NCBI GenBank assembly: GCA_964461025.1
Contig: CAYWSE010000003.1
Location: 14,247-78,246, forward strand
From: an uncultured Sphaerobacteraceae bacterium
Lineage (GTDB): Bacteria > Chloroflexota > Chloroflexia > Thermomicrobiales > UBA6265
Direction: 5' to 3'
Length of the DNA stretch: 64,000 nt
Positions 1 through 64,000 of the stretch are shown piece after piece. Position 1 is the first letter of the stretch, and every line of letters starts with the position of its first letter. Made by a program: the position numbers and the translations under genes. The notes beneath the pieces are model-generated. The model did not search any database and was not told the origin of the DNA. It was given only the letters and a program-made list of their open reading frames with translations.

Positions 1-728
1 GGTTTCCGCGCAACGACGGTCGTGTATGGCTGCCGGGTGGGGATCGGTCCGTCGGCCAATGCTGTCTCCAGCGCGGCGACTCCCCTCGCATGAGCAGCGT
101 CGGAGATGAGGTGGAGTGACGAGAACGCCTTTTCACGATAGGGTGTGATGTCGGTCAGCTCGCCGGTTGTCACCGTGTGTCGTCGTCCGATGTCGACGAA
201 TCCCGCGCGTCCCAATTCGGCCTGAAGGGATTCGATGCGAGGATACCGGGCGATTTCGTTTCGGCTCGTTTCCGGGAAATAGCGAGACAGAGGCACGCGA
301 TTGGCAATGTCTGCTTCGCTGTCGGTGACGACGGCAATCTGGCCGCCGGGTCGAAGCACACGGAGGGCCTCCCGCGCAGCAGCGTCACGATCGCGAACGT
401 GATGAATCACATCGACGGAATACATCAATGTGAACAGGCCGCCCGGAAATGGCAGTTGCTCTGCCCGGGCAAGCGCGATGCGATGGGCGACTGGGCCTGG
501 AACCTGCTTCAGCATTTCGATCGACGGATCGATGCCGTAAACCTGGTTTGGAAAATGCTGTTCGAACGTCGAAGCGAAATTGCCTGTACCCGTGCCGATT
601 TCGAGCAAACGTGGTTCGCTGGAGTCGCCAGCAAGTTGGAGCAGGAGTTCGATGACTGCGGCATTCGGCCGGCGGTAAGCGCCATATGGTCCGGCGAGTT
701 CGTTGTAGTCCATTCTGCGAATCGTCAT
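1..728 (-). CDS. class I SAM-dependent methyltransferase; C-terminal end runs off the left edge
   Basis: Absent from the ORF track because there is no stop in the window. Manual reverse translation from ATG 728-726 gives MTIRRMDYNELAGPYGAYRRPNAAVIELL...EPRLLEIGTGTGNFAS (GxGxG SAM motif I)...LRVLRPGGQIAVV. The frame stays open to base 3. Track ORF 177..758(+) is its antisense shadow. Confidence 0.8.
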   Translation of the reverse strand, partial: MTIRRMDYNELAGPYGAYRRPNAAVIELLLQLAGDSSEPRLLEIGTGTGNFASTFEQHFPNQVYGIDPSIEMLKQVPGPVAHRIALARAEQLPFPGGLFTLMYSVDVIHHVRDRDAAAREALRVLRPGGQIAVVTDSEADIANRVPLSRYFPETSRNEIARYPRIESLQAELGRAGFVDIGRRHTVTTGELTDITPYREKAFSSLHLISDAAHARGVAALETALADGPIPTRQPYTTVVARK

Positions 729-795
729 TTCGTCAACCTCGCCGAGACCTCCAACTGACTTCCCGCCCGACCGATTAGAATCGGCGTCGGCGAAA

Positions 796-1560
796 GTGGT
801 AATCGTGGAGTTCAGGCCACAAATGGTCAAGGCAATTTTCTCTACTCTCATGACGTTTGTGCTGATTGCGTCGGCCTGGCTCACGACCCCAGTCGGCGCA
901 CAGGACGAACAATCCGATGTCAATGCACTGCTCAATTCTGCTGCCATGGCGATGTCGGATCTCAATTCGTTTCATTTCCTGATCACGACTCCGGTAGGAA
1001 AGACGCTGCTGGTCGGCGAGGCAGAACTCATTCAGGTCGAAGGCGATGTTGTGCGTCCCATGACCTTTCACGCCACAGCCACGATCGGGCTGGGCTTCGC
1101 CAGGCTCTCGGTGGAAGCGATAGGCATCAACGACAAGATTTGGATTTCGAATCCACTCCAGGGTGGTGCGTTTACGCCGGTCTCGGATGCGCTTGGCGAA
1201 GAACTGCCTCCGCTGACCTTTTTCAATCCTGACCAGCTTATCCAGCAGGCGATCGGACTCATCCAGAATCCTGCAATCGACGGGAGCGAATCGTTGGACG
1301 GCGTGCAGACCACGGTCGTAACAGGCAACTTCGCCCTTGGCGACATCACGTTCAATGGCACTCCCGTGGTCCAGGGCATCGCTGGAGACTTGATCCCGTT
1401 GGAGGTCACTCTCTGGATCGACGAACAGAACCGGGTGCTCCAGGCAGATTTCGCCGGCGCGCTGTTGCCATCCGAACAGGGCGGCGGCAGAATCGTGCGG
1501 CGTGTCGAGTTGTCGCAGTTCGACCAGGTTCTGACCATCGACCCGCCGGCCACAACGTGA
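796..1560 (+). CDS. secreted LppX/LprAFG-like (LolA-fold) protein
   Basis: 254-aa ORF with a hydrophobic signal (MVKAIFSTLMTFVLIASAWLTTPVGAQ; alternative ATG start at 823) and no lipobox Cys. The resemblance to LprG/LppX-type proteins is by recall only. Confidence 0.6.
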   Translation: MVIVEFRPQMVKAIFSTLMTFVLIASAWLTTPVGAQDEQSDVNALLNSAAMAMSDLNSFHFLITTPVGKTLLVGEAELIQVEGDVVRPMTFHATATIGLGFARLSVEAIGINDKIWISNPLQGGAFTPVSDALGEELPPLTFFNPDQLIQQAIGLIQNPAIDGSESLDGVQTTVVTGNFALGDITFNGTPVVQGIAGDLIPLEVTLWIDEQNRVLQADFAGALLPSEQGGGRIVRRVELSQFDQVLTIDPPATT

Positions 1561-1630
1561 GAACATCGCGTGTGGTGATTCCACACAGTTCTCATAGCCT
1601 GGTCGGGCGTCAGAAAGAGCATGTCAGTTC

Positions 1631-3427
1631 GTGAAATCTGAGTTTCGGATCGAAGGACGGTCGCAGACTTCAACGGCATCTCCGGCGCGCTGGATCTGGT
1701 CCCATATCTGGCGCAACAAGCTCTTCGTGCTGGCGGGATTCGCGGGCGTTCTCTTTCACATGATTCTCAACATCATGGTGCCGATCCTGACGGGCCGGGC
1801 TTTCAATGCCGTACTCGAAGAACCGCCCGACCGGGACGAGCTGGGTCTCATCGCGATTGCCGTGCTGATCATCGTCGTGTTGCGCGGCGCCTCCGATCTG
1901 ATGGGCTCGCTCTCCTTCGAGGTCATTGCCAAACGACTCGAGCGAGACGCTCGCGACGAGCTCTACGTGAGCCTGCTCGGCAAGAGTCAGACTTTTCACA
2001 ACCGGCAATCGGTCGGCGATCTGATGGCCCGCGCCGCCAACGACGTGCGGCAGCTCAACGCGATGGTCAACCCCGGCCTTGCCCTGATCATCGACTCGTT
2101 CACCGGTCTGATCGTTCCGATCATCGCGATCGGGTTCATCGACTACCGGCTGCTTGGTCCGCCGCTCGTCTTCGTGCTCTTCTTCTTGCTGGCGCTTCGC
2201 CGGTACATGCGTCAGCTCAATCCTGTGTCGAACGAGATGCGACAGTCGTTCGGCGCGATGAACAGCGAGCTGCAGGAATCGATCAGCGGCATCGAAGTGG
2301 TCAAATCGACCGCGCAGGAAAGTCAGGAAGAAGAGCAGTTTTCGGCTTTGGCGACTGCATACCGCAATGCCATGGTCAAGCAGGGCGCCGTGCAGGCGCG
2401 CTATCTGCCGACGTTGTTGCTGGCGGTGACCAATGCCGCCGCGTTCTTGATTGGACTCTATCTGGTCAGCGAAGATGAAATCTCGCTGGGCACGATGATC
2501 ACCTATTTCGGGTTGATGTTCCTGCTGCGATTTCCCACGTTCATTTCGATCTTCACGTTTTCCCTTGTCCAGATTGGTCTCGCCAGCGCGCAGCGAATCA
2601 TCGAACTGATCAATGAAGAAACGGAACTGGACGAAAACGCCGCCGGACATGTGGGAACTATTGACGGTGACATCCGGTTCGATCGCGTGTCTCTCTCCTA
2701 CGAGGGGGAGCGAGTGCTGAACGACGTCAGTTTTCATGTCAAATCGGGAGAAACCGTGGCGATCGTCGGTGAGACTGGCTCCGGCAAGAGCACGATCACC
2801 AAACTTGTCAACCGCATCTACGACGCCGATTCGGGACAGGTGCTGATCGACAACGTCGATGTGCGGGACTGGAACCTCGATGCATTGCGGTCGCAGGTTT
2901 CGACGATCGAGCAGGATATCGTGCTTTTTTCGAGACCTGTCGTCGAGAACATTGCGTTCAGTCTGGGGCAGCAGTCGAATCTTGAAGAGGTCGAGCGAGC
3001 AGCGCGAGACGCGCAGGCTGACGCATTCATTCGCGAATTGCCGGACGGGTATCAAACGGTCATCGGCGAACGCGGCGTCACCCTTTCCGGCGGACAGCGA
3101 CAGCGATTGGCGATCGCCAGAGCGTTGATCACCGATCCGCGCATCCTGATAATCGATGACTCGACGAGTGCGATCGACAGCGCCACCGAGGACCAAATCC
3201 AGCGAGCGATCCGGCGCGTGCTCGAGGGCCGCACGACGCTGCTGATCACGCACCGGCTGTCGCAGATTCGCTGGGCCGACAAGATTCTCGTGCTGCGCAA
3301 GGGAGCCGTCGTCGACTTCGGCACGCACGATGAACTGATGGGACGCTGCGCGCTCTATCGGCGCATCTTCGCCCATTACGACGATGAACCGCTTGTGCCG
3401 CTCCCGCCTGAGTCAGTGCCTGCCTGA
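1631..3427 (+). CDS. ABC exporter, fused transmembrane + ATPase half-transporter (MsbA/MdlB type)
   Basis: 598 aa. N-terminal six-helix-type membrane domain, then Walker A GETGSGKST, signature LSGGQRQRLAIARAL and Walker B ILIIDDSTSAID. Confidence 0.93.
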   Translation: MKSEFRIEGRSQTSTASPARWIWSHIWRNKLFVLAGFAGVLFHMILNIMVPILTGRAFNAVLEEPPDRDELGLIAIAVLIIVVLRGASDLMGSLSFEVIAKRLERDARDELYVSLLGKSQTFHNRQSVGDLMARAANDVRQLNAMVNPGLALIIDSFTGLIVPIIAIGFIDYRLLGPPLVFVLFFLLALRRYMRQLNPVSNEMRQSFGAMNSELQESISGIEVVKSTAQESQEEEQFSALATAYRNAMVKQGAVQARYLPTLLLAVTNAAAFLIGLYLVSEDEISLGTMITYFGLMFLLRFPTFISIFTFSLVQIGLASAQRIIELINEETELDENAAGHVGTIDGDIRFDRVSLSYEGERVLNDVSFHVKSGETVAIVGETGSGKSTITKLVNRIYDADSGQVLIDNVDVRDWNLDALRSQVSTIEQDIVLFSRPVVENIAFSLGQQSNLEEVERAARDAQADAFIRELPDGYQTVIGERGVTLSGGQRQRLAIARALITDPRILIIDDSTSAIDSATEDQIQRAIRRVLEGRTTLLITHRLSQIRWADKILVLRKGAVVDFGTHDELMGRCALYRRIFAHYDDEPLVPLPPESVPA

Positions 3428-3490
3428 GCAATTCGCCGGGTCCCGTAAGATGCTCGTTACGTGTGCTCCGCGTTGCATCCAGGAGTGACG

Positions 3491-4900
3491 ATGTCTGCCT
3501 CCACCGATCGCCCCAATCTGCTTGTCATTATGTCGGATGAACATGCTCCCCACTTCACTGGAGTGCACAACCATCCGCTGGTCAGAACGCCGAACTTGGA
3601 TCGGCTTGCTGAGGAAGGGGTCGTATTCGAGAACGCCTACTGCAACTCGCCTCTCTGTTCTCCCTCGCGGATGTCCTTCATGACCGGGCGGTACGCACAC
3701 AAGATCGCCACCTGGGACAACTCGACTTCGCTCAGCTCCGACGAACCAACCTGGGCGCACCGGATGCGCTCGGTTGGGTACGACGTTGTCCTTTCCGGCA
3801 AGCAGCATTTCGTCGGCGCCGACCAATTGCATGGATTCCGCGCCCAGCTGGCCCGAGATCTCCATGCCGAGATCGCGCACGAGATGTACCGATGGTTGGA
3901 CGGTACCCCAGTCGCCGGAGAACCGTGGAAGCACATGGAAACCTCCGGTCCAGGCACAACAGTGGAAATTGATGTGGATGATCTGGTCGAGGCAGCGGCT
4001 CTCGCCTACATCCGCGACCCGGCGCGCCGGCATCAACCATGGGTGCTGAACGCCTCATTCATCGCTCCACATTTTCCGTTCGTCGTTCCGCGGGAGTACT
4101 GGGATCTCTATCCATTCGACGAGATCGATTTGCCGCGCGTGACGCGTGAATCGCTCGACGAACAACACCCGGTCTTGCGGCGCATGGCGGGGATGTTCGG
4201 GCTGGTGGACTTCCCGGAAGAAACCGTCCGGCGGGCAAGGGCCGGCTATTACGGATTGATCACCTGGCTCGATGCCAAAATTGGCCGAATGCTCGACGCA
4301 CTCGAAGAATCCGGTCAGCGTGAGAACACGATCGTCGTGTACGTCAGCGATCACGGCGAAATGGCCGGCGAGCATGGCATGTGGCGAAAATCGAACTTTC
4401 GCGAACACTCCGCCCGTATCCCGATGCTCATCTCCTGGCCAGAACACCTTCCGGCCGGCAAGCGGATTCCGGAGGTGGTCTCGCTTGTCGACATGGTCGC
4501 CACCATGCTCGACCTGACACAAGCGCCGCGCGACGACACGCTGGATGGCGAGTCGCTGCTGCCGCTCATCGACGGTTCTTCAGGAGGTACGTGGAAGGAC
4601 GAGGCCTTTTGCGAGTATCTGGCCCACGGAGTCACGAAACCGATGGCCATGTTGCGTCACGGTCGCTTCAAGCTCAACTACTACCTGGACGATCCTGTCG
4701 AGTTGTTCGATCTGGAGACGGACCCCGACGAGCGCCACAACCTCGCCGGCAACAGCGCGCATTCCTCAGTTCGCGAAGCATTACGTGCCGATCTGCTCGC
4801 TCGCTGGCATCCGATCGAACTCGAACGCCAGGTAGTCGCCAGCCAGGAGGCTCGCCACCTCATCGCCTCGGCCCAGCCTCCTCCAGCCGCGTTCCACTGA
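3491..4900 (+). CDS. Cys-type sulfatase (choline-sulfatase-like)
   Basis: Sulfatase signature CSPSRMSFMTGR after PNLLVIMSDEH, and a C-terminal DLETDPDERHNLA-type tail. AGGAG lies 5 nt before ATG 3491; the track ORF starts at GTG 3461. Confidence 0.88.
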   Translation: MSASTDRPNLLVIMSDEHAPHFTGVHNHPLVRTPNLDRLAEEGVVFENAYCNSPLCSPSRMSFMTGRYAHKIATWDNSTSLSSDEPTWAHRMRSVGYDVVLSGKQHFVGADQLHGFRAQLARDLHAEIAHEMYRWLDGTPVAGEPWKHMETSGPGTTVEIDVDDLVEAAALAYIRDPARRHQPWVLNASFIAPHFPFVVPREYWDLYPFDEIDLPRVTRESLDEQHPVLRRMAGMFGLVDFPEETVRRARAGYYGLITWLDAKIGRMLDALEESGQRENTIVVYVSDHGEMAGEHGMWRKSNFREHSARIPMLISWPEHLPAGKRIPEVVSLVDMVATMLDLTQAPRDDTLDGESLLPLIDGSSGGTWKDEAFCEYLAHGVTKPMAMLRHGRFKLNYYLDDPVELFDLETDPDERHNLAGNSAHSSVREALRADLLARWHPIELERQVVASQEARHLIASAQPPPAAFH

Positions 4901-4958
4901 GACAAGCGTAGAACCCGGCCCTGTGCCGGAATTCGACAAGCCTGCAACTTCAGACGTG

Positions 4959-5912
4959 CTACCGACCTGACAGCATCTCGACCACGGGAGCAAACGTCGT
5001 CATCAGTCGATCGGGCACGATGAAATAGGAGAATCCGAGCTCGTCTCGGATTTCCTGCAAGCGGCCGGTAACGTAATCGAGGCTACCGATGAGCACCGAC
5101 GGCATATCTCGCACGGCTGCCAGGTCGATGTCCTGCCAACCCTGGGCAGCAATGTACTGGTCGATCGCTGCGTCGGGATCATCAGTCACGATCACAGTCG
5201 GAATCAGGCTGAGCTCGATCGAATCGAAACGATCACCGGCCCCTTCCCGAATCCAGGAAACACGCTCCTGTACTGCGGCTGTTCGGCGACCCTCCGGCAA
5301 ATTGACCGCGACGCCTGTGGCCACCGATGTGGTCAGGATGCCAACGATGTCAGCCATAGCACCCGCCAATCGCAGAATTCGCGGGCTGCCTCCCCCGATC
5401 AGAATTGGGACCGGTTGCTGAATCGCCGCTGGAAAGCTCGGCAACGTGTCGAGTGAGTAATAGCGCCCGTCGTAACTCACGTCGTTCCCGGCGATCAATC
5501 CACGAAGAATCGGCAGCGCTTCAGCGAGTCTCGAAATCCGCGTACCGGCAGAATCGAATGCGATACCGGCGCGCTCATACTCCTCCGCCAGCCAACCCGC
5601 GCCGATGCCCAGCTCGAAACGTCCTCCGGAGAGCGCATCGAGGGTCGCGACCTCCTTCGCCAGAACGGCAGGATGCCGGTAATCGTTGTCGATGACCAGC
5701 GTGCCAAGGCGCAGGGTTGTGGTCAGAGCGGCGGCGGTAGCAAGTGCGGCAATTGGAGCAAACTGATGGCCGAATGGCTCGTCTACGAAGTGATCGCGAA
5801 TCAGCAGCGTGTCATAGCCCCATGCTTCTGTTTGCTGGACAAGCTCTCTCCATGCACCAGCAGTCGTGAATTGCTCGGCGACAACGCCAAAGCGAAACGG
5901 TTTTCCGGCCAC
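4959..5912 (-). CDS. LLM-class (luciferase-like) F420-dependent oxidoreductase
   Basis: 317 aa. FRFGVV...LIRDHF...RLGTLVIDNDYRHPAVLAKEVATLDALSGGRFELGIGAGW is typical of luciferase-like monooxygenase/F420 oxidoreductases. Confidence 0.85.
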   Translation of the reverse strand: MAGKPFRFGVVAEQFTTAGAWRELVQQTEAWGYDTLLIRDHFVDEPFGHQFAPIAALATAAALTTTLRLGTLVIDNDYRHPAVLAKEVATLDALSGGRFELGIGAGWLAEEYERAGIAFDSAGTRISRLAEALPILRGLIAGNDVSYDGRYYSLDTLPSFPAAIQQPVPILIGGGSPRILRLAGAMADIVGILTTSVATGVAVNLPEGRRTAAVQERVSWIREGAGDRFDSIELSLIPTVIVTDDPDAAIDQYIAAQGWQDIDLAAVRDMPSVLIGSLDYVTGRLQEIRDELGFSYFIVPDRLMTTFAPVVEMLSGR

Positions 5913-5992
5913 CCTCGTCTCCTTCCTGAGTCGAAGCAGCGATTGCTTCGAGTCGTCTGGATATGAGACGAGGAACGATAAGGAATGTCAGA

Positions 5993-6715
5993 TCAGGTCG
6001 GATAGGAGGCTTCGCGGAGTTTCCGAATCGTCTTCTCTGGTTTGGGGAGACCGCTCGCCCGAATCTGGGCTTCGGTTTCCTCGAGTGGATAGGGCAGTTT
6101 TCGGATTTCAGCAGACCAGCGGTGATCGGCCTCGCTCCACGTCAGGATGCCGTACTTGCAGCGCAGCTCTCCATCCTTGGAGTTCCCAACGCCTGACACG
6201 TCCACGAGGAGCGTCTCGTCGATCTGCCGGATGTAGCAGATGTGGATGTGACCGAAGGCGATCGCAGCCGCGACTGTTCCGTCGAGCATCGCGCGCAACT
6301 CGTCGTCAGTGAGGTCTGGGCGCAGGGCGTCCTCGACATTGTGGGGATTGGCGTGCACCACGAGGAGCTCATCTTTTGGCCCTCGGGAGCCGGGAGGGGC
6401 CACGCGATGAGAGAATGGAAGGGAGTCCAGATACGCAATACCATCGGCGCCGATGGCATCGACGGTGAACTGTTTCTCGGGTTTGTCGGTTCCGAATTTG
6501 GCATTGTCAACGAGATAGAGATCGGTGTTGCCGTGGATTACGGTCAGGTTGCGCTCCCACAGCATCTCAAGCGTTTCTCGCGGCGCAGGACCTGTTTCGC
6601 ACAAGTCACCGGCAACGACGATTTCATCGAATGGTCCTCGTTCATCGATGTCCGCCAGCACCGTCTGCAGCGCCAGACTGAATCCGTGAATGTCAGACAA
6701 CACCGCTACGCGCAT
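5993..6715 (-). CDS. metallophosphoesterase (YfcE/MJ0936-like, Metallophos_2)
   Basis: MRVAVLSDIHG...VVAGDLCETG...IHGNTD...VVHANPH...AFGHIHI are the calcineurin-like phosphoesterase motifs. I chose the ATG at 6715. The track ORF extends to 6886 with a non-homologous-looking 57-aa leader. Confidence 0.85.
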   Translation of the reverse strand: MRVAVLSDIHGFSLALQTVLADIDERGPFDEIVVAGDLCETGPAPRETLEMLWERNLTVIHGNTDLYLVDNAKFGTDKPEKQFTVDAIGADGIAYLDSLPFSHRVAPPGSRGPKDELLVVHANPHNVEDALRPDLTDDELRAMLDGTVAAAIAFGHIHICYIRQIDETLLVDVSGVGNSKDGELRCKYGILTWSEADHRWSAEIRKLPYPLEETEAQIRASGLPKPEKTIRKLREASYPT

Positions 6716-6891
6716 TTCTCGTCCGATTCCAGCGGGCCACTTGCGGCCACGTACGACACAATGGTCCCGTATAGGATAGCCAAATCCCGTTCCGGACGAC
6801 GACGCAGTCGCCGTCTGAAGTGAATGCAACCATCGTGGAGAGGCGTCACTACACGGGTCTGGTCGGAGTCGCTTCTCCAGCGACACGGTTT

Positions 6892-6908
6892 ATGATGAAT
6901 GTCATCAT
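6892..6908. promoter_or_regulatory. AT-rich palindrome ATGATGA-atg-TCATCAT upstream of / at the 5' end of the TIR-STAND-LuxR gene
   Basis: 7-bp perfect inverted repeat overlapping a TATGAT -10-like hexamer (6891..6896) in the divergent region. It is a plausible operator only if translation starts at 6974/6977. Confidence 0.3.
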
Positions 6909-9778
6909 CAACGATGGGTCGCCGGGAAAGAGTCCGCGCGATACCCCCGGCTAGACAACGGGAGACCCGGAACGTGATGCAACCTGACCAGCCGGTCACC
7001 CGTCAGCCGGGTTACGTCTTTGTCAGTTACGCCGCCGGCGATTCGACGCGAGTGCAGGCGGTCGTCGATCAACTGCGAATGTCGGGCTACCGGGTCTGGA
7101 TCGACGAGGCCGCGATCGAGGGTGGCGAGAATTACGGACCCACCATCGTCAACGCAATTCGCGCGAGTGCCGCCGTAGCGCTCTTCTGCAGCTCGTCGAG
7201 CTTCCAATCACGCAATGTTCGACAGGAAGTCGCGATCGCCTGGAAGCAAGAGCGGCCGATTCTTCCCCTTCGCCTCGAACCGATCGAACCTCCAGAGGAC
7301 TTTCAATATTGGCTGGAAGCAGCGCAGTGGCTCGATGTGACCGATCCTGATCCTGCCAACTGGCTGCCACGCGTCTCCCGGTCTCTGGACCGCTTGGGAG
7401 TCGTCCGGGACGATCCGATAGTCGAAGAACAGTCGTTCGTCGGCCAGACATTGGTCAGTAAGCGCCACGGGATCTCAGCAGCCGCCACCCCTCTATTAGG
7501 CCGGGACGAAGACATTGCCCGCATTGTGGCACTGCTGCGCGAATCCCGTCTGGTGACGTTGACTGGACCCGGAGGAGTCGGTAAAACCAGGCTTGCCGTC
7601 GAGGTTGCCAACGACTCCGGGCGCGACCTTGCCTGTGGCGCCGCGTTTATCTCGCTTGCGGCGATTCGCGACGCCAGATTTGTGATTCCGGCGGTCGCCG
7701 CGGCGTTGGGTTTTCCAAACGCAGGTTCGATATCCGATGCCGAAGCACTGGCCGCGCACCTGGGAGAGGAACCGCTCCTCCTCGTGCTCGACAATCTGGA
7801 GCAAATCATCAGCTGTGGGACGGACATCGCAGCACTCCTTTCCCTCTGCCCAGTCCTCAAGTGTCTGGCAACCAGCCGGACGCTTCTGAACATTCAGGCG
7901 GAGCAGGTCTACATGGTCGAGCCGCTGCGTCTACCTGCAACCGAAGATGCGGGAGAGTTCAGCCTTGTTCTCGAATCGCCTGCGGTTCGTCTCTTTGTCG
8001 ACCGGGTTCGCGCGTCGGATCCATCCTTCGATCCTGAGGTTGGAGAGCACGGCTCGGCAATCGCTGAGATTTGCCGGCGACTGGATGGGCTCCCACTCGC
8101 CATTGAGCTGGCCGCGGCGCGAGCGCGGCTCTTTCCACCAGCGGCTTTGCTGGCCAGACTCGAACACCGGCTTCCACTGCTGACAGGGGGACCTCAGGAT
8201 GCCCCTGAGCGGCAACAAACGCTGCGGGATGCCATCGCATGGAGTCATGATTTGCTCCCCGATGCCGCCCAGCTGCTGTTTCGCAGATTGGCGGTGTTCG
8301 TGGGCGGGTTTACCCTGGAAGCCGCAGAATCGATCGTCCAGTCGGAGAGGGAGCCCGCCAGCGCTTCCGCCGAGACGCCGGCAACTGTGGAGACGCTCGC
8401 GCTCCTCATCGATAGCAGCCTGGCCCGCCGGGTGAACGCTGAAGGTGAGCCCAGGTTCGCGTTCCTCGAAACGATTCGAGAATACGGGATCGAGCAGCTG
8501 GCTAGTCGAGGCGAACTCGAGTTCACCGAACATCGTCATGCACGTTATGTTCTGCAAATCGTGGAAGACCTGCGGCCACGAATCGAAGGCCCTGAAGGTC
8601 CCGAGATCATCAACAGGTTCGAAGTGGAGCACCCCAACATTCGGGCTGCGCTGACATACGCCATTGACTCGAAGGACGGAGAACTTGGCAACCGGCTTGT
8701 CGCGTCAATATGGAAGTTCTGGGTGGTTCATGGTCACGGTCAGGCAGCATTCCAATGGATCGAGCAAATTCTGGCGTTGCCCGGTAGCACGACGGCGACC
8801 TACCGAATGGAATCGCTCTACGCGGTCAGCAGTTTCGCACTCGAACTCGATCAGGGAGACCTTGCCCGCAACAGGGCGGAGGAGGGCCTTGCGCTGGCTC
8901 GCATCGAGCGCGATGAGCATCTCGAATCGAGAATGCTTTTCGTCCTCGGGTGGATCGCGCATCGCAATGGAGACTCGGAGCACGCGGACCAGTGTTTCCG
9001 GCACTCACTCGATCTGGCCAGGAAAGCGAGTCCCCAGGTTTCATTCGCCGAGCATATGAGCGCCCTGATCCTGGTGAACATCGCGACGATCGCGTATGAG
9101 CAGCGACGTTTCGACGATGCACTGGCAGCATGCCATGAAGCGCGATCGATCTGGCAGCGCCGGGGCGACCCCTGGGGATTGGCCATCTCGTCAGAATTTC
9201 TGGGCGTGATCGAATGCAAGCGGGGAGCGTTCGAGCAGGCAGGAAGCCTTCTTCGGCAAAGTCAGTCGCTCTATCGAGACCTGGGAGACCGCGGCGGCAT
9301 GACCAATTGCCTGGCCGGCATCGCTCTCGTTGCCGCCGGGGTTGGGCAATTGACCGCGGCTACGCGCTTTCTTTCTGCCTCGCTCAGGGCGCGGGAGACG
9401 ATCAAGACTCCTGTGCCATTGCCGATTCGTCAGGATCAGGAGGAAACGCTTTCTCTGGCCCGGTCCGAGCTTGGAAGGCGAAGGTTTGACGCGGCGTGGC
9501 AATCCGGCAGGGAGCTATCGCTGGAGGACGCTTTCGCCGAAACGTCGGTTATGCGGTTCGATCTTCGCCAGGGCGGCAGTTCATCCACGACACTCACCCG
9601 AAGAGAGCTCGATGTACTGAGGTTGATGGCGGAAGGCAAAACCGATCAGGAGATCGCCGGCAATCTGTTCATCAGTTATCGCACGACGACCACCCACGTG
9701 ACGCACATCCTGAACAAGCTCGGCGTCGACTCACGAACCGCCGCGGTCGCGGATGCCATTCGGCTCGAGCTGATCTAG
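6899..9778 (+). CDS. TIR domain - STAND P-loop NTPase (NB-ARC/AAA_16-like) - TPR - LuxR-type HTH protein
   Basis: TIR_2-like region at aa 38-150 (YVFVSYAAGD..YRVWIDE..ALFCSSSSFQSRNVRQEVAIAW). P-loop GPGGVGKT (nt 7565-7588), LLLVLDNLEQ and GLPLAIELAA. Long TPR-like helical region. C-terminal LTRRELDVLRLMAEGKTDQEIAGNLFISYRTTTTHVTHILNKLGV. The true start may be GTG 6974 / ATG 6977, with GGAG at 6961. Confidence 0.85.
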   Translation: MSSSTMGRRERVRAIPPARQRETRNVMQPDQPVTRQPGYVFVSYAAGDSTRVQAVVDQLRMSGYRVWIDEAAIEGGENYGPTIVNAIRASAAVALFCSSSSFQSRNVRQEVAIAWKQERPILPLRLEPIEPPEDFQYWLEAAQWLDVTDPDPANWLPRVSRSLDRLGVVRDDPIVEEQSFVGQTLVSKRHGISAAATPLLGRDEDIARIVALLRESRLVTLTGPGGVGKTRLAVEVANDSGRDLACGAAFISLAAIRDARFVIPAVAAALGFPNAGSISDAEALAAHLGEEPLLLVLDNLEQIISCGTDIAALLSLCPVLKCLATSRTLLNIQAEQVYMVEPLRLPATEDAGEFSLVLESPAVRLFVDRVRASDPSFDPEVGEHGSAIAEICRRLDGLPLAIELAAARARLFPPAALLARLEHRLPLLTGGPQDAPERQQTLRDAIAWSHDLLPDAAQLLFRRLAVFVGGFTLEAAESIVQSEREPASASAETPATVETLALLIDSSLARRVNAEGEPRFAFLETIREYGIEQLASRGELEFTEHRHARYVLQIVEDLRPRIEGPEGPEIINRFEVEHPNIRAALTYAIDSKDGELGNRLVASIWKFWVVHGHGQAAFQWIEQILALPGSTTATYRMESLYAVSSFALELDQGDLARNRAEEGLALARIERDEHLESRMLFVLGWIAHRNGDSEHADQCFRHSLDLARKASPQVSFAEHMSALILVNIATIAYEQRRFDDALAACHEARSIWQRRGDPWGLAISSEFLGVIECKRGAFEQAGSLLRQSQSLYRDLGDRGGMTNCLAGIALVAAGVGQLTAATRFLSASLRARETIKTPVPLPIRQDQEETLSLARSELGRRRFDAAWQSGRELSLEDAFAETSVMRFDLRQGGSSSTTLTRRELDVLRLMAEGKTDQEIAGNLFISYRTTTTHVTHILNKLGVDSRTAAVADAIRLELI

Positions 9779-9912
9779 ACCAATCGCCGTCCTTCTCAAA
9801 AACAAATACGTAGACTCCCTGAGTTCACGGAACGCCTCGCGCGGCACGGTAGACACGCATTCGATGATCGGCTTCGAGTGCGACGGTTCGACAGCGCGAA
9901 GGAGTACTCTCG

Positions 9913-10440
9913 ATGGACGGTTACACGAATCGGCGAGTTGTTGTGCAGACGCTGACCGGCCTTACGCTGGCTGTTGCCGCCAGCGGCGGCGTGAGAACCT
10001 CGCTTGCCCAGGCATCCATGTCAAGGGACGAGACGCAAGCGGTACTCGAAGAGTACGTTGCGGCGTTGGCCGGAAATGGCGATTTCTCCTCGTTCTTCGC
10101 CGAGGACATCGTGGTCTCGATGATGGATACCGGCCAGGAAGTGCGCGGCCGCGAGGAGGCGGCTGACGTCATCAACTATCTGCACAATGTTGCGTTTCAG
10201 GCCACTCCCGAGCTGAGCACCATCGTCTATGGTGAAGGTATTGCGAGCGCCGAGCTGATCTTTGCCGGCACCCAGATCGAGGAGTTCGAGGGGATTCCAC
10301 CGGTGGAAGGGGAATTCCGCGTTCCGTATTCGGTTGTCTGGGAGCTGACAGACAGCAAGATCATCAGCTTGCGCCTGTATCAATTCGCAACGACGCTGAT
10401 CGCCCACTTGACCGCACTCTCCGAGGAGTCGTCGAGCTAG
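9913..10440 (+). CDS. Tat-exported SnoaL/NTF2-like protein
   Basis: AAGGAG lies 8-9 nt upstream of the ATG. Twin-arginine signal TNRRVVVQTLTGLTLAVAASG..LAQA. The body has the SnoaL-like pattern (EEYVAALAG...VRGREEAADVINYLHN...SLRLYQ). Homologous to 60875..61324. Confidence 0.75.
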   Translation: MDGYTNRRVVVQTLTGLTLAVAASGGVRTSLAQASMSRDETQAVLEEYVAALAGNGDFSSFFAEDIVVSMMDTGQEVRGREEAADVINYLHNVAFQATPELSTIVYGEGIASAELIFAGTQIEEFEGIPPVEGEFRVPYSVVWELTDSKIISLRLYQFATTLIAHLTALSEESSS

Positions 10441-10515
10441 AGGCCCCGAGCTCCCCGGAGGTCTTCTCTGGGGAGCTCATGACAGTTGCCGGCTTTCCTG
10501 CATTGAACGAGGAGA

Positions 10516-11016
10516 ATGAACGACGTGATCACACGAACTCAGGGGATGGCGAACCGGTTCGAAGCCGCCAGTTGCCAGGTATCAAACCGTATCGAGCAGT
10601 GCAACGACCTGGAGCTGCGGGCGCATTGCGCTGCGGAAGCGTGCACCGTTGCCGCCCTGGCGAGTCACGTCGCCCGGGTGCACGAACTGACAATCAGCTG
10701 GATCGCGGCCATGCTCGCGGGTGAAAGTCTTGCCGGGCTGACCATGGCGGACATCGATCAGGCGAATCAGGAATGGTTCGCGAATGACGCGGACCGCCGC
10801 AAAGACGACGTCCTGGCGATGCTGGACGCCAATCGCCAGGACGCAGTGACGTTCGTTCGGCAACTCGCTGACGGCGATCTGGACCACTCTGCCGCGTTCG
10901 GCCCGTTCAACGGCGCGGTGATCAGCGTTCAGACACTGATCGAGCAGGTTCTGATCGGTGATCCGCTCAATCATCTGCGGAGCATCGACTCGGCACTGGC
11001 CAACGTCGCCGACTGA
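10516..11016 (+). CDS. DinB-family (DinB_2/MDMPI_N-like) protein
   Basis: 166-aa four-helix-bundle-type sequence with His residues in DinB-like spacing (ALASHVARVH...PLNHLRSI). GAGGAG precedes the ATG. Confidence 0.65.
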   Translation: MNDVITRTQGMANRFEAASCQVSNRIEQCNDLELRAHCAAEACTVAALASHVARVHELTISWIAAMLAGESLAGLTMADIDQANQEWFANDADRRKDDVLAMLDANRQDAVTFVRQLADGDLDHSAAFGPFNGAVISVQTLIEQVLIGDPLNHLRSIDSALANVAD

Positions 11017-11106
11017 GCAGGACGAGGCCTTGCCGCAGTGGAGCGCTTCAACGGGCGACAACAGGTTATGGGTCGGTGATCGGTATGCCCAACGCACCCG
11101 CGTTCG

Positions 11107-11385
11107 CTATTCCGCCGGGAAAACGACCTTCCACTCATAGATGACCGCACTGTCGACAATTCCCGGCGTGGTTCGGAACGGGTCATTGGCAACGATCGCC
11201 TCGACGTCGGCCTGGCTGTCACCGTTGTAGATCATCAGTGCGCCCGAATCATCGGTAAATGGCCCTGACTCGTGCAGCTTTCCCTCGTCGAGCATGCGCT
11301 GCAGGAACTCCCGATGCGACGGACGAGTGGCCACCCGAAGCTCGTGGTTGTCGCTGTACTTCACAAAAATCGCGTACTTCGGCAT
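11107..11385 (-). CDS. YciI-family protein
   Basis: 92 aa: MPKYAIFVKYSDN...RPSHREFLQRMLDEGKLHESGPF...GALMIYNGDSQADVEAIVANDPF, the classic YciI pattern. Confidence 0.85.
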   Translation of the reverse strand: MPKYAIFVKYSDNHELRVATRPSHREFLQRMLDEGKLHESGPFTDDSGALMIYNGDSQADVEAIVANDPFRTTPGIVDSAVIYEWKVVFPAE

Positions 11386-11648
11386 AACTCCATTCCTTCC
11401 CCACTCCCCGTTGCGCCCTACGTGCCGAGCGCTCTTGGTAGTCTACTCAAGTTCGTGGTGTGGCTCGGCTAGTTGCGCTTTGACTGCTCAGCGCCAATCA
11501 GCGCGGCTCGCGATCCCATATGTCGTGATCCCATACAATGTGAGTAGTCTTCCGTCGGGGAATCCGCACGATTCATTTTGGCTTGGATTGTGGGGAGCGC
11601 TTAGGCGACACCCGCGGGAGAGTCGCTGTCGCGCTGTGAGGGTAACGC

Positions 11649-13175
11649 ATGTCCGCCCCGGAACGTTTGCTCACAGGAGAAGGACAGTCAACGATGGACC
11701 CGAATACTGACCAGCGGCCTAGTGTATCCCGCCGGGGATTTCTCAAAGCAGGCAGTGTGAGCGCAGCCGCCGCGGCAGCTGCCACCGTGGGCATCGTGCC
11801 GTCCTCACAGTTACGGGCCGCAGCCCAGGAGACACAGACGTCGAGCCCACAAATACTCCTGAAGGGCGGCCGGGTCGTAACACTCGACCCGGTACTCGGA
11901 GACTTTCAAGTAGCCGATGTCTTGATCGATGGTGAGAGCATCGCTGCCATCGCACCGGAAATCACGGCTGCCGACGCCGAGGTGATCGACGCCGCGAACA
12001 TGTTGGTGATGCCAGGTATGGTTGACGCCCATCGTCACACCTGGCAAGCCGCAATCAAGCACGTCGCGCCCGATTCAGACTTGTCGGGGTACTTCGGGCA
12101 AGTGCTCGCCTCGTTCGCGCCTGTCTACCGACCTGAAGACGTATACATCGGGACGCTGATCGGCGCGTTGGAGGCCCTTGACTCGGGTGTTACGACGCTC
12201 TTCGACTGGTCACATATCCAGCACACGCCAGAACACACCGATGCCGCAATTGGTGCGCTTCACGATGCGGGGATACGTGCCGTGTTCGGCTACGGTTTTC
12301 CGAACACGGGTTCGGAGTGGTTCTTCGAGAGCCAACTCGAGCATCCTCAGGATGCTCGTCGGGTGCGAACACAATACTTTTCCGCAGAGAACCAGCTGGT
12401 AACCATGGCAATGGCCCTGCGCGGTCCTGAACTCTCGACGATCGCTGTCACGATTCACGACTGGGGTCTTGCGCGCGAACTGAACCTGCCGATATCGGTG
12501 CACGTCGGTAACGGCTCGTTCGGTGTGCCCTACCGGGCCATCGAGCAGCTCGCCGACGCAGGTCTCCTGGGTGCAGATACTCAGTACGTACACAACGTTT
12601 CCTTGACCGATGCCGCAATCGACCTTATCCGGGAGACTGGCGGAACCGCGGTAGTCACCCCAGCTGTCGAGATGCAAATGGGATTCGGAATGCCGGCGGC
12701 CGGGCGTTTCTGGAACCGAGGCATGCGGCCGGGTCTCGGCATCGATGTGATCACTTCAACGGCAGGAGACCTCTTCACCCAAATGCGCACCGCCCATCAA
12801 ATCGAACGGCTGCTGGCCGCGCTGGATCCCAACGAGCGGCTGGCGCCAACTGTCCACGACGTGCTGGAGATGGCCACCATCGACAGCGCGCGATCTATAT
12901 GGCTGGGTGACAGGATCGGGACTCTGTCTCCTGGAAAGGCCGCCGATGTTGTACTTCTCCGCACCGACTCGTTGCACATGACCCCCGTAAACGACCCGGT
13001 AGCGGCCGTCGTCATCAGTGCGAACTCAGGCGATGTTGATACGGTTCTGGTGAGAGGACGTGTGCGTAAACGAGGTGGAACCCTGATCGACGTGGATCTG
13101 GCGCAACTTCGCGCAGGGGCCCTCGAATCACGCGACTATCTGATTCAAGCGTCGGGATACGGAGCAACGGCCTGA
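11649..13175 (+). CDS. Tat-exported amidohydrolase (TRZ/ATZ / cytosine-deaminase-like)
   Basis: Canonical Tat motif SRRGFLKAGSVSAAAAAA. Metal-binding MPGMVDAHRHTW (HxH) and later histidines (SVHVGNG). Alternative ATG start at 11694. Confidence 0.88.
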   Translation: MSAPERLLTGEGQSTMDPNTDQRPSVSRRGFLKAGSVSAAAAAAATVGIVPSSQLRAAAQETQTSSPQILLKGGRVVTLDPVLGDFQVADVLIDGESIAAIAPEITAADAEVIDAANMLVMPGMVDAHRHTWQAAIKHVAPDSDLSGYFGQVLASFAPVYRPEDVYIGTLIGALEALDSGVTTLFDWSHIQHTPEHTDAAIGALHDAGIRAVFGYGFPNTGSEWFFESQLEHPQDARRVRTQYFSAENQLVTMAMALRGPELSTIAVTIHDWGLARELNLPISVHVGNGSFGVPYRAIEQLADAGLLGADTQYVHNVSLTDAAIDLIRETGGTAVVTPAVEMQMGFGMPAAGRFWNRGMRPGLGIDVITSTAGDLFTQMRTAHQIERLLAALDPNERLAPTVHDVLEMATIDSARSIWLGDRIGTLSPGKAADVVLLRTDSLHMTPVNDPVAAVVISANSGDVDTVLVRGRVRKRGGTLIDVDLAQLRAGALESRDYLIQASGYGATA

Positions 13176-13368
13176 CGAACAACACCTTCGCGTGCTCCTC
13201 CAGTCGATCCTGTGGACGATGAATCCAACCGCTCCGCTTTCACTTCGCATGTGTATGGTCACATCGGTCACGGACGTGTTCGTCCTGGGCAAACTATTGA
13301 TAGGCTACGCTTTCGAAGAGCAAAATGTGCTCTTGTGACGCGATCGAAGGTACTCCGGCAGGTGTTGC

Positions 13369-16068
13369 GTGACCGGACAAAGTGAAATGCCGGCGGTCGC
13401 CGGAACAAGCGTGCCCATGGTCCCACTCCGACGCCAGTATCTTGACATCAAGGCTCGATTCCCAGACACCATTCTCCTTTTCCGGCTGGGCGACTTCTAC
13501 GAGACCTTCGAAGAGGATGCGTACGTCGCTTCCTCGGTGCTGGATATCGTCCTCACGGGCCGGGAGATGGGCAAAGGCCAGCGCGTGCCAATGGCCGGCA
13601 TCCCCTACCACGCGGCCGAGGGGTATATCGGCCGCCTGATCGCCGCCGGTCACAAAGTGGCGGTCTGCGAACAGGTCGGCGAGGTAACCAAAGGGCGAGG
13701 ACTGGTCGATCGCGACGTTACGAAGGTCATTACCCCCGGCACGGTTACCGAGCCCTCGATGCTCGACGAAAACCGCAACAACTACATCGCCGGTGTCGTG
13801 ACCGGCGGCAACCGGGCCGGAATCGCATATGCCGACATCACAACCGGAGAGTTCGCGACGACGGAACTCAATTCTGAGACGATTGAGGAAATGCACCTGG
13901 CGGTAGGTCGGGAGCTGCAGCGCCTTAACGTTGCGGAAATCGTCATGCCCGCAGAGATTTCCTCGAACGGCGATGACACGGCGCCGGGATGGTTGCCGTC
14001 TGGTCTGGCGTCCGGCGAGACCGATGCCTGGCACTGGCGGCTCGACCGGGCAGAGGAGCGTCTCAAGGGTCATTTTGGCGTCGAGATGCTGGACGGATTC
14101 GGTTGCGCCGGCAAACCGGCCGCGATCCGCGCTGCCGGGGGATTGCTGCACTATCTCTCGGAAACCCAGCTCTCCAGTCTGAAGCAACTGCGAACGCTGA
14201 CAACCTACTCCACCACTACCTTCATGACCCTCGATGCGCAAACACGTCGCAATCTGGAGCTGATCGAGAGCACGCGCGGCGAACGAAGGCATAGCCTGCT
14301 CGGCGTATTGGATGAGACCCGGACGCCGATGGGCGCTCGTTTGCTGCGCCGCTGGATCAGCCAGCCACTGATCGACCGTCCGGCGCTCGAACGACGGCAG
14401 GAAGGGGTCGCCTGGTTTCACCAGCAAGCAGGAGTTCGCACCGAGCTGCGGAACGGACTCAGCCAGGTCGGCGATATCGAGCGACTGACAAACCGTGCGC
14501 TGAGTGCCGCGGCGTCGCCCCGAGAGCTTGGGTTGCTGCGGGGTTCGCTTGCGATTCTGCCGGAGATCGCCGGAATCGTTCGCGGGGCGCCGCATGTTGC
14601 GGATCTCCCCGACCTCGCGGATGTGCATAGACTGCTGGAGCAGGCGATCGTCGAGGAACCGGCCGCCGTGCTGGGACGGGGAAACGCGATTCGGCCAGGT
14701 TTCGCCCCCGAGCTCGATGGGCATCGGGGTCGGGCCAAAGAGGCGCGCGACTGGATTGCCGGTCTGGAGCGCTCTGAACGCGAGCGAACCGGAATCAGAT
14801 CGCTCAAGGTTGGCTACAACAAGGTTTTTGGCTACTACCTGGAGATCACGACGGCAGCGCTGGCCACTGCCGAGCGAGACCGGAGGGCGACCGGCGACGA
14901 CAGCGCTGTGCTGCCCGACGAGTACATACCCAAACAGACGCTAGCCAACGCAACGCGCTACTTCACGCCTCAGCTGAAAGAGTACGAGACGATCGTTCTC
15001 AATGCCGAAGAGATTCTCAACGAAATAGAGACCGACGTTTTTCGGCGGGTGATGTCAGAGGTGGCGGGCTCGTCTAGCCGTCTGCTCGATGCCGCGGCCA
15101 CGATCGCCGAGCTGGACGTTTTGTCCAATCTGGCGGATGTGGCTGTCGAACACAACTACACCCGTCCCGAGCTCGACGACTCCAGCGCAATAGAGATCAG
15201 CCGCGGCCGGCATCCGGTGCTGGAAACGGTTCTGCGAACGGGTGAGTACGTGCCCAACGACGCACATCTCGACGCCGGCAGCGCCCAGGTGATCATCCTG
15301 ACCGGACCAAATATGGCCGGGAAGAGCAGCTGGCTGCGGCAAGTGGCGTTGATCACGCTGATGGCTCAAATCGGGTCGTTCGTGCCGGCGGAGCGAGCCA
15401 GGATCGGTTTAGTCGACCGGATCTTCACGCGCATCGGCGCGCAGGACGACATCGCCACCGGTCAGAGCACCTTCATGGTCGAAATGCTCGAAACGGCGAA
15501 CATCCTCAATCACGCGACACCGCGCAGTCTGATCGTGCTCGACGAAATCGGCCGCGGCACGAGCACGTATGACGGACTGGCGATCGCTCGCGCAGTTGTC
15601 GAATACGTCCACAACACGCCGCGGCTTGGCTGCAAAACGCTTTTCGCCACCCACTACCACGAGCTGACCGAACTCGCCGGAATACTTCCCCGAGTTCGCA
15701 CCTACCGCATGGATGTTCTGGAAGAAGGCGACCGGGTGGTGTTCCTTCGTCAGGTCGTGCCGGGCGGCGCCGACCGGTCATACGGCATCCACGTCGCCGA
15801 GCTGGCGGGCATCCCGAAGGCGATTGTCCGTAGAGCCTCCGAAGTGCTCGCCGAACTCGAGCAGATGTCGCGTGCCGGCACAGACAAGGATGCTCGCCGC
15901 GCTGCCATGCAAGCGCCGCTTCCCGAGCAGTCAACGCAAGTCCAACTGACGATGTTCGCTCCGGCTGACCCAATCATCGAAGAACTGAAGAGACTCGACG
16001 TTGAGTCACTGAGCCCTATAGAGGCGATCACGAAGCTCTATGAGCTGCAGAAGCAGACGTCCTCCTGA
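13369..16068 (+). CDS. mutS: DNA mismatch repair protein MutS
   Basis: MVPLRRQYLDIKARFPDTILLFRLGDFYETFEEDA mismatch-binding N-terminus. Walker A GPNMAGKSS and DEIGRGTSTYDG. 899 aa with a GTG start. Confidence 0.97.
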   Translation: MTGQSEMPAVAGTSVPMVPLRRQYLDIKARFPDTILLFRLGDFYETFEEDAYVASSVLDIVLTGREMGKGQRVPMAGIPYHAAEGYIGRLIAAGHKVAVCEQVGEVTKGRGLVDRDVTKVITPGTVTEPSMLDENRNNYIAGVVTGGNRAGIAYADITTGEFATTELNSETIEEMHLAVGRELQRLNVAEIVMPAEISSNGDDTAPGWLPSGLASGETDAWHWRLDRAEERLKGHFGVEMLDGFGCAGKPAAIRAAGGLLHYLSETQLSSLKQLRTLTTYSTTTFMTLDAQTRRNLELIESTRGERRHSLLGVLDETRTPMGARLLRRWISQPLIDRPALERRQEGVAWFHQQAGVRTELRNGLSQVGDIERLTNRALSAAASPRELGLLRGSLAILPEIAGIVRGAPHVADLPDLADVHRLLEQAIVEEPAAVLGRGNAIRPGFAPELDGHRGRAKEARDWIAGLERSERERTGIRSLKVGYNKVFGYYLEITTAALATAERDRRATGDDSAVLPDEYIPKQTLANATRYFTPQLKEYETIVLNAEEILNEIETDVFRRVMSEVAGSSSRLLDAAATIAELDVLSNLADVAVEHNYTRPELDDSSAIEISRGRHPVLETVLRTGEYVPNDAHLDAGSAQVIILTGPNMAGKSSWLRQVALITLMAQIGSFVPAERARIGLVDRIFTRIGAQDDIATGQSTFMVEMLETANILNHATPRSLIVLDEIGRGTSTYDGLAIARAVVEYVHNTPRLGCKTLFATHYHELTELAGILPRVRTYRMDVLEEGDRVVFLRQVVPGGADRSYGIHVAELAGIPKAIVRRASEVLAELEQMSRAGTDKDARRAAMQAPLPEQSTQVQLTMFAPADPIIEELKRLDVESLSPIEAITKLYELQKQTSS

Positions 16069-16188
16069 CGGCATAGACCCCCCGTGGTAAGACGGTTCAT
16101 GCTATCCTTACCTTCATCTGCAAGTAATGCCGATTTGCTTCGCCTTGATGATCTGAAATGCCGCGGGCAATGCGCCGGGAGAAACACA

Positions 16189-16464
16189 ATGAAGGAGACC
16201 TACTACGCAACAATCACCTCGAAGGGACAGATCACGATTCCGAAAGCCGTTCGAGAGACCCTGGCGGTCTATTCGGGCGACCGCGTGGCCTTTACCGTCG
16301 AAGGCGACAACGTCGCGGTCGAGGGCATCTCATCCGACATCGAGGACCTGATCGGTTCGATCAAGCCGCTGACCGACGAGGATCCTGGCGACTTCGACGA
16401 CATGATCGAGCGCGCATGGTCAACCGCGGCCATCGAACGTTGGGAACGAGTCAATCGCCAATGA
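16189..16464 (+). CDS. vapB: AbrB/SpoVT-MazE-type antitoxin (VapB-like)
   Basis: MKETYYATITSKGQITIPKAVRETLAVYSGDRVAF is the SpoVT/AbrB swapped-hairpin motif. Its stop overlaps the next start in ATGA (16461-16464). The track ORF starts earlier, at 16084. Confidence 0.85.
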   Translation: MKETYYATITSKGQITIPKAVRETLAVYSGDRVAFTVEGDNVAVEGISSDIEDLIGSIKPLTDEDPGDFDDMIERAWSTAAIERWERVNRQ

Positions 16465-16886
16465 TCTTCCTGGATGCCAACTACTTCCTGCGACTGATGC
16501 TTGCTCCACGTAATCAGCGAGAAGAAGAGCGGATGCATGCCGCAGCCCGCCTCATGAGGCTTGTTTCGTCCGGCGCCAGAACCGCCACCACGTCCGAAGC
16601 AGTCCTCGCCGAGGTGATATTCGTTACCCTCGATCCGAAATACGGGTTGAGTCGTGAGGATGTCGCGTGGCGACTCAAGCGATTCCTGACGATGAAAGGT
16701 CTTGTGTCGCCGCATCTGGACGTTTGGCTCCATGCGGTAGAGCTGTGGGCGGCGAACAGGAAGTTGAGTTTTGTCGACGCGTTCTCTGCCGCCCTGTCAC
16801 TGAAAGAAGGATATGAGCTCGCGACGTTCGATCGCGAGCTTTCAAAGCTCGACGGTCTTTCGCTCTACGAACCTGACTTTGCGTGA
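16461..16886 (+). CDS. vapC: PIN-domain ribonuclease toxin (VapC-like)
   Basis: MIFLDANYFL (first acidic residue), ..SEAVLAEV.., ..SFVDAFSAAL.., ..LATFDREL.. are PIN acidic-quartet-type positions. Embedded in track ORF 16158..16886, whose first 100 aa overlap vapB out of frame. Confidence 0.85.
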   Translation: MIFLDANYFLRLMLAPRNQREEERMHAAARLMRLVSSGARTATTSEAVLAEVIFVTLDPKYGLSREDVAWRLKRFLTMKGLVSPHLDVWLHAVELWAANRKLSFVDAFSAALSLKEGYELATFDRELSKLDGLSLYEPDFA

Positions 16887-16913
16887 GCAATCACTGCGCA
16901 ACGTGAATGCGCG

Positions 16914-18374
16914 CTACCCGGCGATCACCGGCCGCATCTTCCAGCACTCTGTGGCCTGCTCGAAGGCATGGGCGAGCTGCAGGACGCCGAGGTCGTCGCG
17001 GAATCGGCCGACGATCTGCGCGCCGACCGGCAATCCATCGTCGGTGAAACCAGCCGGCACTGAGATCGCCGGGCTGCGCGTCACCGTGATGTAGTACGCC
17101 GTTTTCATCCAGGCGATGTAGTTTTCCATGGGAACCCCATCGATCTCTTCCGGGAATCGCCATTCGACCGGGAAGGGCGGTACCTGGTTGACCGCGCAGA
17201 CGATGAATTCGAATGTCTGCATGAATTCCCGCACCCGCTGGAAGAGCGCTTCCTGGCGAACCATCGCCGTTCCCAGCTGAACAGCGCTCATGGCCCTGCC
17301 TTTTTCTGTGTTCCAGACCGCCTCCGGTTTCATGTGGTCGCGATCCTGCTCGAACGTGGCTGCGTTGCCGGATGCCATGAATCCGGCTCGGAGGTCGTGA
17401 AAGATGACATCGGCATCGTAGAGCGGCGGCGCGACATCCTCGACGATGCAACCGAGCGATTCGAACGTGGCCCGTTGCTTTGCCAGCGTCGAGCGCACGC
17501 GTGGATCGAGCGGGAGATCGCCCAGATCGGGAGACCAGGCGATGCGTACGCCCTTGAAGTCGCGATCGAGCGGCCCCAGAAAAGTCGACGTGTCGACGGG
17601 ATAGGCGAGCTGATCGCGGGCGTCAGCGCCGGCCATCACGCTCAGCAGCATTGCCGCGTCCTGCACCGTCCGCGCCATTGGTCCTTTCACGCCAACTCCT
17701 GTCCATGGCAGATTGTTCGGCCACGACGGCACCAGTCCGGGCGAAACCCGAAACCCGACGACATTGTTGAAATTACCCGGATTGCGCAATGAACCACCGG
17801 AGTCGGATCCGTCAGCGACGGGAAGCATGCCGGTCGCAAGTGCAGCTCCGGCGCCGCCGCTGCTGCCGCCGGCCGATCTGGTCTGGTCGTATGGGTTCTT
17901 TGTCGCACCAAAAACCGGATTGAATGAGTGAGAGCCGAGACCGAATTCCGGCACATTCGTCTTGCCGATGATCAACGATCCCGCCGCGCGCATGCGCTCG
18001 ACGATCAGGCAATCGCGTTCCGGATAATCGTTGACATGGAGGGGGGATCCTTTCGTCGTCGGAAACCCGACGGCATCGACCAGATCCTTGACCGCGAGTG
18101 GGAGCCCATGCAGCGGTCCATCCAGGCCATATTGCACGATGCGCTCGTCTGCTGCGGCGGCCAGCGCCATTGCTTCGTCGTCGTCGAGTTTCGAGACGAT
18201 GGCGTTGATCGTGGGGTTGACGCGCTCGATCTGAGAGAGGAACGCAGCCATTACCTCACGGGACGAGAGAGTCTTCTCCGCTATTCTCTGTCTGAGTTCC
18301 ACGGCTGGCACAAAGCAAATCTCGTTAGCAGTCACGTAGCTCCCCTTCCTCATGGCAAACCGAATGATCGGCAT
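16914..18374 (-). CDS. amidase (amidase-signature family, GatA-like)
   Basis: 486 aa with the AS signature GGSSGGAGAALATGMLPVADGSDSGGSLRNP. Confidence 0.92.
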   Translation of the reverse strand: MPIIRFAMRKGSYVTANEICFVPAVELRQRIAEKTLSSREVMAAFLSQIERVNPTINAIVSKLDDDEAMALAAAADERIVQYGLDGPLHGLPLAVKDLVDAVGFPTTKGSPLHVNDYPERDCLIVERMRAAGSLIIGKTNVPEFGLGSHSFNPVFGATKNPYDQTRSAGGSSGGAGAALATGMLPVADGSDSGGSLRNPGNFNNVVGFRVSPGLVPSWPNNLPWTGVGVKGPMARTVQDAAMLLSVMAGADARDQLAYPVDTSTFLGPLDRDFKGVRIAWSPDLGDLPLDPRVRSTLAKQRATFESLGCIVEDVAPPLYDADVIFHDLRAGFMASGNAATFEQDRDHMKPEAVWNTEKGRAMSAVQLGTAMVRQEALFQRVREFMQTFEFIVCAVNQVPPFPVEWRFPEEIDGVPMENYIAWMKTAYYITVTRSPAISVPAGFTDDGLPVGAQIVGRFRDDLGVLQLAHAFEQATECWKMRPVIAG

Positions 18375-18399
18375 TGTGGCACGTTAGCACTCGGGTCGT

Positions 18400-19563
18400 T
18401 CACAGAAACCGCGCGCAGACGTCGTTCGCCAGCATCATGCCGCGCGGGGTGAGACGGGCGACCGTTCCGTCCCAAGCGAGCAAACCGATTTCGGCCAGTT
18501 GGGCAATCTCGACCCCGAATTGAGCCTGAAGCGACGTTCCATGACGCATGCTGAACTCCGGAGCTGTAACGCCCTCATGGAGGAGCCGCAAACCGAGCAT
18601 CATCGTCTCGCCCATCGCCATCCGCGTCGTGATCTCCTCTGTGTTCGAAACGGCGCTTTCGCCGCACTCGATCGTTTCGATGTACGTCTTTGGCAGCAGG
18701 TGATTCATGCGGCGCTGATTGCCAATCCGCCAGTGAGCGCCTGCTCCGAACCCGGCATAGGCGCCGTTGCGCCAGTAGGTTATGTTATGTTTCGACTGAC
18801 ATTCGCTCGTTCTGGCCCAGTTGGCGATCTCATAGTGGAGCCAGCCTGCGTTTCCGAGATATTCACGGGCCATTTCATAGAAATCGGCCGCGTCGTCGTC
18901 ACTGACTGGAACAAGGATGCCCCGACCGACCGCCTCGGCCATCGGCGTTCCCGGTTCGACGATCAGACTGTAGAGCGAAAGGTGCGACAACCCGAGTTCG
19001 GAGCTTACGATCGACTGCAAATCTCTTTTCCAGACATCCGCGCTCTGACCCGGCCAGCCGAAAATCAGATCGCAACTGATATTCGTGAAACCAGCGCGCT
19101 TCGCCGCCTGCACCGCCAGAACAACATCGTTCGATTCATGTTGCCGGCCGAGCGTCCGCAGTCCCCGTCTATCGAACGTCTGGGCACCGATGCTCAATCG
19201 ATTGACGCCGGCCCCGAGTAAGCCAGCAAAGTAGATCGCGTCGACATTGTTCGGATTGGCTTCGAGTGTGATTTCTGCATCCGGCGAGAGATCAAAGGAA
19301 TGACTGACTGCCGCAACGATTCGGCCGATCTGCTCAGCAGAAAGCAACGACGGCGTACCTCCTCCAAGGAAGATTGTGCTCGCATTCATCGCTCCCAGCT
19401 GCTTTGGGAATCGTTCGATCTCGGTGCAGAGCGCATCGACGTACCGGGGAATCAGGTCTTCCATGCCCGCATAGGTATTGAAGTCGCAATAGGGGCAGAT
19501 GCGGCTGCAAAAGGGAACGTGTATGTAGACGCCAACCGGGGCATCGTCCGGTAATGGAGCCAT
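18400..19563 (-). CDS. hemW: radical SAM heme chaperone HemW (HemN-like, oxygen-independent coproporphyrinogen oxidase family)
   Basis: VYIHVPFCSRICPYCDFNTY (CxxxCxxC) and the HemN_C-like C-terminus. ATG 19563 overlaps the upstream stop (TGATG). The track start is TTG 19566. Confidence 0.92.
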   Translation of the reverse strand: MAPLPDDAPVGVYIHVPFCSRICPYCDFNTYAGMEDLIPRYVDALCTEIERFPKQLGAMNASTIFLGGGTPSLLSAEQIGRIVAAVSHSFDLSPDAEITLEANPNNVDAIYFAGLLGAGVNRLSIGAQTFDRRGLRTLGRQHESNDVVLAVQAAKRAGFTNISCDLIFGWPGQSADVWKRDLQSIVSSELGLSHLSLYSLIVEPGTPMAEAVGRGILVPVSDDDAADFYEMAREYLGNAGWLHYEIANWARTSECQSKHNITYWRNGAYAGFGAGAHWRIGNQRRMNHLLPKTYIETIECGESAVSNTEEITTRMAMGETMMLGLRLLHEGVTAPEFSMRHGTSLQAQFGVEIAQLAEIGLLAWDGTVARLTPRGMMLANDVCARFL

Positions 19564-21005
19564 CAACTTTTTCCTGCGTCGTCAGAATGTGCCTTGATCG
19601 TCTGCCAGGCCGCTTCCACGCGACTCGCATCTTCCGCGGTCATGGGAGCAATGCCATATCGGGCCCGGTCGTAGACAGCGGTCATTGTGGCGATGGCAAC
19701 TTCGCGTTCAGCGTTCAATGCAGCGGACCATTGCTGGGTCAGTTCATCAGGAGTGGTCGAGACCCGGCGAGGATGGTGTTGCCGCGCGCTCCATCGCAGG
19801 AAATCAGCATATCGTTCCCTGATCTGGACAGTAAACGCCCAACGCGTATCGTCCCGAAGGCCCGCGAGTGGATCGATCTCACTATTCTGGTCCCCTGCCC
19901 GAAGACCGCCCAGCCAGTTGCGCAGGCTGTCAAGAAGACTCCCTTCCACCCGCGCAAAGTCGCCGTTGGTATCTTCGTCGCCATGTTGATATCCCAGGCG
20001 CAATCGAAACCGGGCTATGAGCGCCAAAATCGCAAGAACGATCACCACCGCCACGACATAGCGCAGCAGTGCCGGGGCTGAAGCAGCATGACTCGAAGCA
20101 TTGTCGAACGCTGTTCTGGTCATTTGTATCGGAGACTGTTCGGACTCGGCCGGCTCTCCTACGGGCAGCAATGAAATCAGCCAGACGATCGGCACAAGAA
20201 TGATCATGGCTATGACGAAGAGCAGGAACGCCAGTATTCGCAAGACAAGTGCGAGAAACCAGATCACTGGATCGAGCAACAGCTGAACCATTCCGGCAAG
20301 ATCCTGAGTGAGCAGTCCGACGAGAATGGCAGTTGGACCAATGATCAGGACAACAGGCAGCAGTACCGTTTCCATCCACCGTCCTGTCGCTCGCCACGGC
20401 ACCATGTCTTGGCGCATCGAAGCGATTGCCAGAAGAACTGAAGTGAAGAACACCAGAATCGCGGCAGACAACACACTTTCGGAGAAGCCATGCTCGATGA
20501 GATAGTGGCACGCGACCAGCACCACCAGCGTCGCCGAACCGGCTCTCATCAGCATCAGACCGATATCGATATCCGGTTTTGCCCGACTGACGCCACGCCA
20601 CCAGATGATCGCCGAGGAGATCGCGATGAGGCCGACGGGCGCCACTGCTGTCGACGACTGACGGGTGATGGATGCGACCGACTCCTCGAGCCATTCACCG
20701 CTCAGCCAGGGCGCGCCGGGAAAAGCGGTGACCTTGACCGCCGCTGCCGTCGTGAGAAGCAATCCCAGCGAGACCACAACCGAGTATGCGCCAGTCCAGA
20801 TCCCCCGGTCGTGGCACCAGCGAGGGATGACAGTCGAAACAATCACCAGAGACGCAACGGTCAGGGCCGTCATCTGCGCTCGCCCTTCGGTGGTGAGACG
20901 CAAGGCCGCGTTGATCGCCAGCCAGAAAAGCACCCCTTCAGCACAGGACAGCAGGCCGGTGTTGTACCAGTCTCGCGCTGAAAATGTCAGCAATCGACCG
21001 CTCAC
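19563..21005 (-). CDS. polytopic membrane protein with C-terminal DUF4129-like domain
   Basis: About 9 hydrophobic helices, then ...RERYADFLRWSARQHHPRRVSTTPDELTQQW...VYDRARYGIAPMT, which recalls the DUF4129 (TgpA C-terminal) pattern. GTGA overlap with the upstream DUF58 gene. Confidence 0.75.
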   Translation of the reverse strand: MSGRLLTFSARDWYNTGLLSCAEGVLFWLAINAALRLTTEGRAQMTALTVASLVIVSTVIPRWCHDRGIWTGAYSVVVSLGLLLTTAAAVKVTAFPGAPWLSGEWLEESVASITRQSSTAVAPVGLIAISSAIIWWRGVSRAKPDIDIGLMLMRAGSATLVVLVACHYLIEHGFSESVLSAAILVFFTSVLLAIASMRQDMVPWRATGRWMETVLLPVVLIIGPTAILVGLLTQDLAGMVQLLLDPVIWFLALVLRILAFLLFVIAMIILVPIVWLISLLPVGEPAESEQSPIQMTRTAFDNASSHAASAPALLRYVVAVVIVLAILALIARFRLRLGYQHGDEDTNGDFARVEGSLLDSLRNWLGGLRAGDQNSEIDPLAGLRDDTRWAFTVQIRERYADFLRWSARQHHPRRVSTTPDELTQQWSAALNAEREVAIATMTAVYDRARYGIAPMTAEDASRVEAAWQTIKAHSDDAGKS

Positions 21006-22285
21006 GCCGCTGGTTCCTCAGTCATTGGCTGGGTTCCCGGAAGTAAGACCTCACGAACGATCAATCCAGGAAGCGCTGGCGGCTCCACACTCCCGAGCGG
21101 GATCAGCACCGTCCGCCGCCCATGAGCGATGGTGGTCGCCAGCAGCGATGCGATTTCCCTGGTCATGAGAGGCGTAATGACAAGCAAGGTGCACCCGAGT
21201 GGAATCGTGGGGATTGCCGCGGCGATCGTCTGGGCAAACGGCAACGTGGCATTGGCGCCAAGTCGCGCCAGCCCAGTCATCAGCGCGGTTTGCTGTGAGA
21301 CTCCCCGGCCCACTGGAATGTGCAGCGACTGATCCGATCCCGTCACCACGCCATTTGCACGCAGGCCGACGGAATAGCGCTCTTGGAGCGCCCACATGGC
21401 AAACGACGCCGCCAGCTCGATCGACAGCTCGACGTTATCCATGTGGATCCCCTCCCAGGCATGCTCGAAGGAGTCGAGATTGAGCAAGATCATCATCGAG
21501 AGTGTTGTGACCGGTTCCTGGATTTTGACCTGCAATCGCGATTGGCGAGCCGTCGCTTTCCAGTGAATCGAGCGGAAGGGATCCTCCGGGCGATAGTCGC
21601 GGAGTCCGCTGATGCGCAGCGGATCGGTTATCGGTGTACGGGCGACCACGTAGTCGCCCAATGGACGCTGATTCGGCAAGAGAAGATCGTCGACGTCGTG
21701 AACGCGCGGATAGACCAGCAATTCGAGATTGTCATTGTCATCCGATCGCGCCGAGAAAAAACCGAATGGATCACCGGAGCGAAGCGTGGCCGGTCCGATG
21801 ATGTGCGCTCCCCGCGCGGTGCATTCGAGCGGAATCGTCCATGACTTCTGTTCCCAGGGTCGCAAATGCCCGGACAGATGGATCAGGCGGCGGCCGGATG
21901 AGCCGCTGAGCGTCGATCGGTGGTCGAGCGGCGTAATGTCGTCGGGAACGGCTTCATCGATTCGCAATGACGGAGTCGGCAGCGGTTTCCGGTTGGTGAC
22001 CGAAAGCCGCAAGTTGACAACATCTCCCGGCAACGCACGGTCGAGATCGAGGCTCCGCGAGAACCCGAGTTCGGCCAGCATCATGCCATTCCAGAGTTTG
22101 GAAACCAGCGCAGTCGCCAGCACGAGGGCGCCCACCAGCGCCAGTGCCGTCGATTGAGTGGCGAGTCCGATCAGCAGCACCACTCCAGCCACCCATCGCC
22201 AGACGCGAGTGAAATAGAGATTCCGCGACGAACCATGACTTGAGGCGTCTGCAAGCGCCTGAAGTCTGGTGCGCAACGCGGTCAC
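21002..22285 (-). CDS. DUF58 domain protein (MoxR-associated, vWA-like)
   Basis: Two N-terminal TM helices, then LRDYRPEDPFRSIHWKATARQSRLQVKIQEP, the DUF58 hallmark. GTGA overlap with moxR. Confidence 0.88.
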   Translation of the reverse strand: MTALRTRLQALADASSHGSSRNLYFTRVWRWVAGVVLLIGLATQSTALALVGALVLATALVSKLWNGMMLAELGFSRSLDLDRALPGDVVNLRLSVTNRKPLPTPSLRIDEAVPDDITPLDHRSTLSGSSGRRLIHLSGHLRPWEQKSWTIPLECTARGAHIIGPATLRSGDPFGFFSARSDDNDNLELLVYPRVHDVDDLLLPNQRPLGDYVVARTPITDPLRISGLRDYRPEDPFRSIHWKATARQSRLQVKIQEPVTTLSMMILLNLDSFEHAWEGIHMDNVELSIELAASFAMWALQERYSVGLRANGVVTGSDQSLHIPVGRGVSQQTALMTGLARLGANATLPFAQTIAAAIPTIPLGCTLLVITPLMTREIASLLATTIAHGRRTVLIPLGSVEPPALPGLIVREVLLPGTQPMTEEPAA

Positions 22286-23292
22286 GCTGTTGCCTGCAGT
22301 CCGATCGTTCCTTCGACCGGCACTGGAGTCTGCTCGATGATCTCAGTGACGACCGACGCTGCCGTGCGGCCACGCAGCGTTGCCTCAGGCGCCAAAGCAA
22401 TCCTGTGTGTGAGCACATGCGGAGCAACGCTCTTGACATCGTCCGGCAGCACTTCCTCTCTGCCGTCGATCGATGCCAGCGCCTGACTGCATCGGGCCAG
22501 GGCGATCGAAGCGCGCGGACTCGCTCCCAGCCGCACGACCGGATGCACCCGTGAAGCGCGGACGAGTGAGGTCAGGTATTCAGTCACGTCCTGGCTCAGG
22601 TGAACCCGTCGCGTAACGCCTATCAGCGTTTCGATCTCCGCAGGTGTTGTGACTGACTCAATGGCCACACCTCCGCCGCTCGAACGAGCGACGATTTCCA
22701 TCTCCTCCGTCGCAGTTGGGTAGCCGATTTCCAGCTGCATCATGAACCGGTCGATCTGCGCTTCGGGGAGCGGAAACGTACCTTCCAGTTCGATGGGATT
22801 CTCAGTGGCGATGACCAGAAAAGGCCGCGGCAGCGTCAGTGTTTCACCTTCCACGCTGACGGTTCGCTCCTCCATTGCTTCCAGGAGAGCGGACTGTGTG
22901 CGGGGTGTGGCCCGGTTGATTTCATCGGCTACGACGACGTTCGAGAAAACCGGGCCGGGACGAAACCGGAAATCGCTGCTCTTCTGGTCGAAATAGGTCA
23001 GACCGGTGATGTCACTGGGCAACAGGTCTGGAGTGAACTGAATGCGGTGAAACACTCCCCCAAGCGCAACAGCAAGTGCCCGCGCCATCGATGTCTTGCC
23101 AACGCCCGGCACGTCCTCGAGCAGGACATGTCCTTCCGCCAGCACACAGGCCAGCAGAAGCCGGGTTATTTCGCGCTTGCCGACAATGACCCGGTCGATC
23201 TGATCGAGAATCGCCGAGGCAACGCGCGTTGTCTGTGGTTCGGGGGTATCGCTCGTCAGCAGATCGGTCTGTCGATCTGAAAGAGATGTCAT
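22282..23292 (-). CDS. MoxR-family AAA+ ATPase
   Basis: GHVLLEDVPGVGKTSMARALA (Walker A), VVVADEINRATPRTQSALLEAMEE (Walker B/sensor). GGGAGG lies 9 nt before ATG 23292; the track start is 23328. Confidence 0.93.
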   Translation of the reverse strand: MTSLSDRQTDLLTSDTPEPQTTRVASAILDQIDRVIVGKREITRLLLACVLAEGHVLLEDVPGVGKTSMARALAVALGGVFHRIQFTPDLLPSDITGLTYFDQKSSDFRFRPGPVFSNVVVADEINRATPRTQSALLEAMEERTVSVEGETLTLPRPFLVIATENPIELEGTFPLPEAQIDRFMMQLEIGYPTATEEMEIVARSSGGGVAIESVTTPAEIETLIGVTRRVHLSQDVTEYLTSLVRASRVHPVVRLGASPRASIALARCSQALASIDGREEVLPDDVKSVAPHVLTHRIALAPEATLRGRTAASVVTEIIEQTPVPVEGTIGLQATA

Positions 23293-23344
23293 CAGTTCGC
23301 GCCTCCCTGCCGATTGTACCAATGCCATGCGGCGGCGCCGGGAA

Positions 23345-23378
23345 AGACGAAGACCAGGACACGGGTCCTGGCCTTCGT
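23345..23378 (-). terminator. candidate intrinsic terminator after the SH3b-M23 gene
   Basis: 14-bp stem. The single non-Watson-Crick position is G.U in the minus-strand RNA but A.C on the plus strand. Followed by UUUCCC on the minus strand. Short U tract, so weak. Confidence 0.4.
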
Positions 23379-23412
23379 CGCGGGGTAGAAGCGGGCAAGA
23401 TTGAGTTGTGGT

Positions 23413-25422
23413 CTAGGGATTGAAGAGCGTTCCGGTCCATTGCTGGGTGCCGCCGATGTCAGGAAAGCTCTGACCGCTGATCGTGTTCTGGCCCGTGAAC
23501 GGCACCGCGGTACGGCTCCAGTTGCCGCCGTCGGTCGTGGCCCAGACGGTGAGATGGAGATGGCTGAACTGAACGAACCCTTCTCCACCCGGCGGGGAGA
23601 TGTATCCGACGTACTGACCTTGCGAGATCGTGTCACCGGCTTCCCAGCCGCGATCGACGGTGACGTGGAACATGGCGACGGCATAGCCATTGCCCATGTC
23701 GATCGTGATGCCGCCAGACGCGCGCTCGGTCCAGCGGACGGTGCCGCTTACCGGTGCGTATACCGCCTGATTGGCCGTGCTTCGATCCTGCCGGGCAATA
23801 TCGAGTGAGTAGAGATACTGTGAAAGGGAGCCCGAGTTGACGTGACTCGATCCGTTATACCCCTGTGTAATCTCCCAGGTACTGCCGTCAACCGGCCACA
23901 CAATGCCCGACCCTGTGTTGCCGGTGCCTTGCGTCGGGCTCGGTGCGCTGCCGGGTGGCGTGGTGCTGAGATAGGTTGCCGATGCGAAGCCGTTCGTGTT
24001 GTTGTAGCGAACCGGGAAGAACCCGTTGGTCTGGCTTCCGGTTATGCCAACCGCGGCCCCGCTCGGGATAAGAAGGATGACGCTGAATGTTGTCCCAGCT
24101 CCACTGCGCATATTCAGCCCGGCTGTCGCATAGCGCGTTTCGATCACCGAGCCGGCGGTCGCCGTTGCCGTCGCGCCCGGCTGAGAGGTGGTCAGGAACT
24201 GCGACGAAGCCCAACCGTTGGTTCCGTTGTATCGAACTGGAGTGAAACTGTTCTGAGCGCTGCCCGTGACTCCAACCTGAGAGCCATTTGGAATTACCAG
24301 GAGAACGCTATTTGTTGTCGCCGGACCAGAACGGAGGTTCAATCCACCAGTGGCGGAGACCCAGGCATTGGAGATGACCGACCCAGAGGTCGCAGTCGCT
24401 GTAGCGCCGGGTTGAGTCGAGGTCAGGTACTGCGAAGAGGCCCAGCCATTCGTTCCGTTGTACCGAACCGGCAAGAAGCCGTTCTGCGCGTTGCCGGTGA
24501 CACCAACCTGGGCGCCATTTGGCATCACCAGAAGAACGCTGCTCGACGTGCCCGGTCCAGAGCGCAGGTTCAATGCTCCTCCAACGACCCAGGCATTGGA
24601 GATCACCGTTCCCGATGTGGCAGTAGCCGTCGCGCCTGAGCCCGGATTCGTCGAGCTGAGAAACTGCGAGTACGCCCAGCCATCGGAACCGTTGTAGCGA
24701 ACGGGGGTAAAGCCATTCTGGGCGGCGCCGAGCACACCAACCTGGGCGTTGTTCGGCATCACGAGAATCACGCCGCTCGACGTCGACGGCGAAGAGCGGA
24801 GATTCAGCGCTCCACCGATCACCCAGGCATTGGAAATGACTGCGCCGCCACCAGACGAGATGTACTGAGACGACGCCCAGCCGGTGGTGCCCTGGTAGCT
24901 CAGCTGCGAAAAGCCATTTTGTGTGACGCCGGTCGTATTGACAGTGGCGCCACTGGGAATGACCAGCAGGATAGCGGCGGTCGTGCTCGCACTCGCGCGA
25001 AGCCGCAGGTTCACCGTTGTTGTCGCCACAGCCGCCGCGGTGACTTCGTTGTCGGACGACTCTGCGGCCGAACTGGAGCCCGCGTCGGCAAGAAAGTCGG
25101 AAACGATGTATCCGCGCTGACCGCGCGCCGTGACTTCGTACCAGTACGAACCGGCCCCATCGTCGATCGGACCGTCGTGGACAGCAACGAGCCATCCTTC
25201 CGGCACGGTGGTCAGGATCGAACCGTTGTACGAGGGCTCATCGCGGAGGCGAACGTCGTCGCCATTGGCATAGGAGATGCGGGCTTCGCCGCCCAGTGTC
25301 AGGTCTGTGTCGGCGCTGACCGGGGACGGCAGGAACACACCGCTCGGCGCAAAGGCCAGCGCGGCGATCAGCAATGTGAGTGGTGCCAGGCAACGGGCAC
25401 GCCAGCGAGGCGTAGCCACCAT
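23413..25422 (-). CDS. secreted peptidoglycan hydrolase: six SH3b domains + C-terminal M23 metallopeptidase
   Basis: Sec signal, then six SH3_3-like units (LNLRSGP...GWASSQYL). C-terminal M23 motifs: YAPVSGTV...MGNGYAVAMFH...FSHLHLTVW. RBS GGGAGGGAAG precedes the ATG. Confidence 0.92.
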   Translation of the reverse strand: MVATPRWRARCLAPLTLLIAALAFAPSGVFLPSPVSADTDLTLGGEARISYANGDDVRLRDEPSYNGSILTTVPEGWLVAVHDGPIDDGAGSYWYEVTARGQRGYIVSDFLADAGSSSAAESSDNEVTAAAVATTTVNLRLRASASTTAAILLVIPSGATVNTTGVTQNGFSQLSYQGTTGWASSQYISSGGGAVISNAWVIGGALNLRSSPSTSSGVILVMPNNAQVGVLGAAQNGFTPVRYNGSDGWAYSQFLSSTNPGSGATATATSGTVISNAWVVGGALNLRSGPGTSSSVLLVMPNGAQVGVTGNAQNGFLPVRYNGTNGWASSQYLTSTQPGATATATSGSVISNAWVSATGGLNLRSGPATTNSVLLVIPNGSQVGVTGSAQNSFTPVRYNGTNGWASSQFLTTSQPGATATATAGSVIETRYATAGLNMRSGAGTTFSVILLIPSGAAVGITGSQTNGFFPVRYNNTNGFASATYLSTTPPGSAPSPTQGTGNTGSGIVWPVDGSTWEITQGYNGSSHVNSGSLSQYLYSLDIARQDRSTANQAVYAPVSGTVRWTERASGGITIDMGNGYAVAMFHVTVDRGWEAGDTISQGQYVGYISPPGGEGFVQFSHLHLTVWATTDGGNWSRTAVPFTGQNTISGQSFPDIGGTQQWTGTLFNP
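24151..24840 (-). repeat. three tandem ~228-234-bp coding repeats (SH3b units 3-5)
   Basis: Each repeat starts with GT(C/G)AT(T/C)TCCAATGCCTGG (VISNAW) at 24840, 24606 and 24378. Units are clearly alignable at DNA level and end in the ATATATSG linker. Confidence 0.9.
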
Positions 25423-25748
25423 GTCTCTTCCCTCCCTGTCCGCCGGCCTTCAGGCTGCAACCTGATCATGCGCTGCCGCCGGATCGTTCCGCGGTGGCAC
25501 ATCGTGTACCGGGGAACCCGGCGTCGCTCCTCTACCAGCCTGTGAGCGACCTGATGTGCGAACCCGAACTTCGCGCGTTCCCGTCAGCCTACAAAACGTC
25601 CTCGCCGGTTGTCCACGTGAACGGACGGGAAATATCAGAATCCGGTTGGCCGACGCCTGTGACCCATCGAGTCACCAGCTACACTCTCCTGATCGAGGCG
25701 AGGATTTCACTTGACATCCTGACACAGAACTATACGGAGAGTCAACGC

Positions 25749-26318
25749 ATGTCCGGGCAAATACACGACATTTCCATCAATAACCTCACGATCGATCTCA
25801 AGGAGCAACAGGGAGATATCCCGGTTGCTCCCGTCGTGTACTCCCTCGACGTCTCGCTGACCAGCGAGGCGCTCGAGAAAGCGGTTGCGGCCGTTCTGGT
25901 GTTGACCAAAGAAAAGCAACCGATCGACGTCGGGATGGAGTCGGCCTCATTCACAGAGTCTGGGGCGGAGATCGAAGTCACGGCGGGGTTGAACCGCTTT
26001 CTCAGAGCCAAGGCCACGGCAGTTCTCTCGATCGTGGCAGAGAACTCCCATAACGTCGCAGTGGCCCTGACCGATTTGCGCACGCTGGGCAAGATACCGA
26101 TCGACGGCATCGCCGGGCCGCAAATCGACAAGGCGCTGGCGACCGCGGCGGAGATTCCGGGCATCTCGCTCGATCCGAATCAGTCGCGCGGACTGCTGAT
26201 CGAACCCAATGCGCTGCTCGCTCACTTCGGTGTCCCGCTCACCTTCGCCGCCGGCGGAAGCTGGTCGGCGGTTACCGGGGCAGATTTCTTGACTGTCCGT
26301 TTCAGTTCAGGCGGCTAG
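25749..26318 (+). CDS. hypothetical protein (190 aa)
   Basis: GGAGAG lies 7 nt before ATG 25749. The track ORF begins at 25494, but its first 85 aa cover a structured, non-protein-like region. No family recognised. Confidence 0.5.
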   Translation: MSGQIHDISINNLTIDLKEQQGDIPVAPVVYSLDVSLTSEALEKAVAAVLVLTKEKQPIDVGMESASFTESGAEIEVTAGLNRFLRAKATAVLSIVAENSHNVAVALTDLRTLGKIPIDGIAGPQIDKALATAAEIPGISLDPNQSRGLLIEPNALLAHFGVPLTFAAGGSWSAVTGADFLTVRFSSGG

Positions 26319-26431
26319 CAGGGCACTTCAGCTGGGGAAATTCGACGGCCTGGCCAACAGTCCGCAATGTGTGAGCATCCCTCCTCGTCGACGCACGCGC
26401 GCGATCGATCAACCCACAGACTGACCATCGA

Positions 26432-27406
26432 TCACCAGCTTGCCATGGAAGACCGCGCCGCCCAGCGATCACCGATCCGGTGCACCTCGATCGGGAATCC
26501 GAAACACTCGGTGACGTTCTCGCTGGTGAGGGTCGCATCGATCGGCCCGGCCGCGACGAATTCCCCTTCCCGCAGCAATGCGGCGTGCGTCGTGCTGGCT
26601 GGCAATTCCTCCAGATGGTGGGAAACCACAACCGAACCCAGATCGGGATGCGTTTTCGCCAGCGACGACATCGCCGCCATTAACGCCTCGCGGGCGGGAA
26701 AGTCGAGACCAGTCGCCGGTTCGTCGAGCAGGAGCAATGGCGGATCGGCCATCAACGCTCGCGCGATGCGCACGCGCTGACGCTCCCCCTGCGAACAGGT
26801 GGTGATCGTGCGGTCGCTGAGGTGCGCGCAACCGACGAGCTCGATCAGCTCTGTCGCTCGCTTCCGGGCATCAGGCGTGTCGCGGCCAGGTTGCGGCCAG
26901 ACCGTGTTGGTAAGTCCGGTCATGACGACTTCGACGATCGCCAGCCAATCGAGAATCTTCTGGTTCGGATCGACCGCGCCGATCCGCTCGCGCAAATCCC
27001 ACATGCTGGTATGGCCAAGTGTTTCGCCGAGGATCGTCACTCTTCCCTTGCTGGGGTGACGCTGCGCCCCCGCCAGGGAAAGAAGGGTGGTTTTACCGGA
27101 GCCGTTAGGACCGAGCAACGCCCAGTGCTCACCAGGCATGACCTGCCAGGAGATGTGACGCAAAATGTATGGCCCATCCGCAATCCACAGATGAGCGTTC
27201 TCGATGTCGATCAACGGTTGATGTGGCACGATCGCTTGGAACCTGGTTGACCAAGTGGCTCTCTTCGCCTCGACCGCGGCATTGTGCCCCGCCTCGCGCA
27301 ACTCCGCCAATGACATTGAAACGTGCCCATTTGACGCCCCCGACGGCAGTCCGTAAGATGACGGGAGAGAAACATCGTTACATGCGCGGTGGAACTGGAT
27401 CGGCAA
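26432..27406 (-). CDS. stand-alone ABC transporter ATP-binding protein
   Basis: Walker A GPNGSGKTT, signature CSQGERQRVRIARAL, Walker B LLLLDEPATGLD. No adjacent permease. Start uncertain (alternative ATG 27316). Confidence 0.85.
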   Translation of the reverse strand: MPIQFHRACNDVSLPSSYGLPSGASNGHVSMSLAELREAGHNAAVEAKRATWSTRFQAIVPHQPLIDIENAHLWIADGPYILRHISWQVMPGEHWALLGPNGSGKTTLLSLAGAQRHPSKGRVTILGETLGHTSMWDLRERIGAVDPNQKILDWLAIVEVVMTGLTNTVWPQPGRDTPDARKRATELIELVGCAHLSDRTITTCSQGERQRVRIARALMADPPLLLLDEPATGLDFPAREALMAAMSSLAKTHPDLGSVVVSHHLEELPASTTHAALLREGEFVAAGPIDATLTSENVTECFGFPIEVHRIGDRWAARSSMASW

Positions 27407-27458
27407 GATTTGGCGATCTTCACCGCTTGCCGGGAGTTGGCGACAGAGGGAGGTCAGC

Positions 27459-29105
27459 GTGAATCAGCGGGAAATCTTCGACGTTCTGTCCGAGAAGTTC
27501 AACAAGGGCGAAATCACCAGAAGGCAGTTTTCGCAGGCGGCGGCGTTGTTCGGGCTCGGCGCGGCGGCCATGCCCCTGGCCGCCACAGCTGCTCCTGCTG
27601 GAAGTCAGTCCAAGCGCGCGTTTCCCGCTCAGGCTGAAGGGGAAGTTCGCTTTCTGATCGCCGAGGCCTTCTGGGCCGACTGGCATCAGTACAACTCGAC
27701 CGCACAAAGCCAGCGCCGGCTTGGTCAGCAACTCTTCGACTCGCTGATTCAGATCGAATCGAGCGATTTCTCCGCGTTCACACCAGGACTGGCCGAAAGC
27801 TGGGAACAAGTCGATGAATTGACCTGGCAGTTCACGCTCCGCCAGGGCGTGACGTTCCACAACGGCGAAGCATTCGGCCCAGCTGACGTCAAGGCGTCTG
27901 TGGAGCTGGCGACGGGCGCCACAGCGGAAGTAACAGTCACTGCCTCGCGCTTCGTGCCGGTCACGGTCGAGATCGTCGATGACGTCACCGTGCTGCTCAA
28001 AACCGAAACGCCGTTTGCGCCAATGCTCAACGAGCTGTCGAGATTGCCGATTCTCAGCGCCGCGGACATCCAACCTTCCGATGACCCGGCGACGCCATCA
28101 GCCGGGGCCGACGCACTCGCGGCATTTCCGAACGGCACCGGTCCATTCCGGCTCGTCGACGACCAGCAAAACGTCAAAACGATGGAGGCCAACCCCGATT
28201 ACTGGAATGGCGCACCGGCAATCGGCACGCTTGTCTGGGAGTACATCCAGGACGGGCAGACTCGGCTCAATGCGTTTCTCGCCGGGCAAGCGCAGGCAAT
28301 CGATCGGGTGCCGCCCGAACACTTGCCCGTGATAGAGGGAACCGACGGTCTTTCGGTGATTTCAGTTACTGGGTTCGAAGACGTCAATCTCTGGATGCGC
28401 CAGGATGCCGCGGCGCCGTGGGATGCCAGCAATCTCAAATTGCGCGAGGCGGTGATGCTCGGCATCGACCGTCAGGCGCTGGTCAGCAGTCTGGTTGGCG
28501 GCGCCAGCGAAGTCGCGATCAGCAATATCCCGAACGGAGCCGTCTTCGCCACCCAGCAAGAACCGGCCTACACGCTCGATCTCGACGCAGCCAAGGCGGC
28601 ACTCGCGGAAGCGGGATACCCCGACGGCGGACCCGACCTGCCGTTGTGGGGAGTTTCCGGCTTCCTGCCGCGCGGCGAGGAAGTCTGTGAAGCAATCGCC
28701 GATGGTCTCGGTCAGGTGGGTTTCAACGTACAGCTGCAGATCACTGACATCGCCGGGCTGATCGACGGGCTCTTTGCCGAGGACAAACCCGGACTCTTCT
28801 TCCACGTCAGCTGGAGCAGCAATGGCGATCCGCACGGAGCGCTGGCGACGCTGTACAAGTCGCCGGGCGCCTGGGTGGGCATTCACGACGATCTCGTCGA
28901 TCAGCTGATCGACGACGGCGCCGCTGCCACCGACGACGAATCGCGCGCTGCCATTTATCAGGAACTGCAGGCGCATTTGTGGAGCAACCATATCCACATT
29001 CCGCTGTACAAGAGCGACTTCACCATCGCTCATGCGGACTCTGTGCAAGGCATCACGGTGCTGCCGAACTTCGACACAATCTTCCGCAGCGCCACACTGG
29101 CCTGA
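27459..29105 (+). CDS. ABC substrate-binding protein, family 5 (peptide/nickel/opine type), Tat signal
   Basis: GGGAGG RBS with GTG start. ITRRQFSQAAALFGLGAAA twin-arginine signal. SBP_bac_5-like body (WEQVDELTWQFTLRQGVTFHNGE). Confidence 0.9.
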   Translation: MNQREIFDVLSEKFNKGEITRRQFSQAAALFGLGAAAMPLAATAAPAGSQSKRAFPAQAEGEVRFLIAEAFWADWHQYNSTAQSQRRLGQQLFDSLIQIESSDFSAFTPGLAESWEQVDELTWQFTLRQGVTFHNGEAFGPADVKASVELATGATAEVTVTASRFVPVTVEIVDDVTVLLKTETPFAPMLNELSRLPILSAADIQPSDDPATPSAGADALAAFPNGTGPFRLVDDQQNVKTMEANPDYWNGAPAIGTLVWEYIQDGQTRLNAFLAGQAQAIDRVPPEHLPVIEGTDGLSVISVTGFEDVNLWMRQDAAAPWDASNLKLREAVMLGIDRQALVSSLVGGASEVAISNIPNGAVFATQQEPAYTLDLDAAKAALAEAGYPDGGPDLPLWGVSGFLPRGEEVCEAIADGLGQVGFNVQLQITDIAGLIDGLFAEDKPGLFFHVSWSSNGDPHGALATLYKSPGAWVGIHDDLVDQLIDDGAAATDDESRAAIYQELQAHLWSNHIHIPLYKSDFTIAHADSVQGITVLPNFDTIFRSATLA

Positions 29106-29135
29106 TCGAGTCTCACTGACAGGGAGAGCACCAAA

Positions 29136-29162
29136 CCGGGACCGCATGTTTTGCGGTCCCGG
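29136..29162 (+). other. intercistronic stem-loop between the SBP and permease genes
   Basis: ccgggaccgca / tgcggtcccgg form a perfect 11-bp stem with a 5-nt loop, 30 nt after the SBP stop. No U tract, so it is more likely an mRNA stabiliser/attenuator than a full terminator. Confidence 0.45.
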
Positions 29163-29173
29163 CGCCTTCACCA

Positions 29174-30091
29174 ATGGCTTCCTACGTACTCCAGCGAACC
29201 GTGCAAATGGTCGTCGTCATATTCGGCGTTGTGACGCTAACCTTCTTTGCCGTTCGTCTGGTTCCAGGCGATCCAGCCCGTCTGATGGAGCCTCCCGGTA
29301 CACCCGAATCAGTGATCAAGATCACACGCGAGCAACTGGGAACTGACAAGCCAATCCCGCAACAGTACATCGAGTTTCTGAAACGCTTTGCACTTGGCGA
29401 TCTTGGCACCTCGTTTCGAGGCGGCCGGCCGGTGATGGAGACCGTGCTCGAGGCACTACCGAACACGCTGGCGCTGGGGCTGATCGCCATGGCGCTGACG
29501 ACGCTGTTGTCGTTTGCCGTCGGCATTGCTGCTGCTCTGCGGCCAAATGGCTGGTTCGACAGGATCGCCCTCATCTTCTCGTCGATCGCCCAGGCAACGC
29601 CGGGGTTTTGGCTGGGAGTCATGCTGGCACTCCTCTTCGCCGTCGAGCTGAGATGGCTGCCCGCGGTCGGGATGAGCGACTGGAAAAGCTTCGTCCTTCC
29701 GGTCGCCACACTCACGATCAGTTTGATGCCGCTGCAAGTCAGGGCGGTCCGGCAAGCGTTCATCGAGACAATGGGCGAAGGGTTCGTGCGCGCGGGTCGG
29801 GCGAGGGGTCTCGACGAAGTCACCCTCCTGGGCATCCATGTCATGAAAGTCGCGGCGATTCCACTGGTGACGCTGATCGGTCTGCAGGCTGGTTATGTGC
29901 TTGGCGGTTCGATCGTCATCGAGTCGATTTTCAACTGGCCGGGCGTCGGCACATTGGCTCTACAAGCAATCAATCAGCGTGATTTTCCAATGATCCAGGG
30001 GACGGTGCTGGTCATCGCCATCGTCTACACACTCGTCAACTTCTTCGTCGACCTGACCTACGCGGCTCTCGATCCGCGGGTCAAGTACTGA
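29174..30091 (+). CDS. ABC permease (DppB/OppB type)
   Basis: MASYVLQRTVQMVVVIFGVVTLTFFAVRLVPGDPA N-terminus typical of the BPD_transp_1 DppB family. Confidence 0.92.
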   Translation: MASYVLQRTVQMVVVIFGVVTLTFFAVRLVPGDPARLMEPPGTPESVIKITREQLGTDKPIPQQYIEFLKRFALGDLGTSFRGGRPVMETVLEALPNTLALGLIAMALTTLLSFAVGIAAALRPNGWFDRIALIFSSIAQATPGFWLGVMLALLFAVELRWLPAVGMSDWKSFVLPVATLTISLMPLQVRAVRQAFIETMGEGFVRAGRARGLDEVTLLGIHVMKVAAIPLVTLIGLQAGYVLGGSIVIESIFNWPGVGTLALQAINQRDFPMIQGTVLVIAIVYTLVNFFVDLTYAALDPRVKY

Positions 30092-30097
30092 CCGCCG

Positions 30098-32086
30098 ATG
30101 CCATTTCCCGACTTCACTGGTGAGCTTGCGGCGACCGAGTCTCCCGCCGAACCACACTCTGGTCCTGAGGTCGCGCCTCCTCGCAGAGCAGGCACGTGGT
30201 GGAGACTTTTTACCAAACGCAAAGTCGCTACGATCGGCCTGATCGGCTTCTTGCTGATCGTTGCTATTGCGGTATTTGCTCCTCTCATTGCTCCACACGA
30301 CCCACTGAAGCAGAATCTGGGCGACAACTTCAAGCCGCCAATGTGGAAAGAAGGGGGCACATCGGAATACCCGTTTGGGACCGACCCGCTTGGCAGGGAC
30401 CTGCTGAGCAGGTTGATCTACGGAGCGCGGTACTCGCTGGCGATCAGTGTTGGCGCCGTCATCGTTGGCGGACTTTTGGGGTTCGCCACGGGTCTCATAG
30501 CCGGTTTCTATGGAGGATGGACCGATACGCTGCTGATGCGCCTCGGTGACATCCAGCTTGCCTTTCCGTTTGTGCTCTTTGCGATCGCCATCCTGGCTGT
30601 TTCGCCTAATCGCACCGTCTGGCATCTCATCGCGGTGCTCGGCCTTTCCAGCTGGGTGATCTACGCCAGGGTCGTGCGAAGCCGGGTGCTGACGGAGCGA
30701 TCCAAAGACTACGCGCGTGCCGCCACAGCGATTGGCGCCTCCCGCGCGCGGGTGCTGCGGAAATACGTCTTGCCGAACGTCTGGCAAGCCCTTCCCCCGA
30801 TTGCATTGCTCAATCTGGCCTTCTTCGTCATCGTCGAATCGCTTTTGAGTTTTTTGTCGCTCGGGTTGAGTCCTCCGACGCCGTCGTGGGGCTCGATCCT
30901 TGCCGATGGGCGCCAGTACATGATGCTCGACCCGTGGATGGCGCTCCTTCCCGGATTCGCGATCATCATCACAGTCATCACCATCAGCCTGGCGGCGGAT
31001 GGGTTCGCCGACCTTCTCGACCCGAAGCTGAAGCACGGAACGTTTCGCCGCAGCCCATTGAAGGCGCCCCCGCCCGCAATACCGTCGACCGCTGACTCTG
31101 ACGCACTTCTCTCTCTCCGATCGGTTTCGACGACCTTCGAGCTGGACGATGCCTCCGTCCGCGCCGTGGACAACCTTTCGTTCGAACTGAACCGCGGCAA
31201 CGTTCTGGGAATTGTGGGAGAAAGTGGCTCCGGCAAGTCCACACTTGGACTGTCGATCATCCAGCTTCTCGACGCCCCTGGACGGGTGACCGACGGGAGC
31301 ATCCTCTTCGACGGCAACGACCTCGCTCGCCTTGCCAACAAGGAGATGGCGACGGTCCGCGGCGACCGAATCGGCATGATTTTTCAGGACCCTGGCAATT
31401 CGCTGACGCCAGTGCTGACAACCGGCTATCAGCTCGAAGAAGCCGCACGGAAGACCGGAAAGATACCGAGGGGACAAACGCGCAGCGCGGCGATCGAAGC
31501 ATTGCGATCGGTAGGCATTGCGGAACCTGAGCGCGTCGTGCGCGCATACCCATTTGAGTTGAGCGGCGGCATGCAGCAGCGAGTCATGATCGCCCTGGCG
31601 ATGATCGGAACCCCGGAGCTGCTCATTCTCGATGAACCGACTTCGGCGCTCGATGTCACGACGCAGGCGCAACTTCTCGACGAGCTCGATCGGCTGCGAC
31701 GCGAGCGCGACCTGACCATGATCTTCATCACGCACGACATCGCGTTGCTCTCCGGTTTCGCCGACGACATTCTGGTCATGTACGCCGGCCGCATGTGCGA
31801 AATCGGACCGGCTGAGCAGATCATCAACCAACCACAACATCCCTACGCCCGGGCGCTCCTCGATGCTGTCGAGCTGGCAGATGCTCCCGGAACGAACCGG
31901 CTCTCGGCGATTCCCGGCGACCCGCCCGATCTCTCGAATGTCGGGCGGGGCTGCCCTTTTGCGAATCGATGCGGTTTCGCCATGCCAATCTGCCGCGAGG
32001 TGGACCCTGTCGCGGTAGTGGTCGGAGAGAATCACCTCTCCGTGTGCCACCTGCATGCTCAAGCGAATCAGGAGCCGGCGGCATGA
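30098..32086 (+). CDS. fused ABC permease (DppC type) + ATPase (DppD type)
   Basis: One 662-aa ORF. aa 1-310 are a DppC-like membrane domain. aa ~330-662 carry Walker A GESGSGKST, signature LSGGMQQRVMIALAM, Walker B LLILDEPTSALD and the oligopeptide C-terminal Cys-rich tail. Confidence 0.9.
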   Translation: MPFPDFTGELAATESPAEPHSGPEVAPPRRAGTWWRLFTKRKVATIGLIGFLLIVAIAVFAPLIAPHDPLKQNLGDNFKPPMWKEGGTSEYPFGTDPLGRDLLSRLIYGARYSLAISVGAVIVGGLLGFATGLIAGFYGGWTDTLLMRLGDIQLAFPFVLFAIAILAVSPNRTVWHLIAVLGLSSWVIYARVVRSRVLTERSKDYARAATAIGASRARVLRKYVLPNVWQALPPIALLNLAFFVIVESLLSFLSLGLSPPTPSWGSILADGRQYMMLDPWMALLPGFAIIITVITISLAADGFADLLDPKLKHGTFRRSPLKAPPPAIPSTADSDALLSLRSVSTTFELDDASVRAVDNLSFELNRGNVLGIVGESGSGKSTLGLSIIQLLDAPGRVTDGSILFDGNDLARLANKEMATVRGDRIGMIFQDPGNSLTPVLTTGYQLEEAARKTGKIPRGQTRSAAIEALRSVGIAEPERVVRAYPFELSGGMQQRVMIALAMIGTPELLILDEPTSALDVTTQAQLLDELDRLRRERDLTMIFITHDIALLSGFADDILVMYAGRMCEIGPAEQIINQPQHPYARALLDAVELADAPGTNRLSAIPGDPPDLSNVGRGCPFANRCGFAMPICREVDPVAVVVGENHLSVCHLHAQANQEPAA

Positions 32087-33081
32087 GCGAACCCTTGCTT
32101 CAGGTCAGCCAGCTGACCAGGCACTATGCGATCAAGCGCGGGCTGCTCGGCCGGGATCATGCGACGCTCAAGGCTGTTGACGGCGTCTCGTTCGACGTGA
32201 ACCCCGGAGAAACAGTGGGAATCGTCGGTGAGAGCGGCTGCGGCAAGTCGACGCTGGCCAGAACGCTTCTCTGGCTCGACAAACCGACATCGGGCACGGT
32301 GACGTTCGACGGAGAGGTGGTGACAGGCGACTCCGTTGACAAGCTGCGACGCCAGATGCAGATTGTCTTTCAGGATCCCTACACATCGCTGCCGCCCCGG
32401 ATGACGGCGAACGACATCGTTGCCGACCCGATTCAGATCCACACCCGGCAGACCGATCGTGAAATTCGCCAGCGGGTCAGTCACCTCCTTTCCGAGGTTG
32501 GCATCAATCCCGACCGGGGCAATCAATACCCCTTCCAGTTCAGTGGCGGTCAGCGACAACGCATCGGCATCGCCCGGGCTTTGGCGGTCGATCCGCGACT
32601 GCTGATCCTCGACGAAGCCGTATCGGCGCTCGATGTCTCGGTGCAAAGCCAGATTCTGAATTTGTTGCAGGACCTGCAGGATGCCCATCAACTCGCCTAT
32701 CTGTTCATCTCCCACGATCTCGGCGTCGTTCGGTATCTGAGCGATCGCGTGCTGGTGATGTATCTGGGCAAGGTGGTCGAAGAGGGACCGGCGTCAGCCC
32801 TCTACGACGAGCCGCACCATCCCTATACGAGAGCGCTGCTTTCGGCGGTTCCCAGCCTGCGGGGCGGGCGTGCGGAGCGCGTCAAACTGGCAGGTGAGCC
32901 ACCAACGCCGACCAACCCTCCGTCAGGCTGCGCGTTCCATCCTCGCTGCCCCATGGCCCAGCCGGTTTGCTCGACCGAGACTCCACATTTGCGACCAACA
33001 GACCCAGGCAGAAGATCGGCGTGTCATTTTGCTGAGCAGCTGATCGACGGCAGACCATCCATCAATGGAAAAGTTCCCTGA
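32083..33081 (+). CDS. ABC ATPase (DppF/OppF type)
   Basis: ATGA overlap with the previous stop. Walker A GESGCGKST, signature FSGGQRQRIGIARAL, Walker B LLILDEAVSALD. Track ORF 31969 includes an out-of-context leader. Confidence 0.92.
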   Translation: MSEPLLQVSQLTRHYAIKRGLLGRDHATLKAVDGVSFDVNPGETVGIVGESGCGKSTLARTLLWLDKPTSGTVTFDGEVVTGDSVDKLRRQMQIVFQDPYTSLPPRMTANDIVADPIQIHTRQTDREIRQRVSHLLSEVGINPDRGNQYPFQFSGGQRQRIGIARALAVDPRLLILDEAVSALDVSVQSQILNLLQDLQDAHQLAYLFISHDLGVVRYLSDRVLVMYLGKVVEEGPASALYDEPHHPYTRALLSAVPSLRGGRAERVKLAGEPPTPTNPPSGCAFHPRCPMAQPVCSTETPHLRPTDPGRRSACHFAEQLIDGRPSINGKVP

Positions 33082-33159
33082 GACGCGATAGACGGCGATA
33101 ATGCTCTGAATGGCCGTGTTCGTGCACCACGGCAAAAGCAACAGGAGGAGAATAGGTTC

Positions 33160-34194
33160 GTGCCGGAAACGACAATCAACGAGATTCGGCGTCGTGTCGC
33201 AGAGCTTCCTCGCGTCTCGCTGGCGCTGCTGCCGACCCCGATGCACGATGCGCCCCGTCTGGCCGAAGCGATCGGCGTCAAGCGCCTGCTGATCAAGCGC
33301 GACGATCTGACCGGGTTGGCCTTTGGCGGCAACAAGACTCGCAATCTCGAGTTCCGGATGGCCGACGCGGTCGGTCAGGGCGCCGATGTCTTTATCGCCG
33401 GACTGGAGGCGCAATCGAACTCAGCGCGGCAAGTAACGGCGGCGGCGAACATCCTCGGAATGAAGCCGATCCTCGTGCTCCGGCACGATCGGGACTGGGG
33501 TTGGCAGGGCAATCTGCTGATCGACCGCCTTCTCGGCGCGGATATCCGCTTCGTCGAAAGCTCCAGCAAGACTGAAATGGATCAGGCCCTGAGGGATGTC
33601 GAGGCAGAGCAGCGGGATCTTGGATTCAAGCCGTTTGTGATGAACCACCAGGCCTCGTTTGCGATCGGTTCGGCCCTGGCCTACCTCCTCTGCTCGCTGG
33701 AAATCGTCGAGCAAGCAGAATCACTCGGCGCCGATCCCGATTTCGTCTACATGGCCTCCGGGAACAAAGGACATACAGGGCTCGTCCTCGGCAGGCACCT
33801 CCTGAATGCGCGATGGCGACCAGTGGCCATCAGTCAGCACTATTCGAACGATCGCGTCAGCGGCGCGATCGCCGGAGCGCAGGATGCGGCTCGGTCGATC
33901 GGACTCGATGTCACCATCGCCGAGTCGGAGATCGAGAGTTATGACGACTACGTCGTCACGGCATACGGACTTCCCTCCCCCGCGGGCATGGATGCGCTCT
34001 CCCTGGCGGCGCGGACCGAAGGACTGCTGCTCGATCCGATCTACACCGCCAAGGCGATGGCCGGACTGATCGATCATGTCAAAACTGGCAGAGTCTCATC
34101 CGACAGCACGGTGGTTTTCGTGCACACGGGTGGACAGGCGGCGCTTTTCGCCTGGAAGGATGAGTTGTTGGCGGCACTGGGGGACGAGGGATAG
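33160..34194 (+). CDS. PLP-dependent D-cysteine desulfhydrase / ACC deaminase family enzyme
   Basis: AGGAGGAG RBS with GTG start. LLPTPMH...LLIKRDDLTGLAFGGNKTRNLEF (PLP lysine motif) and HTGG near the C-terminus. Confidence 0.88.
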   Translation: MPETTINEIRRRVAELPRVSLALLPTPMHDAPRLAEAIGVKRLLIKRDDLTGLAFGGNKTRNLEFRMADAVGQGADVFIAGLEAQSNSARQVTAAANILGMKPILVLRHDRDWGWQGNLLIDRLLGADIRFVESSSKTEMDQALRDVEAEQRDLGFKPFVMNHQASFAIGSALAYLLCSLEIVEQAESLGADPDFVYMASGNKGHTGLVLGRHLLNARWRPVAISQHYSNDRVSGAIAGAQDAARSIGLDVTIAESEIESYDDYVVTAYGLPSPAGMDALSLAARTEGLLLDPIYTAKAMAGLIDHVKTGRVSSDSTVVFVHTGGQAALFAWKDELLAALGDEG

Positions 34195-34280
34195 GCAAAG
34201 GGCAAAAAGTGTAAGCGTGTTGCGGCGTTCGAGCTCTGAGTAAAGGACGGCTCCGCCTTTCCGCGTCTTCGCCTATCCGC

Positions 34281-35210
34281 CTACCGCAGCTCCCGCATGC
34301 GCGGGTCGAGGGCGTCGCGAAGACTGTCGCCGACCAGATTGAATCCCAGCACGACGAGCGCGATCGCTAATCCGGGGAAGAGGACAAGGTGCGGAGCGGT
34401 CGACATGTAGCTACGGCCGCGGCTGAGCATCGAACCCCACTCCGGCGTCGGTGGCTGAACGCCAAGACCGAGAAAGCCGAGAGCCGCGGCGATTAGAATC
34501 GTGCTGCCGATACCCAGTGACGCCTGCACGATGAGCGGAGGCAGGGAATTGGGCAGGATGTGCCGCGCCAGCACCCTCGCCTGCCCAGCGCCCGCAACCT
34601 GTGCAGCCGAAACGAAATCCTGTTCGCGCAGTGTCAGCGCGATCGCGCGCGTCAGTCTGGCAAAGAGAGGGATAGTCGTCACGGCGACGGCGATGATCAC
34701 GCTCCAGATGCCGGAACCGAGCACGCTGACGATCGCCACCGCCAGCACGAATGTCGGCACGACCATCAGCACGTCGACCACGCGCATGCTGATCGAATCC
34801 CACCAACCACTGCGGTATCCGGCGACCAGCCCGATCGGCACACCGACGAGCATGGCGATGCCGATCGCCAGGACGCCCATCACCAGCGAATATCGAGCGC
34901 CGACCGCCAATCTGGTCAGCATGTCGCGCCCCACATCGTCGGTTCCCAAAGGATGCGTCCAGGATGGCGAAGCAAGTTTCAGCTCGAGCTGTGGCTGGTC
35001 GTAAGGATACGGTGTCCAGACGTACGTTGATGCCGCGATCAGCAGGAAGCCCAGGAGAATCAGCCCGCCGAGCAGCCCTAATCTGTCGCGCCTGAGTCTG
35101 CCCCAGGAGCGTCGCCACGCGGATTCAGGCTTCAGAGGCACCGTTAGGTCGAGTGCCGCGGTCGTCACCACGTCAGGACCCGTACCGGACTCGCGGGTCG
35201 AAGACCGCAT
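34281..35210 (-). CDS. ABC permease (DppC/OppC type)
   Basis: 309 aa, OppC_N-like N-terminus plus the BPD_transp_1 core. Start uncertain (ATG 35210 overlaps the upstream gene by 38 nt; GTG 35171 is an alternative). Confidence 0.9.
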   Translation of the reverse strand: MRSSTRESGTGPDVVTTAALDLTVPLKPESAWRRSWGRLRRDRLGLLGGLILLGFLLIAASTYVWTPYPYDQPQLELKLASPSWTHPLGTDDVGRDMLTRLAVGARYSLVMGVLAIGIAMLVGVPIGLVAGYRSGWWDSISMRVVDVLMVVPTFVLAVAIVSVLGSGIWSVIIAVAVTTIPLFARLTRAIALTLREQDFVSAAQVAGAGQARVLARHILPNSLPPLIVQASLGIGSTILIAAALGFLGLGVQPPTPEWGSMLSRGRSYMSTAPHLVLFPGLAIALVVLGFNLVGDSLRDALDPRMRELR

Positions 35211-36096
35211 AGAGCACGTCGACCGCGAGATTGACGAGGAGCATGAGCACGGCGAAAACGAGCACGATCGCCTGAATCAGCGGGTAGTCGCGCTGCTGGA
35301 TCGACTCGAACATCAGGCGACCGAGTCCCGGCCAGGCGAAGACCGCCTCAACGACGAGTGAGCCACCCAGCAGATAACCCAGCTGCATCCCGGCCACCGT
35401 GAGGGTTGGAATCATCGCGTTGCGCAATGCGTGGCTTGTCACCACGACCCGTTCGCGCAGCCCCTTGGCGCGGGCAGTGCGAACGTAGTCCGCCGAAAGC
35501 ACGCCGAGCATCGTCGAGCGCGTCATCCGGGCGAGCACCGCCATTTGGTTCGCTGCCAAGGTCATGGCAGGAAGGATGATTGCGGCTCGTTCGTTGTACC
35601 CGGCGACAGGGAGGACTCCCAGGCGCACGGAAAAGAAGGTGATCAGCATCAGCCCAAGCCAGAAACTCGGCAATGACACGCCAAGCACCGCAACGAACAT
35701 GCTGATGCGATCGAGAATCGATCCCGGCCAGAGCGCCGAAACGACCCCCGCCGTGATGCCGACGGTGAGCGCGATCGCCATGGCCGCAACGGCAAGCGTC
35801 AGCGTGTTCGGCAGCCGGTCGAGCAACGGTTCGAGTGCGTTTTGCTGATAGACGCGCGACTTCCCGAAATCACCACGCAGGAGATCGCTCAGATAGGACA
35901 TGTATTGCGAGAAGATCGAGTCGTTGAGACCCATATCCTCCCGGATCGTCGCGATCGCCTCCTCCGTCGCCGCATCACCCGCCATCAATCTCGCCGGGTC
36001 TCCCGGCACGAGCCGGAAAATGACGAAGACCAGGGTCAATGCCACCCAGATGGTGGGGATGAACAGGAGGAGTCTGCGAAGAAGATAGGTGGCCAT
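35173..36096 (-). CDS. ABC permease (DppB/OppB type)
   Basis: MATYLLRRLLLFIPTIWVALTLVFVIFRLVPGDPA, a paralogue of 29174..30091. Confidence 0.92.
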   Translation of the reverse strand: MATYLLRRLLLFIPTIWVALTLVFVIFRLVPGDPARLMAGDAATEEAIATIREDMGLNDSIFSQYMSYLSDLLRGDFGKSRVYQQNALEPLLDRLPNTLTLAVAAMAIALTVGITAGVVSALWPGSILDRISMFVAVLGVSLPSFWLGLMLITFFSVRLGVLPVAGYNERAAIILPAMTLAANQMAVLARMTRSTMLGVLSADYVRTARAKGLRERVVVTSHALRNAMIPTLTVAGMQLGYLLGGSLVVEAVFAWPGLGRLMFESIQQRDYPLIQAIVLVFAVLMLLVNLAVDVLYAVFDPRVRYGS

Positions 36097-36118
36097 GCGA
36101 TCAGCGTTTCTCGCTCAT

Positions 36119-36146
36119 CGACTCGCCCCCTTCCGGGGACGAGTCG
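36119..36146 (-). other. intercistronic stem-loop between the SBP and permease genes
   Basis: 12-bp stem with a 4-nt loop. The only mismatch is G.U on the minus-strand RNA (C.A on plus), matching the direction of transcription. Mirrors the hairpin at 29136..29162 in the sister operon. Confidence 0.4.
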
Positions 36147-36186
36147 ACGGGCATACCTTCAAAAAATGCTGGCCCGAGAAGCTCGA

Positions 36187-37812
36187 TCAGCCTTTGGACG
36201 CTTCACGCACCACGGTAAAGACTGTCGGCCAGCTGTAGACATCCTGGACGTTGGATCGCGCGCCGACCAGCAGTTCGTTGCTGTAAAGCCAGATCATCGG
36301 TGCGTCGTCCCAAATCAGCTGTTGGGCCTGACCGAAAATCTCGAGCCGGGCATCGGTGTCGACGGTCGTCAGCCCCTGCGCCAGGAGCTCATCGACCTCG
36401 GGATTGCGATACCACATCAGGTTCCAGACCGGTGGCGCCGCGGCGGCATCTTCGTTCGAGCGGAAGACGGCGTTCAGGTGGTAGCCAATGTCGCCGTTCG
36501 ACGGGTTGAACCCGAAAATGAGCATGTCGTATTCGGCCTCGTCCTGGGGCAGCTTGAAGTAGTCCCAGCGAGACGCGGCCTCCACCTGCCAGATTTCGAC
36601 TTCGCATCCGACGGCCCGCAAATCCGCCTGGGCGGCCTCGACGACCTGAATGTCCTTCGGATATTCGCCGACCGCGGTATTGAGCGTGAAACTCAGACGG
36701 ACGCCGTCCTTTTCACGCACGCCACCGTCGCCTTCGACCCATCCGGCATCGGTCAACATCTGCGCAGCCAGCTCCGGATCGTAGGGATACTCGCCGGCCG
36801 AAATGTGGCCCTGGATCGTGGAAGCCGCCGGAGAGTCGAGCACGACCGCGTGGCCAAGGAAGAGATTGTCAACGATCGACTGCTTGTTTACGGCGTGGTT
36901 GAGCGCTTTGCGGACGTTGACGTCCTGGAAGATTTCGCGGGTCAGGTTCATTTCCAGCCAGAATGTACGAAGTCCGGGTCGCTGCAACATTTGCAGGTCG
37001 CCACCGGCGGCGAAACGCTCGACGTCTTCGGGCGGGACATCGTTGGTGAGATCGGCTTCACCCGTTTCCACGAGAAGAACGCGCGATGCGACCTCCGGGG
37101 TGGCGCGGAAGATGATCTTCTCGAGCTTCGCGGGATCTCCGAAGAAACCAGGATTGGCGACGAGGGTCAGCTCGGTGCCGGGCGTGAAACTCTCCAGCAT
37201 GTAGGGTCCGGTGCCGACCGGATTCTGGGCGAACGCCTCGCCATGCTCTTCGAGGGCGGCTGGACTGGGAATCCCGCCCGAACCGTGGGCCAGATAGTTC
37301 AGCATCGGACCGAATGGCTCGGCGGTGACCAGATCGACGGTGTACTCGTCGACCACATTCACCGCTGAAATGTGCGCCCACAGGCTGGCGTTGGGGGAAG
37401 CGGTGTCGGGATTCTGGATGCGAGCGATGTGCGCTGCCACGGCATCGGCATTGAAGTCCGTGCCGTCATGGAAGGTGACGCCCTGCCGCAGGGCAAAGGT
37501 CCAGGTCAGGCCGTCCTCCGATTGCGTCCAAGATTCGGCCAGCGCTGGCACGATGGCCAGATCACGATCGAAGGTGACGAGATTGTTGTAGATGGCGAAA
37601 ACGGCTTCGTAGCCGGCCGGATATCCCTGCGGATTGACCGAATCGAGCGAGGTGATCGGCGCGCTCTGCGCATAGACCAGCTCCCCGCTTGCTTCCTGCA
37701 GCGCCACCGCAAATGCGTCGCTGGTCGTGACGATTGTGGCGCCGGCGGCAACCGCCGCCGTACCCGCGAGCACCTGCCTTCGCGTCAGCTTCCTGTTCTG
37801 ATGCCTGTTCAC
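36187..37812 (-). CDS. ABC substrate-binding protein, family 5, Tat signal
   Basis: LTRRQVLAGTAAVAAGATIV twin-arginine signal and SBP_bac_5 body (WTQSEDGLTWTFALRQGVTFHDG). GTGA overlap with the gntR-type gene. Confidence 0.9.
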   Translation of the reverse strand: MNRHQNRKLTRRQVLAGTAAVAAGATIVTTSDAFAVALQEASGELVYAQSAPITSLDSVNPQGYPAGYEAVFAIYNNLVTFDRDLAIVPALAESWTQSEDGLTWTFALRQGVTFHDGTDFNADAVAAHIARIQNPDTASPNASLWAHISAVNVVDEYTVDLVTAEPFGPMLNYLAHGSGGIPSPAALEEHGEAFAQNPVGTGPYMLESFTPGTELTLVANPGFFGDPAKLEKIIFRATPEVASRVLLVETGEADLTNDVPPEDVERFAAGGDLQMLQRPGLRTFWLEMNLTREIFQDVNVRKALNHAVNKQSIVDNLFLGHAVVLDSPAASTIQGHISAGEYPYDPELAAQMLTDAGWVEGDGGVREKDGVRLSFTLNTAVGEYPKDIQVVEAAQADLRAVGCEVEIWQVEAASRWDYFKLPQDEAEYDMLIFGFNPSNGDIGYHLNAVFRSNEDAAAAPPVWNLMWYRNPEVDELLAQGLTTVDTDARLEIFGQAQQLIWDDAPMIWLYSNELLVGARSNVQDVYSWPTVFTVVREASKG

Positions 37813-38627
37813 GCCGAAACCTCCTGACGTAATACGCTGAGCATTCCACCGGGCGGGAATGCTCCCTGCAACTGCCGGTTCGTTTGTCCTCCTGGAGCAA
37901 AAACCTCGAACGAAAAGGCGTAACGGTCACTGCGAAAAACCGATCGCGTCGCGTCGATCGCCCGGCTCTCGGTGTAGACCGCGTAGTCATTGATCAGCAC
38001 GGGATCGCCCGAACCGATGTGCAGGATGCGGGCCTGCTCGCGCGTTGCCGCTGCGGCACTGATGCGCAATTTGCTGCTCTCGACCGTGACGCCGAGCTGC
38101 TGTTCGTAGAGCGCCGTCAGCGAGGCGCTGGTGAGGTCGAGCGCATCGAGGAGCGCGAGAAAGTCGGGATGAATCCAGCGAGACTCGATCCATAGCGGCT
38201 CTCCAGCCACGGACCCCGCCCGGCGAATACGCGTCGATTCGATACCGGGTGCGACGTTTAGCAGCTGGGCGATCCGTTGGGGAGCAGGGAACGCTTCGAC
38301 CGACAGGAGCTCGATTGTCGGCGCGCCGGCCTGCTGAATGAGGTCTTCTTCGAACCCGAGAAGCTGGCTTGAGTGACGCTCGATCTGCCGAGCCGACGCC
38401 TGAGCGGTGACGAAGGTGCCGCTCCCCCGCCTTGAGGAAATCAGACCGTCTTCCTCCAGCCGCTTGAGAGCGGTACGCACGGTCACCCGGCTCACCTCGT
38501 AGGTCTCCATGAGCTCGGATTCGGTCGGCAATTTCTCGCCAGACCGGTACACTCCCGACTCGATGGCGGAGCGGAGCTGCAATTCGAGCTGGTGGTAGAG
38601 GGGGACCGGGACCTTGCGTTCCAACAT
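37809..38627 (-). CDS. GntR-family transcriptional regulator (HutC/UTRA subfamily)
   Basis: PLYHQLELQLRSAIESGVYRSGEKLPTESELMETYEVSRVTVRTALKRLEEDGLISSRRGSGTFV winged HTH plus a UTRA-like C-terminal half. Confidence 0.92.
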   Translation of the reverse strand: MLERKVPVPLYHQLELQLRSAIESGVYRSGEKLPTESELMETYEVSRVTVRTALKRLEEDGLISSRRGSGTFVTAQASARQIERHSSQLLGFEEDLIQQAGAPTIELLSVEAFPAPQRIAQLLNVAPGIESTRIRRAGSVAGEPLWIESRWIHPDFLALLDALDLTSASLTALYEQQLGVTVESSKLRISAAAATREQARILHIGSGDPVLINDYAVYTESRAIDATRSVFRSDRYAFSFEVFAPGGQTNRQLQGAFPPGGMLSVLRQEVSA

Positions 38628-38643
38628 CGGCTTGACCCGCGAT

Positions 38644-38663
38644 TTATCCTAAAGATAGGATAA
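38644..38663. promoter_or_regulatory. candidate GntR operator: AT-rich palindrome TTATCCTA-aaga-TAGGATAA
   Basis: Perfect 8-bp inverted repeat with a 4-nt spacer, 17 nt upstream of the gntR-type start, inside the 98-bp divergent region. It stands out as AT-rich in a GC-rich genome. Confidence 0.45.
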
Positions 38664-38731
38664 CCATACGAATTCGGCGCGCCGCTGTCAACAACGGCGG
38701 CGGAGATAGAGAGGCGAAGGTTGCGTTGGGG

Positions 38732-39823
38732 ATGATTGTCGATTCGCATTCACACATCTTCCCGTGGCTGGGCGGGCCAAGCGGTTTCGCCACCGCCGAC
38801 GAGCATCTGCGCCTCTTTCAGCTGACCATCGCCACGCACAGCGAACCGGTGCGCCGGCTGCGCGATCACGCCAGCGTGCCGGAGGGCGTGCAGGGAATCA
38901 TTCGGGGAGAAATCACGTCTCTTGAAGACCTTCCGCGCGACGGGAATTTCCGAATCGGTCCTTTCGGGCGGTTCGAGTGGGACTGGGAGGGCGAAACCTA
39001 CTATCGCTCGTTCATGCCACCCTGTCTGCAGGCGATGGAAACACCGCCCGGCTACATCCTCCAGGAAATGGCCCGCGCAGGCGTCGACATGGCGATCCTG
39101 CAGAATGCCGGAATCTACGGCCGGTTGAATCCCGAGTTCGCTCAGGCGATGAAAGACTTCCCCGACAAGTTCATCGGCCTGGCCGACGTCTGGCCCGTCG
39201 AAGCGGCGACTGCCAACGAATCAGACCGGCTCACCCACGCAATTCGCGACCTGGGGCTGCGCGGCATCTACTACAGCAACAGCGAACTGATCCTCGATGG
39301 GCACCGTCGCCGCTTCGACGATCCGGTCTTCGATGGCTACTGGGAAACGGTGCAGGGATTGGGCATCCCGGTTTTCTGGGCGATTCTCGGTGTACCGATG
39401 CCGACACCGGAAAACTATCTGATCGAGATCGACCGGCTGGACAGATGGACGCAGCGCTGGCCGGAGATTCCCTCGCTGCTCACGCATGGATTGGCGCCGT
39501 CGCTGCTCGAAGAGATGTCCGATCCGGTGGAGCGGTTGCTGTCGCGCTCGTCGATGATGATCGAGCTTCTCTACCCGATTCACTGGGGGCGATTGCACAC
39601 ATATCCCTACCCCGAGCTGCGTCCGGCCCTGCAAACACTCATCGAACGGTGCGGACCAGAACGACTGACCTGGGGATCGGACATGCCGAATGTGCTGCGA
39701 AACTGCACGTACCGGCAATCGCTCGACTATCTGTATCCCGGACTCGACGGTCTGGTCACCAGCGCCGGGATGGACGCCATCCTCGGCGACAATGTCTTGC
39801 GGCTGGTGAACTGGTCATCGTAG
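38732..39823 (+). CDS. amidohydrolase_2 family metal-dependent hydrolase (TIM barrel)
   Basis: MIVDSHSHIF N-terminal HxH motif and ...WGSDMPN near the C-terminus. Track start is TTG 38726. Confidence 0.85.
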   Translation: MIVDSHSHIFPWLGGPSGFATADEHLRLFQLTIATHSEPVRRLRDHASVPEGVQGIIRGEITSLEDLPRDGNFRIGPFGRFEWDWEGETYYRSFMPPCLQAMETPPGYILQEMARAGVDMAILQNAGIYGRLNPEFAQAMKDFPDKFIGLADVWPVEAATANESDRLTHAIRDLGLRGIYYSNSELILDGHRRRFDDPVFDGYWETVQGLGIPVFWAILGVPMPTPENYLIEIDRLDRWTQRWPEIPSLLTHGLAPSLLEEMSDPVERLLSRSSMMIELLYPIHWGRLHTYPYPELRPALQTLIERCGPERLTWGSDMPNVLRNCTYRQSLDYLYPGLDGLVTSAGMDAILGDNVLRLVNWSS

Positions 39824-39868
39824 ACGCATCGCCAGTTCAGCCTCGCGGCGCTGACCCCGTGTGCTAGT

Positions 39869-39918
39869 CTCGGTATTGCCGAATGCGGCGCCGGCGCAGT
39901 GTGATCGGCACCGGCACG
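39869..39918 (+). terminator. candidate terminator after the amidohydrolase_2 gene
   Basis: ccgaatgcg ... cgcattcgg (9 bp) plus an inner gccgg/ccggc stem, followed by TTTCCTCCC, 46 nt after the stop. Imperfect, with a large loop. Confidence 0.35.
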
Positions 39919-40023
39919 CATTCGGTTTCCTCCCGCCACCTTCCACCACTCGCAAATGCGACACGGAACCAGATTGACCGGTCACCGGTATATCTGTCAG
40001 TGTGCTCAGCCACGCTCGAGGGA

Positions 40024-40602
40024 GTGCCGATCGACGAACGGGAAGTGATCCATCAGGCAAAGCAGGGCGACCGGGAGGCCATCGAGAGCCTCGTCCGTCT
40101 ACACCAGGATGTTGCCTTTCGCACTGCCTGGATCATCACCCGAAACACCGAGGATGCGCGCGACGCCGCCCAAATCGCCATGTTCAAGGCGATTAACGCT
40201 TTGCCTCGATTTCGGGATGGTTCGCCCTTTCGTCCCTGGCTGTTGCGGATCGTCGCCAACGAAGCGAAAGACATCGTGACCTCAGCGAGCAGACGAACGA
40301 TCGCGCCACTCGATGAAGCTGCGTTCTCGCTCAAACCGGCGCCTGATCCATCTCCTGAGTCGCTGGCCGAACAGCGGGAGGAAGCGGAGATGCTGCTGGC
40401 GGCAATCGACCGGTTGGACGTCGATCACCGGTTGGTGATCGCCTATCGCTATCTTCTCGGGCTCTCGGAGGCGGAAATGGCGAGCGCGCTGGCCATTCCT
40501 CCAGGTACGGTGAAATCGAGGTTGTCGCGGTCGCTGAAACGGCTCAGGGAATCGCTTTCTGAGGATGCCGCGATTGAAGCAAATGAGCAACGAGATGGAT
40601 GA
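40024..40602 (+). CDS. ECF-type RNA polymerase sigma-70 factor
   Basis: Region 2 (LVRLHQDVAFRTAWIITRNTEDARDAAQIAMFKA..PWLLRIVANEA) and region 4 (LSEAEMASALAIPPGTVKSRLSRSLKRL). I chose GTG 40024. The track ORF starts at 39883 with a basic non-sigma leader. Confidence 0.88.
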   Translation: MPIDEREVIHQAKQGDREAIESLVRLHQDVAFRTAWIITRNTEDARDAAQIAMFKAINALPRFRDGSPFRPWLLRIVANEAKDIVTSASRRTIAPLDEAAFSLKPAPDPSPESLAEQREEAEMLLAAIDRLDVDHRLVIAYRYLLGLSEAEMASALAIPPGTVKSRLSRSLKRLRESLSEDAAIEANEQRDG

Positions 40603-41401
40603 GGTGAGATTGCCGCGCGGCGGCCCAACCGATACCGAGCTCGAAGCGCGGCTTTTTGCCCTGGCGGGAGAACTAGCGTGGCCAGAGACGCCGCAGCTAA
40701 ACGTTGCTGAGCCGAAGGCAAGTCGCCCGTTGCCACTGAGACGGCGCCAGATTCTGGTCGCCGCGGCCATCGTGTTGCTGGCGCTGGGAACCGCTCTGGC
40801 GATTTCGGGAGGGTTCCGCGATTCGGTGGCCGGGCTTTTTGGCGTCGACGGACTTTCGATCGAGCTCCGGCGGAACCCCGAATCCGGGGAAGGCATCAAC
40901 CCGGCGACCAATCTCTCCATCGGCACTGAAATCTCGCTCGATGAGGCGACAAACCAGCTGCCATTCGGTCCGCTTGTCCCGGAAACACTTGGTTCGCCTG
41001 ACGCCGTATTCCTGCGCACTCTTCCTGGCAATGACCAGATGCTGTCGCTCGTCTATCTGCCGTCCGATCGGGTCCCTGAAACGGCAGAAACGGGAGTTGG
41101 CCTCCTGCTCATGCAATTTGCGTCGACGTTCGATTCCGCGCAGCTGGTGAAAACGCTAATCACCGATTTCAGTCAGGTTCAGATCGTCTATTTCGATGGA
41201 CATGAGGCCTACTGGATCGAGGGTCTGAGCGAGTTGACGATTCTCTCTGACCCATCGACGGGAGTGTCAGAGGAATCGACGCGGCCCACCGCGAATGTCC
41301 TGATCTGGCAAGACGACGACGTAACCTACCGGCTCGAATCGGCGCTGGCGCGAGACGAGGCGCTCGCCATCGCCGAGTCGCTCCGGCCGGCGGAAGGCTG
41401 A
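40565..41401 (+). CDS. single-pass anti-sigma-like membrane protein with DUF4367-like extracytoplasmic domain
   Basis: Overlaps the sigma gene 3' end. One TM helix (ILVAAAIVLLALGTALAISGGF). C-terminal ...YWIEG...VLIWQDDDVTYRLESALARDEALAIAESL resembles DUF4367. Start may be 40583 or 40595. Confidence 0.65.
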   Translation: MPRLKQMSNEMDEVRLPRGGPTDTELEARLFALAGELAWPETPQLNVAEPKASRPLPLRRRQILVAAAIVLLALGTALAISGGFRDSVAGLFGVDGLSIELRRNPESGEGINPATNLSIGTEISLDEATNQLPFGPLVPETLGSPDAVFLRTLPGNDQMLSLVYLPSDRVPETAETGVGLLLMQFASTFDSAQLVKTLITDFSQVQIVYFDGHEAYWIEGLSELTILSDPSTGVSEESTRPTANVLIWQDDDVTYRLESALARDEALAIAESLRPAEG

Positions 41402-41481
41402 ACGATCCGGGGAACCTTTCGGCACGCCACACGGTATTGATGTCGACAACCGTGTGCCGCGATCGTTTGAAAGGAACACCG

Positions 41482-42465
41482 ATGAAACGATTACTTCTCG
41501 CATTCACTGCACTTGTATTTGTGCTCGGCGCCGGCTCTCCGCTTGTGATCGCCGGAGGATGGGCAAGCGTCCGCTCGAATGAGACATTGACGACTCTCGT
41601 GGCCGGAGAAACGCAAGCCGTCGAACTCTCTGTCTGGGCTCACGACCGAACCAAGACCGAGGTCGAAAGCATGTCGGTCGTCGCCACGAATGCCGAAACG
41701 GGTGAGTCGCTGACATTCCCGGCGGAAGCCACCGGCGAAACCGGCGAATATGTCGCGGAAATCACCATTCCGGAAGTTGGAACGTGGAAGTTCGTCGCCC
41801 TGATTCCACCCTACCCCGAATTCGCCTTGCCAACGGTCGAGATCGGCAGCGTGGTCAGCGCCATGGATCGCAATCTGCGCTTCGGCATCGGTTCGGGCGA
41901 TTGCGGTTCGGTGGAATCGGTCACAGAGACGTTCGAGCTGGCGCGTTCGACGGCCAACGCGGGATTGTTCGGTGGAACAATCTCTGGTCTGACCAATGGG
42001 TCACTCCTCCTGATCCTGGGATCAGATGACCTCGTGCAGGCGTGTGGCATCCTGCCGGACGGCGCATCAGGGCACCTGACAGTGGTGACCCTGGAACCGG
42101 TCGACGGTGGGTCCCCTGCGGCGATCGTTTCACTACCGGGCGTGGGAGAGACTCGTTCGGTTCAGGTTCTGCCGATCGAACTCGACGCCGGGGCGAACGT
42201 GACCACAATCGAGATCGTTACCGACGAGTCGAGCCAGTGGTCTTTCAGTCCCGCGGAGGTCGAGATTGCCTCGGGTGACGTTGTCGTCTGGATCAACGAT
42301 TCCGGTGTGGTGCACACGATCGCCAGCGATTCTCCCGGCGTTGCCGACTCGGCACTGATCGAACCTCTCGGCATGCACACGCAGATGTTCACGGAAGCGG
42401 GCACATATGAGTACCTGTGTGGACCTCACCCGATGATGACCGGTAGGGTTGTCGTAGCGGATTGA
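41482..42465 (+). CDS. secreted protein with C-terminal plastocyanin/azurin-like type-1 copper domain
   Basis: AAAGGAA RBS and Sec signal MKRLLLAFTALVFVLGAG. C-terminal VVVWINDSGVVHTI...YEYLCGPHPMMTGRVVV supplies the H, C, H, M ligand set. Confidence 0.85.
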   Translation: MKRLLLAFTALVFVLGAGSPLVIAGGWASVRSNETLTTLVAGETQAVELSVWAHDRTKTEVESMSVVATNAETGESLTFPAEATGETGEYVAEITIPEVGTWKFVALIPPYPEFALPTVEIGSVVSAMDRNLRFGIGSGDCGSVESVTETFELARSTANAGLFGGTISGLTNGSLLLILGSDDLVQACGILPDGASGHLTVVTLEPVDGGSPAAIVSLPGVGETRSVQVLPIELDAGANVTTIEIVTDESSQWSFSPAEVEIASGDVVVWINDSGVVHTIASDSPGVADSALIEPLGMHTQMFTEAGTYEYLCGPHPMMTGRVVVAD

Positions 42466-42521
42466 TCGTTCCGAAACCAACGCGTGAGTTGCAGAGGAAG
42501 TGTCGCCGCTCCAACTCACCT

Positions 42522-43355
42522 TCACCGCTCCTCGATCGACCGGGTGAGCGCTGACGTGACGATTTTCCGAACCAGGAGGAGCACGACGAGCACGGGCGTG
42601 AGAAAGAGCACACCGAGCGCCGCCAGCTCTCGTTGTGAGGAAGCAGACGTGGAGGAGTTGAAGAAGAATCTCGCCAGCGTCGTCAGGTCGGGATCGCTGA
42701 TTAGTACGATCGGCAGCAGCGCATCCGACCACGATGTCACGAAGGCCAGACCGGCGACGATGCCGACGCCGGGCAGCGCCGCCGGCGTGACAACGCCAAT
42801 CCAGCGGCGCATCAGTGAGGCGCCATCGACCATCGCCGCCTGGTCGAGCTGGCGAGGCACGGCGTCGTAAAACCCCTTCATCAACCAGGTCAGAAACGGC
42901 AGTGCGATCGCCGTTTCGGCGATGACCAGACCGCGCAGATTGTTGTTCAGATGGAGCCGAATCGACAGCTCGAAGATCGCCACCATCGTCACGGTCAGCG
43001 GCATCGCGTAGAGCAGGATCACCCCGTACATCACTTCCTGCTTGCGTCGGAAACGAGCTCGCGACAGTCCATGCCCCGCCAGGCACGCCAGGAACGTCGC
43101 CAACGTCATGCTGGCCGCTGAGACTACGACGCTGTTCTCAAAGGCCGTGCGCACCAGTGGTTGATCGAAGAGTTCGCGGAGGTTGTCCAATGTCGGGTCG
43201 CCGGGCCATGGAATCGAGCCGGTGATCCCTGCATCGAATGCCTGGGCGAGAATCCACGCAAATGGCGCGCCGAAGAAGAGGATGACCGCCAGCAGGGCGA
43301 GCGTCGTCGCCGCACGAGCTGCGATGGTCTCCTGCGAAGCCGCCCGGCGTTTCAC
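42522..43355 (-). CDS. carbohydrate-type (CUT1) ABC permease, MalG-like
   Basis: 277 aa, six TM helices, EAA loop DQAAMVDGASLMRRWIGVVTPAALPG. Confidence 0.9.
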   Translation of the reverse strand: MKRRAASQETIAARAATTLALLAVILFFGAPFAWILAQAFDAGITGSIPWPGDPTLDNLRELFDQPLVRTAFENSVVVSAASMTLATFLACLAGHGLSRARFRRKQEVMYGVILLYAMPLTVTMVAIFELSIRLHLNNNLRGLVIAETAIALPFLTWLMKGFYDAVPRQLDQAAMVDGASLMRRWIGVVTPAALPGVGIVAGLAFVTSWSDALLPIVLISDPDLTTLARFFFNSSTSASSQRELAALGVLFLTPVLVVLLLVRKIVTSALTRSIEER

Positions 43356-44233
43356 GATCGTTCCTCCGCAATGCGCAGGTACACAACGGCCAGACAGAGC
43401 GAGATCAGCAAAATAACAACGGAAAGCGCCGCCCCATAGCCAATACGAAAGTCGATCAGCGCCGAATGGAACGAATAGAGCGCGATCGTCTCGGTCTGCA
43501 GCGCCGTTCCCCCGCCGGTGAGGATTTCATTGAGCAGAAAACTCCCGCCGGCCATGATCGATGTCATCAGCAGAACGAGACCGGTCAGCCCTCTGATCTG
43601 CGGCAGGGTGATTGTCCACATGCGTGTCCAGCTTGAAGCGCCATCGAGTTTCGCCGCCTCGGTCACTGCGTCGGGAATGGTCTGCAGCGCCCCGAAGAAG
43701 ACGATCATCGCCAGCGCCAGCGTTCTCCACGTTTCCGCGACAATGACCGCCGTCATTGGATACTCACCAAGCCAGTCGACACGCCCGAATCCAAGCGAAG
43801 TGAGAAGCCCATTCAGGACGCCGTCGCGGTAGTCGAAAACCACCCCCCAGATCGAGCCGGCGAGCGGCACCGGACAGACACCGGCAACCACCACCGCGCC
43901 GAACGCCACGAATGCCAGCCCATGACCGTGCCTGTGCGCCCGATCGATCAGCAAGGCAACGAACAAACCGCCGCCGGTGGCGCCGATCACAGCCGCGCCA
44001 ACAATAAATACAAAGGAATTGCGGACGAATCGCCAGAAATCGGGATGCGAGAGCATCGTCCGATAGTTGTCGAGTCCGATGAACTCGGTCGATCCCGCCA
44101 TCGGTCCGACCAGACTCATCGGGGTCAGACTGATATAGATCGCCCACAAGGCCGGAACGATCGTGAAGAGCGTGACCAGAATGGCGGCCGGGACGACGAT
44201 CAGAAGATACGACCGCTGCGCCGCAATGCTCAT
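43352..44233 (-). CDS. carbohydrate-type (CUT1) ABC permease, MalF-like
   Basis: EAA loop TEAAKLDGASSWTRMWTITLPQIRG. I chose ATG 44233, just after the upstream stop at 44241. Track start 44314 would overlap the SBP gene by 74 nt. Confidence 0.9.
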   Translation of the reverse strand: MSIAAQRSYLLIVVPAAILVTLFTIVPALWAIYISLTPMSLVGPMAGSTEFIGLDNYRTMLSHPDFWRFVRNSFVFIVGAAVIGATGGGLFVALLIDRAHRHGHGLAFVAFGAVVVAGVCPVPLAGSIWGVVFDYRDGVLNGLLTSLGFGRVDWLGEYPMTAVIVAETWRTLALAMIVFFGALQTIPDAVTEAAKLDGASSWTRMWTITLPQIRGLTGLVLLMTSIMAGGSFLLNEILTGGGTALQTETIALYSFHSALIDFRIGYGAALSVVILLISLCLAVVYLRIAEERS

Positions 44234-44240
44234 CGATGGG

Positions 44241-45629
44241 CTAACGAAGCTCGTTGCCGCCGGCGGCCGCGCCGATTGCGTTGCACGGCTGGAAGACGAC
44301 ATTCTCCTCGCCAAAAATGCGCGCCAGCTCGCTGGCGTAGTGATCGAGGACCTCGGCGGGCGTCGCCCTGCCGACCGCTACCGCGCCTGTGCCGTCCTGG
44401 ATGATGCCGATGATCTCCCGCAGACCGGGATCGGGTTCGAACAGCATGAGACTGTCGGCGCTCGCAATCAGTGCCTGGAGGAACGGATCGTCCGCCGCTG
44501 CCAACACTTCCTGGGCATCGAGGCGGGATGGGACATGAGGATCGGCAATCGACAGCTCGACCTGCCGCTCTCGCGTATTCGCCGCTTCCAGAAACTGCCA
44601 TGCGAGTTCTTGCTGTTCACTACGTGCGTTGATCACGAGCGTGTTGGCAGGCGATCCCAGGACCGCCTGAGATTCACCGTCGATGCTCGGCATCATCGCG
44701 AATCCAATTTGTTCGCGAGTCGTCTCCGGATCTTCCGTCAGCCACTCACCGTACGCCCAGGACCCCTCATGCAGCAGTGCCAGTTCGCCGTCGAGCATTG
44801 CCTGTCGCATCGCTTCGACGGGATTGGAGTCAGTAGCCACATGCTCCGGAACGGTCCTGTCGATCTGATAGGCACGTTCGTAGAACGCCAGCGCCGCGCG
44901 TATCGCGCAACTGTCGACGATCCAGAGTCCATTCTCGTCCTTGAACGTGCCATCGTATGCAGCGATCAACGGCACAAAGCCCCTGCCGGGCGTATCCAGA
45001 CCGGCGTTCGCTCCGGCATACAAGGCGAATGGCATGACGCCGGGAACGGCATCCCGAACGGCAATTGCCGCGTCGAGCAGATCATCGGGATGCGATGGCG
45101 ACCAGTCAGCGGGCAATCCAGCCTGTGCGAAGATGTCCCGCCGGAAATAGACAAAGTGACTGTCCATCTGCAACGGCAGTCCCCAAACCGAGCCATTCCA
45201 GCTGAGACTCTGGCGAAATGCCTCCGGTATCTGCGGCCAGCCCTCCCATCCAGCCAGGCGGTCTTCGAGCGGGATGACATATCCACCGGCCGCCAGCTCG
45301 CCGAGAAAGGTTCCGCTCAACATGACCACGTCCGGCGCTCGGCCGGTGGCGAACTGAAGCGCCATCTGGATCAGAAAGCTGTCGGGCGGCGACGGCTTGA
45401 TCACGATCTCGACATCCGGGTTTTCGGCAGAGATTTCGGCGGCAGCCGCCTCCAGTGCGGCGATCGACGCAACCTGCGATTCGTCGCAACCAACGGTTAG
45501 CTGGCCACTCAGCGCCTCCTGTGCAGTTCGCCCCTGGGCCGGACGCAACAACGCGGCCCCCGCCGCCGCACTACCAAGAAGAGCGGACCGCCGGGAGAGT
45601 CGCCCGCTTGACACTTCTGGAGCGGTCAC
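44241..45629 (-). CDS. ABC substrate-binding protein, family 1 (sugar type), Tat signal
   Basis: LSRRSALLGSAAAGAALL twin-arginine signal. SBP_bac_1/8-like body. Tandem paralogue of 45694..47022. Confidence 0.88.
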   Translation of the reverse strand: MTAPEVSSGRLSRRSALLGSAAAGAALLRPAQGRTAQEALSGQLTVGCDESQVASIAALEAAAAEISAENPDVEIVIKPSPPDSFLIQMALQFATGRAPDVVMLSGTFLGELAAGGYVIPLEDRLAGWEGWPQIPEAFRQSLSWNGSVWGLPLQMDSHFVYFRRDIFAQAGLPADWSPSHPDDLLDAAIAVRDAVPGVMPFALYAGANAGLDTPGRGFVPLIAAYDGTFKDENGLWIVDSCAIRAALAFYERAYQIDRTVPEHVATDSNPVEAMRQAMLDGELALLHEGSWAYGEWLTEDPETTREQIGFAMMPSIDGESQAVLGSPANTLVINARSEQQELAWQFLEAANTRERQVELSIADPHVPSRLDAQEVLAAADDPFLQALIASADSLMLFEPDPGLREIIGIIQDGTGAVAVGRATPAEVLDHYASELARIFGEENVVFQPCNAIGAAAGGNELR

Positions 45630-45693
45630 TGGACTGACCTTTCACGAAGATGACTTCCACACGCATTGTAGACCCAGTCCGGAGAACGTCCAT

Positions 45694-47022
45694 TCACCCG
45701 CCGCAGGGTGGCGCGGTGGTCACGCGGTCTTCGCCGAGAATCCGGCCGAGCTCACTGGCGTATCGTTCGACAGCCTCTTCAGGTGACGCGTCACCCGATG
45801 CGACGATGCCCGTCGCGTTCTGCACGACGGCGATCAGCTCGCGAAAGGCGGGATCGGGCGCGGCAAGCAGGAGGTGCTCGCTGCTGGCGATCATCGCCTG
45901 CAGAAATTCGGTGCTTTGAAACACGGGATCGGCCGCCGCGTCAGACCGGGCCGGAATGTGCGGGTCGCCGCTGTTCAGCGCGACATGGTTTTCGCGACTG
46001 TTGAACGCAGCCAGATATGCCCAGGCGAGCTCCGGGTTTTCGCACCTGGCGTTGATGAACCAGCTGTTGCCGATGCCGCCAATCGAAAAGGGCGATCCGT
46101 CGATGCGAGGGAAATGCGCGTAGCCGATGTTCTCCAATGTGTCCGCTTCGTTGGCATTCAGCCACGATTGGTAGTTCCAGCAACCGTCGTAGAGAATCCC
46201 CAGCGTTCCCTCACCCATCGCGTCGCGCATGGCGGTCACCGGCGAAGCACCGGTCATCACGTCCTGCGGCACGGTTTGATCGACCTGAAACGCCCGCTCG
46301 TAATACGACAGCGCCTGACGAATCGGGCAGCTGTCGATAATCCACAGTCCGGACTCGTCGGTGAGTGTTCCACCAAACGCCGCGACGACAGGAATGAAGC
46401 CGCGAACGACCGTACTGGTGCCGCCGTTGGCGCCGGCGTAGAGCGCATAGGGAATGACATCCGGCAACGAGTCCTTCAGCGTCCGTGCGGCGGAGAGAAT
46501 GTCGTCCGGATTCGACGGCTGCCATTCGACCGGCAGTCCCGCCCGCGTAAAGAGGTCCCTTCGGTAGTACAGGAAGTGCATATCGACGGGGTAAGGCAAG
46601 CCCCAGACCGATCCTTCCCAGGTGATGGCATCTCGCACAATTGAGGGGTATTGCTCCCAGCCGTCCCATGTGTCGAGCCAGGAATCGAGTGGCGCGACCA
46701 TTCCAGACGACGCCAGTTCGGCAATCACCGCTCCCGACAAAAGAAACACGTCCGGCGCCTGTCCCATCGCCAGCTGCAGGACCAGTTGCGTTGTGAAATC
46801 CCCCGCCGCGAATGGCTTCAGCTCGATCTCGGCATCAGGATTGGCGGCACGGAGTTGCTCAGCTGTGGAAACGACGAACGGTTCGACGACGTGCCCCTGC
46901 TGATAGCCAACCGAGATCGAACCAGCGAGCGACTGTGCACGAACCACCGGACCCAAGCCGGTCGCAACAGCAGCTGTCCCGCTAGCGATCAGCGCATGGA
47001 ACGCCCGTCGAGTGATACGCAT
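45694..47022 (-). CDS. ABC substrate-binding protein, family 1 (sugar type), Tat signal
   Basis: MRITRRAFHALIASGTAAVATG signal. Long colinear similarity to 44241..45629 (APDV..LSG, WxGSVWGLP, FxYxRRDxF, PDDxL, YALYAGAN, GLWIxDSCxIR). Confidence 0.88.
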   Translation of the reverse strand: MRITRRAFHALIASGTAAVATGLGPVVRAQSLAGSISVGYQQGHVVEPFVVSTAEQLRAANPDAEIELKPFAAGDFTTQLVLQLAMGQAPDVFLLSGAVIAELASSGMVAPLDSWLDTWDGWEQYPSIVRDAITWEGSVWGLPYPVDMHFLYYRRDLFTRAGLPVEWQPSNPDDILSAARTLKDSLPDVIPYALYAGANGGTSTVVRGFIPVVAAFGGTLTDESGLWIIDSCPIRQALSYYERAFQVDQTVPQDVMTGASPVTAMRDAMGEGTLGILYDGCWNYQSWLNANEADTLENIGYAHFPRIDGSPFSIGGIGNSWFINARCENPELAWAYLAAFNSRENHVALNSGDPHIPARSDAAADPVFQSTEFLQAMIASSEHLLLAAPDPAFRELIAVVQNATGIVASGDASPEEAVERYASELGRILGEDRVTTAPPCGG

Positions 47023-47030
47023 GGCAACCT

Positions 47031-48008
47031 CTATAAGAGCGATTTCAGGCGGTTCACATCGACGTTTCCGCCGGTGATGATGATCGCGGTTGCTGCCCCG
47101 GTGGGAATCGCCGCCTTGCCGGTGATCAGCGCAGCGAGCGCCGCACCCGACGCAGGTTCAGTCAGGAGCTTCGTCTGCTCCAGAGCCAGCTTCGTGGCGC
47201 CGGCGATCTCGTCCTCTGTGACGAGAACAACGTCGTCGACATACCGCTGCACGATTCCCAGATTGAGCTCAGCGGTGAATGGCGCCGCCAGACCGTCCGC
47301 CATCGTGTTGATCGAATCGAGATGCACCGGATGTCCTGCCTCCAGGGCGGCAGTCATCGCCGCTGCTCCTTCCGGTTCCACGCCAACGATACGCGCACCT
47401 GATTTGCGCGCCGCCATCACCAGCGCGATGCCCGAGATCAACCCGCCGCCACCGATCGGCACGATGATCTGCTCGACGTCGGGGAAGTCCTCGAGAATCT
47501 CCAATCCGATCGTGCCCTGCCCCGCCACGATGGCTGGATCGCCGAACGGCGAGACAAAGGTGGCGCCGGTTTGCTCTATCCGTTCCTCCATCGCCGCGAC
47601 GGCGTCCTGAATCGTCGGCTTCAGAACAGTCTCCGCGCCGTAGCTGCGGATCAGCTCGACTTTGGAGGCGACGGCGCTCTCCATCATGAACACGGTGCAA
47701 CCGGTCTCCATCTGGCGAGCGGCGAAGGCGAGTCCGGCCCCATGGTTGCCTGCGGAAAACGTGACGACGCCCTTCTGCCGTTCCCCAGCGGAGAGCAATG
47801 AAACAGCGTTGAGCGCCCCCCGCACCTTGAACGCGCCGGTGCGTTGCAGGTTCTCCGCTTTTACCGAGAGGCGGACACCGGTGCGCTGGCTCAGTGCGTC
47901 GTTCGGCAGCAGAGGCGTGCGAATGATGTGCGCGGCGATGCGTTCGTGCGCCGCTTCAATGTCTGCGCTGCCGATGGTTTCGATGCTTGTTCCGCCCGCC
48001 AATGCCAT
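47031..48008 (-). CDS. PLP-dependent threonine/serine ammonia-lyase family enzyme (threonine dehydratase / hydroxy-amino-acid dehydratase-like)
   Basis: RTPLL...ENLQRTGAFKVRGALNAV (PLP Lys), FSAGNHGAGLAFAA, PIGGGGLISG glycine loop. ATG 48008 is preceded by GAAGGGGG; the track start is GTG 48026. Confidence 0.88.
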   Translation of the reverse strand: MALAGGTSIETIGSADIEAAHERIAAHIIRTPLLPNDALSQRTGVRLSVKAENLQRTGAFKVRGALNAVSLLSAGERQKGVVTFSAGNHGAGLAFAARQMETGCTVFMMESAVASKVELIRSYGAETVLKPTIQDAVAAMEERIEQTGATFVSPFGDPAIVAGQGTIGLEILEDFPDVEQIIVPIGGGGLISGIALVMAARKSGARIVGVEPEGAAAMTAALEAGHPVHLDSINTMADGLAAPFTAELNLGIVQRYVDDVVLVTEDEIAGATKLALEQTKLLTEPASGAALAALITGKAAIPTGAATAIIITGGNVDVNRLKSLL

Positions 48009-48057
48009 CCCCCTTCGATCGCGCACTCGCGCTGTCGCTCTCGATCATACTTTCCCG

Positions 48058-48417
48058 ATGACGGATTTGCCCTCCAACGAACAGCGAACGTCGATCATCA
48101 CACACCACCAGCTCGATGAACGCGTCATCCCGCTCGTCGCGCAGTCGCTCGGCTGCGAGTCAAAGCTGGCGCCGTTCCAGCTCCCCGGGGGCACGGTCTA
48201 TCAGCTGACCGTTCCCAACGCGCACGGTCGCGACGCAACACTGCTCACGATTTGGCCGTCGATCAATCGCGTCGATGCCATGTCGCCGTCGTCCGCGGTT
48301 GTGTTCACCGATGTGCGGACCGTTGATATCGTCGGCGAGGTAGAGGTGCAGTTCCGGCGTTCGAATCGCGACTATCTGATCGTGGCGCGCGGCGGCAAGG
48401 TCATCGTCAGAGCCTGA
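48058..48417 (+). CDS. hypothetical protein (119 aa)
   Basis: This is the C-terminal third of track ORF 47662..48417. The upstream two thirds are antisense to the dehydratase gene, so only the ATG 48058 version is plausible. No family recognised. Confidence 0.4.
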   Translation: MTDLPSNEQRTSIITHHQLDERVIPLVAQSLGCESKLAPFQLPGGTVYQLTVPNAHGRDATLLTIWPSINRVDAMSPSSAVVFTDVRTVDIVGEVEVQFRRSNRDYLIVARGGKVIVRA

Positions 48418-49893
48418 TCAGTCGTCGCTGCCGGCGATGCGGTCGGTTGCCCACCAGAAGCGGTTCATTAACGACGCGTGCTCGCCGGGATCCATCAGAC
48501 GGGGCTGATTGAAGTCCTCGATCTCCACGCCCCTTGGCCGCAAACCTACGACCTTTTGGTCCCTGATCAGGATTTCCAGGATCATGCCTTGCCGCACGTC
48601 GATCGAAAACATCTGGTCGAAGATGAAATTGCCGACGGAGTAGACGATCGGTTTGCCTTTGTACGTCTCCATCCCCTGAATCACGTGCGGGTGGTTGGTG
48701 ACAACCATCGTCGCCCCTGCGTCGATCGCGGCGCGGGCGCCGTCGAGCGCCCATTGCGGTGGGACGGCGATGTACTCCTCACCAAAGTGGAAGTAGGGAA
48801 TCACGATGTCGAACTCCCCAGCCAGGAATGTGACATCGTCGTTCACCTGGTCGAGGAGATAGGGATTCGTCCCGGCGGCATCGGCAGTCGCCCCGGAAAA
48901 GCTGTCTGGACCCGCCGCACCGGCTAACAGGGGAGCTTCATCGTCGCCGCTCGTCATCATGTTCGCGGTGACGCCATCGACGCCGAGAAACGATAGACGT
49001 TGTCCCTGAACTTCGGTCACAAACGACGCCCGCGCTTCAGTGAGATTACGGCCGGCGCCGAAATAGCTCATGCCCGCAGCGCTCAGCGAGTCCATGGTGT
49101 CGAGCAGCGCGGCATCGCCCCAACCATTCGCGTTCCAGCGCGAGTGATTGTTGGCCAGACTGACAGCATCGATGCCGGCAAGTTTCAGACCGTCGATCAT
49201 CGCCGGATCTGACACGAATGAATAGGTATGCGCATCGTCGGGAGGACGGATCGTCGAGGAGAGATTGCCTTCCAGGTTGGCGATCGTCACATCGTACCGA
49301 CTCAGTTCCGTGGCGACTTTGCGAAACGGATGTGTGAAGTCGCCATACGCCACCATTTTGTTGTGCACATTGCGACCGGGCACGATATCGCCCACGACCG
49401 CGACACTGATCGCGGCTTTCCCATCAACAGGCGCATGCCGCAACGGATCGAACCCGTCGACGGCCAGCACATTCACCCGAAAGTCGATGTCCTCGACCGG
49501 CACCATCGACATTCCGCCCGGATGCTCCGTCAAAAGTGTCACGAGTTCTTCGTAATCGGCGGCCGAATAGCGCAGTTTCCGGCTGAAAGGCACTATCCCT
49601 TCCAATGCGATTAGTTCGATCCGGCCAGCAACCGGCGAGCCCGCATCGAGCCAGTCGACGATACTGCCCTCGATGATCCCCTGCAGCTGAGCGCTGCCGA
49701 TCGCCGTGAGCGGCGTGCGGGGAGAGGTCACCACCGCCTGTCCGGCGGGCACGAGTGTACTCTCCTGCCCCGCCGCATAGCGCAGCGGCAGGGGGCAGGC
49801 GACCGCAGTGGCAGCCGCGGCGCTGCCAGTAAGCAGACGGCGACGATCGATCCGAAAATCGGCCGGTTTCGGGGCGCGAGGATGAGATGTCAT
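48418..49893 (-). CDS. CapA-family (PGA_cap) metallophosphatase-like protein, Tat signal
   Basis: IDRRRLLTGSAAAATAVA signal. ...VVGDIVPGRNVH..., ANLEGNLS, SLANNHS, VVTNHPHVIQG, SVGNFIFDQ are CapA motifs. Confidence 0.88.
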   Translation of the reverse strand: MTSHPRAPKPADFRIDRRRLLTGSAAAATAVACPLPLRYAAGQESTLVPAGQAVVTSPRTPLTAIGSAQLQGIIEGSIVDWLDAGSPVAGRIELIALEGIVPFSRKLRYSAADYEELVTLLTEHPGGMSMVPVEDIDFRVNVLAVDGFDPLRHAPVDGKAAISVAVVGDIVPGRNVHNKMVAYGDFTHPFRKVATELSRYDVTIANLEGNLSSTIRPPDDAHTYSFVSDPAMIDGLKLAGIDAVSLANNHSRWNANGWGDAALLDTMDSLSAAGMSYFGAGRNLTEARASFVTEVQGQRLSFLGVDGVTANMMTSGDDEAPLLAGAAGPDSFSGATADAAGTNPYLLDQVNDDVTFLAGEFDIVIPYFHFGEEYIAVPPQWALDGARAAIDAGATMVVTNHPHVIQGMETYKGKPIVYSVGNFIFDQMFSIDVRQGMILEILIRDQKVVGLRPRGVEIEDFNQPRLMDPGEHASLMNRFWWATDRIAGSDD

Positions 49894-49955
49894 AGGGACC
49901 CGTTCGGCCTCCTCGTCGTGTGCGCAGTAAACGATTCCACGTCGTGCTCTGCAGT

Positions 49956-51170
49956 CTAGCCCGTCTCGCGCAATGACGCTTCAACGAATCGAATGATGGC
50001 TTGGTCGAGCGCAACCGAGATCGTCCCCACACCCTGGGGACTGGAGAGGAAGGTTGCGTCGGCATCGCTCGTCAATGTCAGCACCTCGACCACCGAGCCC
50101 GGCATTGCGCTCGGCTCCTTGAGCTCGGGACGCTCGCCGTCGATGAGGAGGCGTTGCGTCTGTGCATGCGAGTTGTCTTCACCAATCTGGCTGACGTCGA
50201 AGACCCCCTGGCCGATCCAGGGATACCCCATGGCCCGCATTTGTGTCTCGAGTTCTTCGTAGATCAACTGAGAGAAAGCTTCATTCTCGCTTCCGAACGG
50301 CCGCCCGGCGTTGAACCAGACTCTGCTGCCGCGAACAGCTGGATCGCTCGATCCATCGACGTGAATCGAAATCAGCAGGTCGGCCCGGCCGTCATTGCAG
50401 ACATCGATACGAGATTGCATTTCATCGAGCATTCCCGCGTGTTTCGATTCTTCGGTCGAAGCGCCACCGACTTCTGTGAACCCATCCTTGTTGGCATCGA
50501 AGTCGTTGATATTCACCTCGTGGTCATCCGCTCGTGTCAGGATCACGCGGAAACCGCGTTCGAGCAATCGGTGCTGCAAATCCTTGGCGATGGCCAGAGC
50601 GAAATACGATTCATCCATCGCCGGAACCGCCGAGGTCGCAGTGCGCTGAAATCCCATGTCCTTGCCGCCATGACCGGGATCGATGCAGATCGTCAACTTG
50701 CCGTTCCGCGCGTCGAAGGACGAATCGGCGACCGGCGTGCCGCTGATCGCCAGCACCTCTGCCTCGCTCGAAGTCATGACGACAGCCCCGGTCGTTGTCG
50801 TCGGGGGCGTCGATCGGCCACCGCCGCCCGGCAGGGCGATGATTGCGGCGACCGCCAGAGCTGTCACTACCAGGACGATGCCCGCCGCTTTGAGAATCGT
50901 TTCGAGTTCCGGGGCGCTGCGTTGTTCCTGCTGAGTCGCATACGGGGGAACTTTGCCGGCGGCGAGTTGGGGCTTCGCATCTGGCGTTCGCCCGGTGCGT
51001 TTCGGTGCACCAGAGTCCCACGCCGGCAGGGGCGGAAAATTCCCCTCTTTCCGGCGTGACGTACGATCGCCAGGATTCCCTGAATTGATGGACATGACAC
51101 CTCGCGTTGATCCACGGGCCACGCCACCAACGCCCACCCTCTCTCGCGACGCGTGAGCATACGATGTCAA
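49956..51170 (-). CDS. N-acetylmuramoyl-L-alanine amidase (Amidase_3) with N-terminal membrane anchor
   Basis: TM helix AAGIVLVVTALAVAAIIAL, then ICIDPGHGGKDMGF...ADLLISIHVDG...VVEVLTLTS. Start uncertain (alternative ATG 51095). Confidence 0.9.
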   Translation of the reverse strand: MTSYAHASRERVGVGGVARGSTRGVMSINSGNPGDRTSRRKEGNFPPLPAWDSGAPKRTGRTPDAKPQLAAGKVPPYATQQEQRSAPELETILKAAGIVLVVTALAVAAIIALPGGGGRSTPPTTTTGAVVMTSSEAEVLAISGTPVADSSFDARNGKLTICIDPGHGGKDMGFQRTATSAVPAMDESYFALAIAKDLQHRLLERGFRVILTRADDHEVNINDFDANKDGFTEVGGASTEESKHAGMLDEMQSRIDVCNDGRADLLISIHVDGSSDPAVRGSRVWFNAGRPFGSENEAFSQLIYEELETQMRAMGYPWIGQGVFDVSQIGEDNSHAQTQRLLIDGERPELKEPSAMPGSVVEVLTLTSDADATFLSSPQGVGTISVALDQAIIRFVEASLRETG

Positions 51171-51195
51171 TCGCCCGCGTGCCAGTACGCTCGTT

Positions 51196-52467
51196 CTACC
51201 TGGCGGCGCCAGAAGTCTGGTCAGAATGCCTGTCCAGCGGAGGATCGGAGAAACGATACCGGCAAATCGCCGGAATGAGATATGCCACCGCGGCGGCGGA
51301 GATCATCGTCGCCAGACCACCCAGCGCCACGGCCGGACCGGCGCCGATGACGGATGCCGTGACCCCGGCCCGGAACTCGCCGAGCTGCGGTCCACCGACT
51401 GCCAGAGTGCGGTGCACCGAGGCCACGCGACCCCGCAACTCGTCGGGAGTAACGAGCGTGCGCGTGGCGTTGCGCAGTGTCGCACTCAGCACGTCAGCGG
51501 CGCCGCTCCCGGCCAGAAACGCGAGGGAGAGTGCGAAATTCGTGCTCATGCCGAAGCCGAGCATGCAGGCGCCGTAGATGGCGATCGAAATCATCACCGA
51601 GATGCCGGCCCGGTCCGGAAGTCTGGCGAGACTGAGAATCGAGGCAACGGCAACCGCGCCAGCCGCCGGCGCCGACAGGAGCAAACCGAGGCCTTCCGGG
51701 CCAACTCCCAGTACGTCTTCCGCGAAAATCGGCATCAGCGTCGTACAGGCGCCGAAGAGGGTCGCCACGAAATCGGCGACCATCACGCCCAGGAGGACGG
51801 GCGTCACCCGCATGAAGCGCAGCCCTTCGATCGCGGAGGCAAAACCACCCATATTGACGACGACTTTGGGCGGTCTCGTCTTCATCAGAAGGACCGAGGC
51901 GATCACAGCGGTGAAGGAGAGCGCATCGATGAAATAGGCAGTCGCCACACCCGAAACGGCGATGATCAACCCGCCCAGCGCCGGACCGACGATCATCGCC
52001 AGCTGAAAGGCCAGGATATTCATCGTCGAAGCGGCGGGATACTCGTTCGTTGGCACCAGAAGCGGAATCAAGGCCTGTCTGGTCGGATTCGATACCCCTT
52101 CCACCGTCGCGGTCAGGATCGTCAATGCGTAGATCGCAAGCAGCGAGATGCTGCCATTCACCGTCAGGAGTGCGAGAATCAGAGAGAGGAGCAGAAGCGT
52201 GCTCTGCGCCGCCATCAGCGTGCGCCTTCTGTCGCCGCGGTCGGCGATGACGCCGCCGGCGATACCGAACAGAATCACCGGCACAAAGCGACAGAGCCCG
52301 AGCAACCCGAGCTTGAACGCATCTTCGGTCAGCTCGTAGACCTGCCAGGTAATGGCGATTTTCTGAATCTGGGAGCCAACCATCGAGAGAACTTCGGCCG
52401 ACCAGAGGAGGCGATAATCAGCATGGCGCAGGACGCGGTACGGACGTCCTGAAACCGTTCCTGCCAC
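51196..52467 (-). CDS. MFS transporter (EntS/MFS_3-like)
   Basis: 423 aa, about 12 TM helices. YRLLWSAEVLSMVGSQIQKIAITW and GVIADRGDRRR motifs. Confidence 0.9.
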   Translation of the reverse strand: MAGTVSGRPYRVLRHADYRLLWSAEVLSMVGSQIQKIAITWQVYELTEDAFKLGLLGLCRFVPVILFGIAGGVIADRGDRRRTLMAAQSTLLLLSLILALLTVNGSISLLAIYALTILTATVEGVSNPTRQALIPLLVPTNEYPAASTMNILAFQLAMIVGPALGGLIIAVSGVATAYFIDALSFTAVIASVLLMKTRPPKVVVNMGGFASAIEGLRFMRVTPVLLGVMVADFVATLFGACTTLMPIFAEDVLGVGPEGLGLLLSAPAAGAVAVASILSLARLPDRAGISVMISIAIYGACMLGFGMSTNFALSLAFLAGSGAADVLSATLRNATRTLVTPDELRGRVASVHRTLAVGGPQLGEFRAGVTASVIGAGPAVALGGLATMISAAAVAYLIPAICRYRFSDPPLDRHSDQTSGAAR

Positions 52468-52506
52468 GCTGGCATCATCCTTTCGAGACTGGAAGATCGG
52501 GCGACC

Positions 52507-52524
52507 GCCGATGCCGGCATCGGC
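52507..52524. promoter_or_regulatory. 18-bp perfect palindrome GCCGATGCCGGCATCGGC in a divergent promoter region
   Basis: Verified base by base. Lies between the MFS start (52467, minus) and the DUF983 start (52608, plus). Function unknown. Confidence 0.3.
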
Positions 52525-52607
52525 CCTCGGAGATTGACGCTGCTCTGCGCTGAGCGACTGCGACCGCGATTGTACTCAACGACTGAAAGGACGAAGCGAA
52601 CTCGACG

Positions 52608-53054
52608 ATGACCGACGCAATTGACGAATGCCTCCCCCATCCCGAAGTGCGAACGCTTCCGGCCAGAGGCTGGTCACGATTCTGGGCGCTGCTGAGCCGC
52701 GCGCTCCGCTTGCGCTGTCCGCTGTGCGGAACTCGCGGCATCTTCGTGCATCCTTGGTCAATACGGGAGTGTTGTCCCGGATGCGGCTATCTCTTCAACC
52801 GCGAAGATGGCTATTTTCTCGGCGCCTATGGCCTGAACCTGGTCGTCGCCGAGGTGATTGGACTGGGCGCGGTGCTCGTCATCCTCCTCCAGAGCGATCT
52901 CTCGATCCTCTGGCAGCAGATCATCGCCGCTTCGGCCGCCATTCTCTTCCCGGTGCTTTTTTATCCGTTCTCCCGCACGCTCTGGATGGTTGCCGATCTG
53001 ATGATCAGCGGAGAATCGACCGACGAATATGTGCGAGGCGGCGATCTGCACTAG
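52608..53054 (+). CDS. DUF983 membrane protein
   Basis: LRCPLCGTRGIF...CCPGCGYLFNREDGYFLGAYGLN zinc-ribbon-like motif followed by two TM helices. Confidence 0.8.
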   Translation: MTDAIDECLPHPEVRTLPARGWSRFWALLSRALRLRCPLCGTRGIFVHPWSIRECCPGCGYLFNREDGYFLGAYGLNLVVAEVIGLGAVLVILLQSDLSILWQQIIAASAAILFPVLFYPFSRTLWMVADLMISGESTDEYVRGGDLH

Positions 53055-53111
53055 GCATCCCGATATACTCGTGGCCATGATCGGCAGTCGTCGCAACAAG
53101 GCAGGGGTGGG

Positions 53112-54944
53112 ATGAGAGCACTGGCGGACAGGGAGATTCCAGAACCGGATCGCGACGAAGCGGCACGGTTGCGCCGCTTGTCCTCCGACTTCGAAGCAAT
53201 CGCCGGCAAACGCGAGGTCGATCTCTACGTACGCACCTACACGACGCTTTTGCAGAGTTCCGGCGCCATTGGCGTTTCCTCGCTCGAACCCGCCCATCTC
53301 ACCGCTGCACCGTCTTTGCATGCCGGCGCGGCGGAACGCCAGCCCGATATGAACGCGATGATCTACTCGATCCAGCGATTGCCGGACTGCATTTTCGAAA
53401 CCCGGCACATCGTGCTCGGACAGACGCTCGATGCCTTCACCCACGAAGGTTTTCAGGATGTCTCCGCCTGGACGATCCAGAGTGCGCCGGGCCGCCGCCG
53501 CAAGTGGTATTGGGACGGCGCCGAAACGCTCGCCGCGCTCATCGCCTCCGCTTCCGATCTCGATGACCTGATTCCATCGATCGTCGCGTTGCAGATCGAG
53601 CTGACCAAGTTGCATCGGTTGCTTCGGTCAGACACCGAACTCATCGCGCTCGTCGAGACGGCCGACGCGTCCTGTCAGCGTGGCGAAGAACCCGATCCGG
53701 TCGTCGCGGCGGAGATCGGCAAACGGTTGCTGGTCGGCCGTGACGACTGGCACCGGCTCCGATCGGTCTGGGGTGACCGACTCTGGCCCCGGTTGCTGGT
53801 CCTTGTGCCGGAACGCAAACGGTTCACGCTGCAGATGCTGGGCGGCACCTACGTCGGGTACACGCGTTCGACGCGCCACTGGTGGCGTCCCGTGCAGGAC
53901 TTCCTTCAGTCCCACGGTCTCGAAGAACGCCCGGTCTACTTCGTTTCGTCGAACACCCACAGCCTGGTCAACACGCTGGCGGGAACCGCGCAACGGCGCA
54001 AGGATGATCTGGCGGGGTACATCCGGCGGGCGAGTCATCCCGAGCTCCTGCCGGAGCTGACAGCGCTTGAAGCGGGCGAAAGCCGCTCGTCATGGGAAAA
54101 CCTTCTCTACTTCGCGGCACGCACCTATTTCGCCGAACCCGGCAACGAGAAAGAGCGAGACCGGAGGAACGCCGAGGAGCTCGAACGCGGCATCATGCAC
54201 ATCAGCTCACGCGGTGCGATGGATGTTGGAATTCAGGTGATCGATCTGGCCCGTCTCGACAGGGAGAGTCTCGATCCAAGATTGCTGCAACCAGGCGAGA
54301 CATTCGAGCCCGCGAACACCGACGCGATCATCATTAACATCAACTACCCGCTCGGCCTGGCCGCCTACCACATCATGAACCAGGCGGCGATGTCGACCGA
54401 CCTGCTGCGCGGCATCTATGTGCTCGGCAAAGCGGCGACGCTGAACGGCCGGATCGGCGATGTGATGATCGCCAACGTGGTCTACGATGAGCACTCAGGC
54501 AACACCTACTGGCTCGACAACTGCTTCTCATATGGTGACCTGGCGCCTCATTTGGTGTACGGGGCGGCGCTCGACAACCAGAAGGCGGTCACCGTGAAGG
54601 GCACCTATTTGCAGAATCAGGGCTATCTCGATTTCTACTACAGAGAGAATTACACCGTCGTGGAGATGGAGGCCGGACCCTATTTGAATGCAATCTATGA
54701 GGATCTCTTTCTCAGCCGCTATCCGAATGACGAAGCGATCAATCTGGCCCAGCACCGGACGAATCGGCTCGATCTCGGCATCATCCATTACGCATCGGAC
54801 ACCCCGTATACCCGCTCTCATACGCTCGGGGCGCGCGGCATGTCGTACTACGGCATGGACTCCACCTATGCCTCGACGCTGGCGATTTTGCGTAGAATCT
54901 TTCAACGTAGCGGCGTGCTGACCTCACCCGGCGACAGCGCCTGA
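53112..54944 (+). CDS. uncharacterised ~420-aa N-terminal region fused to a PNP_UDP_1 (nucleoside phosphorylase/nucleosidase)-like C-terminal domain
   Basis: The C-terminal ~180 aa read IININYPLGLAAY...YVLGKAATLNGRIGDVMIANVV...YTVVEMEAGPYLNAI, which matches the P-loop-like, GD and (V)EME(A) strings of the phosphorylase superfamily. I do not recognise the N-terminal part. Confidence 0.7.
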   Translation: MRALADREIPEPDRDEAARLRRLSSDFEAIAGKREVDLYVRTYTTLLQSSGAIGVSSLEPAHLTAAPSLHAGAAERQPDMNAMIYSIQRLPDCIFETRHIVLGQTLDAFTHEGFQDVSAWTIQSAPGRRRKWYWDGAETLAALIASASDLDDLIPSIVALQIELTKLHRLLRSDTELIALVETADASCQRGEEPDPVVAAEIGKRLLVGRDDWHRLRSVWGDRLWPRLLVLVPERKRFTLQMLGGTYVGYTRSTRHWWRPVQDFLQSHGLEERPVYFVSSNTHSLVNTLAGTAQRRKDDLAGYIRRASHPELLPELTALEAGESRSSWENLLYFAARTYFAEPGNEKERDRRNAEELERGIMHISSRGAMDVGIQVIDLARLDRESLDPRLLQPGETFEPANTDAIIININYPLGLAAYHIMNQAAMSTDLLRGIYVLGKAATLNGRIGDVMIANVVYDEHSGNTYWLDNCFSYGDLAPHLVYGAALDNQKAVTVKGTYLQNQGYLDFYYRENYTVVEMEAGPYLNAIYEDLFLSRYPNDEAINLAQHRTNRLDLGIIHYASDTPYTRSHTLGARGMSYYGMDSTYASTLAILRRIFQRSGVLTSPGDSA

Positions 54945-54974
54945 TTCCTTGCTCGCAATCCATCGACGGCGCGT

Positions 54975-55889
54975 ATGATGCGGGGCATGGGCTCGAGACG
55001 ACCTCATTTCAGCGACCGCATCCAACTGGCGCTCATGCTGGCGCCGTGGCTGATCGGTCTTTCAGTGATTGTGATCGGTCCGGCGATTGCCGGGTTTGCC
55101 CTGGCATTCACGCATTACAACGCGATCAATCCGCCTCGCTTTGCTGGGATGGCCAATTTTCGGGAAATGCTCGGCGACGATCTCTTCCGGATTTCGCTGC
55201 GCAACTCGCTGACCTACATCCTGATGGCGGTGCCGATCCGACTCGCCGGCGCGCTGCTTGCGGCGTTGCTCTTAATGCGTCCGCGACCAGGCACGACGCT
55301 CTTCCGGGCGATGGTCTATCTGCCGACGGTGATACCCGACATGGCGTGGGCACTGATCTGGTTGTGGGTGCTCAACCCAATTTACGGCCCACTCAATCAG
55401 GCGCTGGCCGCCATTGGCATCGATGGCCCGTCCTGGATGGTCGACACCACCTGGGCGCCGATCGGCATCGTGCTGATGATGTCGTGGCAGATCGGCGAGG
55501 GATTTGTGATTTGCCTGGCCAGTTTGCAGAACGTCAATCGCGATTTGCTCGACCAGTCCGCCGTCGATGGAGGCTCGTCAATTCGCACCGTCTGGAGCAT
55601 TACGATCCCATTGATCGCGCCGGCGATGCTCCTGATACTCTGCCGGGACACCGTATTCAGTTTTCAGGCGAATTTCGTGCCGGCCCTGATCGTTGGCCGG
55701 GGTGGCGCGCCGGACAACGCGACGCTCTATCTGCCGATGTACATCTACACAACGGCGTTCAGTTATCTGCGCTTCGGCTATGCGGCGGCGCTGACGACAT
55801 CGATGTACGTCATCACCGCGCTCGTAATCCTCATCCAGTTCCGGATCGCTGCAGGGTGGAATGTGGGGTTCCGCAATGTCGAGCCGTGA
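54975..55889 (+). CDS. carbohydrate-type (CUT1) ABC permease, MalF-like
   Basis: 304 aa, EAA loop DQSAVDGGSSIRTVWSITIPLIAP. Confidence 0.9.
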   Translation: MMRGMGSRRPHFSDRIQLALMLAPWLIGLSVIVIGPAIAGFALAFTHYNAINPPRFAGMANFREMLGDDLFRISLRNSLTYILMAVPIRLAGALLAALLLMRPRPGTTLFRAMVYLPTVIPDMAWALIWLWVLNPIYGPLNQALAAIGIDGPSWMVDTTWAPIGIVLMMSWQIGEGFVICLASLQNVNRDLLDQSAVDGGSSIRTVWSITIPLIAPAMLLILCRDTVFSFQANFVPALIVGRGGAPDNATLYLPMYIYTTAFSYLRFGYAAALTTSMYVITALVILIQFRIAAGWNVGFRNVEP

Positions 55890-56727
55890 AGCGACTCTGC
55901 GGCGATCCGCGCGTGGATCGCTGATCTGGATAACCGGAGCGCTGATGGCGCTCGCATTCACTGTGCCGGTGCTCTGGGCGCTTTCGGCGTCGCTACGGCA
56001 AACGGGAGAAACGTGGAGCCGGGAACCGGACTGGATTCCATCTCCGCTCGCCTGGGAGAACTTCGGTAAGGTCTTCGATCTGATACCCGCCGCCCGATTC
56101 GCCCTGAACTCGCTGATCGTAGTCGTCGTGGCGGCGCCGGCGACGGTTCTCTTCGCGTCGATGGCGGGATTCGCCGTCGCTCAGATGAGCCGGGCGTGGC
56201 GAATGCGGATGATCGGTCTGGCCATGATGTGCCTGATGGTCCCGATCACGGCGATCTGGATTCCGCGCTTCATCCTGTACAAGGAAGCCGGTCTCATCGA
56301 CAGGCGGGTCGTCCTGATGGTTCCCGCGCTCATGGGAACGTCGCCACTCTATGTGATGCTCTTCGTCTGGGCATTCACGCGCATTCCACGCGATCAGTTC
56401 GACGCCGCCCGGCTCGATGGCGCCGGTGCGTTTCGGCTTTGGAAGGAAATCGGCATGCCGCTGGCTCGGCCGACGGTTGTCGCCGTCGGCGTCCTCGCTT
56501 CGGTCCACTTCTGGAACGCCTTCATCGAGCCGCTGCTCTACATCCGCACGATGGATAAGCACGTGGCGTCGCAGGGACTGCGTATGCTCTATCAGCTCGA
56601 CACGACGAACTGGTCGCTGATCATGGCCGGTGCGCTCTTGATGATCGCGCCGGTTTTCCTGCTCTTTGTGCTGGCCCAGCGCGCCTTCATGCAGGACGCG
56701 CGGGGCCAGAGCGTGCTGGGACGCTAG
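55876..56727 (+). CDS. carbohydrate-type (CUT1) ABC permease, MalG-like
   Basis: EAA loop DAARLDGAGAFRLWKEIGMPLARP. Start is ATG 55876 (or 55861), overlapping the previous gene. Confidence 0.9.
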   Translation: MSSREATLRRSARGSLIWITGALMALAFTVPVLWALSASLRQTGETWSREPDWIPSPLAWENFGKVFDLIPAARFALNSLIVVVVAAPATVLFASMAGFAVAQMSRAWRMRMIGLAMMCLMVPITAIWIPRFILYKEAGLIDRRVVLMVPALMGTSPLYVMLFVWAFTRIPRDQFDAARLDGAGAFRLWKEIGMPLARPTVVAVGVLASVHFWNAFIEPLLYIRTMDKHVASQGLRMLYQLDTTNWSLIMAGALLMIAPVFLLFVLAQRAFMQDARGQSVLGR

Positions 56728-58118
56728 GAGGCGTCCTCTTCAGCTGAACGGTCGAGCGCGGGTTGCGCATTGGCGATCGCCGCGGCGACAGCAGCATCGA
56801 TATCGACCGGTTCGTAGAATGCGCGGTCGAATTCGGCATTGAACGCGTCTTCGACCTCTCCCCACGTCGAAACCGAGGGCAATCGATGCAGCAACGGGAT
56901 GTTGTCCAGGTAGACCTGACTGCTGGCCGGCGGCAGACCACCAGCGACCGGAACAGGCGACGCGGCGGCGGGCGAAGCAGCGGCGGCCGCGTCACCGGGC
57001 ATTATGCCGAGGAGGAATGCGTCCGACTGGGCTACCGAGATCATCGAGGGCACCGTCCGCCCCGTTGCCGCCAGAATCGTCTGACCTTCCGCGCTGACCG
57101 CGAATTCAACAAACGTCCAGGCCTCGTCCGGTGTGTCGGTGCCGGCGGCGATGCAGAATGCATCGCTGTGCAGCACCGTCGCGGCCTCGTTGATCACCGG
57201 CAATGGCGCCACGTCCCAGGTGAATCCTTCGATCTCACGCAGCGACGGCACAGGACGGCGACTCTGCAGGAACATTCCGGCGCCACCGCGCATGAAGCGA
57301 TCCTGATCCCCTTCCGCCGTGACCTCTTCCTCGCCAGGCACGACGTTGGAACCCATGACGCCGAGGCTCAGGAAGGCCTCGATCCCGGCCTTCGCTTCCG
57401 GAGTGTCGAGCGTCAGGACGGTCGGGTTGTCGTAGTCATCGACAAGCTCGCCGCCGGCGCTCCAGATGAAGGACGACATCCGATAAAAGCTCGGCTCGAC
57501 GACGACGCCAAACTGATCGATCGTGCCGTCGCCATCGGTGTCCTGCGTCAGCGCTTCCGCGGCGGCAATGAATTCATCCCACGTCCATCCGGAGGTCGGA
57601 AGGGGAATGCCGTTGGCTTCGAACAAGTCGACGTTGTAATAGACAACCAGGCTGGAGATGTTCTGCGGCATGCAGGTGACCGGGCCACCGCGATACCGAA
57701 ACGCATCCATCGGCTCCTGATAGAAGTCTTCAGGCGAAAATGCCGAGGAGTTGTTGAGGTAATCCTCGATCGGCAGCAGTCCTCCCGGCGCCGCGTACTG
57801 ACCGAAGTTTCGATAGTTGATCAGGAAAATGTCGGGCGCGTCGTTCGCTGCAAAATCGGTCGAGATCTTCCGGTAGTAATCTGACTGACCAGGCGTGTAG
57901 TCCGCTTCGACATTGATCTCCGGATGCACCAGCTCGAAGCTGTCGATGACCGCCTGATAGGCGGCCTGCTCCGCCGGATCGCCCCAGAACGCGAACCGTA
58001 GCGTCGTTGAGTCCTGCGCGCCAGCCGAGTGTGAGAGGATTCCCCCTGACACCATTACGAGCAGTGCAAGATAGGTGACCAATCGAACCCACGTGGAGCC
58101 TGATCGGGAATTCGCCAT
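56724..58118 (-). CDS. ABC substrate-binding protein, family 1 (sugar type), Sec signal
   Basis: Signal WVRLVTYLALLVMVSGGILSHSAGAQD. SBP_bac_1 body (LRFAFWGDPAEQAAYQAVIDSFE..). Its stop codon shares CTAG with the convergent permease stop. Confidence 0.88.
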   Translation of the reverse strand: MANSRSGSTWVRLVTYLALLVMVSGGILSHSAGAQDSTTLRFAFWGDPAEQAAYQAVIDSFELVHPEINVEADYTPGQSDYYRKISTDFAANDAPDIFLINYRNFGQYAAPGGLLPIEDYLNNSSAFSPEDFYQEPMDAFRYRGGPVTCMPQNISSLVVYYNVDLFEANGIPLPTSGWTWDEFIAAAEALTQDTDGDGTIDQFGVVVEPSFYRMSSFIWSAGGELVDDYDNPTVLTLDTPEAKAGIEAFLSLGVMGSNVVPGEEEVTAEGDQDRFMRGGAGMFLQSRRPVPSLREIEGFTWDVAPLPVINEAATVLHSDAFCIAAGTDTPDEAWTFVEFAVSAEGQTILAATGRTVPSMISVAQSDAFLLGIMPGDAAAAASPAAASPVPVAGGLPPASSQVYLDNIPLLHRLPSVSTWGEVEDAFNAEFDRAFYEPVDIDAAVAAAIANAQPALDRSAEEDAS

Positions 58119-58298
58119 AGAAGCACCTCTTTCGTGAGACCGAGTACCGCAACTGAATCACCGGTTCTCCATGATAGCGGAGTCCTGACAAAAATAGTCG
58201 GAATTAATGCGAGAGTCTCTGTGACTCCCGCCCGTTCCTCCAGGTAAGTACACTTGTCCCATTCCGACCGTCGACAGGGATGAACGCAGGAGCCATTC

Positions 58299-59723
58299 AT
58301 GACGCCAGACAACAACGTACGACTTCCCAGACGGACGCTGATCGCGGGCATTCCGGCCGTGGGAGCAGCGGCGGTTCTCGGGCGGGCCTCGGCGGCCAAT
58401 CCGGTCGAGGTCAAGTTCGGTTTCTTTGCCGACAGTTCCGAGTTGGCGATCTACGAACGGCTGATCGCCGTTTTCGAAGAGGCGAATCCAGGTATCCGCA
58501 TTGTGCGGGCGCCGATCGAGTCGTCCAATGTGTCGCCGAACGGCAAGAACATCCCGGCCAGCGCCTATCCGGAATGGCTCTACAGCTCGTTCACGACGCC
58601 CAATCCACCAGACGTCTTTTTCGTCAATTACCGCGAGATCGATATCTACGCCGAGCGCGGCACGCTGGAACCGCTCGATGACTATCTGGCGTCCAGCACG
58701 GAACTCTTCGAGGAAGATTTCTACAGCCAGGCGCTCGAACCATTCCGCAGCGATCTCTTCCCGAGTCGATCACTGGGCGCGCTCCCGCAGAATGTTTCCA
58801 GTCTCGCCGTCTACTTCAACACCGAGCTGTTCGACGCGGCAGGAATCGAGCACCCAGTCGACGGCTGGACCTGGGAAGAATTCTCCAGCGCTGCCGAACG
58901 CCTCACCACCCAACGTGGCAAATACGACCGGGTGGAGGTCTTTGGCGTGGCGCTCGACCCGTCCATCCACCGCTTTGCCGCCGCGATCTGGGGCGGCGGG
59001 GGCGAGATCTTCGACGATCCCAAGTACCCCACCCAGGTGCTGATCGACGCGCCGGAAGCGCTGGCCGGACTCGAATGGATGACCTCGCTTGGCCCGCAGG
59101 GCATCGGCGCCGTTCCTCCCCGCTGGGAACGACTGGCGCTCGACGATACGCACCGCTTCGCCAAAGGCGGCGCGGCGATGCTCATCCAGAGCCGCCGGGT
59201 CACCGCCTTCCTGCGCGACAAGGCAACGATGCCCTGGGATGTCGCGCCGTTGCCGGTCGGCACTGTGGAGGCGAATGTTCTCCACAGCGACGGCATCGGC
59301 ATGTGGAGCGCGTCGCCAAACAAGGAAGCGGCCTGGACATTCATCGAGTTCATTATCGGACCAAAGGGTCAGCAAATCCTTGCCGAATCGGGCCGCACCG
59401 TGCCTTCGCTGCGCACGCTCGCAGAATCCGATTCCTTCAGAAAGGGCTCGACGCTGGCATCGACGCTCGGCTACTCACGTCCGCCGGCCCATGCTGACGT
59501 CTTTTTGCGCAATATCGGATTCGTTCGGCCGCTTCCAGCGTCGAATGTCTGGACTTCCGCTGTCTGGCTCTTCGAATCGGCATTCAAACGCGCGTTTTAT
59601 GACGACGGCGACATTGATTCCGCTGTCTCGCTCGTGCTGGAAGGATCGTCCGTATCGCTGCGCGACCCGGATGGCCTGATTCGCCATGTCCGCCCGTCGC
59701 GAGCGCTTCCCACGGAAGACTGA
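58299..59723 (+). CDS. ABC substrate-binding protein, family 1 (sugar type), Tat signal
   Basis: LPRRTLIAGIPAVGAAAVLGRASA signal. KFGFFADSSELAIYERLIAVFEEANPGI SBP_bac_1 body. AGGAG precedes the ATG. Confidence 0.88.
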   Translation: MTPDNNVRLPRRTLIAGIPAVGAAAVLGRASAANPVEVKFGFFADSSELAIYERLIAVFEEANPGIRIVRAPIESSNVSPNGKNIPASAYPEWLYSSFTTPNPPDVFFVNYREIDIYAERGTLEPLDDYLASSTELFEEDFYSQALEPFRSDLFPSRSLGALPQNVSSLAVYFNTELFDAAGIEHPVDGWTWEEFSSAAERLTTQRGKYDRVEVFGVALDPSIHRFAAAIWGGGGEIFDDPKYPTQVLIDAPEALAGLEWMTSLGPQGIGAVPPRWERLALDDTHRFAKGGAAMLIQSRRVTAFLRDKATMPWDVAPLPVGTVEANVLHSDGIGMWSASPNKEAAWTFIEFIIGPKGQQILAESGRTVPSLRTLAESDSFRKGSTLASTLGYSRPPAHADVFLRNIGFVRPLPASNVWTSAVWLFESAFKRAFYDDGDIDSAVSLVLEGSSVSLRDPDGLIRHVRPSRALPTED

Positions 59724-59738
59724 TGGCCGGAACACAGG

Positions 59739-59771
59739 CGAAATGGTCCGGGAGTTTCCCGGACCATTTCG
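59739..59771. terminator. candidate bidirectional terminator between convergent genes
   Basis: cgAAATGGTCCGGGA-gtt-TCCCGGACCATTTcg is a perfect 15-bp stem with a 3-nt loop and a GC-rich core flanked by AAA/TTT. 16 nt after the + gene stop and 38 nt after the - gene stop. Confidence 0.5.
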
Positions 59772-59808
59772 TGCGCGCTGACTCACTGCGACCTGGATCG
59801 CGGCAACG

Positions 59809-60810
59809 TCACGCGACGGAGAATGACGCGATCATGCCCATGGCGGAATGCGGCACGCCTTCCGCATTCGGATCCGGGATGAAACAAAAGATGCCGTAGT
59901 GGCCCGGTTGCAGATCGAGCGCAGCCCACATCGTCTGACCTCGCGACTGCGTTGCTGTTCCAGCGTGCTCGACGACCTCTTCTAGCGACGGCAGACCTGA
60001 ATCAGGCTCAGGAGTCGCTCCCTCTTCTATGCTCAAGACAGCCAGCCACTGCTCGTCATCGAGTGGCACCGGCGATGTCACGAAATACAGGAAGTGCGGC
60101 TGGTCGGAGTCGTTGGTCACCTTGACCCATTGCGCACCAGCCACAGGCGTGCCTTCGATCTCAAAATCAAAGTGGTCGTCCATGTTGACGCCGGTCACGC
60201 TAAAGGTCGATTCCGGATCGGGTCCTGCGTCCGGAGTCTCCCCTGTCACCAGGAGCGTGGATGTCGGGTATTCGAACTCGTCGAACCAGATGACGTACTC
60301 GCCAGGCGGCATATCGATGATCGCCTGACCGACTCCGGCCTCTCCAACGGCGACGGGTCCACCGAGAATCGTTGCCTCATAGAGGAACAGGCTCGGATCG
60401 TCGCCGGCCGGTGGAGTGCCGGCTTCGATTGCCGCGAAGTACGCGTTGACCTCGGCGAACCTGGCCTGGACATCTTCTGCCGACAGCACGTCCGTCACAG
60501 CGATGAAACCTGCGGAGGAGAATGGTTGTGACATCGCATTCTCGACCGTCACGAGATAGCGGCCGGCCGCAATTTCGGCCGGCGCCTCATACCCTTCGTC
60601 TGTCTGACGAATCACCAGTTCAGGAAGCCCCAACTCCTCGGCTGAAAAGAGCCTTGTCGCTCCAGGGGTTGCATCCTGAGCGCCGAGCATACCCGGCGAG
60701 AGCACGGTGAGTGCAACTCCAGTCAGACCCGCTCCTCCCAGTTTGAGTGCGCTTCTCCGGTCAAGCGTGGTGCCAATCAGGGTCTCGTAAGCATTTCGTT
60801 CGTTGAACAT
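59809..60810 (-). CDS. Tat-exported two-domain cupredoxin-like protein
   Basis: LDRRSALKLGGAGLTGVAL signal. Two beta-rich units with PG(E/H)Y strings. The second has VKVTNDSDQPHF...PGHYGIFCFIPDPNAEGVPHSAMGM, a possible H/C/H/M type-1 copper set with a long Cys-His loop. Confidence 0.6.
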   Translation of the reverse strand: MFNERNAYETLIGTTLDRRSALKLGGAGLTGVALTVLSPGMLGAQDATPGATRLFSAEELGLPELVIRQTDEGYEAPAEIAAGRYLVTVENAMSQPFSSAGFIAVTDVLSAEDVQARFAEVNAYFAAIEAGTPPAGDDPSLFLYEATILGGPVAVGEAGVGQAIIDMPPGEYVIWFDEFEYPTSTLLVTGETPDAGPDPESTFSVTGVNMDDHFDFEIEGTPVAGAQWVKVTNDSDQPHFLYFVTSPVPLDDEQWLAVLSIEEGATPEPDSGLPSLEEVVEHAGTATQSRGQTMWAALDLQPGHYGIFCFIPDPNAEGVPHSAMGMIASFSVA

Positions 60811-60874
60811 TGTCTTCTTCTCTCACTGGTAGCTCTCGAACGTCGGACGCGAACACGTAAGGAATCGGGCATGA

Positions 60875-61324
60875 TCAGCACGTCACATCGCTCATCCTCC
60901 TCGCAACTGCCGGACGCGCTCGTCCGGCAGTTGCGAGGAGGATGAGCGCGTCCAGATTCCAGTAGGCGCGAATGGCGCTGATCGTTCCGTCGTCGATGTC
61001 GTAAGCAAGTGCGCAGTTCGACTGAACCTGCTTCCCGCTGGGATGCAATCCTGCGAACTCCTGGATGTGATGACCCGAGAAGTGCGCCTCCAGCACCACG
61101 GTGCAGGCAGCAGTCGGAGTTGCGCGGACATGGGTCGAAGCGGCGAAGAGTCGGTTGTGCAGGTTGCGGAAGAGCTCCTCGATTTCCTCCGGCCCCTCGA
61201 AGCACTCCCCCGAATCCATGAAGGTAAGCGTCACAGCTGGGCTGAGGAATTCGGAGCATCGTGCTGCCCGGCCCAGTGATTCGATGCGCGACATCGCGAT
61301 TTTGATTGGATTGGCGTCGTCCAT
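60875..61324 (-). CDS. SnoaL/NTF2-like protein (cytoplasmic paralogue of 9913..10440)
   Basis: 149 aa. FMDSGECFEGPEEIEELFRNLHN...IQEFAGL...ISAIRAYWN aligns with MMDTGQEVRGREEAADVINYLHN...IEEFEGI...IISLRLYQ of the other copy. The last ~20 codons are encoded by a 28-bp perfect inverted repeat, so the C-terminus is doubtful. Confidence 0.7.
   Translation of the reverse strand: MDDANPIKIAMSRIESLGRAARCSEFLSPAVTLTFMDSGECFEGPEEIEELFRNLHNRLFAASTHVRATPTAACTVVLEAHFSGHHIQEFAGLHPSGKQVQSNCALAYDIDDGTISAIRAYWNLDALILLATAGRARPAVARRMSDVTC
60888..60947. repeat. perfect 28-bp inverted repeat (stem 60888..60915 / 60920..60947, loop cgct)
   Basis: Checked base by base: cgctcatcctcctcgcaactgccggacg / cgtccggcagttgcgaggaggatgagcg. 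No flanking U/A tracts. Confidence 0.95.
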
Positions 61325-61422
61325 CTTCCTGGTCCACCGTGCGTCGAATTGACGTGTCGTTCACTGCAGACGAAGGTAGACGCCGGTCGAGCCGCCGCCA
61401 TCGCCACAAATACGGAATCACT

Positions 61423-61448
61423 AAAGGGAAAAGAACGGACCCTGTCCG
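61423..61448 (-). terminator. weak candidate terminator after the STAND-LuxR gene
   Basis: On the minus strand: cggac-agg-gtccg (5 bp) followed by UUCUUUUCCCUUU. The stem is short. Confidence 0.3.
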
Positions 61449-61495
61449 GAATCGATCCGCCTGGGCGGCTGAACGGGGGCGAGCGCCCCTTGCGT

Positions 61496-64000
61496 CTAGA
61501 TCAGGCCCTGACGAAGCGCGGCCGTAGCAGCCGCGGTGCGCGACTCGACTCCGAGCTTCGACATGATGCTGGCGACATGGGAAGAGACCGTGCGCTTGCT
61601 GAGAAAGAGCTGCTCGGCGATCTGTTGATCGGTGAACCCTTCCGCCAGCAAGGAGAGCACGTCGAGCTCTCGGGCCGAAAGGCGACTGCGGGGCGTCCTG
61701 GAAGCATCGACGTGCGCTCCGGCGCCCTGCACCACGGCGGTGAGCTCACCGACGATCTGCTCGATCGACAACGAGCGGCCCGCGACGAAAACGCGATCGA
61801 ATCGCGCCGAGCCAAGCTTCGAGCGGGCTTCTTGGAGAAGTCTTGCGTGTTCCTCCTCGTTGTTCGGGTCGCTGCCGGCGCCGGTTTCGTCGCGAATGCG
61901 CGTGGCGACGGCTATCGTGCGGACGCCTTGATCGACAGCTCCAGTCCTGATCAACGAACGCCCTGCTTCGTCGAGCACTTCCGCCATCTGGGCAGGATTG
62001 CCGAGATTTGCGCCGAGCGTGGCGGCCTGACTGATCAACGTCAGCGCGTCAGCGGAATCCCCCTGCAGGTTCTTTGCCGCGGCCATATTGATCATCGCGA
62101 CGACAGCGGAATCGCGATCGCCTGACTCCCGAAAGCCAGTCGCGGCTTCAGCAGTCAGGTCGAATGCTTCCGGCAGGTTCCCCAGATGGAACTGGACGGC
62201 GCCGAGATTCATGATCACGGTGTAGATGGCGAATCGATCACCGATTTCGCGGAGCAGTTCGATGCTTTGCGAGAAGCGCTCACCCGCTGTCTCCATCTCG
62301 CCGCGCCATCCGGCAACCTGACCCAGATTGGTGAGTACGACAGCAAGACCTCGCGTGTTTCCGCCTTCTCGTTCGAGCGCCTCGCATGCTTCGAGCGTCT
62401 TGGCCGCGGCATCGAGGTCCCCTTTGTGTAGATAAACGAGCCCGAGATTGTTCAACGCGCGGGCCGTCAGACCCGCATCGCCAATCCCCCTCGCGCGCTC
62501 GGCGGCGCGCTGATGCAGATCGACCGCCCGTTCGAGCTCACCATTGGCATCCGCCAGGAGTCCGAGAATCGTCTCTGCGCGCGAAGCAACTTCCTCGCTC
62601 TTTCCACCACCGAGCCTCAAGGCGTCGGAAATGTATTGGGACGCTTTCTCTATTCGGAACAGCCGGTACGCCAACCACCCCGCCGACAGCAATGCGCAAG
62701 CCCGCAGCAGATCGTCGGCGCCCGGCGCAGCGGCTGTTGCCTGTTCCGTCCGGTCCAATCCTTCCGCGAGAAGTCCGGAATTCGACCAGAAGAGCGGCAG
62801 ATGCGCAAGAATCTGCAGAGCAGCATTCCCGTCATCGTCCTCCATGGACCATGTCAGCGCGGCGCGAAGATTGTCGACTTCCGTCATCAGCTGCGATTGC
62901 CGGAAGACCTGACCGGACCCGAACTGGTCGCGCTCGAACGACGCCGCCAGCTCCATCAGGTAGTTCGTCAATCGGCGACGACCAACAACCTGTTCAGCAG
63001 ACGCACCCGGAAGACCACCAGCGAACTCGCGAATCGACTCCAGCAACAGGTATCGATTCGTTCCCTGTCGCGATACCAGGCTACGGTCGACGAGCCTCTG
63101 GAGCCGCAAAGAACCCAAATCTGGATCAGCAATTGACGTTGGCTCGGGAGCGATGAGCGACGCTGCCAGCTCTGCCGACAACCCAGCAGGTGGGACGGCG
63201 AGGCGCACCATCGCCCGCCGTTCGTCGTCGTTCAGCAGATCGAAGCTCCAGGCAATCGCCTCGCCAAGGGTGCGGTGCCGCGCGGTCGCCGAACGCTCAC
63301 CGCCGATGAGAACCGGAAACCGTCGTTCAACGCTCTGCAGCAGCTCATCCAGCGAGTATCGGTCCAGCAGTGGAGCAGCGAGCTCGATCGCCAGCGGCAA
63401 ACCATCGAGTCGCCGCACGATTTCAGTGATCGTGGGTGCGTTGTCCGGCGTGAGTGCGAACGAGGTCTGTCGGAGCTGTACTTGCTGGACGAACATCCGA
63501 ACCGCCGGACTCGCCCGCCGCAAATCCGAAACGACGGCTCCGTGCGGCGGAACGGCGAGCGGTTCGAGCAGATGCACATGCTCGACCGATATGCCGAATG
63601 GCGCTCTCGACGTGGCGAGCATGATCCAATCCGGCAATGAGGCCAGAAGCGTCTCGACGAATCCTGCTCCATCAAGCAGGTGTTCCACATTGTCGAGAAG
63701 CAGCAATCCGTTGTTCTGCGCCAACGCGTCGATCAGCGCTTCGCCGGGTTCGCGGCGTCCACTCTGCACGCCTGCTGCGGTGGCGACGGCCAGCGGCAAA
63801 CCCGTTGCGTCGGGCGTTGCGGCAAGATCGGTGAAGATGGTCCTGCCCACATCGTTTCGCAGTGAATCGAGAGCGGTAATCGCCAACGCCGTTTTGCCAA
63901 CGCCGGCCGGACCAGTGATCGTGACGAGACGAACGCCATCCGACCTCAGTCGTTCGAGTAGCAGGGCCAGATCGTTTTCTCGACCAATCAGGGCGCGAAC
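61496..64000 (-). CDS. STAND P-loop NTPase (NB-ARC/AAA_16-like) - TPR - LuxR-type HTH protein; N-terminus beyond the right edge
   Basis: The frame is open beyond track start 63886. Reverse translation of 63887..64000 gives ...LIGRENDLALLLERLRSDGVRLVTITGPAGVGKTALA (Walker A). Then LLLLDNVEH, GLPLAIELAA, TPR-like repeats and C-terminal LSARELDVLSLLAEGFTDQQIAEQLFLSKRTVSSHVASIMSKLGV. Confidence 0.88.
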   Translation of the reverse strand, partial: VRALIGRENDLALLLERLRSDGVRLVTITGPAGVGKTALAITALDSLRNDVGRTIFTDLAATPDATGLPLAVATAAGVQSGRREPGEALIDALAQNNGLLLLDNVEHLLDGAGFVETLLASLPDWIMLATSRAPFGISVEHVHLLEPLAVPPHGAVVSDLRRASPAVRMFVQQVQLRQTSFALTPDNAPTITEIVRRLDGLPLAIELAAPLLDRYSLDELLQSVERRFPVLIGGERSATARHRTLGEAIAWSFDLLNDDERRAMVRLAVPPAGLSAELAASLIAPEPTSIADPDLGSLRLQRLVDRSLVSRQGTNRYLLLESIREFAGGLPGASAEQVVGRRRLTNYLMELAASFERDQFGSGQVFRQSQLMTEVDNLRAALTWSMEDDDGNAALQILAHLPLFWSNSGLLAEGLDRTEQATAAAPGADDLLRACALLSAGWLAYRLFRIEKASQYISDALRLGGGKSEEVASRAETILGLLADANGELERAVDLHQRAAERARGIGDAGLTARALNNLGLVYLHKGDLDAAAKTLEACEALEREGGNTRGLAVVLTNLGQVAGWRGEMETAGERFSQSIELLREIGDRFAIYTVIMNLGAVQFHLGNLPEAFDLTAEAATGFRESGDRDSAVVAMINMAAAKNLQGDSADALTLISQAATLGANLGNPAQMAEVLDEAGRSLIRTGAVDQGVRTIAVATRIRDETGAGSDPNNEEEHARLLQEARSKLGSARFDRVFVAGRSLSIEQIVGELTAVVQGAGAHVDASRTPRSRLSARELDVLSLLAEGFTDQQIAEQLFLSKRTVSSHVASIMSKLGVESRTAAATAALRQGLI

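Follow-up and report, generated by a model that had tools for sequence, protein, structure and literature searches.

A TIR domain and a LuxR-type DNA-binding domain on one AfsR-like STAND-TPR scaffold: a rare candidate gene regulator of Thermomicrobiales

NLR-like STAND proteins are usually seen either as immune executioners, armed with TIR or other effector domains, or as transcription factors such as AfsR and the MalT/LAL regulators. A gene from an uncultured Sphaerobacteraceae bacterium of the Thermomicrobiales raises the question of whether both kinds of output can sit on one protein and, if so, what such a protein is for. The DNA analyzed here (the window) is a stretch of 64,000 nucleotides, and the open reading frame at 6899..9778 on its forward strand, stop codon included, encodes 959 amino acids as the first-pass annotation described. 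From N to C terminus the protein consists of a TIR_2 domain, a STAND NTPase, a TPR array and a GerE/LuxR-type HTH. This four-domain reading, made at first pass from the sequence alone, is borne out by TIR_2, TPR_12 and GerE matches above the Pfam cut-offs, and by motifs, an AfsR profile match and fold for the STAND module. Homologue N termini lie 5 to 20 residues ahead of the FVSYA strand and align with an ATG (M27) at 6977..6979, which is preceded by GGGAGA at 6960-6965. Judging by these alignments, the regulator gene probably starts at this ATG, or at an in-frame GTG at 6974, rather than at 6899.

The TIR domain (aa 39-166, 7013..7396) matches Pfam TIR_2 over aa 40-149 with an E value of 2.4e-22 (80.1 bits against a cut-off of 28), so that the proposed N-terminal TIR is a significant match, and shows the beta-A (YVFVSYA, 7013-7033), beta-B (RVWIDE, 7091-7108) and BB-loop (IEGGENYG, 7115-7138) motifs. 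Structure prediction, suggested at first pass as a check, gave a canonical flavodoxin-like TIR fold (AF2, pLDDT 88), which Foldseek matched to the SPARTA TIR-APAZ at TM 0.70-0.75 and also to SARM1 and AbTir; the top fold matches are NADase TIRs carrying bound NAD+. The glutamate singled out earlier at 7226..7228 is Glu110 (in SRNVRQE), at the start of helix alpha-C, where NADase TIRs have their catalytic Glu. It is invariant in 37/37 aligned TIR-STAND homologues, as are 15 further TIR positions, and in an alignment with Cat1 it falls on the Glu of WDELEQ, a W-x-x-x-E motif. The protein keeps every TIR position that is invariant in the TIR-STAND-TPR family, E110 among them. When the PDB was searched with 72 aa surrounding the Glu, spurious antibody matches were all that came back, with no residue alignment to SARM1 or SPARTA, and the assignment of Glu110 is accordingly based on the alignment to Cat1 and on family invariance. 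On these grounds the TIR is predicted to be of the catalytic, NAD-cleaving type.

The Trp of W-x-x-x-E is the norm in most TIRs; here the residue four before the Glu is N106, an Asn that is invariant in the TIR subfamily. This substitution would suit an ordinary LAL/AfsR-type regulator whose TIR is non-enzymatic and serves for oligomerization or autoinhibition, or binds a nucleotide ligand. Scaffolding TIRs exist, and MyD88/MAL filaments were among the structural matches found by Foldseek. Such a role sits poorly with the invariance of the Glu and the 15 other positions in 37 proteins, in some of which the TIR is the only possible effector, and with NAD+-bound NADases as the top fold matches, and we regard it as distinctly unlikely. 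Between diverged relatives with the full architecture the TIR is as well conserved as the NTPase (53-57% versus 53-55% identity).

The STAND nucleotide-binding domain (7505..7921, delimited by motifs, alignment and model) contains Walker A (GPGGVGKT, 7565-7588, aa 223, K229), Walker B (LLLVLDN, 7775-7795, aa 293, D298) and TSR (sensor-1 Arg, 7871-7879, aa 325) motifs. It is followed by ARC1-like helical and ARC2-like winged-helix domains (7934..8506, placed by motifs, model and AfsR profile match) with a GxP motif, GLPLAIELAA, at 8087-8116 (aa 397). Walker A, Walker B, TSR and GLPLA are invariant or almost so across 92 sequences, and FLE (8462-8470, aa 522-524) stands where NLRs have MHD, the family consensus being M-L-E; the histidine of the MHD or F-Y-HD switch is thus absent. 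Of the domain models named at first pass, TIR_2, TPR and GerE scored above cut-off and NB-ARC and AAA_16 below. All Pfam AAA_16, NB-ARC and nSTAND scores in the protein fall under their cut-offs (NB-ARC 16.2 bits against 23.5, in the P-loop region only), and for this reason the STAND assignment is made from motifs, family profile and fold. The family profile matches the AfsR chains 8k60/8jke with an E value of 3e-41 over about 640 positions, and in fold comparisons the matches of the full-length model are PH0952, RPP1 (a plant TIR-NLR), NRC3 and Apaf-1.

The TPR-like array of about 17 helices, the presumed sensor (8516..9547), was recognized by Pfam TPR_12 (54.8 bits against 30.1, in three stretches), the model and TPR matches. 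The C-terminal HTH (9590..9775) is an intact GerE domain (aa 898-950, E 1.8e-17, 63.1 bits against 23.5) whose PDB matches are the DNA-binding domains of GerE, VraR, NarL and DosR. The protein follows the logic of LAL/MalT regulators, with helical repeats as the sensor behind a STAND ATPase and a LuxR HTH as the C-terminal output, and in those regulators this output results from oligomerization driven by ligand and ATP. However, LAL/MalT proteins have no TIR, and the ATPase here is NB-ARC/AfsR-like: AAA_16 scores 27.7 bits against 32.6 and TPR_MalT 27.4 against 45. Of the NB-ARC/AAA_16-type NTPase read at first pass, the AAA_16 (MalT-like) part did not hold up: on profile and fold comparison the STAND-TPR core is AfsR-like, of NB-ARC type. 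Membership of MalT, whose NCBIfam model matches the HTH only, was rejected on score, as was that of the FxSxx-COOH system TIR/TPR family (NF040586, 24.6 bits against a cut-off of 300, P-loop only). AfsR has been described as an NLR-type transcription factor with its DNA-binding domain on an NB-ARC-TPR switch (bioRxiv 10.64898/2026.09.02.748808). The core of these large Streptomyces SARP regulators (SARP-NB-ARC-TPR) is homologous to that of the present protein, although AfsR carries an N-terminal SARP/OmpR-type wHTH in place of the TIR, has no C-terminal LuxR HTH as its DNA-binding domain, and has F/Y-HD rather than FLE at the switch motif.

The combination of TIR, STAND-TPR and LuxR HTH in one chain is real, rare and uncharacterized. 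A scan of species-representative genomes with the single protein as query found zero relatives, and a TIR-only alignment was needed to retrieve relatives from these genomes, where about 1/97 genes of the TIR subfamily carries the HTH; among long TIR representatives the proportion is 1/59. The TIR-STAND-TPR-LuxR architecture on the AfsR-like scaffold nevertheless occurs in at least five diverged lineages, and three further proteins (L066, P0304 and P0318) place an N-terminal TIR on a second, AAA_16/LAL-type scaffold that belongs to a different protein family. All TIR and LuxR fusions on both scaffolds were found in Thermomicrobiales-type Chloroflexota. The two parent families, each of them highly expanded, have a conserved NTPase in common, a situation that invites mis-assembly, and frameshifts are present in long-read assemblies of relatives; the fusion might on that account be a chimeric assembly of paralogues or a decaying pseudogene. 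Such an artefact is very improbable, as the reading frame is intact with every motif conserved and the same architecture lies on separate contigs from at least five samples (P0002, P0003, P0014, P0171 and P0004/P0007).

Nearest neighbors taken domain by domain show these proteins to be mosaics of the expanded paralogous families TIR-STAND-TPR and STAND-TPR-LuxR, and by this comparison the present protein is a mosaic of the two rather than a unique invention. TIR-AP-ATPase-TPR fusions were described by Kaur et al. 2020 (PMC7159879). The bacterial TIR-STAND-TPR proteins (Actinobacteria, Chloroflexi), NLR-like conflict systems, are 50-60% identical to it in the TIR and 50-57% in the NTPase and have the same invariant TIR residues, but identity falls to only 23-34% in the TPR array, after which they stop, without a DNA-binding domain. 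For 31 such relatives, genuinely devoid of an HTH, there is no candidate effector other than the TIR. Other relatives of the core bear an XRE HTH or a cyclase (PF00211) at the N terminus, and this interchange of N-terminal modules would likewise suit a non-enzymatic TIR.

A TIR-STAND-TPR-LuxR protein was not described in any paper or curated family found by our searches. In the M. tuberculosis proteins Rv0386, Rv1358 and Rv2488c an ATPase-TPR scaffold joins cyclase and LuxR domains; to our knowledge, the way in which the two outputs are coupled has not been established there. Each of these proteins contains a class III cyclase and a LuxR domain (PMC3466318). As is predicted for the protein studied here, they bring together an oligomerization-dependent nucleotide-signaling enzyme and a LuxR HTH, but the enzyme is an adenylyl cyclase in place of a TIR and the hosts are Actinomycetota. 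Plant RRS1 is the only characterized protein known to us in which a TIR and a STAND NTPase share one chain with a repeat sensor and, at the C terminus, a DNA-binding domain. This Arabidopsis protein has a TIR-NB-ARC-LRR-WRKY architecture (PMC6187137, PMC5435354). It differs in being eukaryotic, in having LRR rather than TPR repeats and WRKY rather than LuxR, and in its pairing with RPS4, for which no counterpart is evident here; its WRKY domain is an integrated decoy. The claim made at first pass, that no characterized protein has this combination, thus agrees with the literature and curated families as searched, although precedents for joining an enzyme or a TIR to a DNA-binding domain exist in the Rv0386 group, AfsR and RRS1.

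Downstream of the regulator gene lie a SnoaL_2/NTF2-like protein with a Tat-like signal peptide (9913..10440, forward), a candidate target gene, and a DinB/MDMPI-like four-helix-bundle protein (10516..11016, forward), both of them conserved neighbors. SnoaL homologues with 47-63% identity occur downstream of relatives in L080, L002, L083 and L085, DinB-like homologues in L080 (55%) and L081 (41%), and a DinB_2 protein in L086; the order regulator, then SnoaL and/or DinB, is found in the window, L080, L002, L083, L081 and L086. Searching proteins with the last 400 aa as query gave mostly fragments but led to two TIR-less relatives, L085 and L084, with the same order. Among TIR-STAND loci of the species-representative genomes, 0/77 adjoin a SnoaL homologue. 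On the other side, in divergent orientation, lies a metallophosphoesterase (5993..6886, reverse strand, Pfam Metallophos); in L085 a homologue with 66% identity is found close to the TIR-less relative, and a tie of this gene to the regulator system is uncertain. Luciferase-like monooxygenases recur beside many loci, which we take to reflect the background abundance of that family rather than linkage.

This cassette leads to the question, raised at first pass, of whether the protein is an immune sensor. As an NLR-like antiphage or conflict sensor, it would detect an invader cue through the TPR array, and TIR oligomers would deplete NAD+ or make a signal in abortive infection; the HTH could then be auxiliary, serving autoregulation, DNA tethering or DNA sensing, or working, as the RRS1 WRKY does, as an integrated decoy. 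The catalytic-type TIR with NADase TIRs as its best structural matches, its role as sole candidate effector in the 31 HTH-less relatives and the overall resemblance to RPP1 would all agree with this, as would the multiple copies per genome and tandem arrays in which the TIR subfamily occurs in Chloroflexia genomes. PADLOC models Aga_TIR and SAVED_TIR also match the TIR part. However, no PADLOC model (Avs, bNACHT, Thoeris etc.) matches the protein over its full length, only TIR-part and HTH-part matches being found. The survey of neighborhoods, which was to separate defense islands from metabolic loci, revealed the conserved SnoaL/DinB cassette downstream of relatives but no defense island around this gene: its neighbors are metabolic or housekeeping (ABC transporter, sulfatase, monooxygenase, amidohydrolase, MutS) with weak, generic PADLOC matches. 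In addition, TPR divergence within the clade does not exceed NTPase divergence, and the TIR-less relatives keep the SnoaL gene and the putative control element discussed below. The immune-sensor reading is not favored because of this gene context, and we think it unlikely; the surroundings resemble those of a regulator of nearby genes that carries an additional enzymatic head, rather than those of a phage-defense gene.

The first-pass annotation had pointed to a palindrome at 6892-6908 as a site to test for DNA binding. Repeats comparable to its 7-bp arms number 88 across the window, a density of about 0.25 per 180 nt, which is chance level, and the palindrome was not found upstream of the three relatives in which it was sought (L001, L002 and L081); as an operator candidate it was rejected. 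A better candidate cis-element for the downstream genes is an intergenic block, AATACGTAGACTCCC...CACGGA (9805..9831, forward), which is conserved across loci and may be an operator or promoter element. It contains, just past the stop codon of the regulator, a TACGTA box (9807-9812) that is invariant in 8/8 aligned loci; the same block is present in a ninth locus, L086, and the box is common to the TIR-less relatives. Over the whole 64 kb of the window there are only 4 copies of the TACGTA hexamer, and a metagenome scan with a 25-nt motif yielded one further locus only, L083, too few for statistics. Alternatively, some other factor could read the block as a promoter or leader element. Between the block and the SnoaL gene, in the leader of that gene, a stem-loop is conserved (9855..9883, with 9855-9864 pairing with 9874-9883). 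In its alignment 90% of cells are paired, compensatory change is seen in 8/9 pairs, and covariation is 0.62 versus at most 0.15 when the pairing is slid. An Rfam scan of 6000-11500 gave nothing relevant, and a scan of 6700-10600 for sigma-70 promoters and intrinsic terminators gave nothing exceeding shuffled background.

The account we prefer, to which we give slightly less than an even chance, is that of an NLR-type transcription factor (AfsR-like NB-ARC plus TPR) for the adjacent SnoaL/DinB genes, with the TIR as a second output. The C-terminal LuxR HTH would most likely control the genes for the exported SnoaL-like protein and the DinB-like protein, probably by binding at the TACGTA-containing block right behind its own stop codon, and the N-terminal TIR would have been acquired through recombination from the paralogous TIR-STAND-TPR family. 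Binding of a ligand by the TPR array would release an ADP-locked state and allow the STAND module to oligomerize; the oligomer would gather LuxR HTH domains for DNA binding and TIR domains into composite NAD+-cleaving sites, the second output being NAD+ consumption or an ADPR-derived signal. Some features count against this account: the TIR subfamily is otherwise conflict-system-like in its multiple copies and tandem arrays, an invariant Asn replaces the Trp of W-x-x-x-E, and the His of the NLR MHD motif is missing. The TIR may also add little, because the closest TIR-less relatives manage this cassette with no TIR at all, a point that would also agree with a non-enzymatic TIR. That a single sensing event yields both LuxR-driven transcription of adjacent genes and TIR-dependent NAD+ cleavage or an ADPR-derived signal, in a design repeatedly assembled in Thermomicrobiales, is possible but rather doubtful.

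In this protein and its relatives both output kinds are found on one switch, in a combination that arose several times and on two STAND scaffolds. The locus lends itself directly to testing: the TACGTA box is a defined candidate operator, the genes for the SnoaL-like and DinB-like proteins form a small candidate regulon, the leader hairpin covaries, and the TIR-less relatives are natural controls. If the dual-output reading is true, it would represent a prokaryotic switch tying gene regulation directly to NAD-based signaling, assembled in Thermomicrobiales by recombination between immune-type and regulator-type families. Should both ends prove active, nature would here have wired TIR/NAD+ signaling to gene regulation outside immunity, and the protein would show how modules are exchanged between immune and regulatory NLRs.

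The regulator is encoded by one long ORF (6899..9778, + strand, 959 aa) that joins a TIR domain, a STAND NTPase, TPRs, and a LuxR HTH. Pfam places TIR_2 at aa 40-149 (E 2.4e-22, 80.1 bits versus a cut-off of 28), GerE at aa 898-950 (E 1.8e-17), and TPR_12 in three stretches, with only sub-threshold matches for the AAA_16, NB-ARC, and nSTAND models. The identity of the NTPase is unmistakable despite these scores. Its motifs GPGGVGKT (aa 223), LLLVLDN (aa 293), TSR (aa 325), and GLPLAIELAA (aa 397) are invariant or nearly so in a family alignment of 92 sequences; the family profile matches the Streptomyces regulator AfsR (PDB 8k60, 8jke) at E 3e-41 across the NTPase and TPRs; and a high-confidence full-length AlphaFold model (pLDDT 89.9) has structural matches in PH0952 (an archaeal STAND-TPR protein), RPP1 (a plant TIR-NLR), NRC3, and Apaf-1. 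The four-domain reading of the first-pass annotation is thus borne out by the Pfam matches and, for the NTPase, by motifs, profile, and model; the STAND assignment stands, the NTPase being of AfsR/NB-ARC-like rather than MalT-like type. At the position of the NLR MHD or AfsR F-Y-HD switch (aa 522-524, 8462-8470) the regulator carries F-L-E, and the nearly invariant consensus of the 92 sequences is M-L-E, making this a STAND family without the ADP-contacting histidine.

Translation probably starts at ATG 6977 (M27) or GTG 6974 rather than at ATG 6899 of the longest ORF, since the N-termini of all homologues lie 5-20 residues ahead of the FVSYA strand and align with M27; a GGGAGA at 6960-6965 precedes both codons. 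The divergent metallophosphoesterase ORF (5993..6886, - strand, GTG 6886) is probably over-extended too, because its Pfam domain starts only at aa 58. A palindrome at 6892-6908, initially proposed as the operator, is at chance level and was not seen upstream of the relatives examined.

A model of the TIR domain from 37 homologues has a TIR fold (pLDDT 88.4), in agreement with the original assignment. Its best PDB matches are SPARTA TIR-APAZ structures, including the NAD+-bound tetramer, followed in order by Hydra TRR-2, SARM1, MyD88, and AbTir. The glutamate first noted at the catalytic position, Glu110 (nt 7226-7228), is present where helix alpha-C begins; it and 15 other positions are invariant in 37/37 aligned TIR-STAND proteins, and a profile alignment pairs it with the Glu of the Cat1 WDELEQ motif. 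Most TIRs carry a Trp four residues ahead of the catalytic Glu, as Cat1 does in the same alignment; in the place of this W-x-x-x-E Trp, the subfamily of the regulator has an invariant Asn106 (7214-7216). From sequence and model, the domain is a putative NADase.

The STAND-TPR core falls in a family that is very large and whose ends are interchangeable. Domain-by-domain BLAST of the best 120 homologues plus the regulator yielded four TIR-STAND-TPR-LuxR proteins (the regulator included), 74 STAND-TPR-LuxR, 33 TIR-STAND-TPR, and ten others (cyclase-fused or tandem). Two of the 33, P0004 and P0007, are full-architecture genes broken by frameshifts in long-read assembly, with GerE following in another frame, so counts of called proteins underestimate the fusion. 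Such frameshift-split long genes were seen in the long-read metagenome assemblies ERZ25039504 and ERZ25039531 (loci L002 12561-12785, L086 8213-8368, L084, and L085). The closest relative, P0001 (59% identity), has its N-terminus cut by a contig end. A TIR-only scan of 1.84 billion representative proteins returned 88 relatives at E<=1e-30; among the best 150, 59 have at least 800 aa and one of these (P0171) carries GerE. Species-representative genomes hold 77 loci of the TIR subfamily, mostly in Chloroflexia/Thermomicrobiales and often multi-copy per genome with tandem arrays, and a LuxR HTH occurs in one of ~97 subfamily genes (locus L066), whose scaffold differs in being a true AAA_16 (LAL-type) STAND. 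The L066 family repeats the pattern of the regulator's own: its best 120 homologues comprise two with TIR and GerE, ~35 with TIR only, and ~83 with GerE only. By these counts in proteins, genomes, and the L066 family, the TIR-LuxR combination is rare (~1-2% of the TIR subfamily) but recurrent. Three Chloroflexia loci (L037 6804-19343, L036, and L065) have tandem arrays of 3-5 genes of ~1060 aa each from the same TIR subfamily, the scanned members being TIR-AAA_16-TPR; short proteins from Acidobacteriota (L051) also carry this subfamily, joined to DUF4384.

Nearest neighbors taken domain by domain reveal a mosaic. In the regulator and P0002/P0004, the TIR is nearest to TIR-STAND-TPR proteins and the NTPase and TPRs to STAND-TPR-LuxR proteins, whereas in P0003/P0007 and P0014 the TIR and NTPase come from the TIR family and the TPR-HTH half from two different LuxR lineages. 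The regulator and P0002 have TIRs of different subtypes (39% identity), and P0171, at 37-44% identity to the rest, is one more lineage. Because the junctions differ across lineages, the fusion arose several times, through recombination of two expanded paralogous families. That the fusion is an assembly artefact is highly improbable, as it recurs in at least five samples, on separate contigs.

The neighboring genes encode an LprG-like lipoprotein, an ABC transporter, a sulfatase, and a luciferase-like monooxygenase in one group, the divergent metallophosphoesterase, and a further group of SnoaL_2 protein, DinB-like protein, amidohydrolase, and MutS. PADLOC gave weak, generic matches to these neighbors and matched the regulator in its TIR and HTH parts only. 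The locus is not a defense island. Another reading, in which the protein is a conflict or antiphage sensor and its HTH is auxiliary or a decoy, is backed by TIR family biology but opposed by this genomic context, and we regard it as doubtful.

Both genes directly downstream are kept alongside the regulator in relatives: SnoaL (9913..10440, + strand) in L080 (63% identity), L002 (53%), L083 (59%), and L085 (58%), and DinB (10516..11016, + strand) in L080 (55%), L081 (41%), and L086. No SnoaL homologue lies near any of the 77 TIR-STAND loci of representative genomes. The SnoaL-like protein carries a twin-arginine (Tat)-type signal peptide, TNRRVVVQTLTGLTLAVAASG, and its predicted export is uncommon among SnoaL/NTF2-like enzymes. 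The same regulator/SnoaL arrangement is shared by two close relatives, L085 (regulator 48-57% identical) and L084 (47%), which have no TIR-coding sequence upstream of their regulators; the L085 genome also has a metallophosphoesterase (66% identical) with MutS and luciferase-like gene fragments nearby. A regulator with a non-catalytic TIR would fit these TIR-less relatives and the Asn in place of Trp, but the invariant Glu argues against it, and we consider it unlikely. On the 553-kb contig of L084, STAND-TPR-LuxR genes, at least four of them, are clustered at 4096-20558 with SnoaL genes in between, which suggests a repeated regulator-plus-SnoaL cassette.

Right after the regulator stop codon lies a TACGTA box block, AATACGTARRYTCCCYGA...CACGGA (9805-9831). 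TACGTA is invariant in 8/8 aligned loci, inside AATACGTARRYTCCCYGA and often followed by CACGGA; the block recurs in a ninth locus, L086, 16 nt past the GerE stop, and some loci have two or three boxes. The regulator clade keeps the box with or without TIR, and the window holds four TACGTA versus a shuffle mean of 8.6. The block is the top candidate for an operator of the LuxR domain, or may be a promoter element. About 45 nt downstream, 9855-9864 pairs with 9874-9883 in a stem-loop shared by the window, L080, L002, L083, L081, L086, L085, and L084; it is 90% paired, with compensatory changes in 8/9 pairs and a covariation score of 0.62 versus at most 0.15 with partners slid. No Rfam family was found for the hairpin, which would be part of the leader of the downstream SnoaL/DinB mRNA and may be an unrecognized cis-regulatory or mRNA-stabilizing RNA element. 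A second STAND-TPR-LuxR gene (61496..64000, - strand; GPAGVGKT, LLLLDNVEH, GLPLAIELAA, C-terminal GerE), 32% identical to the regulator over aa 199-959, is truncated on its N-terminal side by the window end and lacks a TACGTA box after its stop codon.

It is established that STAND proteins form oligomers when they bind ligand and exchange nucleotide, that LuxR HTH domains engage DNA in dimeric or oligomeric form, and that TIR NADase sites are built across TIR-TIR interfaces. The simplest reading, to which we give nearly an even chance, is that the protein is a ligand-gated NLR-type transcription factor acting on the adjacent SnoaL/DinB genes, whose activation would also assemble a TIR NADase. 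Its core is homologous to AfsR, itself an NLR-type transcription factor (bioRxiv 10.64898/2026.09.02.748808), and its general design follows that of LAL/MalT regulators. TIR-AP-ATPase-TPR proteins are known through comparative genomics (PMC7159879). Literature searches turned up no account of a bacterial STAND scaffold bearing both TIR and LuxR, and no NCBIfam equivalog covers the regulator. In M. tuberculosis Rv0386, Rv1358, and Rv2488c, an ATPase-TPR scaffold joins cyclase and LuxR. To our knowledge, plant RRS1 is the only characterized TIR-STAND-repeat-DNA-binding protein. The cyclase and LuxR domains of the M. tuberculosis proteins (PMC3466318) are a precedent for pairing a signaling enzyme with a LuxR HTH, and RRS1 is a TIR-NB-LRR-WRKY protein (PMC6187137). 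The regulator is uncharacterized and offers a well-defined set of testable elements.
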